Positions 1 to 64,000 of a stretch of 64,000 bases of DNA are shown here, piece by piece. Position 1 is the first letter of the stretch; the number at the start of each line of letters is the position of its first letter. The translations under genes were made by a program, and so were the position numbers. The notes beneath the pieces are model-generated. The model worked only from the letters and a program-made list of their open reading frames with translations. It was not told the origin of the DNA and made no database searches. Origin of the DNA: Antedon mediterranea (Eukaryota > Animalia > Echinodermata); contig NC_092680.1 in assembly GCF_964355755.1 (NCBI RefSeq), forward strand, positions 5,332,001-5,396,000, given 5' to 3'.

Positions 1-65
1 AAACCCCCCTAAATATTGCCAATATTATTCATTCATTTTGTTTGCCTTATCTGCTGGATGTTTAG

Positions 66-130
66 ACATAATGATTTAGGAGATGTTCATCAACAAAAAC
101 ATCAGTCAGTTGAAATGAAGAGAAAGAAAA
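66..130 (+). CDS. Probable penultimate coding exon of an unidentified upstream gene (HNDLGDVHQQKHQSVEMKRKK)
   Basis: Acceptor gtttag| and strong donor |gtaagt at 131. The frame is open and ends in phase 1, matching the exon at 809. Confidence 0.45.
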
Positions 131-613
131 GTAAGTAAAATAGAGTAATAACTACTTTAAAGTACCTTGAATCAGAGCAAGGCAATCTATAAACAGGATG
201 CTGAGTTCCGGAGATCAAAGGTTTTATCTGTTAGCTAACAACTAAGGAAAGTCTTTTGTACACAAAATGTTGACAATTGTACAGTATATGATATATGATA
301 TCATTACCTTTTTGCAATTTCCCTTATAGAGGATTTAGCTGCAATGCTAAAGGCACCTATTTTTCCAAGAGGATCTTCACAACTTTATTTGACATCAGGA
401 GGTCACCTTTCCATACCATTCATGCAAGGTAAATTTGTAAAAATAATAGATCTCCTATTAAGGAGCAGAACCCAACAAAGTTTCAACCTAACTGGTGTCC
501 CCGGAACAGGGGTTGACTATAGTGTTATAAACATACATTTTCCTTGTTTGTTTCATGAGGAAGTGTCCCTTTAATAACAATAGAAGTATCCCAAAAGAGG
601 AATTCTACTGTAA

Positions 614-770
614 AGCTATATCTGCACATCAAACTTTATGTCAATGACAAAAAAGTTATGTGCCCATATATGGGCATGATATTGTCATATCACTACCATA
701 TTTGGGCATATCACTACCATATTTGGACACACTCTTTTTGTCAAACTAGTTTTATAGTGTAGACAGAACT
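614..770 (+). mobile_element. PIF/Harbinger-type MITE family A copy (diverged)
   Basis: Matches the family TIR AGCTCTGTCTACACTATCAAACT and internal CACTACCATATTTGGGCA repeats. Confidence 0.8.
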
Positions 771-808
771 TATTGAATGTTACAACCTGTCACTCATGCC
801 ATTCACAG

Positions 809-912
809 GTTCAACTGAAAGCAATGATGCATTACAAACGGCTAAAGGAAAACAAAGTATACAAGAACCAGTAACACTGAACAAACGAAAAAGAAAGTAT
901 AAACGAAAGTAA
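809..912 (+). CDS. Probable terminal coding exon of the upstream gene (STESNDALQTAKGKQSIQEPVTLNKRKRKYKRK*)
   Basis: Acceptor attcacag|, phase 1, open to TAA at 910-912, with AATAAA at 912-917. Confidence 0.45.
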
Positions 913-984
913 ATAAAAATAGGAGATATACTAATCAGAATACCATGATGAAAGTAAAAAAAGAAGAGCTATAATAATCAGAAT

Positions 985-1590
985 CCAGGTGGCGAGTCCC
1001 CGTGTCTCTCCAGGCGGCGAGTCCCCGTGTCTCTCCAGGTGGCGAGTCCCCGTGTCTCTCCAGGTGGCGAGTCCCCGTGTCTCTCCAGGTGGCGAGTCCC
1101 CGTGTCTCTCCAGGTGGCGAGTCCTTCTGTCTCTCCAGGTGGCGAGGAGTCCTGTCTCTCCAGGCGGCGAGTCCCTCTGGCTCTCCTGGCGGCGAGCCCC
1201 TGTGTCTCTCCAGGCGGTGAGTCCCTGGGTCTCTCCTGGCGGTGAGTCCCTGTGTCTCTCCAGGCGGTGAGTCCCTGTGTCTCTCCAGGCAGTGAGTCCC
1301 TGTGTCTCTCCAGGCGGTGAGTCCCTGTGTCTCTCCAGGTGGCGAGTCCCTGGGTCTCTCCAGGCGGTGAGTCCCTGTGTCTCTCCAGGCGGTGAGATCA
1401 TGTGTCTCTCCAGGGCGGTGAGTCCCTGTGTCTCTCCAGGCGGTGAGTCCCTGTGTCTCTCCTGGCGGTGAACTCCTGTGTTTCTCCAGGCGGTGAGTCC
1501 CTGTGTCTCTCCAGGCGGTGAGACCATGTGTCTCTCCAGGGCGGTGAGTCCCTGTGTCTCTCCAGGTGGCGAGTCCTTGGTCTCTCCTAG
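985..1590. repeat. GC-rich minisatellite, 25-bp unit (CCAGGYGGYGAGTCCCYGTGTCTCT), ~24 copies
   Basis: Directly visible tandem array. It accounts for the overlapping repetitive ORFs on both strands. Confidence 0.95.
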
Positions 1591-2562
1591 GCAATTGTGG
1601 GGAGGACACCAAAGATCCATAAAAACAGTAGTTTCAATAACAAAAAGAGTAAAATTAAACATTTCTCGTGACTAATGCATATTTAATCATGTTTATTCAA
1701 ATGCAGGAAAGCAATACAATAAATATAATTTAAACAGGTTATTTTCAATGTCATTACTTGCGTGTATCACCAGAGGATGTTAAAATATTAAATACAGTAT
1801 AAACTTGTTAAGTCTGATAAAATGTTTGTCCTTTTGTTAGTGTAGTGTAGAAGTAATTTCGACTTGTGTATTTATTTATTTTACGTACAAGAGTGGTCCA
1901 TCATTAGAGAACCTCACGAAAATACAATTTTACATTAACATACAACAATAATAATAATTAAATTTAAATAAATATAATTCATAAACATTTTAAAAATAAA
2001 TAAATAAATCAAAATGGAAATTAATTAATAAAATAAATTAAATTGGCCATCTCAGAGAGAAGAGACAGGGATAGGAAGCAATTAAGCAAGGAAGGCCAAC
2101 TACTATTAATATTTCTGATATATTTAATATGTTCGTTATTTATTATATTTCCCTAGTCGCAATCACATCCGTAGAGTAAAACATAGCACAGTACATAATA
2201 GACAAATGAACTCCACGTTTTTTAGAAAATTAGAATAATAGACTATAAAGATTTGCCTTTTTTAGTTGCATTGTGCAAGACGATGAATAATTTCCGAAAA
2301 TTTGGCCAAGGCAGGAAGTCAGCAACTTCAAAAGTAGAATTGTCTGAGATGAAGTGCCTTTGTCTCATGCAATAAAAACATTAGATGAATCCCTTCTTGT
2401 CCGATTAGTGTGTAAATAGCGTAGACGTATGGAGTAGTATTGAGGTAGAATTATCATATCCTGACTAGGCCTATTGAGTAGTTTTGGTTTTAAGAAGGCC
2501 AATTGGTGAAGGAGTAAAGCCAACTAAAAAAGTGTCAGTTTCACGTTCAGAATTTGAATTTG

Positions 2563-2682
2563 AACTTTATGTGAAAAAAAAATGTGATGTGCCCATATAT
2601 GGACATGATGATAACATCACTACAATATTTAAGCATATTACTACCATATTTGGGCACACTTTATTTTAGTGTAGACAGAGCT
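2563..2682 (+). mobile_element. MITE family A copy, 5'-truncated
   Basis: Family interior plus right TIR agtgtagacagagct|tta. Confidence 0.8.
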
Positions 2683-3661
2683 TTAGCCATAGTTAGCTCC
2701 AAACTCCCAACTAAACATCGTGATATCTAACCGTCTAACTTATTTTGGTACGTTGGTAACTAACGATTGCCGATCGTGCAATACTGATGAAAAGTAATTT
2801 TTTCACGAACGACTACCGTATTTTTTAAAATAGCAAATTGTAAAAGAGCCACGTCGCTTTATTTTTGTCAATCTGGGAGAATTGAAACTATAAATATATT
2901 CTATAAAAGCAAACTTTTTATATTTCGTTTATTAGGTACTGTATCTCTTAACGGCCGAGGTTCATGAGTACCAGAATTTGCTAGTGAAATTATGCATAGG
3001 TTCGCTGTTTGTGACATAATCGGCCTATAATTTTTTATATAGATCGCACAACACGAAAGTCAATTTGAATTTATATTTTCATATAGATAGACTTTGACTA
3101 TAACAAAAATAAGAAATATATAAAAAAATAATTTATAGCCAAAAATAAGATATACCTGAAACTCTATGTTTTCATGAAATCATATTGAGTTGTGTTTCTT
3201 TTTTGTAAATAGTTTTTGAATAATAAGTAGGCATACTGTGAAATGATAACTTTTGTAAATAGTTAAATTATAAAAATTAACCGGCCTGGTGATTCAAATG
3301 TTTATGTTATTTAGAACATAAACAGACGGTCTGAAATATTTTGTTATTTTTTGACCTAATGTTTCTAAAACAGACAATAGAAACATTATGAAAACGTGCA
3401 CAGTAGTTTGTTGTGAAACAATGGCGGTAAATTACTAATCTGTATAACCACATCAGAGAGTTTTCCATTATTGCATCTTCCTTTCATGATTATTGTCTGT
3501 CTATCGGTTCAAATACATCCGATGTCAGTAAGTTCATGCAAGGAAATCTAACAACAGGACACTGAGCTCGCATTGCCAGGATAGAAACTCGTAACAGTCC
3601 TTTAATCTTATGTCTGGCTGCGACAATTAGTTCTCAAGAAGTTCATGAATAATGCATATTT

Positions 3662-3687
3662 ATGACGTAACGATTATAATGACGTAA
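3662..3687. promoter_or_regulatory. Tandem ATGACGTAA (CRE/ATF-bZIP-like) sites upstream of exon 1a
   Basis: Two identical 9-mers at 3662 and 3679 in the CpG-retaining region 5' of the ATG. Confidence 0.35.
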
Positions 3688-4424
3688 TATGAAGCTTTAA
3701 TTTTAACCTACTTTTTTTGAAAACCTTCGTTTTTCTACGATTTGAAGCTACAACATCAATGTATCTGGTGATGTCGTAGAAACAACTCCAATGCTTTGGC
3801 AGGGCCTTAGTGCTGAGGCAGGGAGAGTATAATTAATAACATCTTTTTTTCCTGTAGCTTCGCGACCAGTATTCGATCTCTTAAATTTTATGTTTAGCGC
3901 CCTCAATTTTAAGAACCTGTAGTAACGTCAGAAAATCAGAGAAACTAATTTAGTACACTAGATTCTACAAAAACTAGATTTTATTTCGTCACTTTGACGA
4001 ATGATAGGTGATCTTTGTGTTAGAAGATAATTTACCCGACATTTAACAACAAATAAATAAATTCGCACAAAATAATCGTATTTCTGAAAAATTGCAATAT
4101 ATTATTAGTATGTAACGTTGAGATAGCTATCGTTTTAAAACTTTCTGCGTTAAGTACGAACTTTGCTCAGAACGCCCTCTATGTAACAAAAGTAGTTTAT
4201 TTACGATTGTGCTGTCAGACGACTACCACCAGAGACCACACCACCAGTTTGGAGCTTCAGCGGCGCGTACGATCTGTGTGGGAGTCTTGGGTTTTGTGAC
4301 TACCAGCCTACCCCTCTCTCTTAAGTTCTAACCGATTTTCCGATTACTGTCATTTATGCAATCTTCAACTACCTGGTAGACACGACTGTGTGGCTGGTTA
4401 GTGGAAGTAAAAGAAGCCGAAGTT

Positions 4425-4585
4425 ATGGATTTTAAGCTCTTTGTTTTGTTTGTTGGTGCTGTTTTCCCAAGTGTATGTCTAGGCGTAATATGCCCAAGCC
4501 GTTGTCTGTGCTTTCGGACCACGGTTCGGTGTATGCATCTGGACCTCAGGCTGATTCCCCAGGTTTCGTCTTCCACTACCATTCT
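4425..4585 (+). CDS. PXDN: Peroxidasin exon 1a: signal peptide + canonical LRRNT
   Basis: [54 protein letters not shown], with phase-2 donor CT|GTGAGT. Confidence 0.93.
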
Positions 4586-7500
4586 GTGAGTATTATGTTT
4601 AATTATCAAGCTTTGTTTACTTGATTATACATGTCAGTTGATGGATAAGTACCATAGTTTACGAAGTAAGCACATTCTTAGAATACATTTATTTATACTG
4701 GACAGCACAGATTTCTTTTCCAGACAGCAACTTTGTTGGTGTTGATAAAATGTAAATATTGAAATAGAAAATAACAGAGTCATTTACCTCATATGAACTC
4801 TGTTGCTAAAGTAAATGTATACTGTTGTATTGAGGAAAACAATGTAATTCCAAAGTCTAAATAAAATCATTACATAAGTATATAACTATTTTAACATTAA
4901 ATATCATTTGTATTTCTTAAACTTTTTAATTACAGCCTAATTTTAATTCTTACAGGTTATAGTAATTTTATATATAATAATAATAATATAATAATTATAT
5001 ATTTTCATTCAGAAATTATTCATCAACCATGGACTTATAAAGTGCATGGTTATACAGTATCTGCTAGTTTAAAGAAATAATTGATAAGAACATATCTTTC
5101 AATTTAATTAACATTTATTTTCATTTCTGAATTCCCTAGTCAAAATTGTATGAACTTTAGTGTGAACTCAAAATGTTGTTAGTCAAATAGATGTTTGTTT
5201 GCTGTGTTATATGTTCAAACACTACAACACATTGGTTGTTATAGTACTTTGTCTCAAGTATGATACATTCAGACACACATGAAACAATAACTAGAAATCC
5301 TATCTTATAGTTATCATAAAAAAAGGTGTGATGTTTTAACACCAAGTGTTTTTTTATCATTGTTTTCAGTAATATTATACCTTAATTGATTATAGTTCAA
5401 AGTGACTGATAAAATCTTGAAAAAAGTGATTAAAACAGTCTATTGAAAATGTCATTGGCTTTTAATGTAAAGATAATGGTTGGATTTTGACCTTGCTGTT
5501 CACTTCCCTTCACACTTTTTGTTTTGATGTTTTAGATTGTTCTGTGATCTAGTTTCAGTTCAAGGTAAATTGCAATATACAGTTTGTGAAAGTAATAACT
5601 ACTCTGTACCTTATTGCCCAAAAAATATAAATGTAAGTGGCGTGATTAGAAAAATGGTATGACAAAACCCAAACCTGTACTTTTTACTTTCGATGTAAAC
5701 TTGTATTTTGTGTGTATATAATTGGGTTAATGATGAAGTAAGAGTTTGGGCTTATGTGTAACTTGTAATAACACAGTTTATGCTTACTGGTAAAACCCTT
5801 ATTATTATGGATTCAATATATTGATTTTTATTATAAATCTGTGTATGAGAAGAAGTGACATGTTGCTAAAATCTGCAAACAACCGTAAACTTAGAAGAAA
5901 CATAGCAAAGTAACCCATTGAAACAACTGAATATGTAGTATTGTATACGATCTACATACTTAGTACAGTATATCACAGTACCATTTTTTTAAAAGTATAA
6001 TTTTTTTGTGGTAAAATGTGTTGGAATTAAGAAGCACACATTACACTGTAAACAGATGATACTCAACTTATTTTTTATTGTAATAAAAAGCACAAAATTC
6101 AAATTAAAAGTTAGTTACTTTTAATTCTATTTTTAGGTATAATGTACTGTTTTTAAAAAAAGAATATATTTTTAAATAACTTTGTTTTGATATATTTCAT
6201 CAGGTTTAAAATGTAAAACATAATTGATTATCAGCAATAATTTCCTTCGTTTCCCATGGCAATATAATTAGTTTCTAAATATAGCTTTTTGCTATGTTTC
6301 ATTTCCATGGTTGATAAGGTCGTAGGTTAATACGCTATTGGGAATATAAATGTTGTAACTTGTTGATAGCATTCTCATTGTTATGTGTTGGTTACCATAG
6401 CAATAATTTAATTCAGTTTTAAGAATTATGTCCCAAGTTAATGTGAATTAAGAACTCGCTTGAGTATTTAAGTGTGAGCCTTTGGCTTGTGATAGTTTTT
6501 AATTATCAGTTTCCAATGACGAACCGACCTACGGAAGAAGTGGAAATTATCGTTAGTTGAGGATAATTTGCCTGCTGCCTAATAAAGGAGTTTAATTCAC
6601 CCGTTACTTGTCAGCAGGGCAGGTCTGTTACTACTGGATCTGATAAGTTCATTGTTGATTATAGCTAGGCTGTTTTCAGAGTATTAGCAGATAGCAAAAC
6701 GCTGTCAAGCAGTCTACAGCATGCGAACTCGGCTCTCTCTTATTTTATTCGTTTCAATAGCAGGAGTGTCCTTGGCGAAGGAATGTCCGTATCAATGTAT
6801 TTGTATGAATAGATCAGTTCGATGCGTATATTCAAGCTATAAGACAATTCCCAGAGTGCCAGACAATACGATCAGTCTGTAAGTAAAAAGTTTAAAAAAC
6901 CTTTGTTTTTCTTTGCTACTTTCATATCATGTCTAATGTATGTATTTAAAGTTATTTTTTAAATCTTTGTCATTATCTTGGCAAATTTTCAGACAATTTT
7001 GATATCTTTTTATAGTAAAATTTAGGATGAAATTCTTCGGTTTTATGTAGTAATCCTTGTGTGTTTCAATTGTGTTTCATTTCACTTTGATTTGTGTAAG
7101 AGATATATAATTTTTTATGATTTAAATGATACAGAGACGTAACAAATAAAATGTATTCATCATGGTTTTTGATAAATACACTTAGACTGATGTCATGATG
7201 TGTGGGAGGCAACAGACTGTGAGACAAGGTTTAAACTTTCAGAAACATATGTACCTGTATCTTTATTACTGTTTAAGCCATAGCTAGTAATTTATGAGGA
7301 TTCCTAAAAAGTACATCTTTACATTAATTATTTCCATATGGATAGAGAAGACTATTGTAACTTGTAAGCTAACATCCTAAACATAAATGAATTGTGAACA
7401 GAAGGATTAGTAAGCCTTAGCAGCATTATCACCAAGGGATGATCATCAGCCAGCCTATACTAGGATGGGTATTAGTACATATGACCCCTTACTGTCATAA

Positions 7501-10500
7501 TGAAATGAGATTTCACTCTTCAAGGTTTCCTATTGAACTGTACAGTATTAACAGTATTGCTTAAAATTATTTAGATTATTTGCTATAAAGTCAATCAGTG
7601 AATAATGATAACAACGATCCTTGCTCACAGCACTGTCAAAAAGAAAAATCAGAAAAAGTGAGTTTTTAGAAGACTAAAGCTCTGTCTACACTATCAAACT
7701 TTATGTGAGAAAAGAATGTGATGTGCACATACATGGACATGATGATTACCATATCACTACTATATTTGGGCATCACCACTGGACACTCATAAAGTAACTC
7801 CTTGCTTCATTGGGTATATGAGGACCTCAATCATGACCCAATGATGCGGAATAATATCTATATTTGTTTTAATATGTTATACCTGTCAAACTCATCTTTT
7901 GTGGAGGGCACATATGTCGGAGATGTTGCAAAGTCTATTTCGTGCTTAGATTACCTGGATAAACCAACAATAGCCCCTTCTCCTCGAAGAGCGAGATATA
8001 ACTCGAAAAGTAGAAGTTTTCATTGAATTCCCCTCTCCACAAATAGTACAGGGTAGTCAAACTAGGTAGCAATAAACAATTAGTAGGGATATTTTACTTT
8101 GTGTGAAAGTTGTACTGTACAACAGCCTCCTATAAATCGAAAGGCATAGTAGTATTACATTTGTAACTCTAGCAGATATAATCAAGTGTACCAAGTCTAC
8201 AGAATATCCTTGTGCATTTAATTTTATTCTTGTTTAATAATATCAAGAATAGTCAATTGAATTAATAATTTTGCATTTGAACTAAAGAAATGTAATAATT
8301 GTCTGCTTTGAGTTAAATAAACATGTTTAGTGAAAGTAAATGATTGTTTGCAGAAGTCATATATACAGTAGACAGCAGTAAAGATAAATTCCTAATTAAG
8401 TGACTCATTTGGCTATACTGTATAAGTTCATTGATCTTAAGTCACACATTTTCTTTAATAAGAACAATTTTAACAATTAACTATAATTATATTAATATGC
8501 TTACCCACACAGGTAGATTTATAATTTGAAGTGACTTATTTTATATTACATTTATCTGAAATAAAGGTCACATTATCAAATATAATATTTTGATTTCACT
8601 ACTGACCGTACCCGTTCCGCGCAATGCTTTAGTGACTTATTTTACAATTGTATATAATTGCAATTGAGTCACAAGCCATAACTGACCATGTCAGCTGTCA
8701 CATTCAAGCTGGGACTTTTTCCTGTTGCTAGTAGTTACCAAATCAAAGCATACGCTTCAGTGAGTTTCAAAGTAAATTTAGAAAAAATCTGGAGAAACTG
8801 AAGTTCTTGTTAAATTGTTTGTCCTACTTTGATTGATTGTGTTGTAAAGTTAAACGTTATATTATGCCCATTTAAAAGATAGCATATGATTTGAGTGAAT
8901 TTAACAGTGGTTGTCCACACCTTGTCAGTTACAAATTAATAATCCTATTTAAGATACTTGTGTCACAAACATGTTTGTTTCTCAGTGCCTGTTTATCCTG
9001 AGAAAATCAATTGATAACCAATAATTAACTACCCCCAGTTTCTTGGCAGCAGAAACAGGCCAAATTTAAAATAACTACCGTAGTTAGATCGCGTTCTAAA
9101 AATAACGCTTCTTGATTGACCGCCATTGAACTTAACTTCTGTAGTGTCTTGAACGTTTGACCACCTGATCTTTTGGGTAATGTTAATTTTTATTTCGTTG
9201 ATTTTGACGAACTTAGCAGAATAAGATTGATATAAAATATTGTTTTCAGATAAACAAATGTTCTTCAGCGTTTATATGAAGTCATCATCAGGTTTTTTTC
9301 CTTTCATTCTTAAAAGTGCAAATAAAACTTTATTTGAACTTTCAATTTGTTCCTATTTTTATTTTATACTGTATAATCAAAATTAAAAATGTTTATTTTC
9401 ATGTTTCCCTATATATTTAAGATAAATATGTTTAATTTATGAATTTGAATATTGGCTGTGTTTCAATATTGAGAGTGTTTACCTGAGGAGAGTTTCCTAC
9501 TCGAGTCTAGGTGATGTTATGAATTAAGTCAACAACTTTTTCAATTTGTGCTGCGATATTAATCTCATGACATAAGTAAGACTTTACTTGTGCACAGATT
9601 TAAAATAAATTTCATTATATTAGGCATACATTTTTCCAGACTGTTTACATATAAATCTTTTCCCAGTATAAATAATAACAAATAATGTGCAATTTTCAGT
9701 TTTTTTAGTATATATAGCTTTCCTAAATTAGATGAGAAGTTCAAATATAACAACAATACAGTACTGTACACTATAGGTAACTTTCTGTTAGAACCCATGC
9801 GCATGTTATTAAATCTGAACTCTAAACTGAACCTGAAACAATTATTAGGTGATGCGGCACGTATTTGATTATATGGTACACTCAGACATTGTATCAATTA
9901 TAACAATGCTTGTCATTCGAAATGGTCTGCGGTGCTGCAACACTAGACGACGCTTGTTGTTGTTATGAAGATATTAACCAGTATTATAAAGGCCCCACTA
10001 CCAGTTACAGTTCAATAGTATATTTAACTAGAACAAGATTCCTTGTGTTTCGATCGGTGATATTGATAACCTCTTTGAATAAAGAAGTTTGTATTCATTG
10101 TGTTTTGAACATACATTATTGATATCCTTGTATAAAGTACTAATGTTGTTTGTTTATATGTTGACAAACCTTGTAAGCTCAATCTTTTTTGTTTGGATTT
10201 AATTGTTGCATCAATGGTGGGGATTTGGCCTTGGCAGTATTAAGCTCTGTCTACACAATCAAACTTTATGTGACGTGCCTATATATATGGACATGATGAT
10301 TATATCATTACCATATTTGGGCATATCACTACCGTATTTGGTCACATCACACTTTTTTGTCACATAACGTTTGATAAACCTATATAGTACAGACCTGACC
10401 TGTGTCTACTATAAGTTTGATAATATAATGCTAGCTCTAAAAAAAGTGAGGCAAGCCATAAATGATACAATATTTAAAATGTTATTTGTTAATGAACAAA

Positions 10501-13500
10501 TCGTTTAATTTGTACACATTTTGATTGCAACAATATGTCATACACTATACAGTATATGTCATGTTTTTAAGGGTTCGTATCATACCTGAATTAATAGATA
10601 AAACTGACAACAAACTACAGTAAGAGTCTGGGGAATTGTATTTTTAATTGTATAGCTTTATTTTAACAAACAAATTTATCCACATGTGGAAATTATGATG
10701 CTCATATACTGTACTAATTAAACAGATACAATAATATAGAAAGAAAACAAAAAAAAACTTCCAAAAATGTCATACAATAAATGTAGGAAAGTTTATTAAT
10801 GTTATTAACTTTTTATTTGATTTTGACAATAGTTACCTCTAATTAAAGATAACTTACCTGTACAGTATAGTTCACAGTTCACAGGTGAAGACCTGTGGAT
10901 ACATACTAGTAAAATTCCAAAAGAAGGTTATTAACTCAAAGGTAGTTCTTAGTTTATTGATGTTTTGGCTTTCAAAACAAGACTTGAGTAGAGTTAACTT
11001 ACAAGTAATGTGTTTGAGTTGGTCTAAATAGTATTGGTACAGTACAGTAATTGGAACCTACATACCTTGTTATTAAATGACCAATACTATTTAGACCAAC
11101 TCAAACAGTGTTCAGTCTAAATACGGACACCCACACCTACTGTAGGGGGCCTGACGTAGGTGTAGGCCTGTTTAAATTATTGTGTTTACGTTGGTTATAT
11201 ATTCAGTAGTGTTTAAATCACCCCCTTCCCATTTGAATTAAAATCTTTTTGATGTATTTTTGTTAGATTTGATATTATTATGTTAGCGCTGCCCTGATTT
11301 ATACTGTACAGTACAGTATATTATCCCCTGTTTATTAAATTACCAAGAGGAATAATTTAATAAATAATATATTATAGGTTGCATTTGTCTTACTTATCTA
11401 TATCTTCTCGGAACTGCAATGAACCCCTTCCTTTGCACCATGCTGATGTCAACTATTTAAATATTTATAATTAGTAGGTTAATGAGTTTACCTCAAAAGC
11501 CAAAAGCAAACATGACATTCTAATTTCAAGGTTAAGATAGATGTTTACTTCTGAGAAGGCCTACTGTATTTTACAGTATCCTCTCCAGGTCAGCTTTTAA
11601 TGGCCAGATACAGTACTGTACATCTCCCTGGTAGTGGTATAACTAGAAAGAGATGTACACTATTATTAAATCTCTCTGGTATGACTCTCTACTGTATGGC
11701 AGAATATTTGATTATATCCCAAACTAGTCCTACTATCATCATTAGTAAATATATATGTACGGTACAGTGGGACAGCCAGTCGACAAATCGTGTCAAATTT
11801 CGACTCGGAGAGGGCGCCCTACTTTTCTAATTTAGTTCAAAATTGCTAAATTTTAGGGTGTTGGAAAAACACAATATTTGTAAATTTAGCTGATTATCGG
11901 AAAAATATTGTTAGTGAAATAAATTCATAAATGGTTTTAATATATTGTCATGTAAAATTAAATGTATTTGAACAAAACGATAATCTGTAATTTAACGGCA
12001 AAATCAACCAATGTCTTTTTTTCGAAATTGTACCCTAGAAAATCATTAAAATAAAATATTTAGAAAAATTGAACAGTCCTGAATTTAAAATCCCTGTTAG
12101 AAAAATTAATAATCTACAGAATACGATATTAAGATACAAAATTCGGTGGTTGGGATGCAGCTCCGACTATTCAAACTAAAGGTACCACTATTTGTTCCAT
12201 CGAAAACTAGCGAAACCGCCATTTTGTAAACACATCGTCATCGTGTTTATGAATTTATTTATATCGAACGATATACGCGATGTTTATAATTGTCCGCGTA
12301 TAAGAATTCATATAAATAAATACATTCCAATACAACGTATATTATTACTTGTTTATTTATCACAGTATACATTTTAGTTGAGGAATATTTATCATAACTA
12401 TTATAATAGCTTTTATACGAGTCCGAGGCCTAGCCCTATTAGCGACCGATTGTTCCAGGGGTGGAAAGTCACTTAGTGACGTTGTGATCGGGCGCGTCGG
12501 GCCTAGCTAATATTAATAATATGACCTGAAATAAGCGGCTAACAAGAACTGTTATATACTTGCTTACAATTGTTTTGTTATTGATGAACAAACAAGCAAT
12601 TAGATTGAATAACAAATTATTTATTCATTTTTTTTGGGTAAAAACATGTACAAACTAGTACTGTATAATATAAATTATAATAATAGTAATATTAAACTAA
12701 TACAGTATTAATAAAATATAAAATAGGCCTAACATACAATAAATATTCAATTTTTAAGGTCTACCACATGACAATAACATAATTTACAGAGTATAGTGTA
12801 GTAGGTTTGCATTCAACATAAATATTTGTATTGTAATTCATCTAAATCCTCTGCAACACATATATTTGTAATTCAACATTTTGTTTTAAATAATTAAATT
12901 ATAGTTTGGGTATGACAATGTCGGTAGGTACCGGTGTCATCTTTTTATCCACTTCACTCTCAGTTTGAAGTCACAAAGACAAAGAACTCTGCATCATCAA
13001 CGATTCCTGAAAGTGTCAGAAAAAATAATAAATATTATTTAAAAAAATGTTAATGTCTGGTTGTATATATAATTATAATATTAACAACTCCCTGATTATA
13101 TGATGACATAAAAGTAAGGCAAATGGAAGTTGTATTTTATTAATTAAATTACAGTATTTACTATAATTATTTATATAATCTAGGCCTACTAGGCCTAGTA
13201 CTAGTAGCCTGCTAGGCATCTATTGAGCCTAATAAATCAATTAATAATAAATGAAAAATAAAATAATAATATTAATACTGATTGAAAAAAAGTATTTTTT
13301 TTGCGGGGATCAGATCACCAGGCTAGGCCGGCCAGGACCAATGATACTCGTAATCAGTACAACTTAACGACTATCAGATCAGCATCAACACAGTACAACA
13401 CACGTCTCGCTATCGCCTATACTGACACACGTGTCTCGCGTTGCCGAAACCACGCTCACAGCTAGAAAATGTACCTACCTTTCGAGGCCTGAGAATACAC

Positions 13501-16500
13501 CAACACATTTTGAACAGGATAGAAATATATCATACTCGATTAAACTAATATTATTCTTGATAAAACAATTGATTATAATGTTTTTAATTTGTTGGGATGC
13601 ACCTCCGACTATTCAGAAAATGGACAACAAAACAGTAGTCAAATCGTACCACATTTATAAATTTCACGAGTCCCGACTTCAGTCGCCGAATGTATTGTAT
13701 TAGCTTCGGTTTCTTTGAAGGAAACCGATTGGTTATTCAATAATACTTATTAGGAAATGCTTTTACCATAATAGGTAATGTTGGGCGGGTCTTAAATATT
13801 CATGAGAGCTTAAAATAAAACAGCACTTATTTGCTAGGCGACGAAAAATCGTGGTTTCAGTTTTCAACGATAGGTGGCGCTTCAAAATCGTCAATGCGGA
13901 AGTAAGTCGATTTTACACGATTTAACGGTCAAAACGCGAAGTGGCTTTCCCACTGCGGTACATGTACTGTATGCAGTAATAGTAAAGCCAAAAAAATAAA
14001 GTAGACCCGTGAAACATGATGTTGAGAGTATTTTATCGTGATTAATACAGTAATATAAGCAAAATAATTCAGGAAAACTACTACAGTAATTCCTTAATTT
14101 ACCAACTACATGTTTAGATTAGACCCTCCTTTAGAAATGTTGCGTAATTTACTGTATCAAAGTTTATGTTATTGTTACCAAGTTATACTTATAGTTTTTA
14201 AAGTCCAAGTTAATTTGATTAAATCTGGGAGTACATATGGGTCCCATATGTAGCCAGTTCAAAAGTTGAAATACAAAAAAATCAACAAAAGACTCATTTT
14301 ATAATTGATTAATAATGATATTAAGTCACTACTAAATCTTTTTCTGTCCTTTTTTTTTATTCTGAACAATTATTAACAAATGTGGAGAGAGGTTTATGTA
14401 AAACACATGTGACCCCATATTGACCCAATATGACCTCCTACTTAGAAGATATGAAATTGCTTAGCAACAAAAACCAGATATATTTTAAACTCCTACTTAC
14501 TAAGTTTGTTTTTAAAATACATGTTTTGTACGAATGTTGTTATGAGGTTTTTAATGTTTATTTTAGCCTGAAAATGACCAAATTGATCAAGTGTAGAACA
14601 CCATTTTCGTGATTATCGCTGTGCAACTTTTTTCTGAAACGCAAATTAACAGAGTATTTGATTGACTGCCATTCACCTTGAGTCAACTACTGTAGCTTCT
14701 TCAGCATTTGAATTCTTGAGCGCATTGAATGTTTTCGGTGATGACCACCCACTGATTTTATCAGTTTTTTGGGAGCACAAATTTTTCGCAGTTTTCTTAA
14801 TTGTTCAGTGCAAATTTTTTTGCAGCAGAACAAGCCCTGATTTAGATTCATTGTATTATTTACATATCAATTGTTAATTCATTAAAGTTGTACTAGGAAT
14901 TGCTAGATAAGATACAGTACTGTCTGCAGTAATATGTAAATATTTAATGTTATCAACTAAATTCAGTTGGGAGGATGTAGATAGGATCAAAAGTCTAGGT
15001 CAGAACTAGCAATATGTTGCCACTCCATTCAGAAGTATGTAGTACTGTATTAGTATGACTAAAGTCCTCTCAGAGGAACACCACAGATATTCCTAAATCT
15101 AGAATGACCGTATTCATGATTTTAAATTGAAACCAAAACCATTGATTGTTCGTGACAAAATGTTAATAACATAATGTATATTTTGGAAAGTGTTAAGAAG
15201 TATAAATAGTAAAGCTTTTTTTAAAATGTCTCATTTAGTCATGCAGTAAAGCAGTTTGCCAACATTAAGTTCATGCTAAGTTTTAAATGTTGATACTGGC
15301 AAGGAAATTAATTTAAATATAATATTATCAAGGGATGAAATTTGCTAATGTGTTGGCAACAGATATGTATGCCCCTCACCTGCTTCTTAAAACAACATGT
15401 TGATTTTAAGTATATACTTAATGTAATGTTAATTCTCAAGTAGATACTAAGTTTAGATTTCATGTATAAAGCATTTAAACACAAACAAAAAGAAACTTCA
15501 AATAGGGAAAGAATAAACTACTGTATAGTATTTCACAATTTGTTAAAATAGACAAAAAATTACAATTACATTGCATCATATTGCGTTAGAAACTGTGTTA
15601 CATGTACCTGTATACATGTTTTAGTATTATTTGTTGAAAACATCCTTGATATTCCTATTTAACTATCTTTTTTATTTCTTATTATTGATATTACTTGTAC
15701 TACAGTAGAGCCCTGTTTTGTTTTGGGGACACCTCTGGTTTTTTAGGGGGGGGGGGGGTTACTATTAGAGTAGTGGGTTACTATTAGAAGGGGGGTTACT
15801 ATTAGAGTAGTGGGTTACTATTAGAAGGGGGGTTACTATTAGAGTAGTGGGTTACTATTAGAAGGGGGGTTACTATTAGAGTAGTGGGTTACTATTAGAA
15901 GGGGGGGTTACTATTAGAGTAGTGGGTTACTATTACTAAGCTTAAATTAGGCACTAATAGTAACTATTAGAGTAGTGGGTTATTATTATAGATTGACTTA
16001 TAAGGTGGGTTACTATTAGAGTAGTGGGTTACTATTACTAAGCTTAAATTAGGCACTAATAGTAACTATTAGAGTAGTGGGTTATTATTATAGATTGACT
16101 TATAAGGTGGGTTACTATTAGAGTAGTGGGTTACTATTACTAAGCTTAAATTGGGCACTAATAGTAACTATTAGAGTAGTGGGTTATTATTATAGATTGA
16201 CTTATAAGGTGGGTTACTATTAGAGTGTAGGTTACTATTGGAAGATTTACGGTATGTCATTTTGTGTTCATGAAAATAAGTGCGTATCGCTTTAATAGGA
16301 ATCTACTGAATAGGGGTCATTATATATTCTCTTATATATCCTCATTTATGTCGCAGGAAAGCGTCCCTTAATAGGGATATCTCCTGAACAAGGATAGGCC
16401 ATACAGTATATGTTGCCCCTCACTTACAGTATGTCACAGGAAAATGTCCCTTAATAAGGATCTCTCCGGAATTGTGTTACAATATAATTATATTCCCCCT

Positions 16501-19500
16501 CACAGGATCTATTAGAGCCTTAAACATAATGTAGACACTTTTTTGTAATGTTTTTGTTTTTGAGTTCGTGTTGTGTCCGTTATTATTATAATATTGTGCT
16601 CCACCAACAGAGCAAACAGAATTTCTATGTTTTTTCTTAAACAAATGATAATAAATGATTTTTGACTTGACTTGACTTCCTGAAAAAGGGTGTCTAAAGG
16701 AGTTATACATGTTATTTCCATCTACAGTATTTGGTAAATAAGCATCGTAATAGTACTTGCTGCACAAAGGAAAGTTATAGTATATTAGTAAAAAGAAAGT
16801 TCTTAAAAACAACGTCATGTGAAAGCTAACAATATGCAAGAAATAAGTTTGCAATCCCTTTCCAATTTATGTTTTGGCCAATAGCTTGACATTGATTGTA
16901 AGCAGTACAATAGAGATGATCAAAGAGAAACACACAAGAGATACTTTGCTGTCATGTTTAGCATCAATAGATATACTTTATCTAGGATTTGTTGCATATA
17001 TTGTGTTAGCAATTTTATCCCTCAACCAGAGCCAACAAAAGTGGACTTGCGTAAAGATAAGTAGTACACAACTTCAAGAAATATTTCTTACAAAAAACCC
17101 TGCTCATCTCATGATAGCTACCGTCTACATGCATCTCAATACTTATCAGCAAATGTTTTCATAGACCTTCTTGTTTTGCTTTGGAATGTGAGCATGCCTG
17201 ATCCGAGTTTCCAAATACCCATTTTTTTAGCCGTAGTAATTAACTACTGTATAAGCTTCCACATGGTAACTGTATCCTAATGCTTCCTAAAAATGGAGCG
17301 GTGCGAAAATAAGAAAAAAAAATAGCTGATGTAAACTGTAATACAGTAAATGTAAGTATTAACTTGTTTTTGATTTGAAAAACTTTGATTTAGTCTTTAT
17401 TAAGTGTTTCTTTGTATTTGAAGCTACTGTCATATCAGCAGATTTGCATTCTAATAATTTTCTTTCACTTTTATATTTACGTGGTTGCATTGCAGAAACA
17501 CAAATACATTGTTTTGCGATTATTTTGTGAATCTTTTGATTCTTTTATTATGCCTCCATTGGACTGACACTTTTGATAATAGGTACAAGGTTGTATACCT
17601 CCATGCACTCATCTTATGATGGAAGGTATGGAATGTAGTTTGACCTAATTATTTGGAAGTGGCCATGATCAATAATAAAAGTCTGTCACTGTCTTTTCTT
17701 CTGAAGATAATAAATGACAGGGGATTTAGTCAATGGATTAGATATAGTAGTCAATGGATTAATATTTAGTGCAGACATGGAGATTATCTATGCACAGGAC
17801 ATAACCTATAGTGATGCTGTGATGCTGTACTTTACTACTATATGAACTATATTTTTGTTTATTAAAAATTATTCCAAAAAACATGAATGTATTCTTATAG
17901 TCTATTTTAATTCATGTCTCTACCTTGCCTGGATCAACCAACATTATTATTTTTTTTTTCGCTTAGAAAAGTGCTAAATACATACAAGCAATTTATTAAA
18001 CAGACAATGGTACATTCCATGAACCCTGCCCCCAAGTGCGAGCAACCCAACACAACTTTCGAGACATTGTAACGGTAACATGTTTTCATGTATACAATGT
18101 TAAAGTATAGCATCCTGTCTGTTACATTTTCCATTGTGTGCCACCTGCCTTGTAGTATTTTCTGTATCATTCAGAGTAACCATTACCATCAATGCATTTT
18201 TGAATTCATTATTTGAAATATAAAATTGAATGTGACATTTTGTCAGAACTTATAGAATTCCAAGACAAATCAAATTATGAATGTCCATTGGGGGTTATGG
18301 AATACCACCCATTTTAACATATTTATACTCTTTGACATGTTGTAGATCACCTAAACTATACTTTAATAATAAATTCAGTTTTAAAATAAACAATTGTATC
18401 TAAGAAACACTTATTATGGATTTGGCTATGCATTTATAGCTGCTTTGAGGTATAATACAGTATATAGCTGAAATTAGCTGTGATAGAATATAGAATAGAT
18501 TTAGATTAAACTTTATAGAAAAATTGACATTTTTAGCTGCCAGCCAAAGGGTTTCCAGTTATGATAGTTTACTGCAGGGTTTAATATTTTGTTAAAGTTG
18601 AACAAAGTTGATATGTTTTTTTGCTCATTAATTTACCATATATTATTAATTATTAGCTTTTGGGTTGGTGATGCACTTTTTGAATACAAACACATTATTT
18701 ATGAAAACTTCCGGTCGAGATTTTTATATTGAACAAAGAGAGAACATGTTGAGGGGCTGAAATGAGACCATCTGAATATGAGAGAACATTAATTTGGGGC
18801 TGACATCTCTATTTAAGAAGATACTTTTCTTTAAAATGAATGGAGGGTGTAATATGTTGTACATTATAAGAGCCAACCTTTACTAAAAAGACAGCCCTAT
18901 ACAGTAGTTGTCAACTCGAACCAGAACATTTACTGTACTTCAACTGATTGATTTCTAGAGACCCAATCTTCAGAATACAGAATACTTGTTTGTGTCTTTT
19001 TGGAATGCCTTTTTTTCTGGCGAGTTGATTGTACTGTGGTTTCATTGCTTGGCTATTTTTGGTAAGCGGAAGCAAAAAAAAAGGTGTTCGGTCAAAATTA
19101 TATTAGACCGAGTATTTCATAGCACTGTACTAAAATAGCTGACCAACTATTGAGCTGCCAAATATTATCTTTATCTTTATTAATAGGAAGTGCTTCTAAG
19201 ATTTTCCTTTAACCTAAATGAGGTCATCAGTATAAGTTAACAAAAACATAGGAAATATCACTCTAAACTGTCACTGCTTCTCCAGAGCTAAAGCGTTCTT
19301 TTAGTATAGAATTTTGACTGATAACTTTCTTCAAACAAGGGAAGTTGAAATAAAAACTAATAATATCAGAAAACAAACAAGAATACAATTAATTTCCTAA
19401 TGCCTAAAATTATATCAAAGCATTTTGAGCAGATGTAGAAGAAGGTACTGTAAAAATGCACACTTTAAATACACCATGGGAAATGGATCTACACTCTGTA

Positions 19501-22500
19501 TACATTTTATGAACCTCCTTAAATTTGAAGTTCAAGATCACATAATAAAGGAACAGTATCTTGTAACCTTTTAACCTCATAGTCTCTTTAGATCAGTCTA
19601 CTTAATTGGTTCTGTGTGACAAATAATTCTTGTATCATGTCTAGTGACAATAAACAGCCTGGTATATCGTGTCTGCTCACTGCAACAGCCCCGTATCATA
19701 GCATATACAGTAGGGACAAAGATTGCTGTCAAAAGATGCAATACTGCTTTATTGTCGCTATCATAGGATAGCGCTCATGTAGGCCTATAGTATGTGTTAA
19801 CAATGTGGGGTAAGGAAACTAGGTACAGTATGTCCTTATTCATTGAACATACAGTAGCTCCAATGTTGTAAGGTAGTAGTTGATCAGTGAGGGGTTCTGT
19901 TTCCCTCAGGCTGTCCACTACAAAACAACAGCATCCTTTCTCATATGGCATATTTTAATTGAAAAATCCCAAATGGTTTTATAAAAAAGTTTTATATAAA
20001 ACCTTTAACATCCTTTACTTGCAAACTCATCATACATTTTGTATTTTTAACATTAGCTCATTTGCTTTTAAAATGTGGTCATAATTTACTAGAAAAACAT
20101 ACAGTAATAAAATGATAAGATCAATCATTGCTGTGAACCCCAAGGGTGCTGGAAAGAAATTTGAGAAATCTTTGCTAATGATGGTAATTTTATCAGGGGA
20201 CCAATGCAGTGGTAGATTGATGTATAGTGAACTGCTTATCCTATAGCATGTGCTACATTAATGTAGTCATCATCATTAATATATTTTATTGCAATTCAAC
20301 TGATAAGCAATTGAATTTTATTATGACACAGGCCTAGTTACTGGTACAACATATATACAGTACTGAATGTATTTTCATGCAATAATTATGTGTGCGTTCT
20401 GTGCACACTTAAGCTGATGCGAATCATATCTAACCAAATGAAATTGACGGATAGTCTTTTACTATCGTTTCGTTAATACCATGTATCCATCTGGTGCATG
20501 TTTTGAAAAGAAACAGAACTATTGTACTCTAGCTATCACCATGCTTATATTCCGAGCACTGTTGTAAGTTGTACTGTGCTTAAGACGCATGCCTTTCAAT
20601 GGTACATTATAGTGTTGAACATAAATAATTCAATTACAGTATTTTTAAACCTTGCTCAGCCTCATTCAATAGATCAGTCCAGCTTTCATGAAAATATTCT
20701 CTCTATTTCACTCATAAACATTTATTTATAATACAATAAATACTGTAGGCTCTAGCATTTAGTCAAGACCACAGAACCATTTGTAGGCTAGATGTTGTTG
20801 AACATGACATCCTACCTTGTCCTCACATCTGCTATTCACATCCGTTAGTTGGTGTGTGGTGATTTCAAAATGTCATAAACAGGAACACTTCATAATTACG
20901 TTCCTTTTATGGTTTTCCAACAATGATCTCAGGTAGAAAACCAGTGTGTTTAGGCCAAAAGTCATGTTTTTTCTCTTGTTTATTAGAATACCGTCTGTTT
21001 TCTAACAAAGCAATATTCTAAGTATTAAATACTTAAATCATTTTCAAATAATTTAACAGATTTTGTTTGACAGTTCGGAAAAAAAGAAGGTGCCTCTCTC
21101 AGTTAAGGCCCTGTTCAGACCCATGGCGTTAGACCGTTTTAGCGTACAACGTTACTATCAAGGTCACGTTACAAACCGCAGAGAAAAAAACGAGGTGTTC
21201 AGACCCATAGCGTACGATTATCGTTACAACGGAAGTACGTCATCCAGGTTGTTTCTAGTTGCATATTCATGTGCTCTTACCCACGTGTTTTCATCATTAT
21301 TTCCACTGTATATAGGCCTAGATCTCAGCCCTACAATTATGACAAAATTTGCCGTAAATAAAACATACCTCAGCATTTATTTAAGAAAAATATAGTAAAG
21401 CCAAATTTCTGTTTCTATTGTTTTTATTTTGTAGTAAAAAACATTTTCCCCAGGCTCTTGTGTTACGAAAATAAAGCAGGCCTCGTAAACTAATAATGAA
21501 GAAAAAAATGATTGTGATTAGTCTATCCAATCCAGTCAAAGATATATATTATTTGGTCCAGTCGGTAGAAAATAACCCTTAACTTGCTAATAAAAGGGAC
21601 ACAGCTCCACTTGTTTTTGTTTACTGATTTTTTTAGGAGTTAGGGGGTTTTCAGCATTAAACTTGTCCAGTCTAGTCTGCCTTGTATATGAATGAGTGAC
21701 TTGATGTCCCACGCTAGTTTTTAGCTTGAATGAAATGCGTGAATGGCTCTAGGCCTAGCTAGGCCTAAAAGCGGATGGGATCGTAGTCCCTATGTTTAAA
21801 TACAAGGTGCATGTATTTATGTCATTTGTTAGAAAATATAATGGTAATCAGTTGATAATAGTTTGTAGCCTTTGTAACAGTTGTATTTGTAGTGTAGTTA
21901 GGCCTTACTTATTCTGGCCTTTTTGTTATTGAAATCCATCTCACACATTGACGATACAAGATGTCAGCCTAGGTCAAACCTTGTTTCGCGTCATAACAGG
22001 AAACGTTCTGATTGGATACAACGTTGACTTACAGTAGCGTCGTACGCTAAAACGGTACTATCAACCGTTTTCCACTACAACGCTACAACCGTTGTACGAC
22101 GCGTTGTACGCTAATCCCCAACTGTTCAGACACACATTCTTTTAGCGTCGTACGCTAAAACGGTCTAACGCCATGGGTCTGAACAGGGCCTAAGTTTTTT
22201 GATCACGGGTATGAACCATTTAATCTAAATAATTTTCTGTTGAGTGAAGTAAAGTACAATTATACATAAGTGTATAAACAAAGTACAGTACAGGCATATT
22301 CTATTGTTTACTTGTAAGCGGGTAGTAGTGGTATGAGAATGTCTCCATCCCCAGTGGCGAATCCAGGATTATGAAATATGGTGAAAGAAAGGGTTTAGTT
22401 TTTATCTTTTGCATTAAAATTTGCAAAATTGAGGTTGCCCAGGCCATCTGGCCACTGCCCACCCCTCTGGCCACTGCCCACCCCCTCTGGCCACTGCCCA

Positions 22501-25500
22501 CCCCCTCTGGCCACTGCCCACCCCCTCTGGCCACTGCCCACCCCCTCTGGCCACTGCCCACCCCCTTCCCAACACATACTAAATACTGTAGTAATACTAT
22601 GTTTTCATATTTCATAACTCATAATTTAATTAATCAGATTTTATAAAGGGTTGACTTGATATTACTTTGTATATTTAACTATCAAGTATCAATATTGATG
22701 ATTTAGAAAAGATGTTCATGATATAATTTGTGTCTTTCAACTTCTTCAACAGAACTGACACTCATAAACCTATGTTTCAGTTTTCCTTGCAATAATAAAA
22801 TTACTAACTAAGCCAAAATTATTTATAAAGATTATATTGGAAATAAAGGTGTTAACCAAATATGTAACTTTAGGTGATCTATTCAAGTATAGCATATCAG
22901 GTGTTAATATCAGGTGTGTTTAACCAAATACAGAAATTTGATCCTATTTAATATATATCAATGGAAATTGTTACTTGTTGAATAATTATAGAATTTGTAA
23001 CAAGATATTCTCCAGATGACTATATATTTGGTCCTCTAGGGCGATTTATTTGTAACTTTAGTGTGTATTGTGTTTGCATGCCTATTGAGACAACCCTGGG
23101 AAGATGCTTAACTATTAACTGGACAGGTTTGTTCATTTTTAGGTCAACATGATATTCAGCAATACTATTACTATATTGTTGGTTTGATGTGTCTGAACTT
23201 TTCAAGGGAATGTTAAACACTGTACTGTATCACATCTGTATATTCACAAGCTTTTATTACTTCCATGGAATTTAATGACCATGATGTGGATTTTCTCTCT
23301 TATAGTGCAGTAAACTTCTATCATAGGCTTGTTCCATGTCTTTATAATGATAATTAAGAGCTAAACTGTGTTATCATCAATGAATACTCTATTATTGTCC
23401 AACCTTGCATTATTTATTGTGCGTATTTAGCTTCTTTTAATTGATTTTATAGTAAATCTTGAAGAGTACTTTACTGTATATTCACATTTTTCTATGATGA
23501 ACTTGCATTATGTTTTTTACGAGATGGGTTATGAAGAATGATTGTTGAAAGGGTTACAGTGTTGTGTTTACTTTCCAATCAAATAAAAGTAATCAAATCA
23601 GAGAAGGAGGATTCTATGCAATTACATGCTACTGTACTTACAAGTAAAAAATTAATTCTTTTTTGGTGCCTTTCAGTTTGACCGACTTGTGGATGTTACG
23701 GTTCCTTGGTGTCAGTATGTTTTGAGCACTTAAATGTTTTGTTAACACATGTTAACTTTTCATTGTGAACAGTTACTGTATGTTGAAAAAAATCCCTATT
23801 ACTAATACTCATAGTACAGGGATCATCTATCAGTGTAGTGATTTGGTAGGTGCTACACTGCTGGCTACCATGTGTCCTTAGAGGGCCTAATATACCTAAT
23901 CTGAACTTCCTTAGTTTCCAGTTAATCTTTGATGATAATAAATACCTTTATTTAGACATGAGGTGTTGACAATGAACTTTTCACAAGGTTGGATTAACAT
24001 TTAGGTATTATAACTTGTATGAAAACAGACTCTGTATTTTAGTTCAATTTAGTGCTATTGTACTCTAGACCTTGAGTTGTCCATCTGAAATACTTTTATT
24101 CTTTATATTTTTACAACACTATTTTTGCATAGACTACTATAGTACCTTTTTTAGTACCTATTTTTAGGTGGTTTTGGTGATTAGACTCATAATTTTCATT
24201 TTTTCAATTCTTTAAATTGTACATACTGTATATAGACAGTTAATTTAATTAACATAATTTCTGTTTAATTTCTAAATTCTACGTACCATTATTAATTTTG
24301 ATGCACTGAAAGTCGAGGTTATTACTTGGTTATTATCAAGGTGGTTTAACTAATGAAGCCTGACAAGGCACTAATTGCAATATAACAAGGGAGGGCAACT
24401 TATCTCCTAGCCTAAACTACTGCTAACCTACTAACCCCAACCAGTGAAAGATCAGCATGTATAAACAACATGTGGATGCAGCTGTCCATAAAAAATGACA
24501 TTGTATAGTTAGTTTGTTACATCAGGAAAGGTTATAAATGAACTTAATGAATTAATGTTACTTTTTATATTAGTGGGTGGTGAGTGTACAGCAGTATGAC
24601 AAAATACCATTTTTGATTTATGATTTTATGGTGCTAAGGACATCCAATTCTGATCTACATTATGTTATATTATTTATTTATTATTCAAAATTTTTTGTTT
24701 TGTTTTTGACATTATCAAATTTTTATTTTCTTTTAAGTTCTGTTATTTATTTGTTAATTTCGTAGCTTAAGTTAGTTAAGATAAAAGGTACCAAGCTTGA
24801 TTAGCTTCGGCTATTTCTTGGCTACCTTTTGTATTGAAATTGTTTTTGTTTGATACAATAAAGAAGAAGAATATATTACTTGCTGTACTATGAATGCTTA
24901 TTAGGGAATCGCATAGTACAGAATCAAGATTAGATAACTTCCATTGATTATTAAAGTGAAATGAAGCAAGGTTGTAATGTAAGAATCTGAATACAACATA
25001 AATGTAAGATTGGTATTTACGAGCAACATACAGTAGTCTAGAAGAAGAATGACTGTCAATATGTAGCTAGGTGTAGCAGACGCCAGCTGGACTTCATTTC
25101 TAAGTAATTTCCATCTTGAAATGATCTTAATTATCAAAATAAGTCTATGCTTAAAGATAAGTGGCGGAATCGAGCTTCCTTTGTACCCGTTCTGATGGTA
25201 TTGTTGAGTTCTAATGGTTCCTGTATTGAATAGATTCTTGTTTATCAAATCTTATTCTAATCCCAATGAAAATAGATGAGCGGAAGTAGCTTGTCAATTT
25301 TGAAAAGGTTAAAAGGTATCTTTCAGCTTATAATACATTTGTGTAGTCACCCACTACAACCCCCCCACCCCCCTCATAGATCTGATTTTTATTATTTTTC
25401 TTCTTTATATTTTTATTTTATATGAAATAATAATGCCTAAATATTAATCCATAAATAAATGTACTTGGTTCATTTTGGTTCATATAGTACTTTATGTAAA

Positions 25501-28500
25501 GATAAATTATTAATTCATTTTCTGTAAAATTGTTAGTTAACATCAATGTTGTGTCTTACAATTAGACAGTTACTGTATTAAAATGACAATAGAGAAAGTA
25601 ATTGAATTTTGAAGGTTGAATTTAATGAGAAATTTCTCAAAATCATCACCCAAAATAATGTTGTGAAATCCTTAATATTTAATGTCCATGATACATATTT
25701 CTAGTTTTTGCCATTCAGGGAATAATTTCGCCAGTGTAGCATTGCAAAAAGATATACAAAACAACCATATTGCTACACATTTCGCAAATTGTGTAGCAAA
25801 AAATGCAATACAAAACTATGTTTCTTGACTCAACAATCAGTTTGATTAGCAATTTTGCTAAACAAAATTTTTAAATGAAATTTGTCCCTGCCATTCATTT
25901 TTTTTTTTACAAAGAAGCAAGTCTTTCATACTTTACTATGTACTAGCCAATCCTTTTGACAAATATAACATTTTGCTAGACCATCAAATTGCGTCCTTTT
26001 GAAACTAGTTTTACAAAAGAGTGTATGTGCCCAAATATGGTAGTAATATGACATCGTCATGTCTATATATTATCATTATATCATTTTGTCACATAAAGTT
26101 TGATAGTGTAGACAGAGCTTAAGAGAAATGTTCCAAATCTGCAAGCCACAAAAGATTTTATACAGTACCAAAAACTACTGTATGTTTCATGTCAGTTTGT
26201 ACAGTGTAGCGAATTTCATGAGGGCTGTTCTAATTTGTTATGATACAACCATATTGAATCCTTTACTAATAATGTGAATTATTAAACTGTATCTCTAAAT
26301 GTAATTTCTTTACATTTTCAAGATACCAGTTTGTTCTGTTTTTTATTTGTTGACCATGTACCTTTGAATCTGTGGCACTCACAATTATGTGATACAGTCT
26401 AAGAAACAAAATAGGACAGTCAGGGAAAATTACAGAACATAGGCCTACAGTATAGTATTGAAAAAAACCAACTAAAAACTACAGTATTAACAAGCAACAA
26501 TATAATACTATAAATTGATCATTGGGAGTCTTTAAAGAGGATTGTTTCTCTCATGCAGAACTTAATGTGAAATGAAAAAGTTAAAAGTTTTGCCTACAGT
26601 AGAAATGTGGTGTGTTTTAAAATTGTTTCCTTTTGCATACAAAGTACACTTCATTTCTTCAATATAAAAGATTTGTTAACACAAATTGTGTATATAAAGA
26701 TGTATAGGAAATTGTGTTAAATGTAGCATGGAAAAACATTGTCCATCTACTGTTGATCTCAAACAGTTATTCCTTAAGAGTTACTAAGCTCGGATAAACT
26801 TTTAACGCCACTTGATTTTTCGTTATTCAACTACGTCAGGACTTTACAATATAGTATTTTTACTTGATCAAACACTTTTATCAATGTTATACCAACTAAA
26901 AATATTCAATAATATTGTAATTAATTTAGTGTTTCTTTATTGTTGAGCATATCCTTATATTTTATATTATTGATTGTTTTGAAATGGTTGTTTAAAGTAC
27001 TTTGGTTGAGTTGTCAGGCATATTTGGAAATGCAAACTGTAGGTGTCCAGGAACTTTGAATGAATGGGATCTGTTTTCGTTTTGAGACAATTTACTATAC
27101 TCTAGGCCCATACAAGATTACTATGTGATAGAATGCAGGATATTAGTTAAGCATGTGCAGTAGAATTTGTTATAAAATTGTGCTCAAGTTTATTAATGAA
27201 TTGAAGATAACAAGTATATCTTGTCCTTTAAAAAATAGCCTTTCCCCCTGCCATAGAGAGGATTATGGAAATTGTTTTGAAAATGTATTGTAGACAGAAC
27301 AATTTGTAATGTTGCGAACATAAATTTTTGTAGTTATAACTTTCAACCTACAAAGAAACTTAGCACTTGAAAGAGAAATTTAAAGAAGGGAATGAGAAGA
27401 GAATCTATGCATTGAGGAATAGAGAGTCATGAGTTGATGAGAAGCAGTGACATAATGGACCGCTAATCATTCTGTCAGTTGTCTCATGATACATTAAGGA
27501 AATTAAAAATTATAAATGTTGTCCTTATATTTTATCTTTCATATCTACTTGTTGTTGCTGAATGTATTTGATATTTCTAATCTGATGTGGTTTACTTCTG
27601 TTCTACCAGGTAAGTTATTTTACATTTATTTATAAATTAAATTAAAATGGTTTTCTATTATACAATTACAGTACAGTGCTGTAGCCAATGCATAGTAAAC
27701 AGGTAATTCTCTGGAAGCATCTTGACCAATGCTATTGCCGACATTGTTGAGTGGTGGCGAAAGGGTTAAGCCAGAGGTGCTGAAATCTATAGCCATGCAA
27801 TTGACATAGACCTTATTTCTGGTGGTAGATAAAGGACTTAAAACTGAAATCTACAGATCTGGCTTTAATGCAGATTAAAGAACCCACTGCATCTTTTGGA
27901 TGGTTACTCTGGTGTACTGGTCCATCTTAATACCTACCATTGTAGACAGACAAATGAGTGCTATTTGGTGACATGAAGGAACATTTTAACAGAGATAAAG
28001 ATTGTTGATTGGTAGTGTAAAGTTAGTTACCTCTGTAAGTTCCTATACACTTACTCTCTTAGTCGTCATAACAATGTAGTAATAACACGAGACGGGTTAA
28101 CTCTATTTAACACAAACAACGGTGCATTTATTATCGATACTTTGTGCTCGCAGCACAACAAAACCGCACACACACTTTATGTGCTCAACAACCTTTGACC
28201 TCTCGGTCGCCGTGTCTATAGACACTACAGGTAGCATCTATTCCACTGCACTTTGAGACAATGTTACTGTAAAAAAGCACATGATATAAATAATTACACA
28301 AATCTCTCTAGCACTTTCCTGTTAACCATGTAACCATTGTTCTCAGAAAACTTGATACAATACTTTATGAATATTGGTTAACAGACTACAGTTGTTTTAG
28401 TGTCACTAAAGTTAACTAGGTAGCTGACAGACAATGACAAAGTAAATTTATGTATATCCCAAGTCCCCATTCACTTAAAACTAGTAATTTATTTACCCCA

Positions 28501-31500
28501 TGTCTTATGGCCTCATCAATTTCTGACAAAGAGTTGAATGTGTAGTGTATACAGTGGTTCCATTTACTGAATAATAAGTGGCCGAAACAGGTAAATCTAT
28601 CAGACCTGCTGGAGAAATAGTTTCAAGTATTGTACCCCAGGAAACAAAAACAATCAATGTGCCTGTAAAAAAAAGTGTGGTAGATGACATCATCAGATGG
28701 CAATGTAACAAACAGCTATTAATTTTACAAACTGGTGGTTAAAGCTGTATTATCAACACACTTAAATTTGATTTATTAATACATTTAAAAACATTATTTA
28801 ATTGAGTTTACACCTGTCAGGGTGATTTAACAAAGCATGTTAATGGAAGTACAGTAGATGAAATAATTTATAATACCTGGTGGGAACAAAGCAATAAGAA
28901 AGTAGGAAATTGAGTAAATTAAAATAAACAATAAAAAAATTTCAATCCAATTAAATTACATACACTTTCATATGGTTATTTCATTTTATTTGATTTTCCC
29001 CTTACATTTCATTATTTTTGTCAGCCAACTGGTTCTTCTGCATTATCTTTGATTTCATAGTTTATTTAAGGATATTTCAATAAAGGACTTTTTATTATTT
29101 TTTTGTGTGTAAGCATTTAGAGACATTTGTAATAGCTAAGCTATAAGACTTGACCATTAATATTATAATATTGGAAATATTTTATTGATCTATTTTGAAC
29201 ATAAATTTTAATCCTTTTTTGTATTGAAGATCAGACCTTTATTTGAACCAATCTTTGTTTATATAGAGTAGGTAAAAGTTCATTAAAATATTCATATTGA
29301 ATATCCATTAAAACATTAGTTGGAAGTCACATAGTTTAAATAATTATTTTTATGACTTATTCAGGTATAAATATTTAGATTCTAATACATAAACTAGGTG
29401 GTTGAGAAGTTCAAGTGTTGTTGCATGTGTATTTATAAACTAAAAGAAGTAAAGGTTAGTTGTTCTTGTATTGCTTTTTAAAGTTCTGTCCACGCAGTTC
29501 TCAAGAGGTGGTTGGCTTGACAAAGATGACAAATTCAGGACTCCCAATGAAAAAAAGTATTCAGACATCTGAAAGTACCTATAACCTAAACAAGAAATAT
29601 TTCTTACAAAAAATGCTGCTCCACATTTTTAAAATAATCATTGTTCTTTCTTCAGATATATTTATGATTAATTATTACTAAGATGTCCTTTAACACTTTC
29701 ACCGCCAGGCATTCAATAAAGGAAGTACCCCTCACCGCCAGCCATTTTAGATAAATTTACCTGTTTTTCAAAGCTCATAGCAAAGGTGTTTGTAATCAGA
29801 ATAACATGCAATATACACTCAAATAATGAGATAGAAATAAACTTTCCAATGGTACCAAACACTTTATTGAAATAAAACTGTAATACCACATAATTGTACA
29901 AAGAACTTCGCTCACTTTTAGCACTTTAGGCTCAATCGGAGAACAAAGCAGAGATAATGAGGTTTTTAGCCTGGTTGCACCGTCTGTCAGTGTCACGATT
30001 CTCAACCTATTCTACAACCTAGCCTAGGCCAGGCTAGCTAAATTATCTCCAATTATTTATTACATTTTATAAACCAGATTTAGGTACAAATATACCTTCA
30101 TCATCTGGGGATAATAAATACTCATTTTCAGAGTCAGAGTTGGCAAATATTTCTGCAATTGCTTCGTCCGCAGTAAGCACTTTATGTTGTTTACGGATAG
30201 GACGCGATGTAGACCAGCTGGGTCAATGGCACTAGGGGTTAATAAAGTATCAAAATATTTGCGGTCCAGATCGATTTGGATGTTGAAATTTCTACATGCG
30301 GTCCATATATACCTGATCTAACAAATTGTGCAATAAAAAGCCAAAGACGGAAATTTCCGTCTTTGGCGGTCTGGTGCTGGGCATCGAAAGACGGAGATTT
30401 CCGTCTTTGGCGGTGAAAGTGTTAATCGCAAAAATACATACAAATCAAAGATAGTTCTTTAATTATGATTCACATGCCCATTTAAAAATGGTCAATTTTG
30501 AACTTAAATGTGCTGTGTGTGTGTGACCTCAACCTGTTGGCATGCAACTGAATACCCTCTAGAGACAATGTGACTTCACGAAAATTCTTCCCAGTCTGTT
30601 GATCCGCGTCAACCAATCAAAGGGCTAGAATCCAAAACTGTGATTCTCTTTTCCCAGACGTTTTTTGGGTCCAGCGGCTGAGATCTATAAATTATAGTCG
30701 AGTTTACAAAGTCGCAAAACTGTCGGCCTTAGATACTATAACTGCTGCTTGCTTTAGCTTATGAATAAGTAGTCCTCATGGGATGTAGCTGGCTAGAGCA
30801 GCAGCGTGAAAATGTCTTCTACCAAGACATCTATTCATTACAAGTGTAAAAAAGTATTTTATTTCTTGTTACTGCATTTCTCCTCTTGTTTCTCTTCTTT
30901 CTTGTTCCTATCCTTCTTGTTGGTTCCCTTTTATTTCTTGTTGCTTTCCTTGTTGCTTTCCTTCTTTCTTGTTGCTCCCCTCTTTCTTGTTGCTTTCCTT
31001 CTCTCTGTTAGTTCTCTTCCTGTTGCTCTCCTTGTTTCTTTACTTATTTCTTGTTGGTTCTCTACTTATTTCTTGTTGGTTCCCTTAGATTTCTTGTTGC
31101 TTTCCTTTTTCCTTGTTATTTCCCTTCTTTCTTGTTACTCTCCTTGTTTCTCTACGTATTTCTTATTGGTTCCCTTAGATTTCTTGTTGCTTTCCTTCTT
31201 CATTGTTGCTCCCTTCTTGTTGCTTTACTTCTTGTTGGTTTCCTTCTTTTGCTTTCTATCTTGTTAAAATTGGTTCCTTTCTTGTTGCTCTCCTTCTTTC
31301 TGGTTGGTTCCATTCTTTCTTGTTGGTTTCCTTCTTTCTCGTTGGTTCCCTTTTTCCTTATTTCTCACCTTGTTTCCTCCTTTCTTGTTGGTTCCCTTCT
31401 TTCCTGTTTCTCTCCTTGTTTCTCCCTTCTTTCTTGTTGGTTCCATTCTTTCTTGTTGGTTTCCTTCTTTCTCGTTGGTTCCCTTTTTCCTTATTTCTCA

Positions 31501-34500
31501 CCTTGTTTCCTCCTTTCTTGTTGGTTCCTTTCTTTCTTGTTTCTCTCCTTCTTGTTTCTCCCTTCTTTCTTGTTACTCTCCATCTTAATGGTTCTTCTCA
31601 TCTTTCTTGTTGTGATAACAACAATGAATATTATAGGGTACTTGAGATAAAATTATATACTCTGAACACTTATTTCCAAGGTGAGACATATTACAATAAA
31701 CACCAACGTATCTCTGGATTCTGTTTCACACAGGCGTCAACTATTAAATTCAATATATCAGACAATAAAAGAATTGAAAACATAGATTGTTAAGTAAATA
31801 CCGTGACCAGTCAACCAAGGATGTAAAACCACTAATGCAAATTGATTAAAAAGATAGGTGTCTCCTTTATAAACCACATGTTAATCTGTACTTATTACTC
31901 ACTAAATTTATAAGTGCACTTTACAAAGGAAGAGTTTTAAACCTTATTTTTAAAAACAGTATTTTCTTGGCATAGAAACGGGAATTCCGGTCTAGATTGG
32001 CAAAACCATTTTAAACCGGTTTTACATGGAATAATTTTTACTGTATTGCACTATCGCGATCTCAATTTGTACTTCAAATGTCCAAATATTTTAAAGGTAG
32101 TATGTCGAATTGGATAAATGATTAAAGATGACTTCAACCCATTTGCATTTTGTATTTTATTTTGGTAAAACATACTGTATGGGTGCAATTTAGGAGGCAG
32201 AACTAACAAGTTGTTAGTTGCTACTATGCATATTAAATTTACATATCACATTGAAGCAGGTTCACATAGAAAGTATAGTTTATGTGAGTAAGGTAAGGTT
32301 AATTATGTTCAAAATAATAATAGTGTTGACTGGGAAAACAACCTTTGACAAAAAAGCCATGAAACCCAATAGTTTAATGTTCTCTCAGGACGCTAATAGA
32401 TTTGTTCACCTGACGTTTATGATTCTCTATGAGGTTAAATTTCATGAAAATATATTGTAGGATGGAATTTCATTTCATTTTTTTGTTCCTTTGGGATATT
32501 CTTGATTGAAATTCCTCTACTAGAATTTGGTAGTTTAGACATATTCTGATGTGTAGTCAGCAATAATAATGTTTCAAACTATTTGTTGACATTTTATGTT
32601 CAGTATATCATACAGTTTTTAATGGCTAAACTTGGTTTGCAACTTGAATGTGAAAACAAAATGATTTGTAGGCCTACAGACCAAAAGTCTTTAACTAAAC
32701 TGACAGTTTTCCTACCCTTTTCATAGGCAAACCCACATTTTGAAAATTACAATGCAAAGAACAGACATTAAGTCAGTACTTAAGTTTACAATTTTTTTTG
32801 CCACCTCCTCTTTCTTAAGCAAACATAAAAGAATATACTATACATATTGCAAATGAACGGTGTACTTCAACACAAACAACATATAGTACCAAACAACATA
32901 CCTTCACAACAAAGAACAATGTGTACCCAAACAATTTTCCAAATCCTGTTCGTTTGTAAATGTTTGTTGTTTGTCTGACTTTGGTGATGATATGCCTTCC
33001 ATAGTTTTCACCTTTATCTGCTACAGGGTAATATCCTTAATTGATAAAGATTGCTATAGGCTGATTAGATAATGATAATAATATTTATTTAGTCACCAAT
33101 AATAAATATATATAGTAGTGAGATCAGGCTGAAATCAGATTATGTAGGTACCCATACTATGATGTTGTATGGAATACAATTATCATCATGTTGTATTTAA
33201 TAAAATACCATTTTTTTAATAATTAATTATTATATATATATCCCTTTTTCATAATATTTCAGAATTGTTAGAGTAGTAACCAAATAGTAGAAAGAGGCAC
33301 AACAACAGAATCACATCTAGTGTGTGTTTGAAAGTCTTTATGGCAGAATATTTTTATAGCATTATAGTAAGATATATGGAATAATTAGTAACTATAGCAT
33401 TCAATACGAAAATAGTTTAAGGTTATAGCAATAAAATTGATAAAAGACATGCCAGTTGTCATTACCTATTTAAATACTTTCCTGGCTATGGGTTATTTAT
33501 CAAGTGTATTTGCTTACCTTATATCATCTGATCTTTGTTTGTTTATATCAGCAGTTTTAGGGTTTTCTATTCAATCCAACTTTAGTAAGTGAGAATACAT
33601 CAATGCCTGTCTGTCAAAGGGTGAACAATTTACCTGATAATAAATACTAAAATGCAAGATATTGTATGATGAAGGTAAATAATTCAATGATAATCTGCTG
33701 CTCCTAGTGTGTAAAGTAGGATAATTAAGATTCGTAATATAGTTAAAAAGAATTTTGGATTTGTTTATTGAAGGAGAGGAGATACTATAGATGATTGACA
33801 ATGTTGATTGACACTTTCTAATCCTTGTTAATATTGCCTCTATGCTTAACTATACAAGCACATATTTTTTTTGTGTATATTTGTTATAAGTATTTTGTGA
33901 CTTACTGTAATTAAAATTAACAACAAACAATTCTCAGTAGTAATAATAACATGGAGGGTGTAATGATTATAGTCCCAGTAGTATTTTTTCATTCACTATC
34001 CTTAAAGGTGGCAATCCTGTTTGTATACAAGATGTTCTACAAAGTCTTTTGTTACAGGTTTTTTGAAGTGGAGTTGTTCTGTCATTAGACCAGATCCTGA
34101 CATATGACATGATTTGAACCCAGGACCTTTGGATTGGTAGCCAAGCATCATAACCACCAAGCAGTGTGACCAGTAACCAGGGTTCATCTCTCACCCAAGA
34201 TCACTTGTGATTTCCGATCACTGTATCTGTATAAAGTATTGCATTTGGTGCAATGTACACCTAGATTCTTAGAATTTGATAAAGATATTCATTGATCGAA
34301 CTCCACCAATCGATATAAAAACCTGTGACCATATTCACTGTATTTCCCTTGGCCTAGTGTGAATGTTGAATATGGCCACTGAGCTATACATATGGATAAA
34401 TATTTCGATCATGATACAAGTTTAATGAAGTTACTGTACTTGTTTTCAATTCTTTGTCTTCAGTAGCTACAATGGTATCTGCCAATGTTAAAATAAATTC

Positions 34501-37500
34501 CTTTATCCTTAGCAATAACTCAGTAATCTCATATTGTAAGATACCTCACACAACAGGTGGCAGAAGTGAGTCAGGAATTGTGGGCTACCACTATGTGGGT
34601 TGCCCAGCAACAGTACCCCAAGTTTGACCTATGTATCTTGTTGTTTATTTGTTTTGTGGTTTTGGGATACAATGATTAGGGCAAATAAATTAATTAGCTA
34701 TTTAATTGACTTTCCAAGGTTTTAGAAACATTGATCTGGTCTTTGAAGCCACTCCAGTGTTCCATGGATGGTGTTTTCAAAGTGCTTTACTGTTTGACAG
34801 TTATCTGACTGCTGATTTTCTTCCTTTTGTACTGAAGCCACTCATGGTACCATTTTGTTTCTCTTTAGTAGCATAGTGCTTTTGTTCCTTAAATGCTGTT
34901 CATATGTCAACAGCCTAAAGATCTGTGGCACAAAATGTGGTTGACTATCTTTGTCCCCATAGCTTACCTATATAAACTGAAAAAGGCACACTCATTTTTA
35001 AGGATTTAACTCTAAATATTAATAGTCACCTATATTTAGATAAAATAGATGTGGTCCAAGTCAGAGATAAACATAAACAAACTATTTTGAAGTAGTTTAA
35101 TAGGTGAAAAGAGTAGTTCACACTTGGACTGTATACTGTACCTGTAGCATAGATCCTGACTGTTTCTGTTGTGAAAAAAAAAAAATTTATAACCATGTAA
35201 ATAAATTAACCCAAATTTCTTGGCAGCAGAAACAGGTAAAGTTTTCAACAACCTGTTAAATGGCAGTCTGAAAATAATGGTTAAAAACAATTGATTCGGT
35301 TTTAAAATGGTTGTCACTTTATGTATCAAAAAGCCTGAGCCTATTACATTGTGGGTAATGATGCTAATTAACTGTTTCCATCGATGGCCACCCACTGATT
35401 TAAACGGTTAGTTGGGAGCACAAATTTAGTAGAGATGCAGTCGATATAAAAGTTATATTTTAAATCTGTGTTGAAAGAAACTGCATATTCGCCGCTATTC
35501 AACCCACACACACACACACGTACATGGTGGTGTAAAGCTTTAGGCCAGATACTGTAAATGTAACCTCCATGGTGTAACATTGGTAGAAAACAATAATAAA
35601 CTAGATATGACCGTTGGGCTAAAAGGTTAATAAGTTGAAGCAGGGTTATTAGCTGAAATATTAAATAGATATGACCTATAGGCATATACATTCATATGTT
35701 TATAGAAAATTAAAATTATTGGACAACAAACCGGTATTAAATTTGGGCATTATATTGTGATCCTATTCAATTTCAGTCTTAAAAAATTGATTTAATATCA
35801 AATTTGTTTTTATTAAATTATCTTGCTAATATTGTATACTACTAATCTATTCTATGTTAATACAATCAGCAAAGTAGGTCAACTTTACATTTATTTTGTA
35901 TTTCATGCCCCTTTTCAAACTCGGTGGGGTTATTCAAAATATTCTTTAATTTGTCAAACACAATTACCCTATGCAACAGTTACAACATATGACACCTAGT
36001 TTAGGTTATTCTTTGTTGTTTTTGGTAAATTTTCTTGCTTCTGGCTAAATATTTTCTTTCCTGTATCAATTCAGCTGTGTATTCAGTCATTGAACAATTT
36101 TACATACAGCTAGTTTACCGAAATATTATCTGCAGGAAATTGTTTTAATGAAATAAATCCGTGTGTGCGCTGGTATGTTACATATCTTTCCTGTTCTCAA
36201 ACTTGAATCATTTTAATCAATTTTCTTAGTGGAAAACTCGTAATTTCAATGATATTTGAAAAAATTTTGAAAAACCAACCAGAGCTGTAGCCAGCATGAG
36301 GCAAACAAGACGCTCGCCTTGTCTGATCGTTTTCAATTTTCACCACCCACCCCAATTCCCCAGCACAGATCATCATATTTTATATTAATAATTATAAGCA
36401 TCTTTGCCTCGTCTACGGCCTGCCACCTCTAAAATCCCATACTAAACCATGACAAGTTCAAAATGTAATGTACATACTTCAGTATTTATAATATATTATA
36501 TAAATCCAAAGGCAAATTACTGAAATAAATGACAATGCTGTGGGTATCAGTGGCTGGATCTCAATGGAGATACAAAAATAAAAAGCGAAAAGCTAAATCA
36601 AAACGATAAAGTAAACAGCCAGAAAAGTTAGCAGAGCTTTCGGGCAACACTAGCCCTTCATCAGTGCAAGTGTATATTTAATAACAAAGTGTTTTTTCCC
36701 CGATCATACGTGTATGGTGGTCATTAGTTTTGATGATGCACCCATCAACTACAACACTGTCATAGTCGGAAAATCATTCTGCACATGCTCAGAAAAATGT
36801 GCACATGTGGAGTAAGACTGTTTGACAAGATGCACAAATATTACTGAAATCTTCTTTTTACTACAGAATTTTTTTTTACCACTGAAATTAATTTATAGCA
36901 AGTTGAGGACTCTGGACTGTAATTACTACTGTACCTTAGTGTTCACAACTTTCATTCATACATGCTGAAAAGGTGGCAATCCTCTTCACCCCTGCAAACA
37001 ATTGAATCGTGTTCTTGATCATATTCTAATAATTCGCAATAATTTGAATTAATAATTTCCGGCTGTAGTACTTGAATAACAGTGCCGAAGGGTGTAAGGA
37101 CCCTGGGTGGTCCTGTAGGGCATTGAATTATGTCATTATTCCAGGGGAAGTTAAGATTATGAACAAATGTGGAATATACACATTGTTACTGGTGGTATAG
37201 TTTAAAGCAGTATGCTAACAATTATTTTTATATCTAATTAGCTTCAGACAAATTACATTGTAATTATTTGTTCTTAGTTTTTTATCAAGTTATATCCAGA
37301 ATTATATTTAAACTAAAAACCATGAAAAATTACATGAGTCAACATACAATATGGCACCATACAATACAATTACAAACTTTTCAAGTACAAATTTTCCATC
37401 ACTAAAATTTTAAATTATATTTTTAACAAAAGTTTCCAAGGAAGATCCTTCTAGGACATGTTTTCTTTGATCTTATTCTTTTATTTACCCTAGTTTCCAT

Positions 37501-40500
37501 TCAACATACAAATCACCCTTCACTCTTTCAAACTTTCTCACAGTACACTCTACCCTGTAGTAGACAAATTGTACGACATATTGTATCTGCCAAAACATGA
37601 TATCAATTTAGTATATGTCTAACAGTGCCACTCCTAAGATCTAGTTCATAAAACTATGATATGATATTACTACATTTGTATCAGTCTTGTAATAGATGAG
37701 GTAACAAAGTAGAGTAACTATGGTGTTGGATGAAAGATGAGACAAAAATCAAATTGTCATAATCAGCTTTACAGGTGGTCATATGATCAACATAACAGGT
37801 GCATGTTATTTTTGTCTGTGGTTTCTTGTTGACTGTGGTTTGTACCTTACTGGCTGAATCATATTCTCAAAATAACTTTCTTCTGTTTGGTATTCCTTTG
37901 TTATGAACAGGACAATTGTTACTTGATCTAAAATTCAAATCAATTGTCCAATCTGAACACTGTGCCCAATTCTCAATGACCACTGCCTACCTGGATAGAA
38001 CTTAATGTGTTAACCATGCCATTAAAAAGGTAAATGCTCTAGTGTTAAATCTTGGTAAAACTAACCCACCGAGTAATCCAAGTGTGAATAACAGTCAACA
38101 TGGTCAAATTAATGGGGTGAAAATTACCATTTTTAAAACTCCAATGTGAACAAGGCTTAAAGTAAGACTTTCAAAGTATGTTCAATTATGTATATAGTTC
38201 AAGTTATATGAAATAATGTGCTATTTATTACTATTGATTGGGTATTTTTTAGACAACAATGGTGATATCTAAACTTGTCATTCTCATTTGTTAGTGCTTG
38301 ATGAGGGAATTCTCTACATGAAACTGGAGATTCTTTTATTTGGCCTAATGATCCAATACATTGTCATAAGAAAGAATATAACTGAAGTGTTATACTGTTT
38401 CCTACCTGTACAACACTTCATGCACTACTTGAAAAGTTTTTTAGGATCAAGTAACTGTAATTGAAGTAGATATTCCCCAGGGAAGCTTTAGGTGCCTACA
38501 AGCATTCTAATCTTTGACACAATGTAAGTTTATTGAATAGGTTGTTAATATTAAATATACATGACCTGTTATTCACTTGGATTTATTTGTATCAACACAG
38601 ACATGCTTCCTTTAGGCAAGAGTTAACAATTAAACACAATGTAGCAATCTGTTGTATGCTTTGCCTAACTTTCAAGACTGAGTCTACAGACATTTTGTTT
38701 TTTGATACCTGCAATTATGAGTTTTCTGTAATATAGCTCTAGGGAACAGATAATAATTTGGCAAGAATGAGTTAAGGTGATCCATATGTTTGCATACTGA
38801 ATAGGGAATTGTATTTTGTGTTTAAATCAAGTTTATTATTTTCATAGGCCTACTTGCAACTTCAAAACCTTAACACTTAACAGTGAGAAATACTGTTAAA
38901 TCACAAGATTCTTGACTGTATTTAACTCTGAAAGAGAAATAAGTGTATAAACATAGCTATAAACATTGTATACACACATTCTATATGACATTTGTTTCAT
39001 ATACCTCCATAATTTGCATACTGACAAATGACAAATGCATGAATGATGTATATTGAAATATGGATGGCAGATGTGTTTGGCTTCAAGATCTAGGTCACAT
39101 ATTTTCAATGCTATTAATTTTAAACTTTAGAATATGGATTTTTTTCTTAATTGTTCATGCATTGTTTTATCATTTCTAGTAATTAAGGATATACTGTTTT
39201 ATTTCCATTTATTGAGAAAATTATTAACAGGTACCAAGTACTACTCTATTAATACAACTGAAATTTATACATTGAAATATTAAATATTGTTGCCATACAG
39301 TAAAATCTTTCTTTTATTTGGGCACACTTTTTATTGTCAAACTAGTTTAAAACCAAAGTTAATGTTCCTATTTATGTAAAACAGTGGTGGCGCTATTTAC
39401 ATTTTTCCCACATTTTGTGTGAGGACACAACTATTAATTTGTTATATAAAATGTTCATTTCTTTAGTCAATTTAATTCCTTGTAATTATGTTTTACATTA
39501 ATATATTTTTTTTGGTTTTTTTTCAGTGATTTACGTTTTAATAGAATAGATGCAATTCCACCGGGATCGTTCAGTAATCTACGAGATCTCAACACACTTT
39601 TACTAAGTAATAATGACATTCGTAAAATAAAAAATGGGGCATTTGATGGGTTGCACCAGTTACGTTACCTGTAAGTTTTTTTTATGATTTGTTTTTTGAA
39701 CTATGACATATTGTTCAAATACTGTAGGTAAAACTTCTTAAACCGAAGAGCGACCTATAACTTTTTAAAAGGAAAATTTAGTTGAATTAATTCAAACATA
39801 AGCTAGCTAGTTTTGAAATGTTCAATTATCCATTATGAAAAAAACTAATAGCAAAATGTAGTTTACTATAAAGTAGTGTGAATTTTTAGCCTTGTAAAAT
39901 ATTCTTTTGTACATATGAACCTGTATCCTCAGTATGTATAATTACAATAAATATATTATATATTAAACAAAAAACATATTTCTTTAAATATTTTGCACTT
40001 AGTTATTTATATAAGAATCGAATCTCAGAGGTGGAGAGTAAAGCATTTTCTGGTCTGCGGAATCTGGAGCAGCTTTACCTTTATTCTAACATGTTGGCCA
40101 CTATGCATACAAATACGTTCAATGACTTACCTGCGCTTGAAAGATTGTAAGTATATATTTTTTTCAAATAATTTTAAGAAAATTGAAAAATTTGTTTTAA
40201 AATTTAATTATTTCTACTTGGCGACCAAAAAATTAAGTTATTGGAAACAAATAAATCACATCAAAAAGTCGAGCAGTGTTTTTTTAAAAGAATTATTGTT
40301 TAATCTCAAATTCAAATCCATATTTTACTAGAAAATATGAACCGTCAGTATGTTTTTTTTTTCAAAACAAACTGAAGAAAATTGTATGAAAAAAAAACCA
40401 GTAAAACTGTAACTAAAAGTAAATATATTTCAATGTAAATAAATCAATAATGGTAATTATAAAATATGGAATTAATAGTTAAATGATTATCTTTAAATTG

Positions 40501-43500
40501 TGTTTTCTGATGAATTCATTTTTCATTACATTTTTAATTTTCATTTATAGTGTTTAGCTTTCCCAGTTTGTTCCCAGTTTGTTGTGTTTAATAACATTTG
40601 CTTGGGTGCTTAATTTTTTTTTTTTTTGGTTTAAGAAATGCTTTTATAATTTGCAAACTTGCTATTAACTCTCACCAAAAGCCATAGAGTTAGTTGTATA
40701 TCTTAAATCCACAAACAACATATAGAGCTAATCTTGCTGATTCTCTAGAGAGTTTGAAGAAACTTGACAGTACCATTTTTGTTCATTGCTGAAAATCCAA
40801 ATATTGCAGCAACAAACAAATTCTAAACTATGGAACATAAAGTTATTGGTTTCAGTATAAGTTACAATTTTGGTTCTGCAAACTTAAATACTGACATGGA
40901 AACCATTATGGCCATAATGCGTTGAATGGTTGTGTTCTGGATGGAGAACCATCTGGGAATCGGGACGGGTGCTGTATTATGCATATACCAGAGAGTGATG
41001 GTTTAATGATAATATCAGACTAGCATTTGATAGTGGGTTTGATCTGTGCCATACTGATTGCATCTGTAAGAAAGATGGATTACTCTCATTGCCTCGTCCT
41101 TCGGAAGGGATGTAAATATATATATAGCGCATGTTGAAGAACTTGGTACACTTTCTGAAACGAGTAGGGGATTGATTTCAACAACATTTAAAATTCACAA
41201 GCTTATTTCACCAAGGTGTTAACTTAGGTCTAAACTGTGTTTTACCACTGAAACAGTTGATTTCACGCCAATAGCATGCTTCACCATGCCAACAGTATTC
41301 TCGCTTCACAGCACTTGCTTTACTTGTTTTTATAATAACAATGTATTAGTAACTATACATAGATAAGTTAAACTTACAGAACTTTTTAACACTATTTTAA
41401 GCGTAGACTCTACAACTACAGTACATAAATTTAAGGTAATAGTTTTGTAGGCCCATACTGTAGTATACACAGAAGTCAACTAATGTAATTAAGTTACGGG
41501 AATGGATCTATTGATGTCTACAGCTCTTACTACATTAGGTATTTTAACTACCGTACAGAAACGTTCATCAAACTAAGTACATGATCAAAACAAAGAGGCT
41601 CTACAACAACACAATGATTTTTGCTAAAAGTGTCACATTATTTGGTGCTATTTTGTGTCATGGGAAAAACGTAACTAATTAGGAAATGGTACTGTAGATG
41701 AGTGGAAATTTCACATAAAGTCATAATACATTACCAACAATGGGGTCAGTAATCTTAGAATGTCGTGCAATATTTCCTTGCCTCCACTGGACACAAAAAT
41801 ATCAATTTAAATCAATTTGATATCTATCCAAAACAAAATTAAGGTTTATGTGAAAGGAACACCCTTCCTTCAAGGATTCTTCATGGATGTTTTCCAATGT
41901 TTTGGCATTATTAGTGTGATCTTTCTAGAACTAGCCCTATACATAACGTATACTAGTTCTGTACTTAACATTTAACTAATATTCTCAAATAGCCCTTGTG
42001 TTATGTATAATCTATAGTATCTAGTCCTTTGAAGGTATTTCCACATTGTCAACTATACGTGCCAAAAATAAAATTATATTATTAATAATAAATTTATATT
42101 TATTATTTAATTACAATTGTGTGCTTCAAAAAAATCAATATTGACAATCCATGGCAATATGCCTAAAATAAAATTATATATATATGATATTAAGAAAAAT
42201 GTTGATTATATTCTGCTACAAAACACTAACAACTGTTGTGTACAATTTGGTTAACTTGCTGATTATTCTCTTAATAAAGTTAGTAGGGGCAGATTCAGCC
42301 TGAGTATTAGCTTAGTATAACTATTGTTACACTAAAGAATAGAATGGAAACATGTGATTACTCCAAAATTAAGTGGACATTATAGACTTTTAATTCTATT
42401 TTAAGGTCATAACATGTTTAAATTCTATTAATTGGCTTGGTGAAAATCATATTGGTTATGGATATATGGATATTTAGGGCAGCCTAAGGGAACTAATAAA
42501 GGGTTTAATTTTTTTAACTCAAACATCACCAATGCTAGAATAATATTTTGAATGGATTTTAGAAACAAATGTTACCTAACTTTAATAAAAGTGTCTTATT
42601 TTGTTTAACTACTGTTTTTAATGTTTAATTTAATTTCTAATTTAAAAAAAAAAGCTAAAAATTACAGATAATGACAAATAATTTGACAGTTGCTAGTTAT
42701 CATAATAATATAATATTTTGAAGAATTCACTTTTGAAAATTGTAATTTGTTGGCATTAATTAACATTAAACAATAAAGAAAAAATTTTAAAGTATTTTCT
42801 TCTGTTATCATCAGGTTAATTTAAACTTTATCATCTTATTCATGTCATGATTCTAATTCTCTATTGTGTAACCATATAAATCAGTGTTTGGTATCGTGAG
42901 TTTGATCTTTTTCTCCTCCTCGCTTTTAAAAAGGTTTCTTAATAACAACAACATTTCCCATATTCCACTTGGTACATTCACGGAACTTCGGAATCTTAAA
43001 CGATTGTAAGTTTTCATTCATTTTTATTTAAATCATTGTTTATTTCATAATTTCATTTTTCGTTTTTGCCCGATTCATCATGTTTACGCATGTACATCCT
43101 CATTTATGCATGTTAAAAATAACATCAACTTTTTGACCGATTTTAATTTTTGATATTATAATTATGATATACAGTAGGCTTATTATGTTATTATGTATAT
43201 AACCTATAGTGCAAAACTTTAACATTTTCAGTGATATTTTAAGGCAACTTTAGGGAATTTAATTGTTAAAACACCAACATTGTATTTTATTTTTTATTAA
43301 AAATAAAAACGCTCTGTCTATACTATCAAACTTTATGTGACAAAAAAAATGTGATGTGCCCATGGACATGATGATGTCATATCACTACCATATTTGGGCA
43401 CATAACACTTCGTTTGTGTCAATCTTTGAGTTTGATAGTGTAGACAGCTTAAGAACATATATTTATTTTATCAAATGAAAAGTAATTAATATTACATAAT

Positions 43501-46500
43501 AATTACCATTTACAGTTAGGTTACTGTATTTCAGAGAGTTTTACAGAAATGTTTAGAGATTTTGGGCACAAGTATAGTACCTTTTAGTAACTCAATTTGG
43601 AAGTCATTACTTTGGCATCTTAATGAATTTTTAGCTGATACCATTTTAGTTTATTTTATTTTGTACAAAATAACAAACTTATCTGTGAATAAATTCATTA
43701 TTTTTTTAAAAAATGTATGAAAAACCAATATCTTTGAATACCAGTAAGTACTCTCTACTAAGTACAATAGTACTTAAAAGCACACTCTAATAGAGATTTA
43801 TTTTATTAAGTACACTCTACATGCTCAATAAGCTAAGTACTTTCTCAATAAAGCACTTTTGTCAATATCACTTTGCTCAAATAGCACTTTCTTAAAAGTA
43901 CTTATTTCAACAAGTTTACTTTAAATAAACTAAAAAAGTACTCACAAAATAACTGTTACTATGTCTGCATACATTATTTTAATTTAAAAAATGATTTTCT
44001 TGCCTTGCCTGCTTGTATTATCTTTTGTCAAATTACGCTTTTAGCAGCTTGTTCTAAGTAAATGTAGATAATTATGCACCTGTTACTTTGTAGACAATGT
44101 GAATTATAGAATTATGTATTTGTTGTTGATGATGCAATTGCATGTTGATATTTATTATATTTAAATTAAATGCATCATGTTTAATTTAGAACCTTCATTT
44201 ATAGCTTTGTATTTGTGTATTGTATTTTTCCGTGCTGTTTAAAAAAAAATATATATATATATATGGCATCTTGAAATTTACTATACATATTAAATTATTT
44301 GCATATTATTTTATATTTTAATTAAATGTATTCTATTTTATATGAATGTATAATAAATATAAATACACTACAGTTTACTACTTTATTTAATTCTTCTCAT
44401 TATATTAAAATTAGCATTAATGTATTATACTGATGTACTGTACATCATCGGAATGTACTGTAGTGGCATTACTTATGCAAATGGTTGTTATACTGATTTT
44501 TACATCCTATAATTTTTGTTTTTAATTATTCAGTGTAAGATAAAATGATAATATTATAAATGAACAATAGAGGTATAAAAATATATTATTTTAAGACCTA
44601 GTTGACTAATCATCATTGATTAATCATCAGATTATTTAATGATATAAAATCAATTATAGGATATTTAGTACTGACCATGATTTGGGGGATTTCAAATGGT
44701 TTGAAATAAAATATAGATCATTATTTATTTTACAAATTCTTTTTTAGTTAAAATTAATATATTTTATATTACATACTTTAGTTTTGCCATACTCTACCTT
44801 AAAGAACCAATTACATCAGAAAGTAAACATTTGACCAACCAACTTAGCTCCCTGATGCAAAGCTACCATACTCCACACATACAGTAGTACTATGAGTTAT
44901 GCAATTAATCTATATCATCCTGTTTATTTTATTTTATACAATATGTCTATCTTTATAAACACAATTTTTCTGTAGGCCTACAACATATTTCATATCTGGA
45001 ATTCACTTAACCCATTTGCACTTTGTAATTAGTGATTCACTTTTCTTTTTAATTCTATTAGACGTTTGGATTCCAACCGATTAGTTTGCGATTGTAAAAT
45101 GATGTGGTTAGTTCAGATGTTACAAGAAGCTGGTCGGTATGGACACACACAATCGGCGGCGGCGTGCGAATACCCTAAAGAATTACGAGGCAAAAACCTC
45201 ATCTCACTGACTCCGATACAAATGAATTGCCGTAAGTCCTGTTAAAATAACATGTAATCCTTATAGACAAGTGTATACCTAAATATTTAAAGTAGGATAA
45301 TTGTAGATGATAATTTGATAATCAAGTCTGCAAATGGTAGGTTTATAGACTTTTACTAAGACTCTTTGACTCCAAACATTGGTATTAGTCTACTGTACAA
45401 AAGTTCAGTTTAATTTTTATAGCTTTATAAAATGTTGTTGAAAGGTTTGTATGGAGAATGATCAATAGTACAGTTAGGTTTGCCGTACACCATGTGATGC
45501 CAATACGAAATAAAGTATGTTTTGATTTGGTTTCGGTTGTTAAGATCTGTCTACACTATCAAACTAGTTTGACAATTGTGAGGTTTCCAAATATCGTAGT
45601 CATATACTTAAATATGGTAGCGATATGACATCATCATGTCCATAATGGGCACACCACATTTGTCTAAAGATACATAAAGTTTGATAGTGTAGACAGAGCT
45701 TTATGCTACAAACGTCTTCTGAAGAATGCAGTAAGTAATGATAAGTCAAATATAGTAGCACCATCTAGCGTCACACATATAGACTGTCAAGGCATGAACC
45801 GAACTAGACTACGCTTATTAGTTTACACTAAAGCTCTGTCTACACTATCAAACTAGTTTGACAAAAAAGTGTGCCCAAATATGGTAGTGATATGCCCAAA
45901 TATGGCAGTGATATGACATCGTCATCATGGACACATCAAATTCTTTTGTCACATAAAGTGTGATATTGTAGACAGAGCTTAAAGACAAATCAAGTACAGC
46001 CGAAAAAAATGTTCTCAATTCTTTGAGATGTTAGGGTACTCAAAATAAGCACAGGAAAATCAATGTTTATATTCTAAAAGCTATATTTGTTATTACTTTG
46101 TATAATACTTTAAACTCAATCGAAATAGCAAAACATGTTCTAATTCTTATTTATTTGAAATTGAAAGTTATTTTAATGTATAAAGATATGCAACAAGCAT
46201 TGTTTTAAAACATACATATAGAGTGAGACAGGTTTTAGTTCTTTTGTCTGCAAACAAACCTCATGGGTTGTATGTTATTAAATTGAAATATGACAGTGTT
46301 CTATTTTCATCAGGTTTCAATTTAATAGCAACACTGGGATTTAATTTGTATTTAATAATTTTATGAGTTGTCAATGAAAAACAGCTAATCTTCCCTTTCT
46401 TAATTTTAATGTGTAATATTATTTTTTCTATTGTTATGAAAATGTATTTGTATTTCTTCAAATACAATGTGTTCTGTATTATTTTTTACAGTCAGTACTG

Positions 46501-49500
46501 TATCTAAATTTGTCAAATATCATAGGTAAATTTGGCTATATAGCATCTCATGTGTTTCAAGTGATTATTGTATCATAGACTGTAACCTACAGTATACCCT
46601 ATATCTAACCTTCCTTGATACAGGCACCACACGTGATACACATGAAATGCTGTATTGCAGAATTGGCTTTTGATGCTGGACAAACGTCACTACTGTATGT
46701 GGAGATGCAGTGCTAAGTATCTGGTGGTTCATGTTTTTAGGCCTTTTTTATTCCTTTCCAAAATAACTACAATCCTGGTCATTAGTACTTGTTTAATTAA
46801 AAATATATCGGTAAAGTAGCGAACCCAACTTAACAAATAAACACCTCACTAAAACCTTGATTTTCTTTAATAGCGACTCGAGACACGATACTGAACATAT
46901 TATCCACACATTTAGAATATAGTCGCTATCCCTTTTGTAAAGCAGACCCCTACAATGTTTCCCATGTTAGTCTACAGATGGGCGCAACCTGTGTCCACTC
47001 TGGATAGATAAGAGAACTGAACGTTGGGTCAACTTACTGGTCACCGCTTTAGAAATAACATTGAACATTTTGGTAACATGTGTTGTTTAATGCACAAGGT
47101 CTGAAAACTGAGTTTAAAATACACTTTTATTTTTTTAAGAACGTAGGACTCGGCTTTTAGTATAATATAGGTAGAATTAAAATAAAATAAATGAGGAAGG
47201 CATGCTTTGTTGGTATATACTACAGTGTAGCTGTTATTCTGTAAACAACATTAATTGAAAATTTGACAAATTGTGAAGAATTCAAGTAAAAAAACATACA
47301 TACATTGCTGCTTTATTTTGCTGTTTAAGATTTTATTTGTATCTGAATTGAGATCCTGCCACTGATACCCACAGCATTGTCTTGTTTTTGACTTTGTACA
47401 AAATATAGTATTTACATACAAAACAATTTAAATGACATAATTCGTAAATACTGTACGTATTAAGAGAATTTGTGCTTTGGATCAAAGCACAAATGATGCA
47501 CATGTACTAACAACAGGAATGAAAATCATTTTAATCTCTATTTCTAAAGAATAAAGAACAATTTGAAATCAAATTATAAAAAGCTTCTTTTGAAAAACAA
47601 CTGGGACGTTGTTAGGTCTTAAGTGGATTGACAATTATCTGTACATAACTTCAATCCTCGATTACAATTAGGATACGTTGGCCGCTTTTCAGATTTCAAT
47701 CAGCAGAAAATAATGCCTCTTTGCAGTGAATAGATTAAGGACACAGTACTACTTTTTATACTTGTTGAACAGTGCACATATAAATGTACTGTTTTAACAT
47801 ACAGTTATGTTTTCTCTCCCAAGATAGTGTTAATATGGTGACCATAAATATAATTGTTGATGATATCAACTTATGAGATTAGAAACATTCCTTTTTACCA
47901 ATGGGAGATAACATAGTAGTTCAATTTAAGTTTATACTTTGACAGTTAGGTCTAGGCCTATTGGTTGCTGAACATTAGTAAGGTGTGAGAGTGAACATTT
48001 AACCCTTAGATTATAAGTCTATGCTTGCTACTTAGATTATAGTGTTGGAATAGTCATCTAGTTTTTTTTTGCGTCTTTGGACTTTTTCCGAACTGTTATG
48101 TCTAATGTTATGACAGTGTTAACTATAAAAATAGGTACATGTCTCCTGACAGTGTCTCGTAAGGCTTGTTTCTACAGAGCAGGAGATTACGGATTTAAAT
48201 TATACCATATTTTTCCAGAAGTGAGTCCACATAAAAATAACCGATTTTAAACTCTAATTGGTTCCAGTCTTAATCATTAAAGAGCAATTTTTAGGAAAGC
48301 ATGATTATACAAATGTGTAAATCTCTGTCTACACAATCAAACTACTTTGATTGTGTAAATCTCTGTTTACACAATCAAACTACTTTGACAAAGAAAGTAT
48401 GATGTGCCCAAATATGATAATTGATATGCTTAAATATGGCAATGATATGACATCATGTCCATATATGGGCACATCACATTTATTTGTCACAAAGTTTAAT
48501 AGTGGACAGTGTCTACTACTATAATGAAAAGAATAACTAATAATAATATTGTTGTGATTTTGCTTTTCTTTTCTCTTCCAGAGAGACCTCATTTTGTGTT
48601 AGAACCTACGGATGTTGAAGTTTCTCAGGGAAAAAGTGTTTACTTTACTTGTCGTGCTACAGGTGATCCTGAGCCCAGTATTACATGGCTTAGAAACAAG
48701 TAAGTAATAATAATATGATAATAACTTTAAAAATCTAATAGAAACTAAATTACTTAATGATGAATATGTCTATGATAAACTAAATTATTCTTTGAATAAG
48801 TTGGTTTAAAATACTTAATGAAAAAATAAATAATAAATACGATAATTTAATATTACAATATTCATTTAAAGGATGTTTAATGAAATGTTGAAAGTTTATA
48901 TAGAATTTATTTATTCAACTTCTCACTAAGAACTTATTAGTAAATTGGATAGGACCAATAAACACCTATAAAACGGTCCAATCCAAATTTCACAAAGAGC
49001 CCAGTTATGAACAGTGGCTGTGTGTACTATATAGTGTACTAAGTATTTTGATCAGATACAATTCATGAACTATGGTAACAAAAATGAATACCACAATGCT
49101 TCATTAAATTATGATGGGTAAAATAGTGTTACTTTTGTAATTATAGCAACAGTATAAATTGTAAAAACTGTATTTCTATCAAGCGAGATTTACGCACTAG
49201 TTTCATTCTATCAATCATCTTTGATAAACCTCTATAATATTTTGATCTCTCAATCTGAAGCCTGTCTTATAGCAATTATCATACTTAGTCTTTGTTAATG
49301 CTTATAATCTTGCTCTAATACACTGTACTTACTTTGTAATATCTAGTATGTTAAGGACGTTTTTATTGCTAGTACACATTCCAACCATGTTCCAACAAAT
49401 ACTCTACTTCATTTAGTCTTGTTTTCATGAATTAACAAAACACAACTTGAAACAAAAATAAGAAACAACTATGTTTTTGTTTATTAAAATTGGGTATTTT

Positions 49501-52500
49501 ACCTACAATACAGGCCCATTTAACAGTTTTTAGAACTTTTTAGAATAAAAAAAAAATTGATTTTAACTCTTTACTGTTTACACATTATTTAGATTCGTAA
49601 CAAATAAACGTGTAAATGTAAAAGATTTAAATCCAATTTAGCTGTGTTGTTTTCTTGGTGAACTTACATCCCTTTGGTTCACTTAACAGTAATTTATATT
49701 TATGTTTACTTTTTTGTTAAAGAAAACTTATTTTTGTTTGTTGTTTGTAATTAGATTTAAATTTTTAAAATAATTTAACTTTAAATCTTTTTAATTCAAT
49801 CAATACCTGATTCGGAAAATAAATTTTGTTTTTTAATGTTGTGAACAAAATTAGGCTTTAAATTAACGTCTATAGAGATAGCAAGTTTAACCGTCTCTTT
49901 AAAACACATTCATGTCTCATGCATGAAATGTTGCACTAAACAACCGTGACCTCTGACGACCTTTACAGCTGTGTCATTTTGTAACACAGGAAATAAAGCC
50001 TAATAACTACATTATTTCACAGTTGAGCGACGGTGCCTTTAGAGTGTCTGTATCCAGATATTTTATTAGAACTGAAACATTCGTGTTAATTTACAAGTTT
50101 ATTTTCACCAAAAGCAATTGGTTTGTTGTACACTGCCAAGGCTGTACTTCAAATGGTGTCATCTTTAATTTAGCGATCCCTTGAAATTCTATTTTCAATG
50201 ATATGTTTTTAATGCCTCTTCTTCCATGCCATGTTAAATCTTCCATTATAACTAATTGGTCTGTGAAGAAGAGTATGATTAAGGTTGCCTTTCATTTAAA
50301 TGATTTCCAAATAAGTACAAAAACTTTTATTTATTTATTAAAAACACATGTTGCTTCATTATGCTTAAAGTATCTAAATTAAAAAATAATAAATCTATCA
50401 ATTTTTTGTCTTCAAAAAAGTTAATGCAGCATAGTTAAATAAACAAGCTGTAAGCAAATAGCTGTCGTTTTGCATTGCCAACATAAAAGTTGTTGAGTGA
50501 TAATTTGTTAAAACTCACAACCGTTATTTTTAAATCATCATTTAACCAGCTGAACCAATCTCACGTTTGAATCCTCACTCAATTTTGTTTTACCAAATTC
50601 TAAAGCTCTGTCTACACTATCAAACTTTATGTGACAAAAAATGTGATGTGCCCAAATACTGTGGGCACATGATGATGTCATATCACTACCATATTTCGGC
50701 AACATCACACTTTTTTTGTCAAACTAGTTTGATAGTGTAGACAGATCTTAAAACAGGATTTATAAGCTTTTTCCAAGTTATTAAGGTTGATCAGGTTGAT
50801 AGTTCAAAATATCAACAAAAAACATTAAAAAAAATTCTCAGACAGACATTTCTGAAATCATTGTTGTGTTTAAAAACATTTATGTGTTTCCAACTAAAGT
50901 AGTTAACCAGCTGTGATTTATTGGAACGTTAAAGCTCTCTTTAACAGCTGACATGAAAGAATGTTGTTGCTACTAGTAACATGATCGAAGACACACATTA
51001 GGAACATAAGTGCAGAATTAAACTTGATTAACATTGGATGGATGTATTAAGAAATATTAGTATAATTTCATTTAATTCATTATTTATTTGGTCTTTTTTT
51101 GTATAATTGGGGAGACCAGGGTCAACTTAAGTGAACTAAATCACTGTGGCAGAGCTGGTTGACCTAGCCCAAATTCAGTTTACACCTTAAAACAAAACAA
51201 ACTACGGTAATGAAAGTTATCAAAAGGCAAAAAATAAATTCTTTTGCTTTGCATAAGCCATCCAATCATTAAACTTTACAACTAATTATGTTTTAAAATA
51301 ATTAATTAAACAATGGTTATCCTTATAATGTTAAAACAATTATAAAGCTCTGTCTACCCTACCAAACAATATGTGACAAAAATATATGATGTGTCCATAT
51401 ACAGTATGGATACGATAATGTCATATCACTACCATATTTAAGCATATCATTACCATATTTGGGCATATCACACTTTTTTTTGTCAAACTAGTTTGATAGT
51501 GTAGGCAGAGCTTATACTAAATCTGATTTCTTTTGTGGTGGCACTGTGACGTTCTTGCGTATAAATAAAGGTCTTTGGTTCAAATCCTGTGTCATGACTG
51601 TCATGGTTTATTGGGATCAAGTACATGTTTGAATATAATATTGTCTTTCTTTTCAATGTTGGGTTTATAAATCGTATTATAATAAAGTTAAAGTAGTAAA
51701 GAAACTGAAAGTAAAATTACATTGTTTTGAAGAGTTGAGATTGAAACCTCAATTGAACAACAGCCAGATGCCAAGTACACAATACTGACTGATGGGACGT
51801 TGATGATCTTGGATGCATCGGGAGAAGATGAAGGCGATTATGAATGTATGGCACGCAACGCTGTCGGAGAAGCTGTCACAAGAACTGCAAGTCTCAGCTA
51901 TTTTGGAGAACCAAGTATGTAGGCCTATAGCTTAAATCATGGTGTACAATTACTATGTGCCAGTATCAATTTACACTCAGTTTCATAGGCCTTCCATGTC
52001 CATGACTGTCAGAGAAAATTAAGCCTAACTTTGTCAACATACCAAGAAATATTTCTCTGTAGTTTATTTTATGCGCAAAAATTGAATGCCATTTATAAAA
52101 AATCAGTTGATTTTTTTTATCAATATAATTGTGTCTGTTTTTATGTTATTTTCAGAAGCCCCACAGTTTGTCAAGGAACCAGACAATATTGATATACGAG
52201 CTGGAGACAATGTTGAAATACAGTGTGCCGTCAGTGGTCATCCACGGCCAATCATTACATGGACAAAGAATGATAAACAAGTGGTAGAGGATAACCATAT
52301 TAGACTCCTGTCATCCGGATCTCTACACATATCAGAAGTTCAATTTGATGATCGTGGCATCTATGAGTGCTCTGCCACTAACCAAGAGGGCATTATTTCA
52401 ACTACTGCAGTACTCACTGTTTTTGGTAAGGATATGGATAGGAACAATTATTTGATAGGCCTAAAGCTTTGTCTACACTGTCAAACTTTATGTTGCAAAC

Positions 52501-55500
52501 AAATATGATGTGCCAATACATGGACATGATGATGTCATATCACGACCATATTTGGGCACATCACGCTTTTTTTGTCAAACTAGTTTGATAGTGTGGACAG
52601 AGCTTTAGCAACAAAGTCAAACTTAGTGGAGTTATTCTGTTTAATATTTACCGTGTATTTTCTATATTTATTTCAGTTCCACCCTCTTTCATTCAACGAC
52701 CAGAATTTCAAGCAACGATAGAGGGCAGTACAGTAGAGTTTCATTGCACCGCTGAGGGGAATCCATCTCCTGTTATTGCATGGAAGAAGAAAGGTAACCG
52801 GTTCAAAACAAATAATTTAGAAATATGTTTTTGATATTAAATATATAAATATTTAAGCTCTGTTTATATTATCAAACTTTATGTGACAAAAAAAGAGATG
52901 TGCCTATTGTTATGAACATGATGATATCAAAGCACTTCCATGTTTGGGCTCATCACATTTTTTTTGTCACATAAAGTTTGGTGGTGTAGACAGAGCTTTA
53001 TAAAAGATCTATTCAAAGTATACACACATTAATAAATATATATGATTGATTTGTTTAGGATTACAGTTACCTGATGATCGCCGACATGTTGTTTTATCAT
53101 CTGGAACTCTGAGAATTGTTCGGGCAACTAGAGCAGATGAGGGCAACTATGAATGCCAAGCATTTAATAGTGCTGGTTCTAGCCAAGCTACGGCACAACT
53201 GGAAGTGAGGCCTAGAAGTGAGTAACTTTATTTTCCTTAAGCTCTGTCTACACTTTCAAATTTTATGTGACAACAAAATGTTATGTCATGCCCATATATA
53301 GACATGATGATGTCATATTACTACCATATTTGGACACATATCACACTTTTTTTGTCAAACTAGTTTGATAGTGTAGACAGAGCTTTATACTTGGTATTTT
53401 TCACTACAACATAGCACCCTTCCTTTGTAACTTCCCTATTCACAGTACATTCAACTCTATTAGGGGACACATTTATATAAAATAAAACATGAGACAGCAA
53501 TATAATCTTTTATCTTATATATAACTCTTTTAAAGATATATTGTTCCCCTGAAAAATTTTTTTCCAATTTTTGTTGTTGAATGTGCCATTTTGATATTCC
53601 ATAATATTCATGTTTTAGAAAATTAGATTGAAAAAAAATTATTTACCTGAAAACCTGTAATTTAAAGCAAACAAATAGTCAAATTGGCTTCCAGCCAATG
53701 AGTTTTTGGTTGAATTTAACGATTTGGTTTGTCTTTTTATAAGTGAAAACATTTTTGTTTTCTTTTATGCGGAAGTGATAACCTTTATTTGAAAAAAATC
53801 ATTCCATATGTTTTAAATGTAGTTCATTTTCACTATGCAAATTATTTTGTCCTTTGTTTAGTCCCACCAACATTTGAGGTAACACCCTCTGACCTCACAA
53901 TCGTCACCGGGGGAACTGTTGAATTACTGTGCAGCGCTCAAGGGGAACCTACCCCAGTGATTACATGGAGTAAAGATGGCGTACAGATCACTCCGTCAGC
54001 CAAGTTCTTGATTAGCAACAATCACAAGCTTGTTATAACTGATGTTGGTCGAGTTGATGAAGGCAGGTATGATTGTGCTGCTAGGAACAGTATTGGGTAT
54101 GCATCAACGTCAATGGAGCTTAAAGTGGCAGGTAAGGTTGGTGATATGTATGCTCTTAGCATAAATTTAAATAAATTTACAAAAACTGTGTATTTCATAA
54201 TTGAATTAAAGTGAAATGTAAGAAATTTTATAAAAAATAATGAATGTACTAATTGGCTTCCAACATATTTTGATGAGATACAAATTCATGAACTACGGTA
54301 CCAAAATAAACACCAAAATGCTTTATGAATATTCATTAAATTATGATGGCTAAAAAAGTGTATCAATTCAATTCTTGTTACTACCAAAGTCTATCATCTC
54401 CATATGCATCATTTGCAGACATTTTCAAGTCTTCATTTAGCTGAATATAACAATTATTTTTAAATGAAAAATGTGTATATATGTGGATATCCAAGTTTAC
54501 TTTACATTATAGATTCATTACTTTCATTTTTGTTTTTACCTATTTTCACATAAATAATATATGTTGCGTGTTTAAATCTGCATAATAATTTTGATTCTGT
54601 ATTGTTGATGGGAATAAAACCATTCATTACAAATTTCTTTGCTTTGTAGATTTTGAAGGTCCTCGAGAAGGCAATCAGTATGTGGATCAGTCAATTGACG
54701 AAGCAGTTAAGATTGTTGACAAGCGTATAAATGAAACGATTAGTATTCTCTTTGATACATCCAAGCCACGTTCTCCAAGCGATCTTTTGACGTTGTTCAG
54801 ATTTCCTTCTGATGAAGCCGTCAATATTGCGAGGGCAGCAGAGATTTACGAGCAGACACTGCTTCTAATTCATGAGAGTGTTGAACGAGGAATTCTGGTT
54901 AATATGACCGGTATTGGTAGGTTTTGTTTATTTTTCTCTGTAAAAATGCAATATTGTCTTCATATAAACAGATCTATAAAGTTAAATTTATTTCTGAATA
55001 TATTATATTTCTAATAAATAAAATTGATTTTATTTTCCAGATTACAACTACAATGAGTTACTTTCTCCATCATTTCTAAATGTAATTGCTAATAAATCTG
55101 GTTGTATAATGCATAGGAACAATATAAACTGTTCTGACATGTGCTTTCACAAAAAATACAGAAATTACGATGGTACATGCAATAATCTACGCAATCCTGA
55201 ATGGGGTGCATCGTTGACACGTTTTAATCGTATTTTAAAACCAATTTACGAAAATGGATTCAATACCCCGGTTGGTTGGAATGTCTCGCACTTATACAAT
55301 GGTTTTCAAAAACCAAGTGCACGAAAAGTTTCACTGGAAGTTATAAGTACGCACTCGGTGACGCCCAATGAGAAGTACTCGCATATGGTCATGCAATGGG
55401 GGCAATTTTTAGATCACGACATGGACTTTACCGTAACAAGTTTAAGTAAAGCTCGTTTTACTGATGGAGTTGAATGCAAAGACACTTGTGAAAATGCACC

Positions 55501-58500
55501 TCCCTGTTTTCCGATCCGTATTCCCGAAGGTGATCCACGTATACGAAGGTCACAGTGCATGGAATTTACACGTTCTAGCGCCATATGCGGTAGTGGAATG
55601 ACTTCGGTATTTTTCGAATCACCAATGCCACGTGAGCAAATTAACCAGATTACATCGTATATAGATGCGTCTAATGTTTATGGTAGCATTCAAGTTGAAG
55701 CTGTCAAATTGAGAGATTTCACAAACGATAGAGGACTTTTAAAGGAAGGACGTCTTGTTGAATCTTCAGGTAAACGATTATTACCCTTCAATCACGATTC
55801 ACCGATTGATTGCGAACGAGATCTTACCGAAAGCACAATTCCATGCTTTTTGGCGGGTGATTTTAGAGCGAATGAACAACTTGGTTTATTGTCAATGCAC
55901 ACAATATGGATGCGAGAACATAATCGTATTGCCCAAGAGCTTCTTAAGATTAACCCGCATTGGTCCGGTGAGCAAATTTATCAGGAAACCCGTAAAATAA
56001 ATGGAGCACAAATGCAGCATATCTCATACAATCACTGGTTACCGAAGGTTCTAGGACCTGAGGGGATGAAACAGTTAGGAGACTACGCAGGATATGATCC
56101 ATCCATAGATGCTTCTATTATTAATGTGTTTGCAACAGCTGCCTTTAGATTTGGACACAGTTTGATAAACCCATTTATACAAAGGCTAAACTCATCATTC
56201 TTAGAAGCGGAACATGGACATATACCTTTGCACAAAGCATTTTTCTCTCCATTTAGGATTGTGGAAGAGGGCGGAATTGATCCAATCCTTCGTGGTTTAT
56301 ATGGCACTCCGGCAAAAGAAATAAACCCGGGAGAATTAGTGAATCGTGAGTTGACGGAGCATCTTTTCCAAATGGCACACTCGATAGCTCTTGATCTAGC
56401 TGCGCTTAACATTCAGCGTGGTAGAGATCACGCTATTCCTAGCTACAATGACTGGCGCGTTAAATGTAATCTGTCCGCCGCTGAAACGTTTGATGATGTA
56501 ACAAATGAAATTTCTGATCACCGATTACGAAGAAAATTGGAAGATTTGTACAAACATCCTGGCAACATTGATTTATGGGTTGCTGGATTAGCGGAAGACC
56601 CTCTAGATGATGGACTATTAGGACCTACATTTACATGTATTATTGCAGAGCAGTTTAAAAGGACACGTCAAGGAGATAGGTAAATGTATACTAATGTTTT
56701 AGTCGTTGAAGGCCTATGTCATCCCAAATATTAGCATCCCATTTCAATAAGCATTTCCTTTTAAGAATTTTCTATTTTTAAACTTGTTTAAAATGTGGAA
56801 ATATGCAATATGCTTTTGCAATAATTGTAGTTGATACATTTTTGCTCGATTTTCAGACTATGGTATGAGAAGCCATCCGTATTTGAGCCAGCACAACTAC
56901 AAGAAATCAAACAAACCTCATTGAGTGCTGTTATATGCAACAATGCAGATGACATCAAAGAAATTCAGAGAGATGCATTCTTGAGGGCAGACTATCCTCA
57001 TGGATATCTAAAATGTGACTCCATCCCTAAAATTGATTTAAGAATGTGGACAGACTGTGAAGCTGGTAAGTCATCGCCATAATGATGGTTGTCATGCAAT
57101 CATAATATGAACAATTTACACTAAGCCCCGCCTACTTTTAGACTGCACATGTCCCAATCTCCCGTCCACAATTTTCTAGAATCGATAAACTGCATATTTG
57201 CCATTGTCTCAAAACATCAAGTTGAAAAACTCATTCTTAAGTACCGCAATGCAATTCTAATTTGAATTGAACTTTTTTAACATACTGTAATGTCTTAATG
57301 TTGTGTTTACAAAAAGGAACATTTCAATACCATAAACTGATTTGTAAAGGGTAAAACAGTGCTAGTTGGATGGTTATTCATCAATCGCTAGGCTCAAGGA
57401 ATAACATTTTATGTGATAAACACAGGCGCTCTGTTCACCACCCTGCTCCCGTCTTGATGCATATAGTCCCTGGTTATTATATCATGACAGTTACCATGTA
57501 GTCATGTTATCATAATCAAGTTTATTATTATCATATCAAGATGGTGGTTATAATGTTTTTAAGGATGGATATTCATATTCATTCATACATTTTACTACAA
57601 CTTTATCATTAGTAAAGTTCAGGTTGCTGTACACCATGTTTTTCCATGTTGTACCACAAGCCTAACATTACTAGTGTTTATTCCCTATACAAATCTTAAA
57701 CCATCATCAGTGTCATTATCCTTGTGTTCATCATTATAACACCATCCACATCATATCCTGTCTATTTTCATCATCATAACACTAACAGCATCATAAAAAA
57801 ACCAAAATATAACAAAAAAATTGTTTTTGTTCTTGACAGATGGACCTGCAACCGTAACAAATATTTTTAGACGAAAACGATCAGCTTCTGAATCAGCCAA
57901 TAAACAAATTGCAACTGGGAATAAAATAAACAGTGATATCTCAATGGAAATACGAGGTGCACAGTTGGAAGAAACAGTTAATGAAATGCAATCAACAATT
58001 AAAATATTACAGAAAAATGTAGACTCACTAACACAAGAGGTATGTATAATAGGTGCATATTAATCAGTGGTAGGTCTTGGATTTTCAAATAGAGGTTGAG
58101 TGGGAGGAGGACACTAAAATCCAAACTAGGTTAACCCAATGTTTTATCTTTTGGATTGTATTTCCTGAGCCGGGTTAATCCCCAATCTTGGTCCCACCTA
58201 CAGTATGTAATATGCAATGTTTGTACATTTGTTTTTACTTAAATCCTTTTAAACAAACGAAAATCTAAATTTATATATAATTATTGAGTTCAAATTATAG
58301 GCCTACTATACACAAAATTGTTTGTTTCATTTAAATTGAAATAAGAATATATTATAAGGTTCTAAATAGACAAACAATAAGTTTTATTGAAATGTCTTGA
58401 CTGTATGCCTGCAATATTTGCATTTAAGTCAAATAAAACAATTCAATTTCCTATTAGCAGTTTATTTATTAGGAAATGTCCTATTAAGTAATAAAAGTAA

Positions 58501-58604
58501 TGCAGACAGATTTGTCAGACACATATTTCCTTGTTTAACCTATGTATTCAATAATCTTTGTTTTTCAGGTTAAAAGACTAAAGAGGAAAAAGCGCCATAA
58601 CTAA
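4425..58604 (+). CDS. PXDN: Peroxidasin, complete multi-exon gene span (16 coding exons, ~1385 aa)
   Basis: All 15 introns are GT-AG with compatible phases, and exon lengths sum to 4158 nt (divisible by 3). Domain order is SP-LRRNT-LRR-LRRCT-4xIg-peroxidase-coiled coil. Catalytic motifs [21 protein letters not shown] and NIQRGRDH are present. Confidence 0.96.
6249..6404. promoter_or_regulatory. RFX X-box-like motif cluster upstream of exon 1b
   Basis: GTTTCCCATGGCAAT (6249), ATTTCCATGGTTGAT (6301) and GTTACCATAGCAAT (6391). Confidence 0.4.
6721..6878 (+). CDS. PXDN: Peroxidasin alternative first exon 1b: signal peptide + divergent LRRNT
   Basis: [53 protein letters not shown], with phase-2 donor CT|GTAAGT. 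Cys spacing and donor position are the same as in exon 1a. Confidence 0.85.
7678..7795 (+). mobile_element. MITE family A copy, 3'-truncated
   Basis: taa|agctctgtctacactatcaaactttatgtga followed by family interior. Confidence 0.8.
10243..10376 (+). mobile_element. MITE family A copy
   Basis: Left TIR, family interior and partial right TIR. Confidence 0.8.
11011..11107. repeat. Perfect 28-bp inverted repeat with 41-nt loop
   Basis: tgtttgagttggtctaaatagtattggt (11011-11038) pairs with accaatactatttagaccaactcaaaca (11080-11107). Confidence 0.9.
11765..13955. mobile_element. ~2.2-kb non-autonomous DNA transposon with CAGTGGGAMAGCCA TIRs and 5-bp TSD CGGTA
   Basis: cggta|cagtgggacagcca ... tggctttcccactg|cggta. 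A second inverted subterminal block AAATCGTGT...TCGACT is present at both ends. The interior is CpG-rich with no transposase ORF. Confidence 0.82.
15750..16252. repeat. Compound minisatellite (GGGTTACTATTAGAGTAGT variants) ending in a pogo/Tigger-like terminus
   Basis: Short-unit array, then three longer higher-order copies, ending gaagatttacgg|ta. Confidence 0.8.
21107..22190. mobile_element. 1084-bp non-autonomous PIF/Harbinger element with 41-bp perfect TIR and TAA TSD
   Basis: taa|GGCCCTGTTCAGACCCATGGCGTTAGACCGTTTTAGCGTAC ... exact reverse complement|taa, with subterminal partial TIR copies. Confidence 0.92.
22447..22566. repeat. 20-bp minisatellite (CCACTGCCCACCCCCTCTGG), ~6 copies
   Basis: Directly visible; G-rich on the minus strand. 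Confidence 0.93.
24680..24871 (+). mobile_element. Probable LINE 3' end (stem-loop, AATAAA, (GAA)n tail)
   Basis: aaaaggtaccaag..tagcTTCGgcta..cttggctacctttt hairpin at 24783-24830, then aataaagaagaagaa. Confidence 0.5.
25716..25890. mobile_element. 175-bp MITE with CAGGGA..AATTTC TIR and flanking direct repeat CCATT
   Basis: ccatt|cagggaataatttc ... gaaatttgtccctg|ccatt. It can also be read as a 9-bp TSD TGCCATTCA with GGGA ends. Confidence 0.72.
26002..26119 (-). mobile_element. MITE family A copy (reverse orientation)
   Basis: cataaagtttgatagtgtagacagagct|taa end plus reverse-complement interior. Confidence 0.8.
27575..27615 (+). other. Candidate recursive splice site (AG|GT ratchet point at 27609/27610)
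   Basis: Branch-like ttctaat/ctgat, pyrimidine tract tttacttctgttctac, then CAG immediately followed by GTAAGT. Confidence 0.45.
27800..27925 (+). mobile_element. Degenerate Deu/Nin-domain SINE relic
   Basis: ttaaagaacccactgcatctttt...ggttactctggtgtactggtcc resembles the Deu-domain core as I recall it; not aligned. Confidence 0.45.
28075..28229 (-). mobile_element. Possible solo LTR (155 bp)
   Basis: TGTAGT...ACTACA termini, minus-strand AATAAA and CpG richness, but no matching TSD. Confidence 0.4.
29694..30421 (-). mobile_element. 728-bp non-autonomous piggyBac element
   Basis: TTAA|CACTTTCACCGCCA ... TGGCGGTGAAAGTG|TTAA, with palindromic subterminal repeats. A minus-strand relic peptide [21 protein letters not shown] lies at ~30096-30213. 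Confidence 0.9.
30860..31610. repeat. Pyrimidine-rich degenerate tandem repeat (TTCTTGTTGSTTYCC) with ~90-bp and 133-bp higher-order duplications
   Basis: Directly visible; it is the source of the F/L/S-rich spurious ORFs. Confidence 0.9.
34001..34180 (-). mobile_element. tRNA-derived SINE relic
   Basis: Minus strand has an A-box-like GCTTGGTGG and B-box GGTTCAAATC. A related head lies at ~51536-51610 (+) and a shared aaaggtggcaatcct segment at ~36969. Confidence 0.6.
36280..36422. mobile_element. Degenerate hAT-like MITE
   Basis: cagagctgtagccagcatgaggcaaa versus tttgcctcgtctacggcctg; flanks ccaac/ccacc. Confidence 0.45.
36531..36670 (-). mobile_element. Penelope-like element terminal-repeat fragment
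   Basis: Carries a minimal hammerhead motif. Its ~50-bp tail recurs inverted at 47331-47381. Confidence 0.6.
36628..36669 (-). ncRNA. Minimal type I hammerhead ribozyme motif
   Basis: Minus strand UUGCA-CUGAUGA-A-GGGC-uaguguu-GCCC-GAAA-GCUC^UGCUAA: both core boxes, a 4-bp stem II, a palindromic AGCU stem III and a short stem I. Confidence 0.65.
39527..39670 (+). CDS. PXDN: Peroxidasin exon 2 (two LRRs)
   Basis: tttcag| [48 protein letters not shown] |gtaag; 144 nt, phase 2-2. Confidence 0.95.
40003..40146 (+). CDS. PXDN: Peroxidasin exon 3 (two LRRs)
   Basis: cttag| [48 protein letters not shown] |gtaag; 144 nt, phase 2-2. Confidence 0.95.
40990..41170 (+). mobile_element. Deu/Nin-domain SINE relic (intron 3)
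   Basis: gtccttcggaagggatgtaaa...gcatgttgaagaacttggtacactttctgaaacgagtagggg resembles the Deu-domain core as I recall it; not aligned. Confidence 0.6.
42934..43005 (+). CDS. PXDN: Peroxidasin exon 4 (one LRR)
   Basis: aaag| [24 protein letters not shown] |gtaag; 72 nt, phase 2-2. Confidence 0.93.
43311..43449 (+). mobile_element. MITE family A copy (intron 4)
   Basis: Both TIRs and family interior. Confidence 0.85.
45062..45231 (+). CDS. PXDN: Peroxidasin exon 5 (LRRCT)
   Basis: attag| [16 protein letters not shown]...[25 protein letters not shown] |gtaag. Confidence 0.95.
45543..45700 (-). mobile_element. MITE family A copy (intron 5), TTA target duplication
   Basis: tta|agatctgtctacactatcaaact...agtttgatagtgtagacagagct|tta. 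Confidence 0.88.
45832..45979 (-). mobile_element. MITE family A copy (intron 5), TAA target duplication
   Basis: taa|agctctgtctacac...gtagacagagct|taa. Confidence 0.88.
48321..48512 (-). mobile_element. MITE family A copy with a tandemly duplicated end
   Basis: gtgtaaatctctgtYtacacaatcaaactactttga occurs twice, followed by family interior. Confidence 0.78.
48582..48699 (+). CDS. PXDN: Peroxidasin exon 6 (Ig1, N-terminal half)
   Basis: ttccag| [38 protein letters not shown] |gtaag. Confidence 0.95.
49046..49130 (+). repeat. Dispersed repeat, second copy at ~54268-54361
   Basis: Shared tttgat.agataca.attcatgaacta.ggta..aaaat...cc..aatgctt...ttcattaaattatgatgg.taaaa.agtg. Confidence 0.7.
50604..50748 (+). 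mobile_element. MITE family A copy (intron 6), TAA target duplication
   Basis: Near-perfect TIRs with taa|...|taa. Confidence 0.9.
51346..51512 (+). mobile_element. MITE family A copy (intron 6)
   Basis: Both TIRs (diverged) and family interior. Confidence 0.85.
51733..51914 (+). CDS. PXDN: Peroxidasin exon 7 (Ig1, C-terminal half)
   Basis: ttttgaag| [60 protein letters not shown] |gtatgt. Confidence 0.9.
52156..52425 (+). CDS. PXDN: Peroxidasin exon 8 (Ig2)
   Basis: tttcag| APQFVKEP...C...W...[11 protein letters not shown]...LTVF |gtaag; 270 nt, phase 1-1. Confidence 0.95.
52465..52604 (+). mobile_element. MITE family A copy (intron 8)
   Basis: Both TIRs; fills more than half of the 251-nt intron. 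Confidence 0.88.
52677..52793 (+). CDS. PXDN: Peroxidasin exon 9 (Ig3, N-terminal half)
   Basis: tttcag| [38 protein letters not shown] |gtaacc; 117 nt. Confidence 0.94.
52856..52997 (+). mobile_element. MITE family A copy (intron 9), TTA target duplication
   Basis: tta|agctc...cagagct|tta; both ends carry the TTTATGTGAC arm. Confidence 0.88.
53059..53217 (+). CDS. PXDN: Peroxidasin exon 10 (Ig3, C-terminal half)
   Basis: gtttag| [52 protein letters not shown] |gtgagt; 159 nt. Confidence 0.94.
53240..53384 (+). mobile_element. MITE family A copy (intron 10), TTA target duplication
   Basis: tta|agctctgtctacac...gtgtagacagagct|tta. Confidence 0.9.
53862..54131 (+). CDS. PXDN: Peroxidasin exon 11 (Ig4)
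   Basis: gtttag| PPTFEVTP...[14 protein letters not shown]...LKVA |gtaag; 270 nt, phase 1-1. Confidence 0.95.
54650..54916 (+). CDS. PXDN: Peroxidasin exon 12 (linker before the peroxidase domain)
   Basis: ttgtag| [19 protein letters not shown]...DLLTLFRFP...[11 protein letters not shown]... |gtaggt. A weaker in-phase donor exists at 54911. Confidence 0.9.
55041..56679 (+). CDS. PXDN: Peroxidasin exon 13 (large heme peroxidase exon)
   Basis: ttccag|...|gtaaat. Contains [44 protein letters not shown] and NIQRGRDH. Confidence 0.97.
56857..57065 (+). CDS. PXDN: Peroxidasin exon 14 (end of peroxidase domain)
   Basis: tttcag| LWYEKPSVF...ICNNAD...[17 protein letters not shown] |gtaag. Confidence 0.95.
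57840..58039 (+). CDS. PXDN: Peroxidasin exon 15 (RRKR convertase site + coiled coil)
   Basis: gacag| [14 protein letters not shown]...[25 protein letters not shown] |gtatgt; phase 1-0. Confidence 0.88.
58569..58604 (+). CDS. PXDN: Peroxidasin exon 16, terminal coding exon ([11 protein letters not shown])
   Basis: Strong acceptor ctttgtttttcag|, phase 0. Continues the heptad pattern; TAA at 58602-58604. Confidence 0.75.
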   Translation, partial: VKRLKRKKRHN

Positions 58605-58747
58605 AGTATCTATTTGTTGAAAGATTATTTTCATAAACTATATATCATGCATTGTGATGTCCAACTGATGACTGAAATGCTGTTGAAATTGTTTTTATGT
58701 ATTACATGCGAATCATGTATTGTTAATAGGGATCTTTTGATATATCA

Positions 58748-59382
58748 GTGACAACCTGGACTCGGGTGACATACTGGACTCGGTGTCAACTTGGACTTGG
58801 TGACAACCTGGACTCAGTGTCAACTTGGACTTGGTGACAACCTGGACTCGGGTGACATACTGGATTCAGTGTAAACCTAGACTTGGTGACAACCTGGACT
58901 TGGTGACAACCTGGACTTGTGACAACCTGAACTTGTGACAACCTGAACTTGTGACAACCTGAACTTGGTGACAAACTGAACTTGGTGACAACCTGAAATT
59001 GGTGACAACCTGGACTTAGTGACAATCTGTAATCAGTTACAACCTGGACTTAGTGACAACCTGTAATCAGTGACAACCTTGACTTGGTGACCACCTGGAC
59101 TTGGTGACAACCTGTAATCAGTGACAACCTGGACTTGGTAACCACCTGTAATCAGTGACAACCTGTAATCAGTGACAACCTGTAATCAGTGACAACCTGT
59201 AATCAGTGACAACCTGTAATCAGTGACAACCTGGACTCACTGTCAACCTGGACTTTGTGACAACATGTCATTTGTGACAACCTACATTATATGACAATCT
59301 GAACTCACTGGCAACCTGAACTCCGTTACAAACTGGAATCAGTGACAACCTAAATTTGGTGACAAAGTAGATTCGGTGACAA
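58748..59382. repeat. 17-18-bp minisatellite (GTGACAACCTGGACTTG / GTGACAACCTGTAATCA), roughly 35 units
   Basis: Directly visible; begins ~145 nt after the peroxidasin stop codon. Confidence 0.92.
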
Positions 59383-60389
59383 TTTAATTGATCTATCCTG
59401 GAAATGAATTTTTTTTTGGTGGGGGGAAGGGGGGATTTAGTCAGCTACGTCCACTTTACAACTTACAAAGGTATACACTGTGTTGTGGTCGTCTACTCCT
59501 GTTATACAAATAGTAGGTAAATAGGAGCTAATACTTAATTACCTCATTTGCATAAGACCTTGGTTTTGGTTGTCATGTGACTGAAAGCGCCCTTATAAGT
59601 GACTGGTGTTGATTTTAATCAAGATGTTTGATAATCGACTTAAACCTGAAATTCATGTAAATTAATTTTAAAGTTTAGTTTATAAATACATATTGTAACA
59701 TATTATTTTGCTAACTGCCAATATCACATATATTATTTTCAGTGAATAAGTTTTATGTTCAATACTTTTTAAGGCAACGTAATTTTAATATTTCATTGGT
59801 GAACTAATTTTCAGAGCTTCATTGATCATTACCCACGATTATTAAATGGATTTGTTGCTTGATTGTGTGATGATCAATTTGATATCAGATTGATAACTTG
59901 TAGACCTATGTAATATTTCTAATCTATTTCAGAAGCATTCAAACTTCAGGAAAAATGTCAATTTTTGTCATGTGTTTATAGCAATTTAAATAACATGTAG
60001 GAAAAGACTTAGAAATTTAGGAAAATAAAACAATTATCAATTTTATTTATGCAAATACTTGTAACTATTGTTTAAGCATGTTGACAAGCAAATTGTGCTA
60101 TGCAAAAATAGTGTAGACTGTATTTATAGAATTTTAAAAAGAACCTTTAGTGTGGCATTTGAAAATCATTTAGAACTTATTTATTTAAATTCAAATATAA
60201 ACTGTTTTTTTTTTACTCTTTTTATAACAAAATATTTTAATACAGAAAAAAAACTATTCAAAAATCTCAGTATTTACATTTCTATGTAAAAAAATAAATG
60301 AATTAAGAGGTACAGTAAGAGGGCAGTGTTTGCAATGTCTTTCAGGGAATTCTATTGGTTCAGATAATTAAAAATAAAAATGCTCATAA

Positions 60390-60512
60390 AGCTTTGTCTA
60401 CACTACACTATCAAACTTTGTAAAAAAAAATGTGATGTGCCCATAATGGACACTATAATGTCACACCATATTTGAGCATATCGCTACCATATTTGGTAGT
60501 GTAGGCAGAGCT
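60390..60512 (+). mobile_element. MITE family A copy downstream of the gene, TAA target duplication
   Basis: taa|agctttgtctacac...gtgtaggcagagct|taa. Confidence 0.82.
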
Positions 60513-60574
60513 TAAGAAGACCTACAATATCCATATCCAAATATATGGTGACACAAACAATAAATAAAAGTGTT

Positions 60575-60925
60575 ACGGTAAATCCTCTATTAAGGGGACA
60601 CCTACCATAGTAGAACTCCTATTAAGGGGACACCTACCATAGTAGAACTCCTATTAAGGGGACACCTACCATAGTAGAACTCCTATTAAGGGGACACCTA
60701 CAATAGTAGAACTCCTATTAAGGGGACACCTACCATAGTAGAACTCCTATTAAGGGGACACCTACCATAGTAGAACTCCTATTAAGGGGACACCTACAAT
60801 ACCTAACAAAATGTCCCTAAAATAGGCATTGACTCTAGTGTTTAAATGTAAGATATTGACCCCTCATTCACTTGGTGAAATAGAGGTGTCTGAGTAATGG
60901 TGTTTCAAATGAGGAGTTCTAATGC
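60575..60925. repeat. 32-bp tandem array (CCTATTAAGGGGACACCTACCATAGTAGAACT, ~7 copies) inside a pogo/Tigger-like MITE
   Basis: Array at 60583-60800, followed by aaatgtccctaaaatagg...gaggagttcta. Related termini lie at ~560-612, ~15701-15735, ~16355-16465 and ~53444-53470. Confidence 0.8.
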
Positions 60926-63900
60926 ATTATAATAAATAAAATATAGCTACTGTACTACCTATCTACCTGTACACAAATACTGTATATCTAATTTGTTATC
61001 GCATTGATGTTATTCTATGACCATGTTTGGTATAGACATGCAATATAACAATTATAAAACTAAATATTATTTAATTAGTTTTGATATTGAAGGAAAAACA
61101 GTAAAAGTAAACATTGCCATTTGCTATAACTCTACTCTTTATTGAGTCCTAATTTGAATTTCCTGACGAAAATTACAAGCAATAATACATGTACATATGT
61201 GAATTGTACAGTAGTTAAGATAAATGGTTTTGGCTAAACATTAGTAAAAGAAATGTTTTATGCTTAGTTTACTAAAAAGAAAACGTTTGTGTTAGCATGG
61301 ATTGCATACAGGAGTGGTGTGTAAGGTGTGTGTGTTGATTTTTGTGTATACTCAATTGTGCACCACCACACACAGAATGTACATGTGCTCAACACAAACG
61401 CGTCTATTTGCTGTTTTAAGAACCATTGGTGTACAACTTCAATCATTTTACATTGTGTGAGAGAATGATGTTAAGACAAAGAGCCTTCTCATGTTTACGT
61501 TATGTCACTTTATGTTAAGAACATTCTTGCATATTAAAATTTTTATTTCAAAATCAAAGGTTTTTTTTTTTGTGTCAAATAAGAAATATTTTAATGGTTT
61601 GATGATAATGACAATTGCCCCAAAAAGTTACTAGCATTTATTATTATATAACTTTTAATGTAATATAAAAATATTGATATAGATGTGGTTTGTGTAATGC
61701 GCTGTATAAAGTAAAATAATTTAGAAGCGTAGATTTCTAAACAAAAAAACAACACAGTAAAACAAAGATACATGATCTGATCGTCACATTGTTTCAGTGT
61801 AGAGGAATTAGTTTAATGCAGATGAGTAGCCCAACAGATAATAAGGAAAAATAAAAATGAACACCAAGAAAGTTTGAATGTGTTGTTGGAAAGGTAGGTT
61901 TTTATTTTCTGCTTTGAATAATGCATGTTTCATCTCGCATATCAGAGAGAAGTGAATTTCACAATTAAACATCTTTTGAGGAAACAAAACTTCAGAATAC
62001 AACAGATATTAAATTGCTGGTGCTAATACAATATACAGTATAGGATTCTAAAGTAAAGGTGGATATTGGCTGATTCAAACCGATACAGAAAAAGGGAGAA
62101 ATAAAATAAAATCCTTTAGTTAAAAGTGCAGGCTTACATCATAATGCATTGTGGTATGTTCCATAACTGTTCAGTTTTTTGTGGATAAAGAGAATGAGAA
62201 ATCCCGAGAAATCAAACGTATTGTAGTTGGTACCAAATCGGTTCCACAAAATGTGGTCACTAATCACATTACAACTCGGATTGGGTACCAATTTTGTACC
62301 AAAAAGATACCTGCGGGAGTTTAGTGTTTACCGGACCGTTTACGCCACAACACACATGGCGAAATGTTACAGTGTTTTAACCTAATTTACCCATTTTTAC
62401 TCTGGAATTGTGTTTTAAGTTCTTTTAGTATTATAAATAAAGGATCAGGTGCCGTTTTCGGCCACCTCAACTTGTATGGACTATACCATTATAAAAAGAT
62501 GGGAAAATAGGGGTGTCACATTTATTAATTGAGTGTGTTAATGTGTTAAAATACTGCTTCTTTTGTTCTTTTGTTTAGTGCATTATGTTTTAGCAACAAA
62601 GGGAAAACAACTACGCCCTGCACGCTGTAGAATTAATTTCAGTTTTCAAGTTAATACAGTATATTATGGTTCTAATTATTTCTATATCATTTTTAGGTAT
62701 CCTTTCTTAATATATTAGGTGGATTCCCTAAGGTGGATATTGAATAATTTTTACGGATTTATAGATATAGTATATAAAGAAATTAGTTTTTATTCCAGTT
62801 ACAAATAAGAAATATAATTTATCTAACGATAACACAGTAGTACATTTAATAAAGATGACAGTAGTACATTTAATAAGATCTATAACATACTGATTATTAG
62901 GTAATCAGTAAAACAAATAAACATTATAATTTTGTCATTGAATCTGTACCATTTTGTTCCCAGAAAACACAGCGTTTGACATTGCGTGTTTTTAGGTTTG
63001 GTTTTTCTAAAACGTTTGAAACACGTTTTTAAACGTTTCTGTAGTGTGTATAAATACATGTTCTAATTGAACAACGTAGCACACCTTTTCAATTCGGTCT
63101 TTATCCCCTTACATTTCCTTACTGATATTCCCAGCCCAATATACAATATGCCCAAATAGAACATCACTGATTAGTAAAACATAAACATTCTATAGTACAA
63201 ATATCCTACTTTACCCCAAAGAACCGAGTTTCCTTTTACAGTCTAATTGTATTTAAGTTCTTAACTATGACCAACATGTCCACCCATTTACTTATATTTG
63301 TTAACAGTCTCCTTTCATTTAATTGATGTACTGTCAGACCAATTATGTTTTCGAAAATCAATCCTTATTTCTTTTGTTTTATTTATGTTTAGTTCAAGAA
63401 AATTGTTGCCATAATCGGTAAATCGAATAATCTCAGAAAGGTACAGAGAATAATTGTTGTTATAAGTCCAACTATAGCCGAGTCGTCGTAAAATAAAAAT
63501 ACATATAATTATGTCGTCAATTAATCTGTTACCATTTTGTTTCTGTATCTACAATCGTTTCTGGATCTGGATGAATACTGACGAAGGACCACATGGGTAT
63601 TTGCGCCAGGGGGTGCGTCTCTCGGTGTGCAAACATCATACTTAACTGAATTTGTTTTATAATTTGTTATTATTTTTTTTTAATTTATTAATTTCACAAC
63701 TTCACAAAACTGACCAAACAATGACAAAAAAAAAGAAAACGTTTCTGTCAATGAATCTTCAATTATGTTCGTCTCACTGTGCCATTTCTTGGGTTCAAAT
63801 TCATGTTGTTGGGATTTATCTCTTGCAAATAAAAAATATAGTTTATCTATACCGATAGGATTGGGCCGATTAGAATGCATTTGCCAACATTCTTTTAAAT

Positions 63901-64000
63901 ATTTCACAACATTATAGAGTTTAGGTAATTTAACCGATTGTAATGTAGTATTTAGGATGTTTGAATTCTGTTCTGTACTGTAGTTTTAAATATGTTTTGA

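What the first reader, a model, noticed from the sequence alone, without database searches (positions are those of the whole stretch)
6721..6884. Hidden duplicate first exon: two alternative signal-peptide+LRRNT modules for one peroxidasin
Seen: 2.1 kb into intron 1 is a 158-nt ATG-initiated frame, below the ORF-track cutoff. It encodes a hydrophobic leader plus [32 protein letters not shown] and ends CT|GTAAGT. It aligns without gaps to the exon 1a cap ([32 protein letters not shown]): 12/32 identical, all four Cys kept, same phase-2 donor. Either exon can therefore join exon 2 (39527) in frame. Exon 1b adds an N-R-S glycosylation sequon. Known: peroxidasin forms collagen IV sulfilimine cross-links, and its LRRNT is normally highly conserved (1a is the canonical type). 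Inference: high divergence with intact frame, cysteines and donor suggests an old duplication under selection. This would be a two-promoter, variable-first-exon system that swaps the LRR cap of an otherwise identical enzyme. I know of no such arrangement described for peroxidasin.
Basis: partly seen in the sequence, partly recalled or inferred. Interest (0 to 1): 0.88.

Follow-up and report, generated by a model that had tools for sequence, protein, structure and literature searches.

The report
Second front exon in crinoid peroxidasin
A feather-star gene for the matrix cross-linking enzyme peroxidasin carries, inside its first intron, an old and diverged but intact second copy of its first exon, which likely gives a second enzyme version with a different binding tip, although its splicing to the rest of the gene has not yet been seen in RNA.

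Summary
The gene is the peroxidasin of the crinoid Antedon mediterranea (100% to RefSeq; 16 exons). Exon 1b (6721-6878) encodes a predicted signal peptide plus a 32-residue LRR cap, ends at the same phase-2 position as exon 1a, and would join exon 2 in frame. It is not neutral debris: it keeps 10 of 11 near-invariant cap columns but 1 of 9 family-typical ones; 0.25% of comparable neutral simulations did as well; its donor outscores 1a's. Use is unproven. One RNA-like run shows 1a spliced to exon 2, while its contig over 1b reads through the donor unspliced; all three RefSeq isoforms start with 1a; no orthologue was found. Best reading (0.6): a restricted, second-promoter first exon that keeps the cap fold and replaces its surface, including the equivalents of human F43, R44 and I66, plus a new glycan site. 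Main rival (0.22): once used, now silent. It would work like UGT1/protocadherin variable first exons; I found none described for peroxidasin. The scan had not noted this element; it noted a similar layout in an ACE gene and a duplicated LRR exon in arthropod peroxidasin.

The parts
4217..4424 (+). 5' untranslated part of exon 1a as far as covered (true start not shown)
   Evidence: Run X1 contig covers 4217-4585 with no differences
4425..4585 (+). Exon 1a coding part: signal peptide plus canonical LRR N-terminal cap, phase 2
   Evidence: Start of RefSeq X1-X3; contig continues into exon 2 letters (table 7); Pfam LRRNT E 0.0011, below cut-off
6345..6720 (+). Putative promoter and 5' leader of 1b (inferred): TATAAA 6345, TCAGT 6413 and 6506, three short upstream frames that end before 6721
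   Evidence: Motifs, individually weak (TATAAA occurs 1.2 per kb in the intron); X1 contigs cover 6391-6595 and 6612 onward
6721..6783 (+). Exon 1b leader: ATG with A at -3, basic start, hydrophobic core, predicted cleavage after Ala19
   Evidence: Translation; best 8-residue hydropathy 3.08 versus 2.92 for 1a; cleavage site by the recalled (-3,-1) rule, no predictor run
6784..6878 (+). Exon 1b LRR cap, 32 residues, four Cys, new N-R-S sequon
   Evidence: 12 of 32 identical to 1a; 35.8 bits on a peroxidasin-cap profile; Pfam LRRNT E 0.0017, below cut-off
6879..6884 (+). 1b splice donor GTAAGT; if unspliced the frame stops here at TAA
   Evidence: 9.6 bits on a matrix of the gene's 15 donors, reached by 0.36% of 2197 intronic GT; bridged unspliced by an X1 contig
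39527..39670 (+). Exon 2, first shared exon (LRR1-2), strong acceptor
   Evidence: Exact mapping of RefSeq X1; acceptor 14.5 bits, best of 15
40003..58604 (+). Exons 3-16: remaining LRRs, four Ig domains, haem peroxidase domain, C-terminal coil
   Evidence: 16-exon model translates exactly to RefSeq X1; Pfam An_peroxidase E 5e-206, I-set x4, LRR_8

Best explanation
Exon 1b is an old copy of peroxidasin's first coding exon with an intact frame and donor, and it likely serves as an alternative first exon, probably read from its own promoter in a restricted tissue or stage and spliced to exon 2. The product would be a secreted peroxidasin identical from LRR1 onward but with a different 34-residue tip. 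Shown: position, frame, phase, donor strength, retention of the structural cap residues. Inferred: origin by tandem duplication, promoter, junction, secretion. More speculative: 1b keeps the disulfide-bonded cap fold but replaces the family-typical surface (F8M, R9N, T10R, T11S, M15V, L17S, L19Y, I31S) and would place a glycan on the hairpin, so the enzyme would bind its usual matrix partner differently or not at all and would make hypobromous acid at another site; mixed trimers would be possible.
For: Keeps 10 of 11 columns conserved in at least 48 of 49 homologous caps but 1 of 9 columns conserved in 40-47 of 49 (Fisher p 0.0009, 0.009 without the four Cys). Neutral decay: of 12,000,000 simulated copies 2,851,760 matched the divergence, 102,774 of these kept four Cys, and 262 of those (0.25%) also kept 6 of 7 other near-invariant residues, an open frame and GT, with indels not even counted. 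Synonymous sites saturated (pS 0.82, pN 0.46). Donor 9.6 bits versus 6.1 for 1a; it sits exactly where only splicing to an LRR exon completes the fold. No other LRR exons in intron 1 on either strand. No variant row at 6452-7048 in three DNA runs of one sample, about 8 clusters expected at the neighbouring intron rate (linked sites, weak). Contigs of the RNA-like run X1 cover 6391-6595, 6612-6934 and 6928-7087. Cap positions 8, 9 and 31 equal human F43, R44 and I66, named as an interaction patch in a modelling study (PMC13155146 passages); the human LRR domain binds laminin (PMC10657184 passages).
Against: The X1 contig over 1b bridges the donor unspliced, 56 letters into the intron. 3 of 3 RefSeq isoforms begin with 1a. 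0 of 126 fetched peroxidasins with a readable LRR1 start carry a 1b-like cap. Promoter motifs, CpG (8-10% of intron windows reach it), GC (7.8%) and codon usage (17%) are not distinctive. dN/dS about 0.34 on 31 codons does not exclude a neutral 1b beside a constrained 1a. X1 was picked because it holds this stretch, so its cover there is partly by choice, and its strand is unknown. Its 1b contig has one inserted letter whose place was not shown; it could lie in the coding part. For the exon alone the lack of variants is not significant (P 0.11).
Confidence: 0.6

Rival explanations
1. Exon 1b was a working alternative first exon for a long time but has recently fallen silent or stopped splicing; RNA over it is leaky or unprocessed.
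For: Unspliced contig across the donor; no RefSeq isoform. The selection signal is historical and cannot date the last use. Variable-exon clusters shed relics (PMC1885805 passages). Several changes are drastic for this family (L17S, L19Y, I31S).
Against: No stop, no indel, ATG, hydrophobic core and a full GTAAGT are all intact; no variant row over the exon and its flanks in one sample.
Confidence: 0.22
2. The 1b unit is a short unspliced transcript that ends in the intron and makes a 53-residue precursor, releasing a 34-residue two-disulfide peptide, or simply dampens full-length transcription.
For: The frame stops at the donor's TAA; X1 contigs run 6391-7087 across the donor; AATAAA lies at 7145.
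Against: The stop follows from any phase-2 CT|GTA or CT|GTG donor and 1a has one too. The +4 to +6 AGT and the cap's last structural residues (T29, L32) would not need keeping. The AATAAA carries a variant at 7147 in run X2.
Confidence: 0.08
3. It is a neutral dead duplicate, or a stray cap exon from some other LRR gene, never used by peroxidasin.
For: No DNA similarity to 1a is detectable by local alignment in cap, leader or flanks; the only representative hit was a Slit-like protein; 1b scores below every peroxidasin cap tested (35.8 versus 44-67 bits).
Against: 0.25% under neutral decay. Same 32-residue length, VRC and IPxVP spacing, and a score above four Slit-type caps (21-28 bits). Tandem orientation 2.1 kb from 1a, and no partner LRR exons nearby.
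Confidence: 0.06
4. 1b is an internal cassette spliced between 1a and exon 2, giving two caps separated by a membrane-spanning leader.
For: An AG lies at 6718-6719 and joining 1a there would be in frame.
Against: That acceptor scores -12.8 bits, lower than any of the gene's 15 acceptors; the X1 contig passes 6720 as plain genomic sequence; 1b has its own ATG and leader.
Confidence: 0.04

Closest known systems
Vertebrate variable-first-exon genes UGT1 and GCNT2 (PMC1885805, passages read)
   Same: Duplicated first exons in tandem ahead of shared constant exons; in UGT1 each encodes a signal peptide plus the N-terminal recognition part; birth-and-death evolution with relics.
   Different: Only two copies here; the variable part is about 34 mature residues of about 1,365, one cap of a repeat solenoid, not a whole domain; promoter and splicing are not shown.
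Clustered protocadherins and chelicerate sDscam (bioRxiv 10.1101/2019.12.15.877159, passages read)
   Same: Promoter choice would swap the outermost recognition module of an extracellular protein.
   Different: Those have 50-100 isoforms and set cell identity; this is a secreted enzyme with two options.
Bilaterian peroxidasin (RefSeq XP_071965526.1, XP_071965528.1, XP_071965529.1 of Antedon mediterranea)
   Same: Same gene; signal peptide, LRR, four Ig, haem peroxidase.
   Different: All three models use 1a. The 1b cap is 12 of 32 identical to 1a, whereas 48 of 49 other 32-residue caps are at least 19 of 32 identical to 1a (the exception is a mosquito cap at 12).
Other LRR-domain variation in peroxidasin: 72-nt LRR exon skipping in RefSeq isoforms
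   Same: Isoforms differ in the LRR domain and keep the catalytic part.
   Different: Internal exon skipping, not a duplicated first exon with its own leader.

Membership tests
Peroxidasin (host gene) | Signal peptide, LRR domain, Ig domains and haem peroxidase domain in one chain | tested here: met
   Pfam LRR_8, I-set x4, An_peroxidase; 100% to RefSeq peroxidasin; 16 exons map exactly
Peroxidasin (host gene) | HOBr production and collagen IV sulfilimine cross-linking | not testable with these tools
   Reported as conserved in sea urchin in PMC11200632 passages; not tested for this species
LRRNT cap (Pfam PF01462), exon 1b | CP-x2-C-x-C ... V-x-C ... IP ... T-x2-L pattern with four Cys | tested here: met
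   All present; peroxidasin-cap profile E 4.6e-9
LRRNT cap (Pfam PF01462), exon 1b | Pfam gathering score 25.8 bits | tested here: inconclusive
   1b 18.4 bits, but the genuine 1a also fails at 19.0
LRRNT cap (Pfam PF01462), exon 1b | Packs on the first LRR to close the solenoid | not tested
   No structure prediction was obtained
Variable-first-exon genes (UGT1, GCNT2, Pcdh type) | Two or more homologous coding first exons in tandem ahead of constant exons | tested here: met
   Exactly two in the window
Variable-first-exon genes (UGT1, GCNT2, Pcdh type) | Each has its own ATG and a donor in phase with the first constant exon | tested here: met
   Both phase 2, both in frame
Variable-first-exon genes (UGT1, GCNT2, Pcdh type) | Each is separately spliced to the constant exons | tested here: inconclusive
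   1a shown; 1b seen only unspliced, in contigs of one run, which drop rare forms
Variable-first-exon genes (UGT1, GCNT2, Pcdh type) | Each is preceded by its own promoter | tested here: inconclusive
   Weak motifs only; contigs cannot show a start

The most novel reading that the evidence does not exclude
Crinoids make two peroxidasins from one gene by promoter choice: the universal matrix-anchored form and a form whose cap has lost the conserved hydrophobic and basic patch and carries a glycan there, sending the same bromine-oxidising enzyme to another compartment or, in mixed trimers, tuning basement-membrane cross-linking (for example in autotomy, regeneration or defence). It would be a natural mutant that isolates what the near-invariant cap is for.
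Probability: 0.3. Interest if true: 0.72.

Novelty: new member of a known kind. Interest (0 to 1): 0.47.

Why it matters
The peroxidasin cap is almost unchanged from insects to mammals, and the role of LRR-laminin binding is described as undetermined (PMC10657184 passages). A naturally selected version that keeps the fold and swaps the surface points to the residues that set where the enzyme works, and can be tested by a cap swap in existing cross-linking assays. It also shows a selected coding exon that current gene models lack.

Tried and rejected
No own genome is held, so other copies elsewhere in the genome were not searched. Run search: no RNA holder listed on record; 5 runs of 2 studies, X1 guessed as RNA; 4 of the 5 were laid. 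No contig joining 6878 to exon 2 was seen, and X1 has no cover at 4698-6293; neither is used as evidence, since contigs show presence only. Contig depths (21.8 over 1a, 3-5 over 1b) are not an expression measure. A second laying over a longer stretch gave no result, so intron background beyond 3900-7300 is unmeasured. Protein searches for 1b: 0 of 2 candidates among longer proteins; exact sequence absent; 1 generic Slit-like hit among 1.84 billion representatives; weak generic caps in PDB, best E 0.12; an exon-2 query gave 14 hits of 25 candidates and no other crinoid. These blanks are weak: isoforms hide inside clusters, and the one other crinoid protein (Anneissia, P0004) lacks its N-terminus. 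No Atlas result and no complex prediction were obtained. No peroxidasin among the best 60 of 208 PDB matches. Rfam: 0 matches. Nested LRR gene in intron 1: none. dN/dS alone: not decisive. One search's strictest simulation criterion (all 12 kept residues) was post hoc and was replaced. Literature: searches (listings only, except the six papers cited as passages) showed no peroxidasin with a duplicated first exon; most subscription journals are not held, the primary laminin paper was seen only as cited, and PMC4571896 was not held. No supplements were opened.

Full report
Identity of the gene. The large peroxidase exon is 100% identical to RefSeq peroxidasin of the feather star Antedon mediterranea, and 91% to that of Anneissia japonica. 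Isoform X1 maps exactly onto 16 exons from 4425 to 58604, with LRR, four Ig and haem peroxidase domains. Intron 1 is 35 kb.

The observation. Exon 1a is 4425-4585 and exon 1b is 6721-6878; both end in phase 2 within a Leu codon, and both read in frame into exon 2 at 39527. The caps align without gaps with 12 of 32 identities. A profile of 58 peroxidasin caps finds 2 of 2942 stop-to-stop segments in the window, 1a and 1b, and nothing else below E 0.57. The full pattern arose in 0 of 300 simulated introns. There is no third copy in the window, and no nested LRR exon in intron 1.

Origin. 1b scores 35.8 bits on the peroxidasin-cap profile, above four Slit-type caps (21-28) and below the peroxidasin caps tested (44-67; ten of these were in the training set, 1a was not). 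It has the 32-residue length found in 50 of 59 unique caps and keeps Pro26, the commonest residue there, where 1a has Ser. With tandem orientation 2.1 kb from 1a, duplication of exon 1 is the simplest origin (inference). It is old: pS 0.82, pN 0.46 over 31 codons, and no DNA similarity remains in leader or flanks.

Selection. Of 167 fetched proteins 101 had a readable cap, giving 49 unique 32-residue caps besides 1a. 1b keeps 10 of 11 columns conserved in at least 48 of 49, but 1 of 9 conserved in 40-47 of 49; Fisher p 0.0009, or 0.009 without the four Cys, three of which were fixed by my search pattern. In neutral decay of 1a, 262 of the 102,774 simulated copies that matched the divergence and kept four Cys also kept 6 of 7 other near-invariant residues, an open frame and GT. 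Indels were not simulated; at 0.1 per substitution the chance of none in the cap is 0.056 to 0.003. The donor scores 9.6 bits against 6.1 for 1a, and 0.36% of 2197 intronic GT reach that. So 1b was kept as a spliced coding cap for much of its history. dN/dS by itself (about 0.34) does not show this, because a neutral 1b beside a constrained 1a would give about 0.5.

Present use. Run X1, guessed as RNA, has a contig over 4217-4585 that continues with the first 30 letters of exon 2, which shows the 1a junction. Over 1b it has three contigs (6391-6595, 6612-6934, 6928-7087), and the middle one crosses the donor unspliced by 56 letters. This fits nascent or retained RNA from a 1b promoter, a short transcript, antisense RNA or stray DNA; contigs cannot tell these apart, and X1 was chosen for holding this stretch. 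That contig has one inserted letter of unshown place; a break in the X5 contigs beside the A run at 6894-6899 suggests it lies behind the donor (inference). The three RefSeq isoforms all start with 1a, and none of 126 fetched peroxidasins with a readable LRR1 start has a 1b-like cap. In three DNA runs of one sample, 43 listed variant sites (one more indel row was not shown) include none at 6452-7048, where about 8 clusters are expected; for the exon alone P is 0.11; the single variant in 1a is synonymous. Promoter signs are weak: TATAAA 6345, TCAGT 6413 and 6506, CpG ratio 0.83 against 0.42.

How it likely works. Shown: a complete leader-plus-cap module in the right phase. Inferred: transcription from about 6350-6700 in a restricted setting, splicing of 6878 to 39527, cleavage after Ala19, and secretion of an enzyme that differs only in its first 34 residues. 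The kept residues are those common to LRR caps in general (recalled, and seen in the Slit and VLR caps). The changed ones are those typical of peroxidasin. Cap positions 8, 9 and 31 correspond to F43, R44 and I66 in a 1479-residue primate sequence; a modelling study names these as a hydrophobic patch with a flanking Arg (PMC13155146, passages; a model, not an experiment). 1b has Met, Asn and Ser there, and the Asn starts the new sequon. The human LRR domain binds laminin, with the role undetermined (PMC10657184, passages), and the mammalian enzyme works as a trimer (PMC8533639, passages). The likely effect is therefore altered anchoring with unchanged chemistry; this last step is speculative.

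Comparison. It would work like UGT1 and GCNT2, where each variable exon has its own promoter and splices to constant exons, with relics among them (PMC1885805, passages), and like chelicerate sDscam (bioRxiv 10.1101/2019.12.15.877159, passages). Two defining features are met here (tandem homologous first exons; own ATG and matching phase) and two are open (separate splicing; own promoter). Eight paper searches listed nothing on a duplicated first exon in peroxidasin, within a library that lacks most subscription journals. Peroxidasin LRRs already vary by exon skipping: a 24-residue repeat is missing from one RefSeq isoform each in Antedon, Asterias, Apostichopus, Diadema and Lytechinus.

Verdict. 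A real, old, selected duplicate of coding exon 1; probably a minor alternative first exon (0.6), possibly a recent relic (0.22). The layout is a known kind, new for this enzyme. Interest 0.47, rising to about 0.7 if the junction and a changed binding behaviour are shown.

Noticed in passing
window 42934-43005: Exon 4 (72 nt, one LRR) has a weak acceptor (-9.9 bits) and is skipped in RefSeq X3; a 24-residue gap at the matching place occurs in isoforms of Asterias amurensis, Apostichopus, Diadema setosum and Lytechinus pictus, so the skipping looks conserved across four echinoderm classes.
   Followed up: partly
window 54650-55041: RefSeq X1 and X2 differ by two residues at the exon 12-13 junction, an alternative splice site 6 nt apart.
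   Followed up: no
window 57840-58604: The protein ends after an RRKR motif (a likely convertase site, recalled) and a coil; no VWC family is among the 25 of 29 Pfam families shown or in the precomputed list for the echinoderm hits.
   Followed up: no
window 984-1592: 25-bp minisatellite, 24 copies, GC-rich, giving long open frames on both strands.
   Followed up: no
window 7674-7780 and many other places: An interspersed repeat of about 100 bp with more than 15 matches in the window at 74-88% identity, dense in the later introns.
   Followed up: no
window 15753-16247, 30881-31574, 58745-59351, 60587-60801: Further tandem arrays with units of 17 to 133 bp.
   Followed up: no
proteins P0018, P0023, P0030, P0044, P0056: Several arachnid peroxidasin models have short unrelated N-termini in place of the cap; probably a missed distant exon 1, but a cap-less isoform is not excluded.
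   Followed up: no
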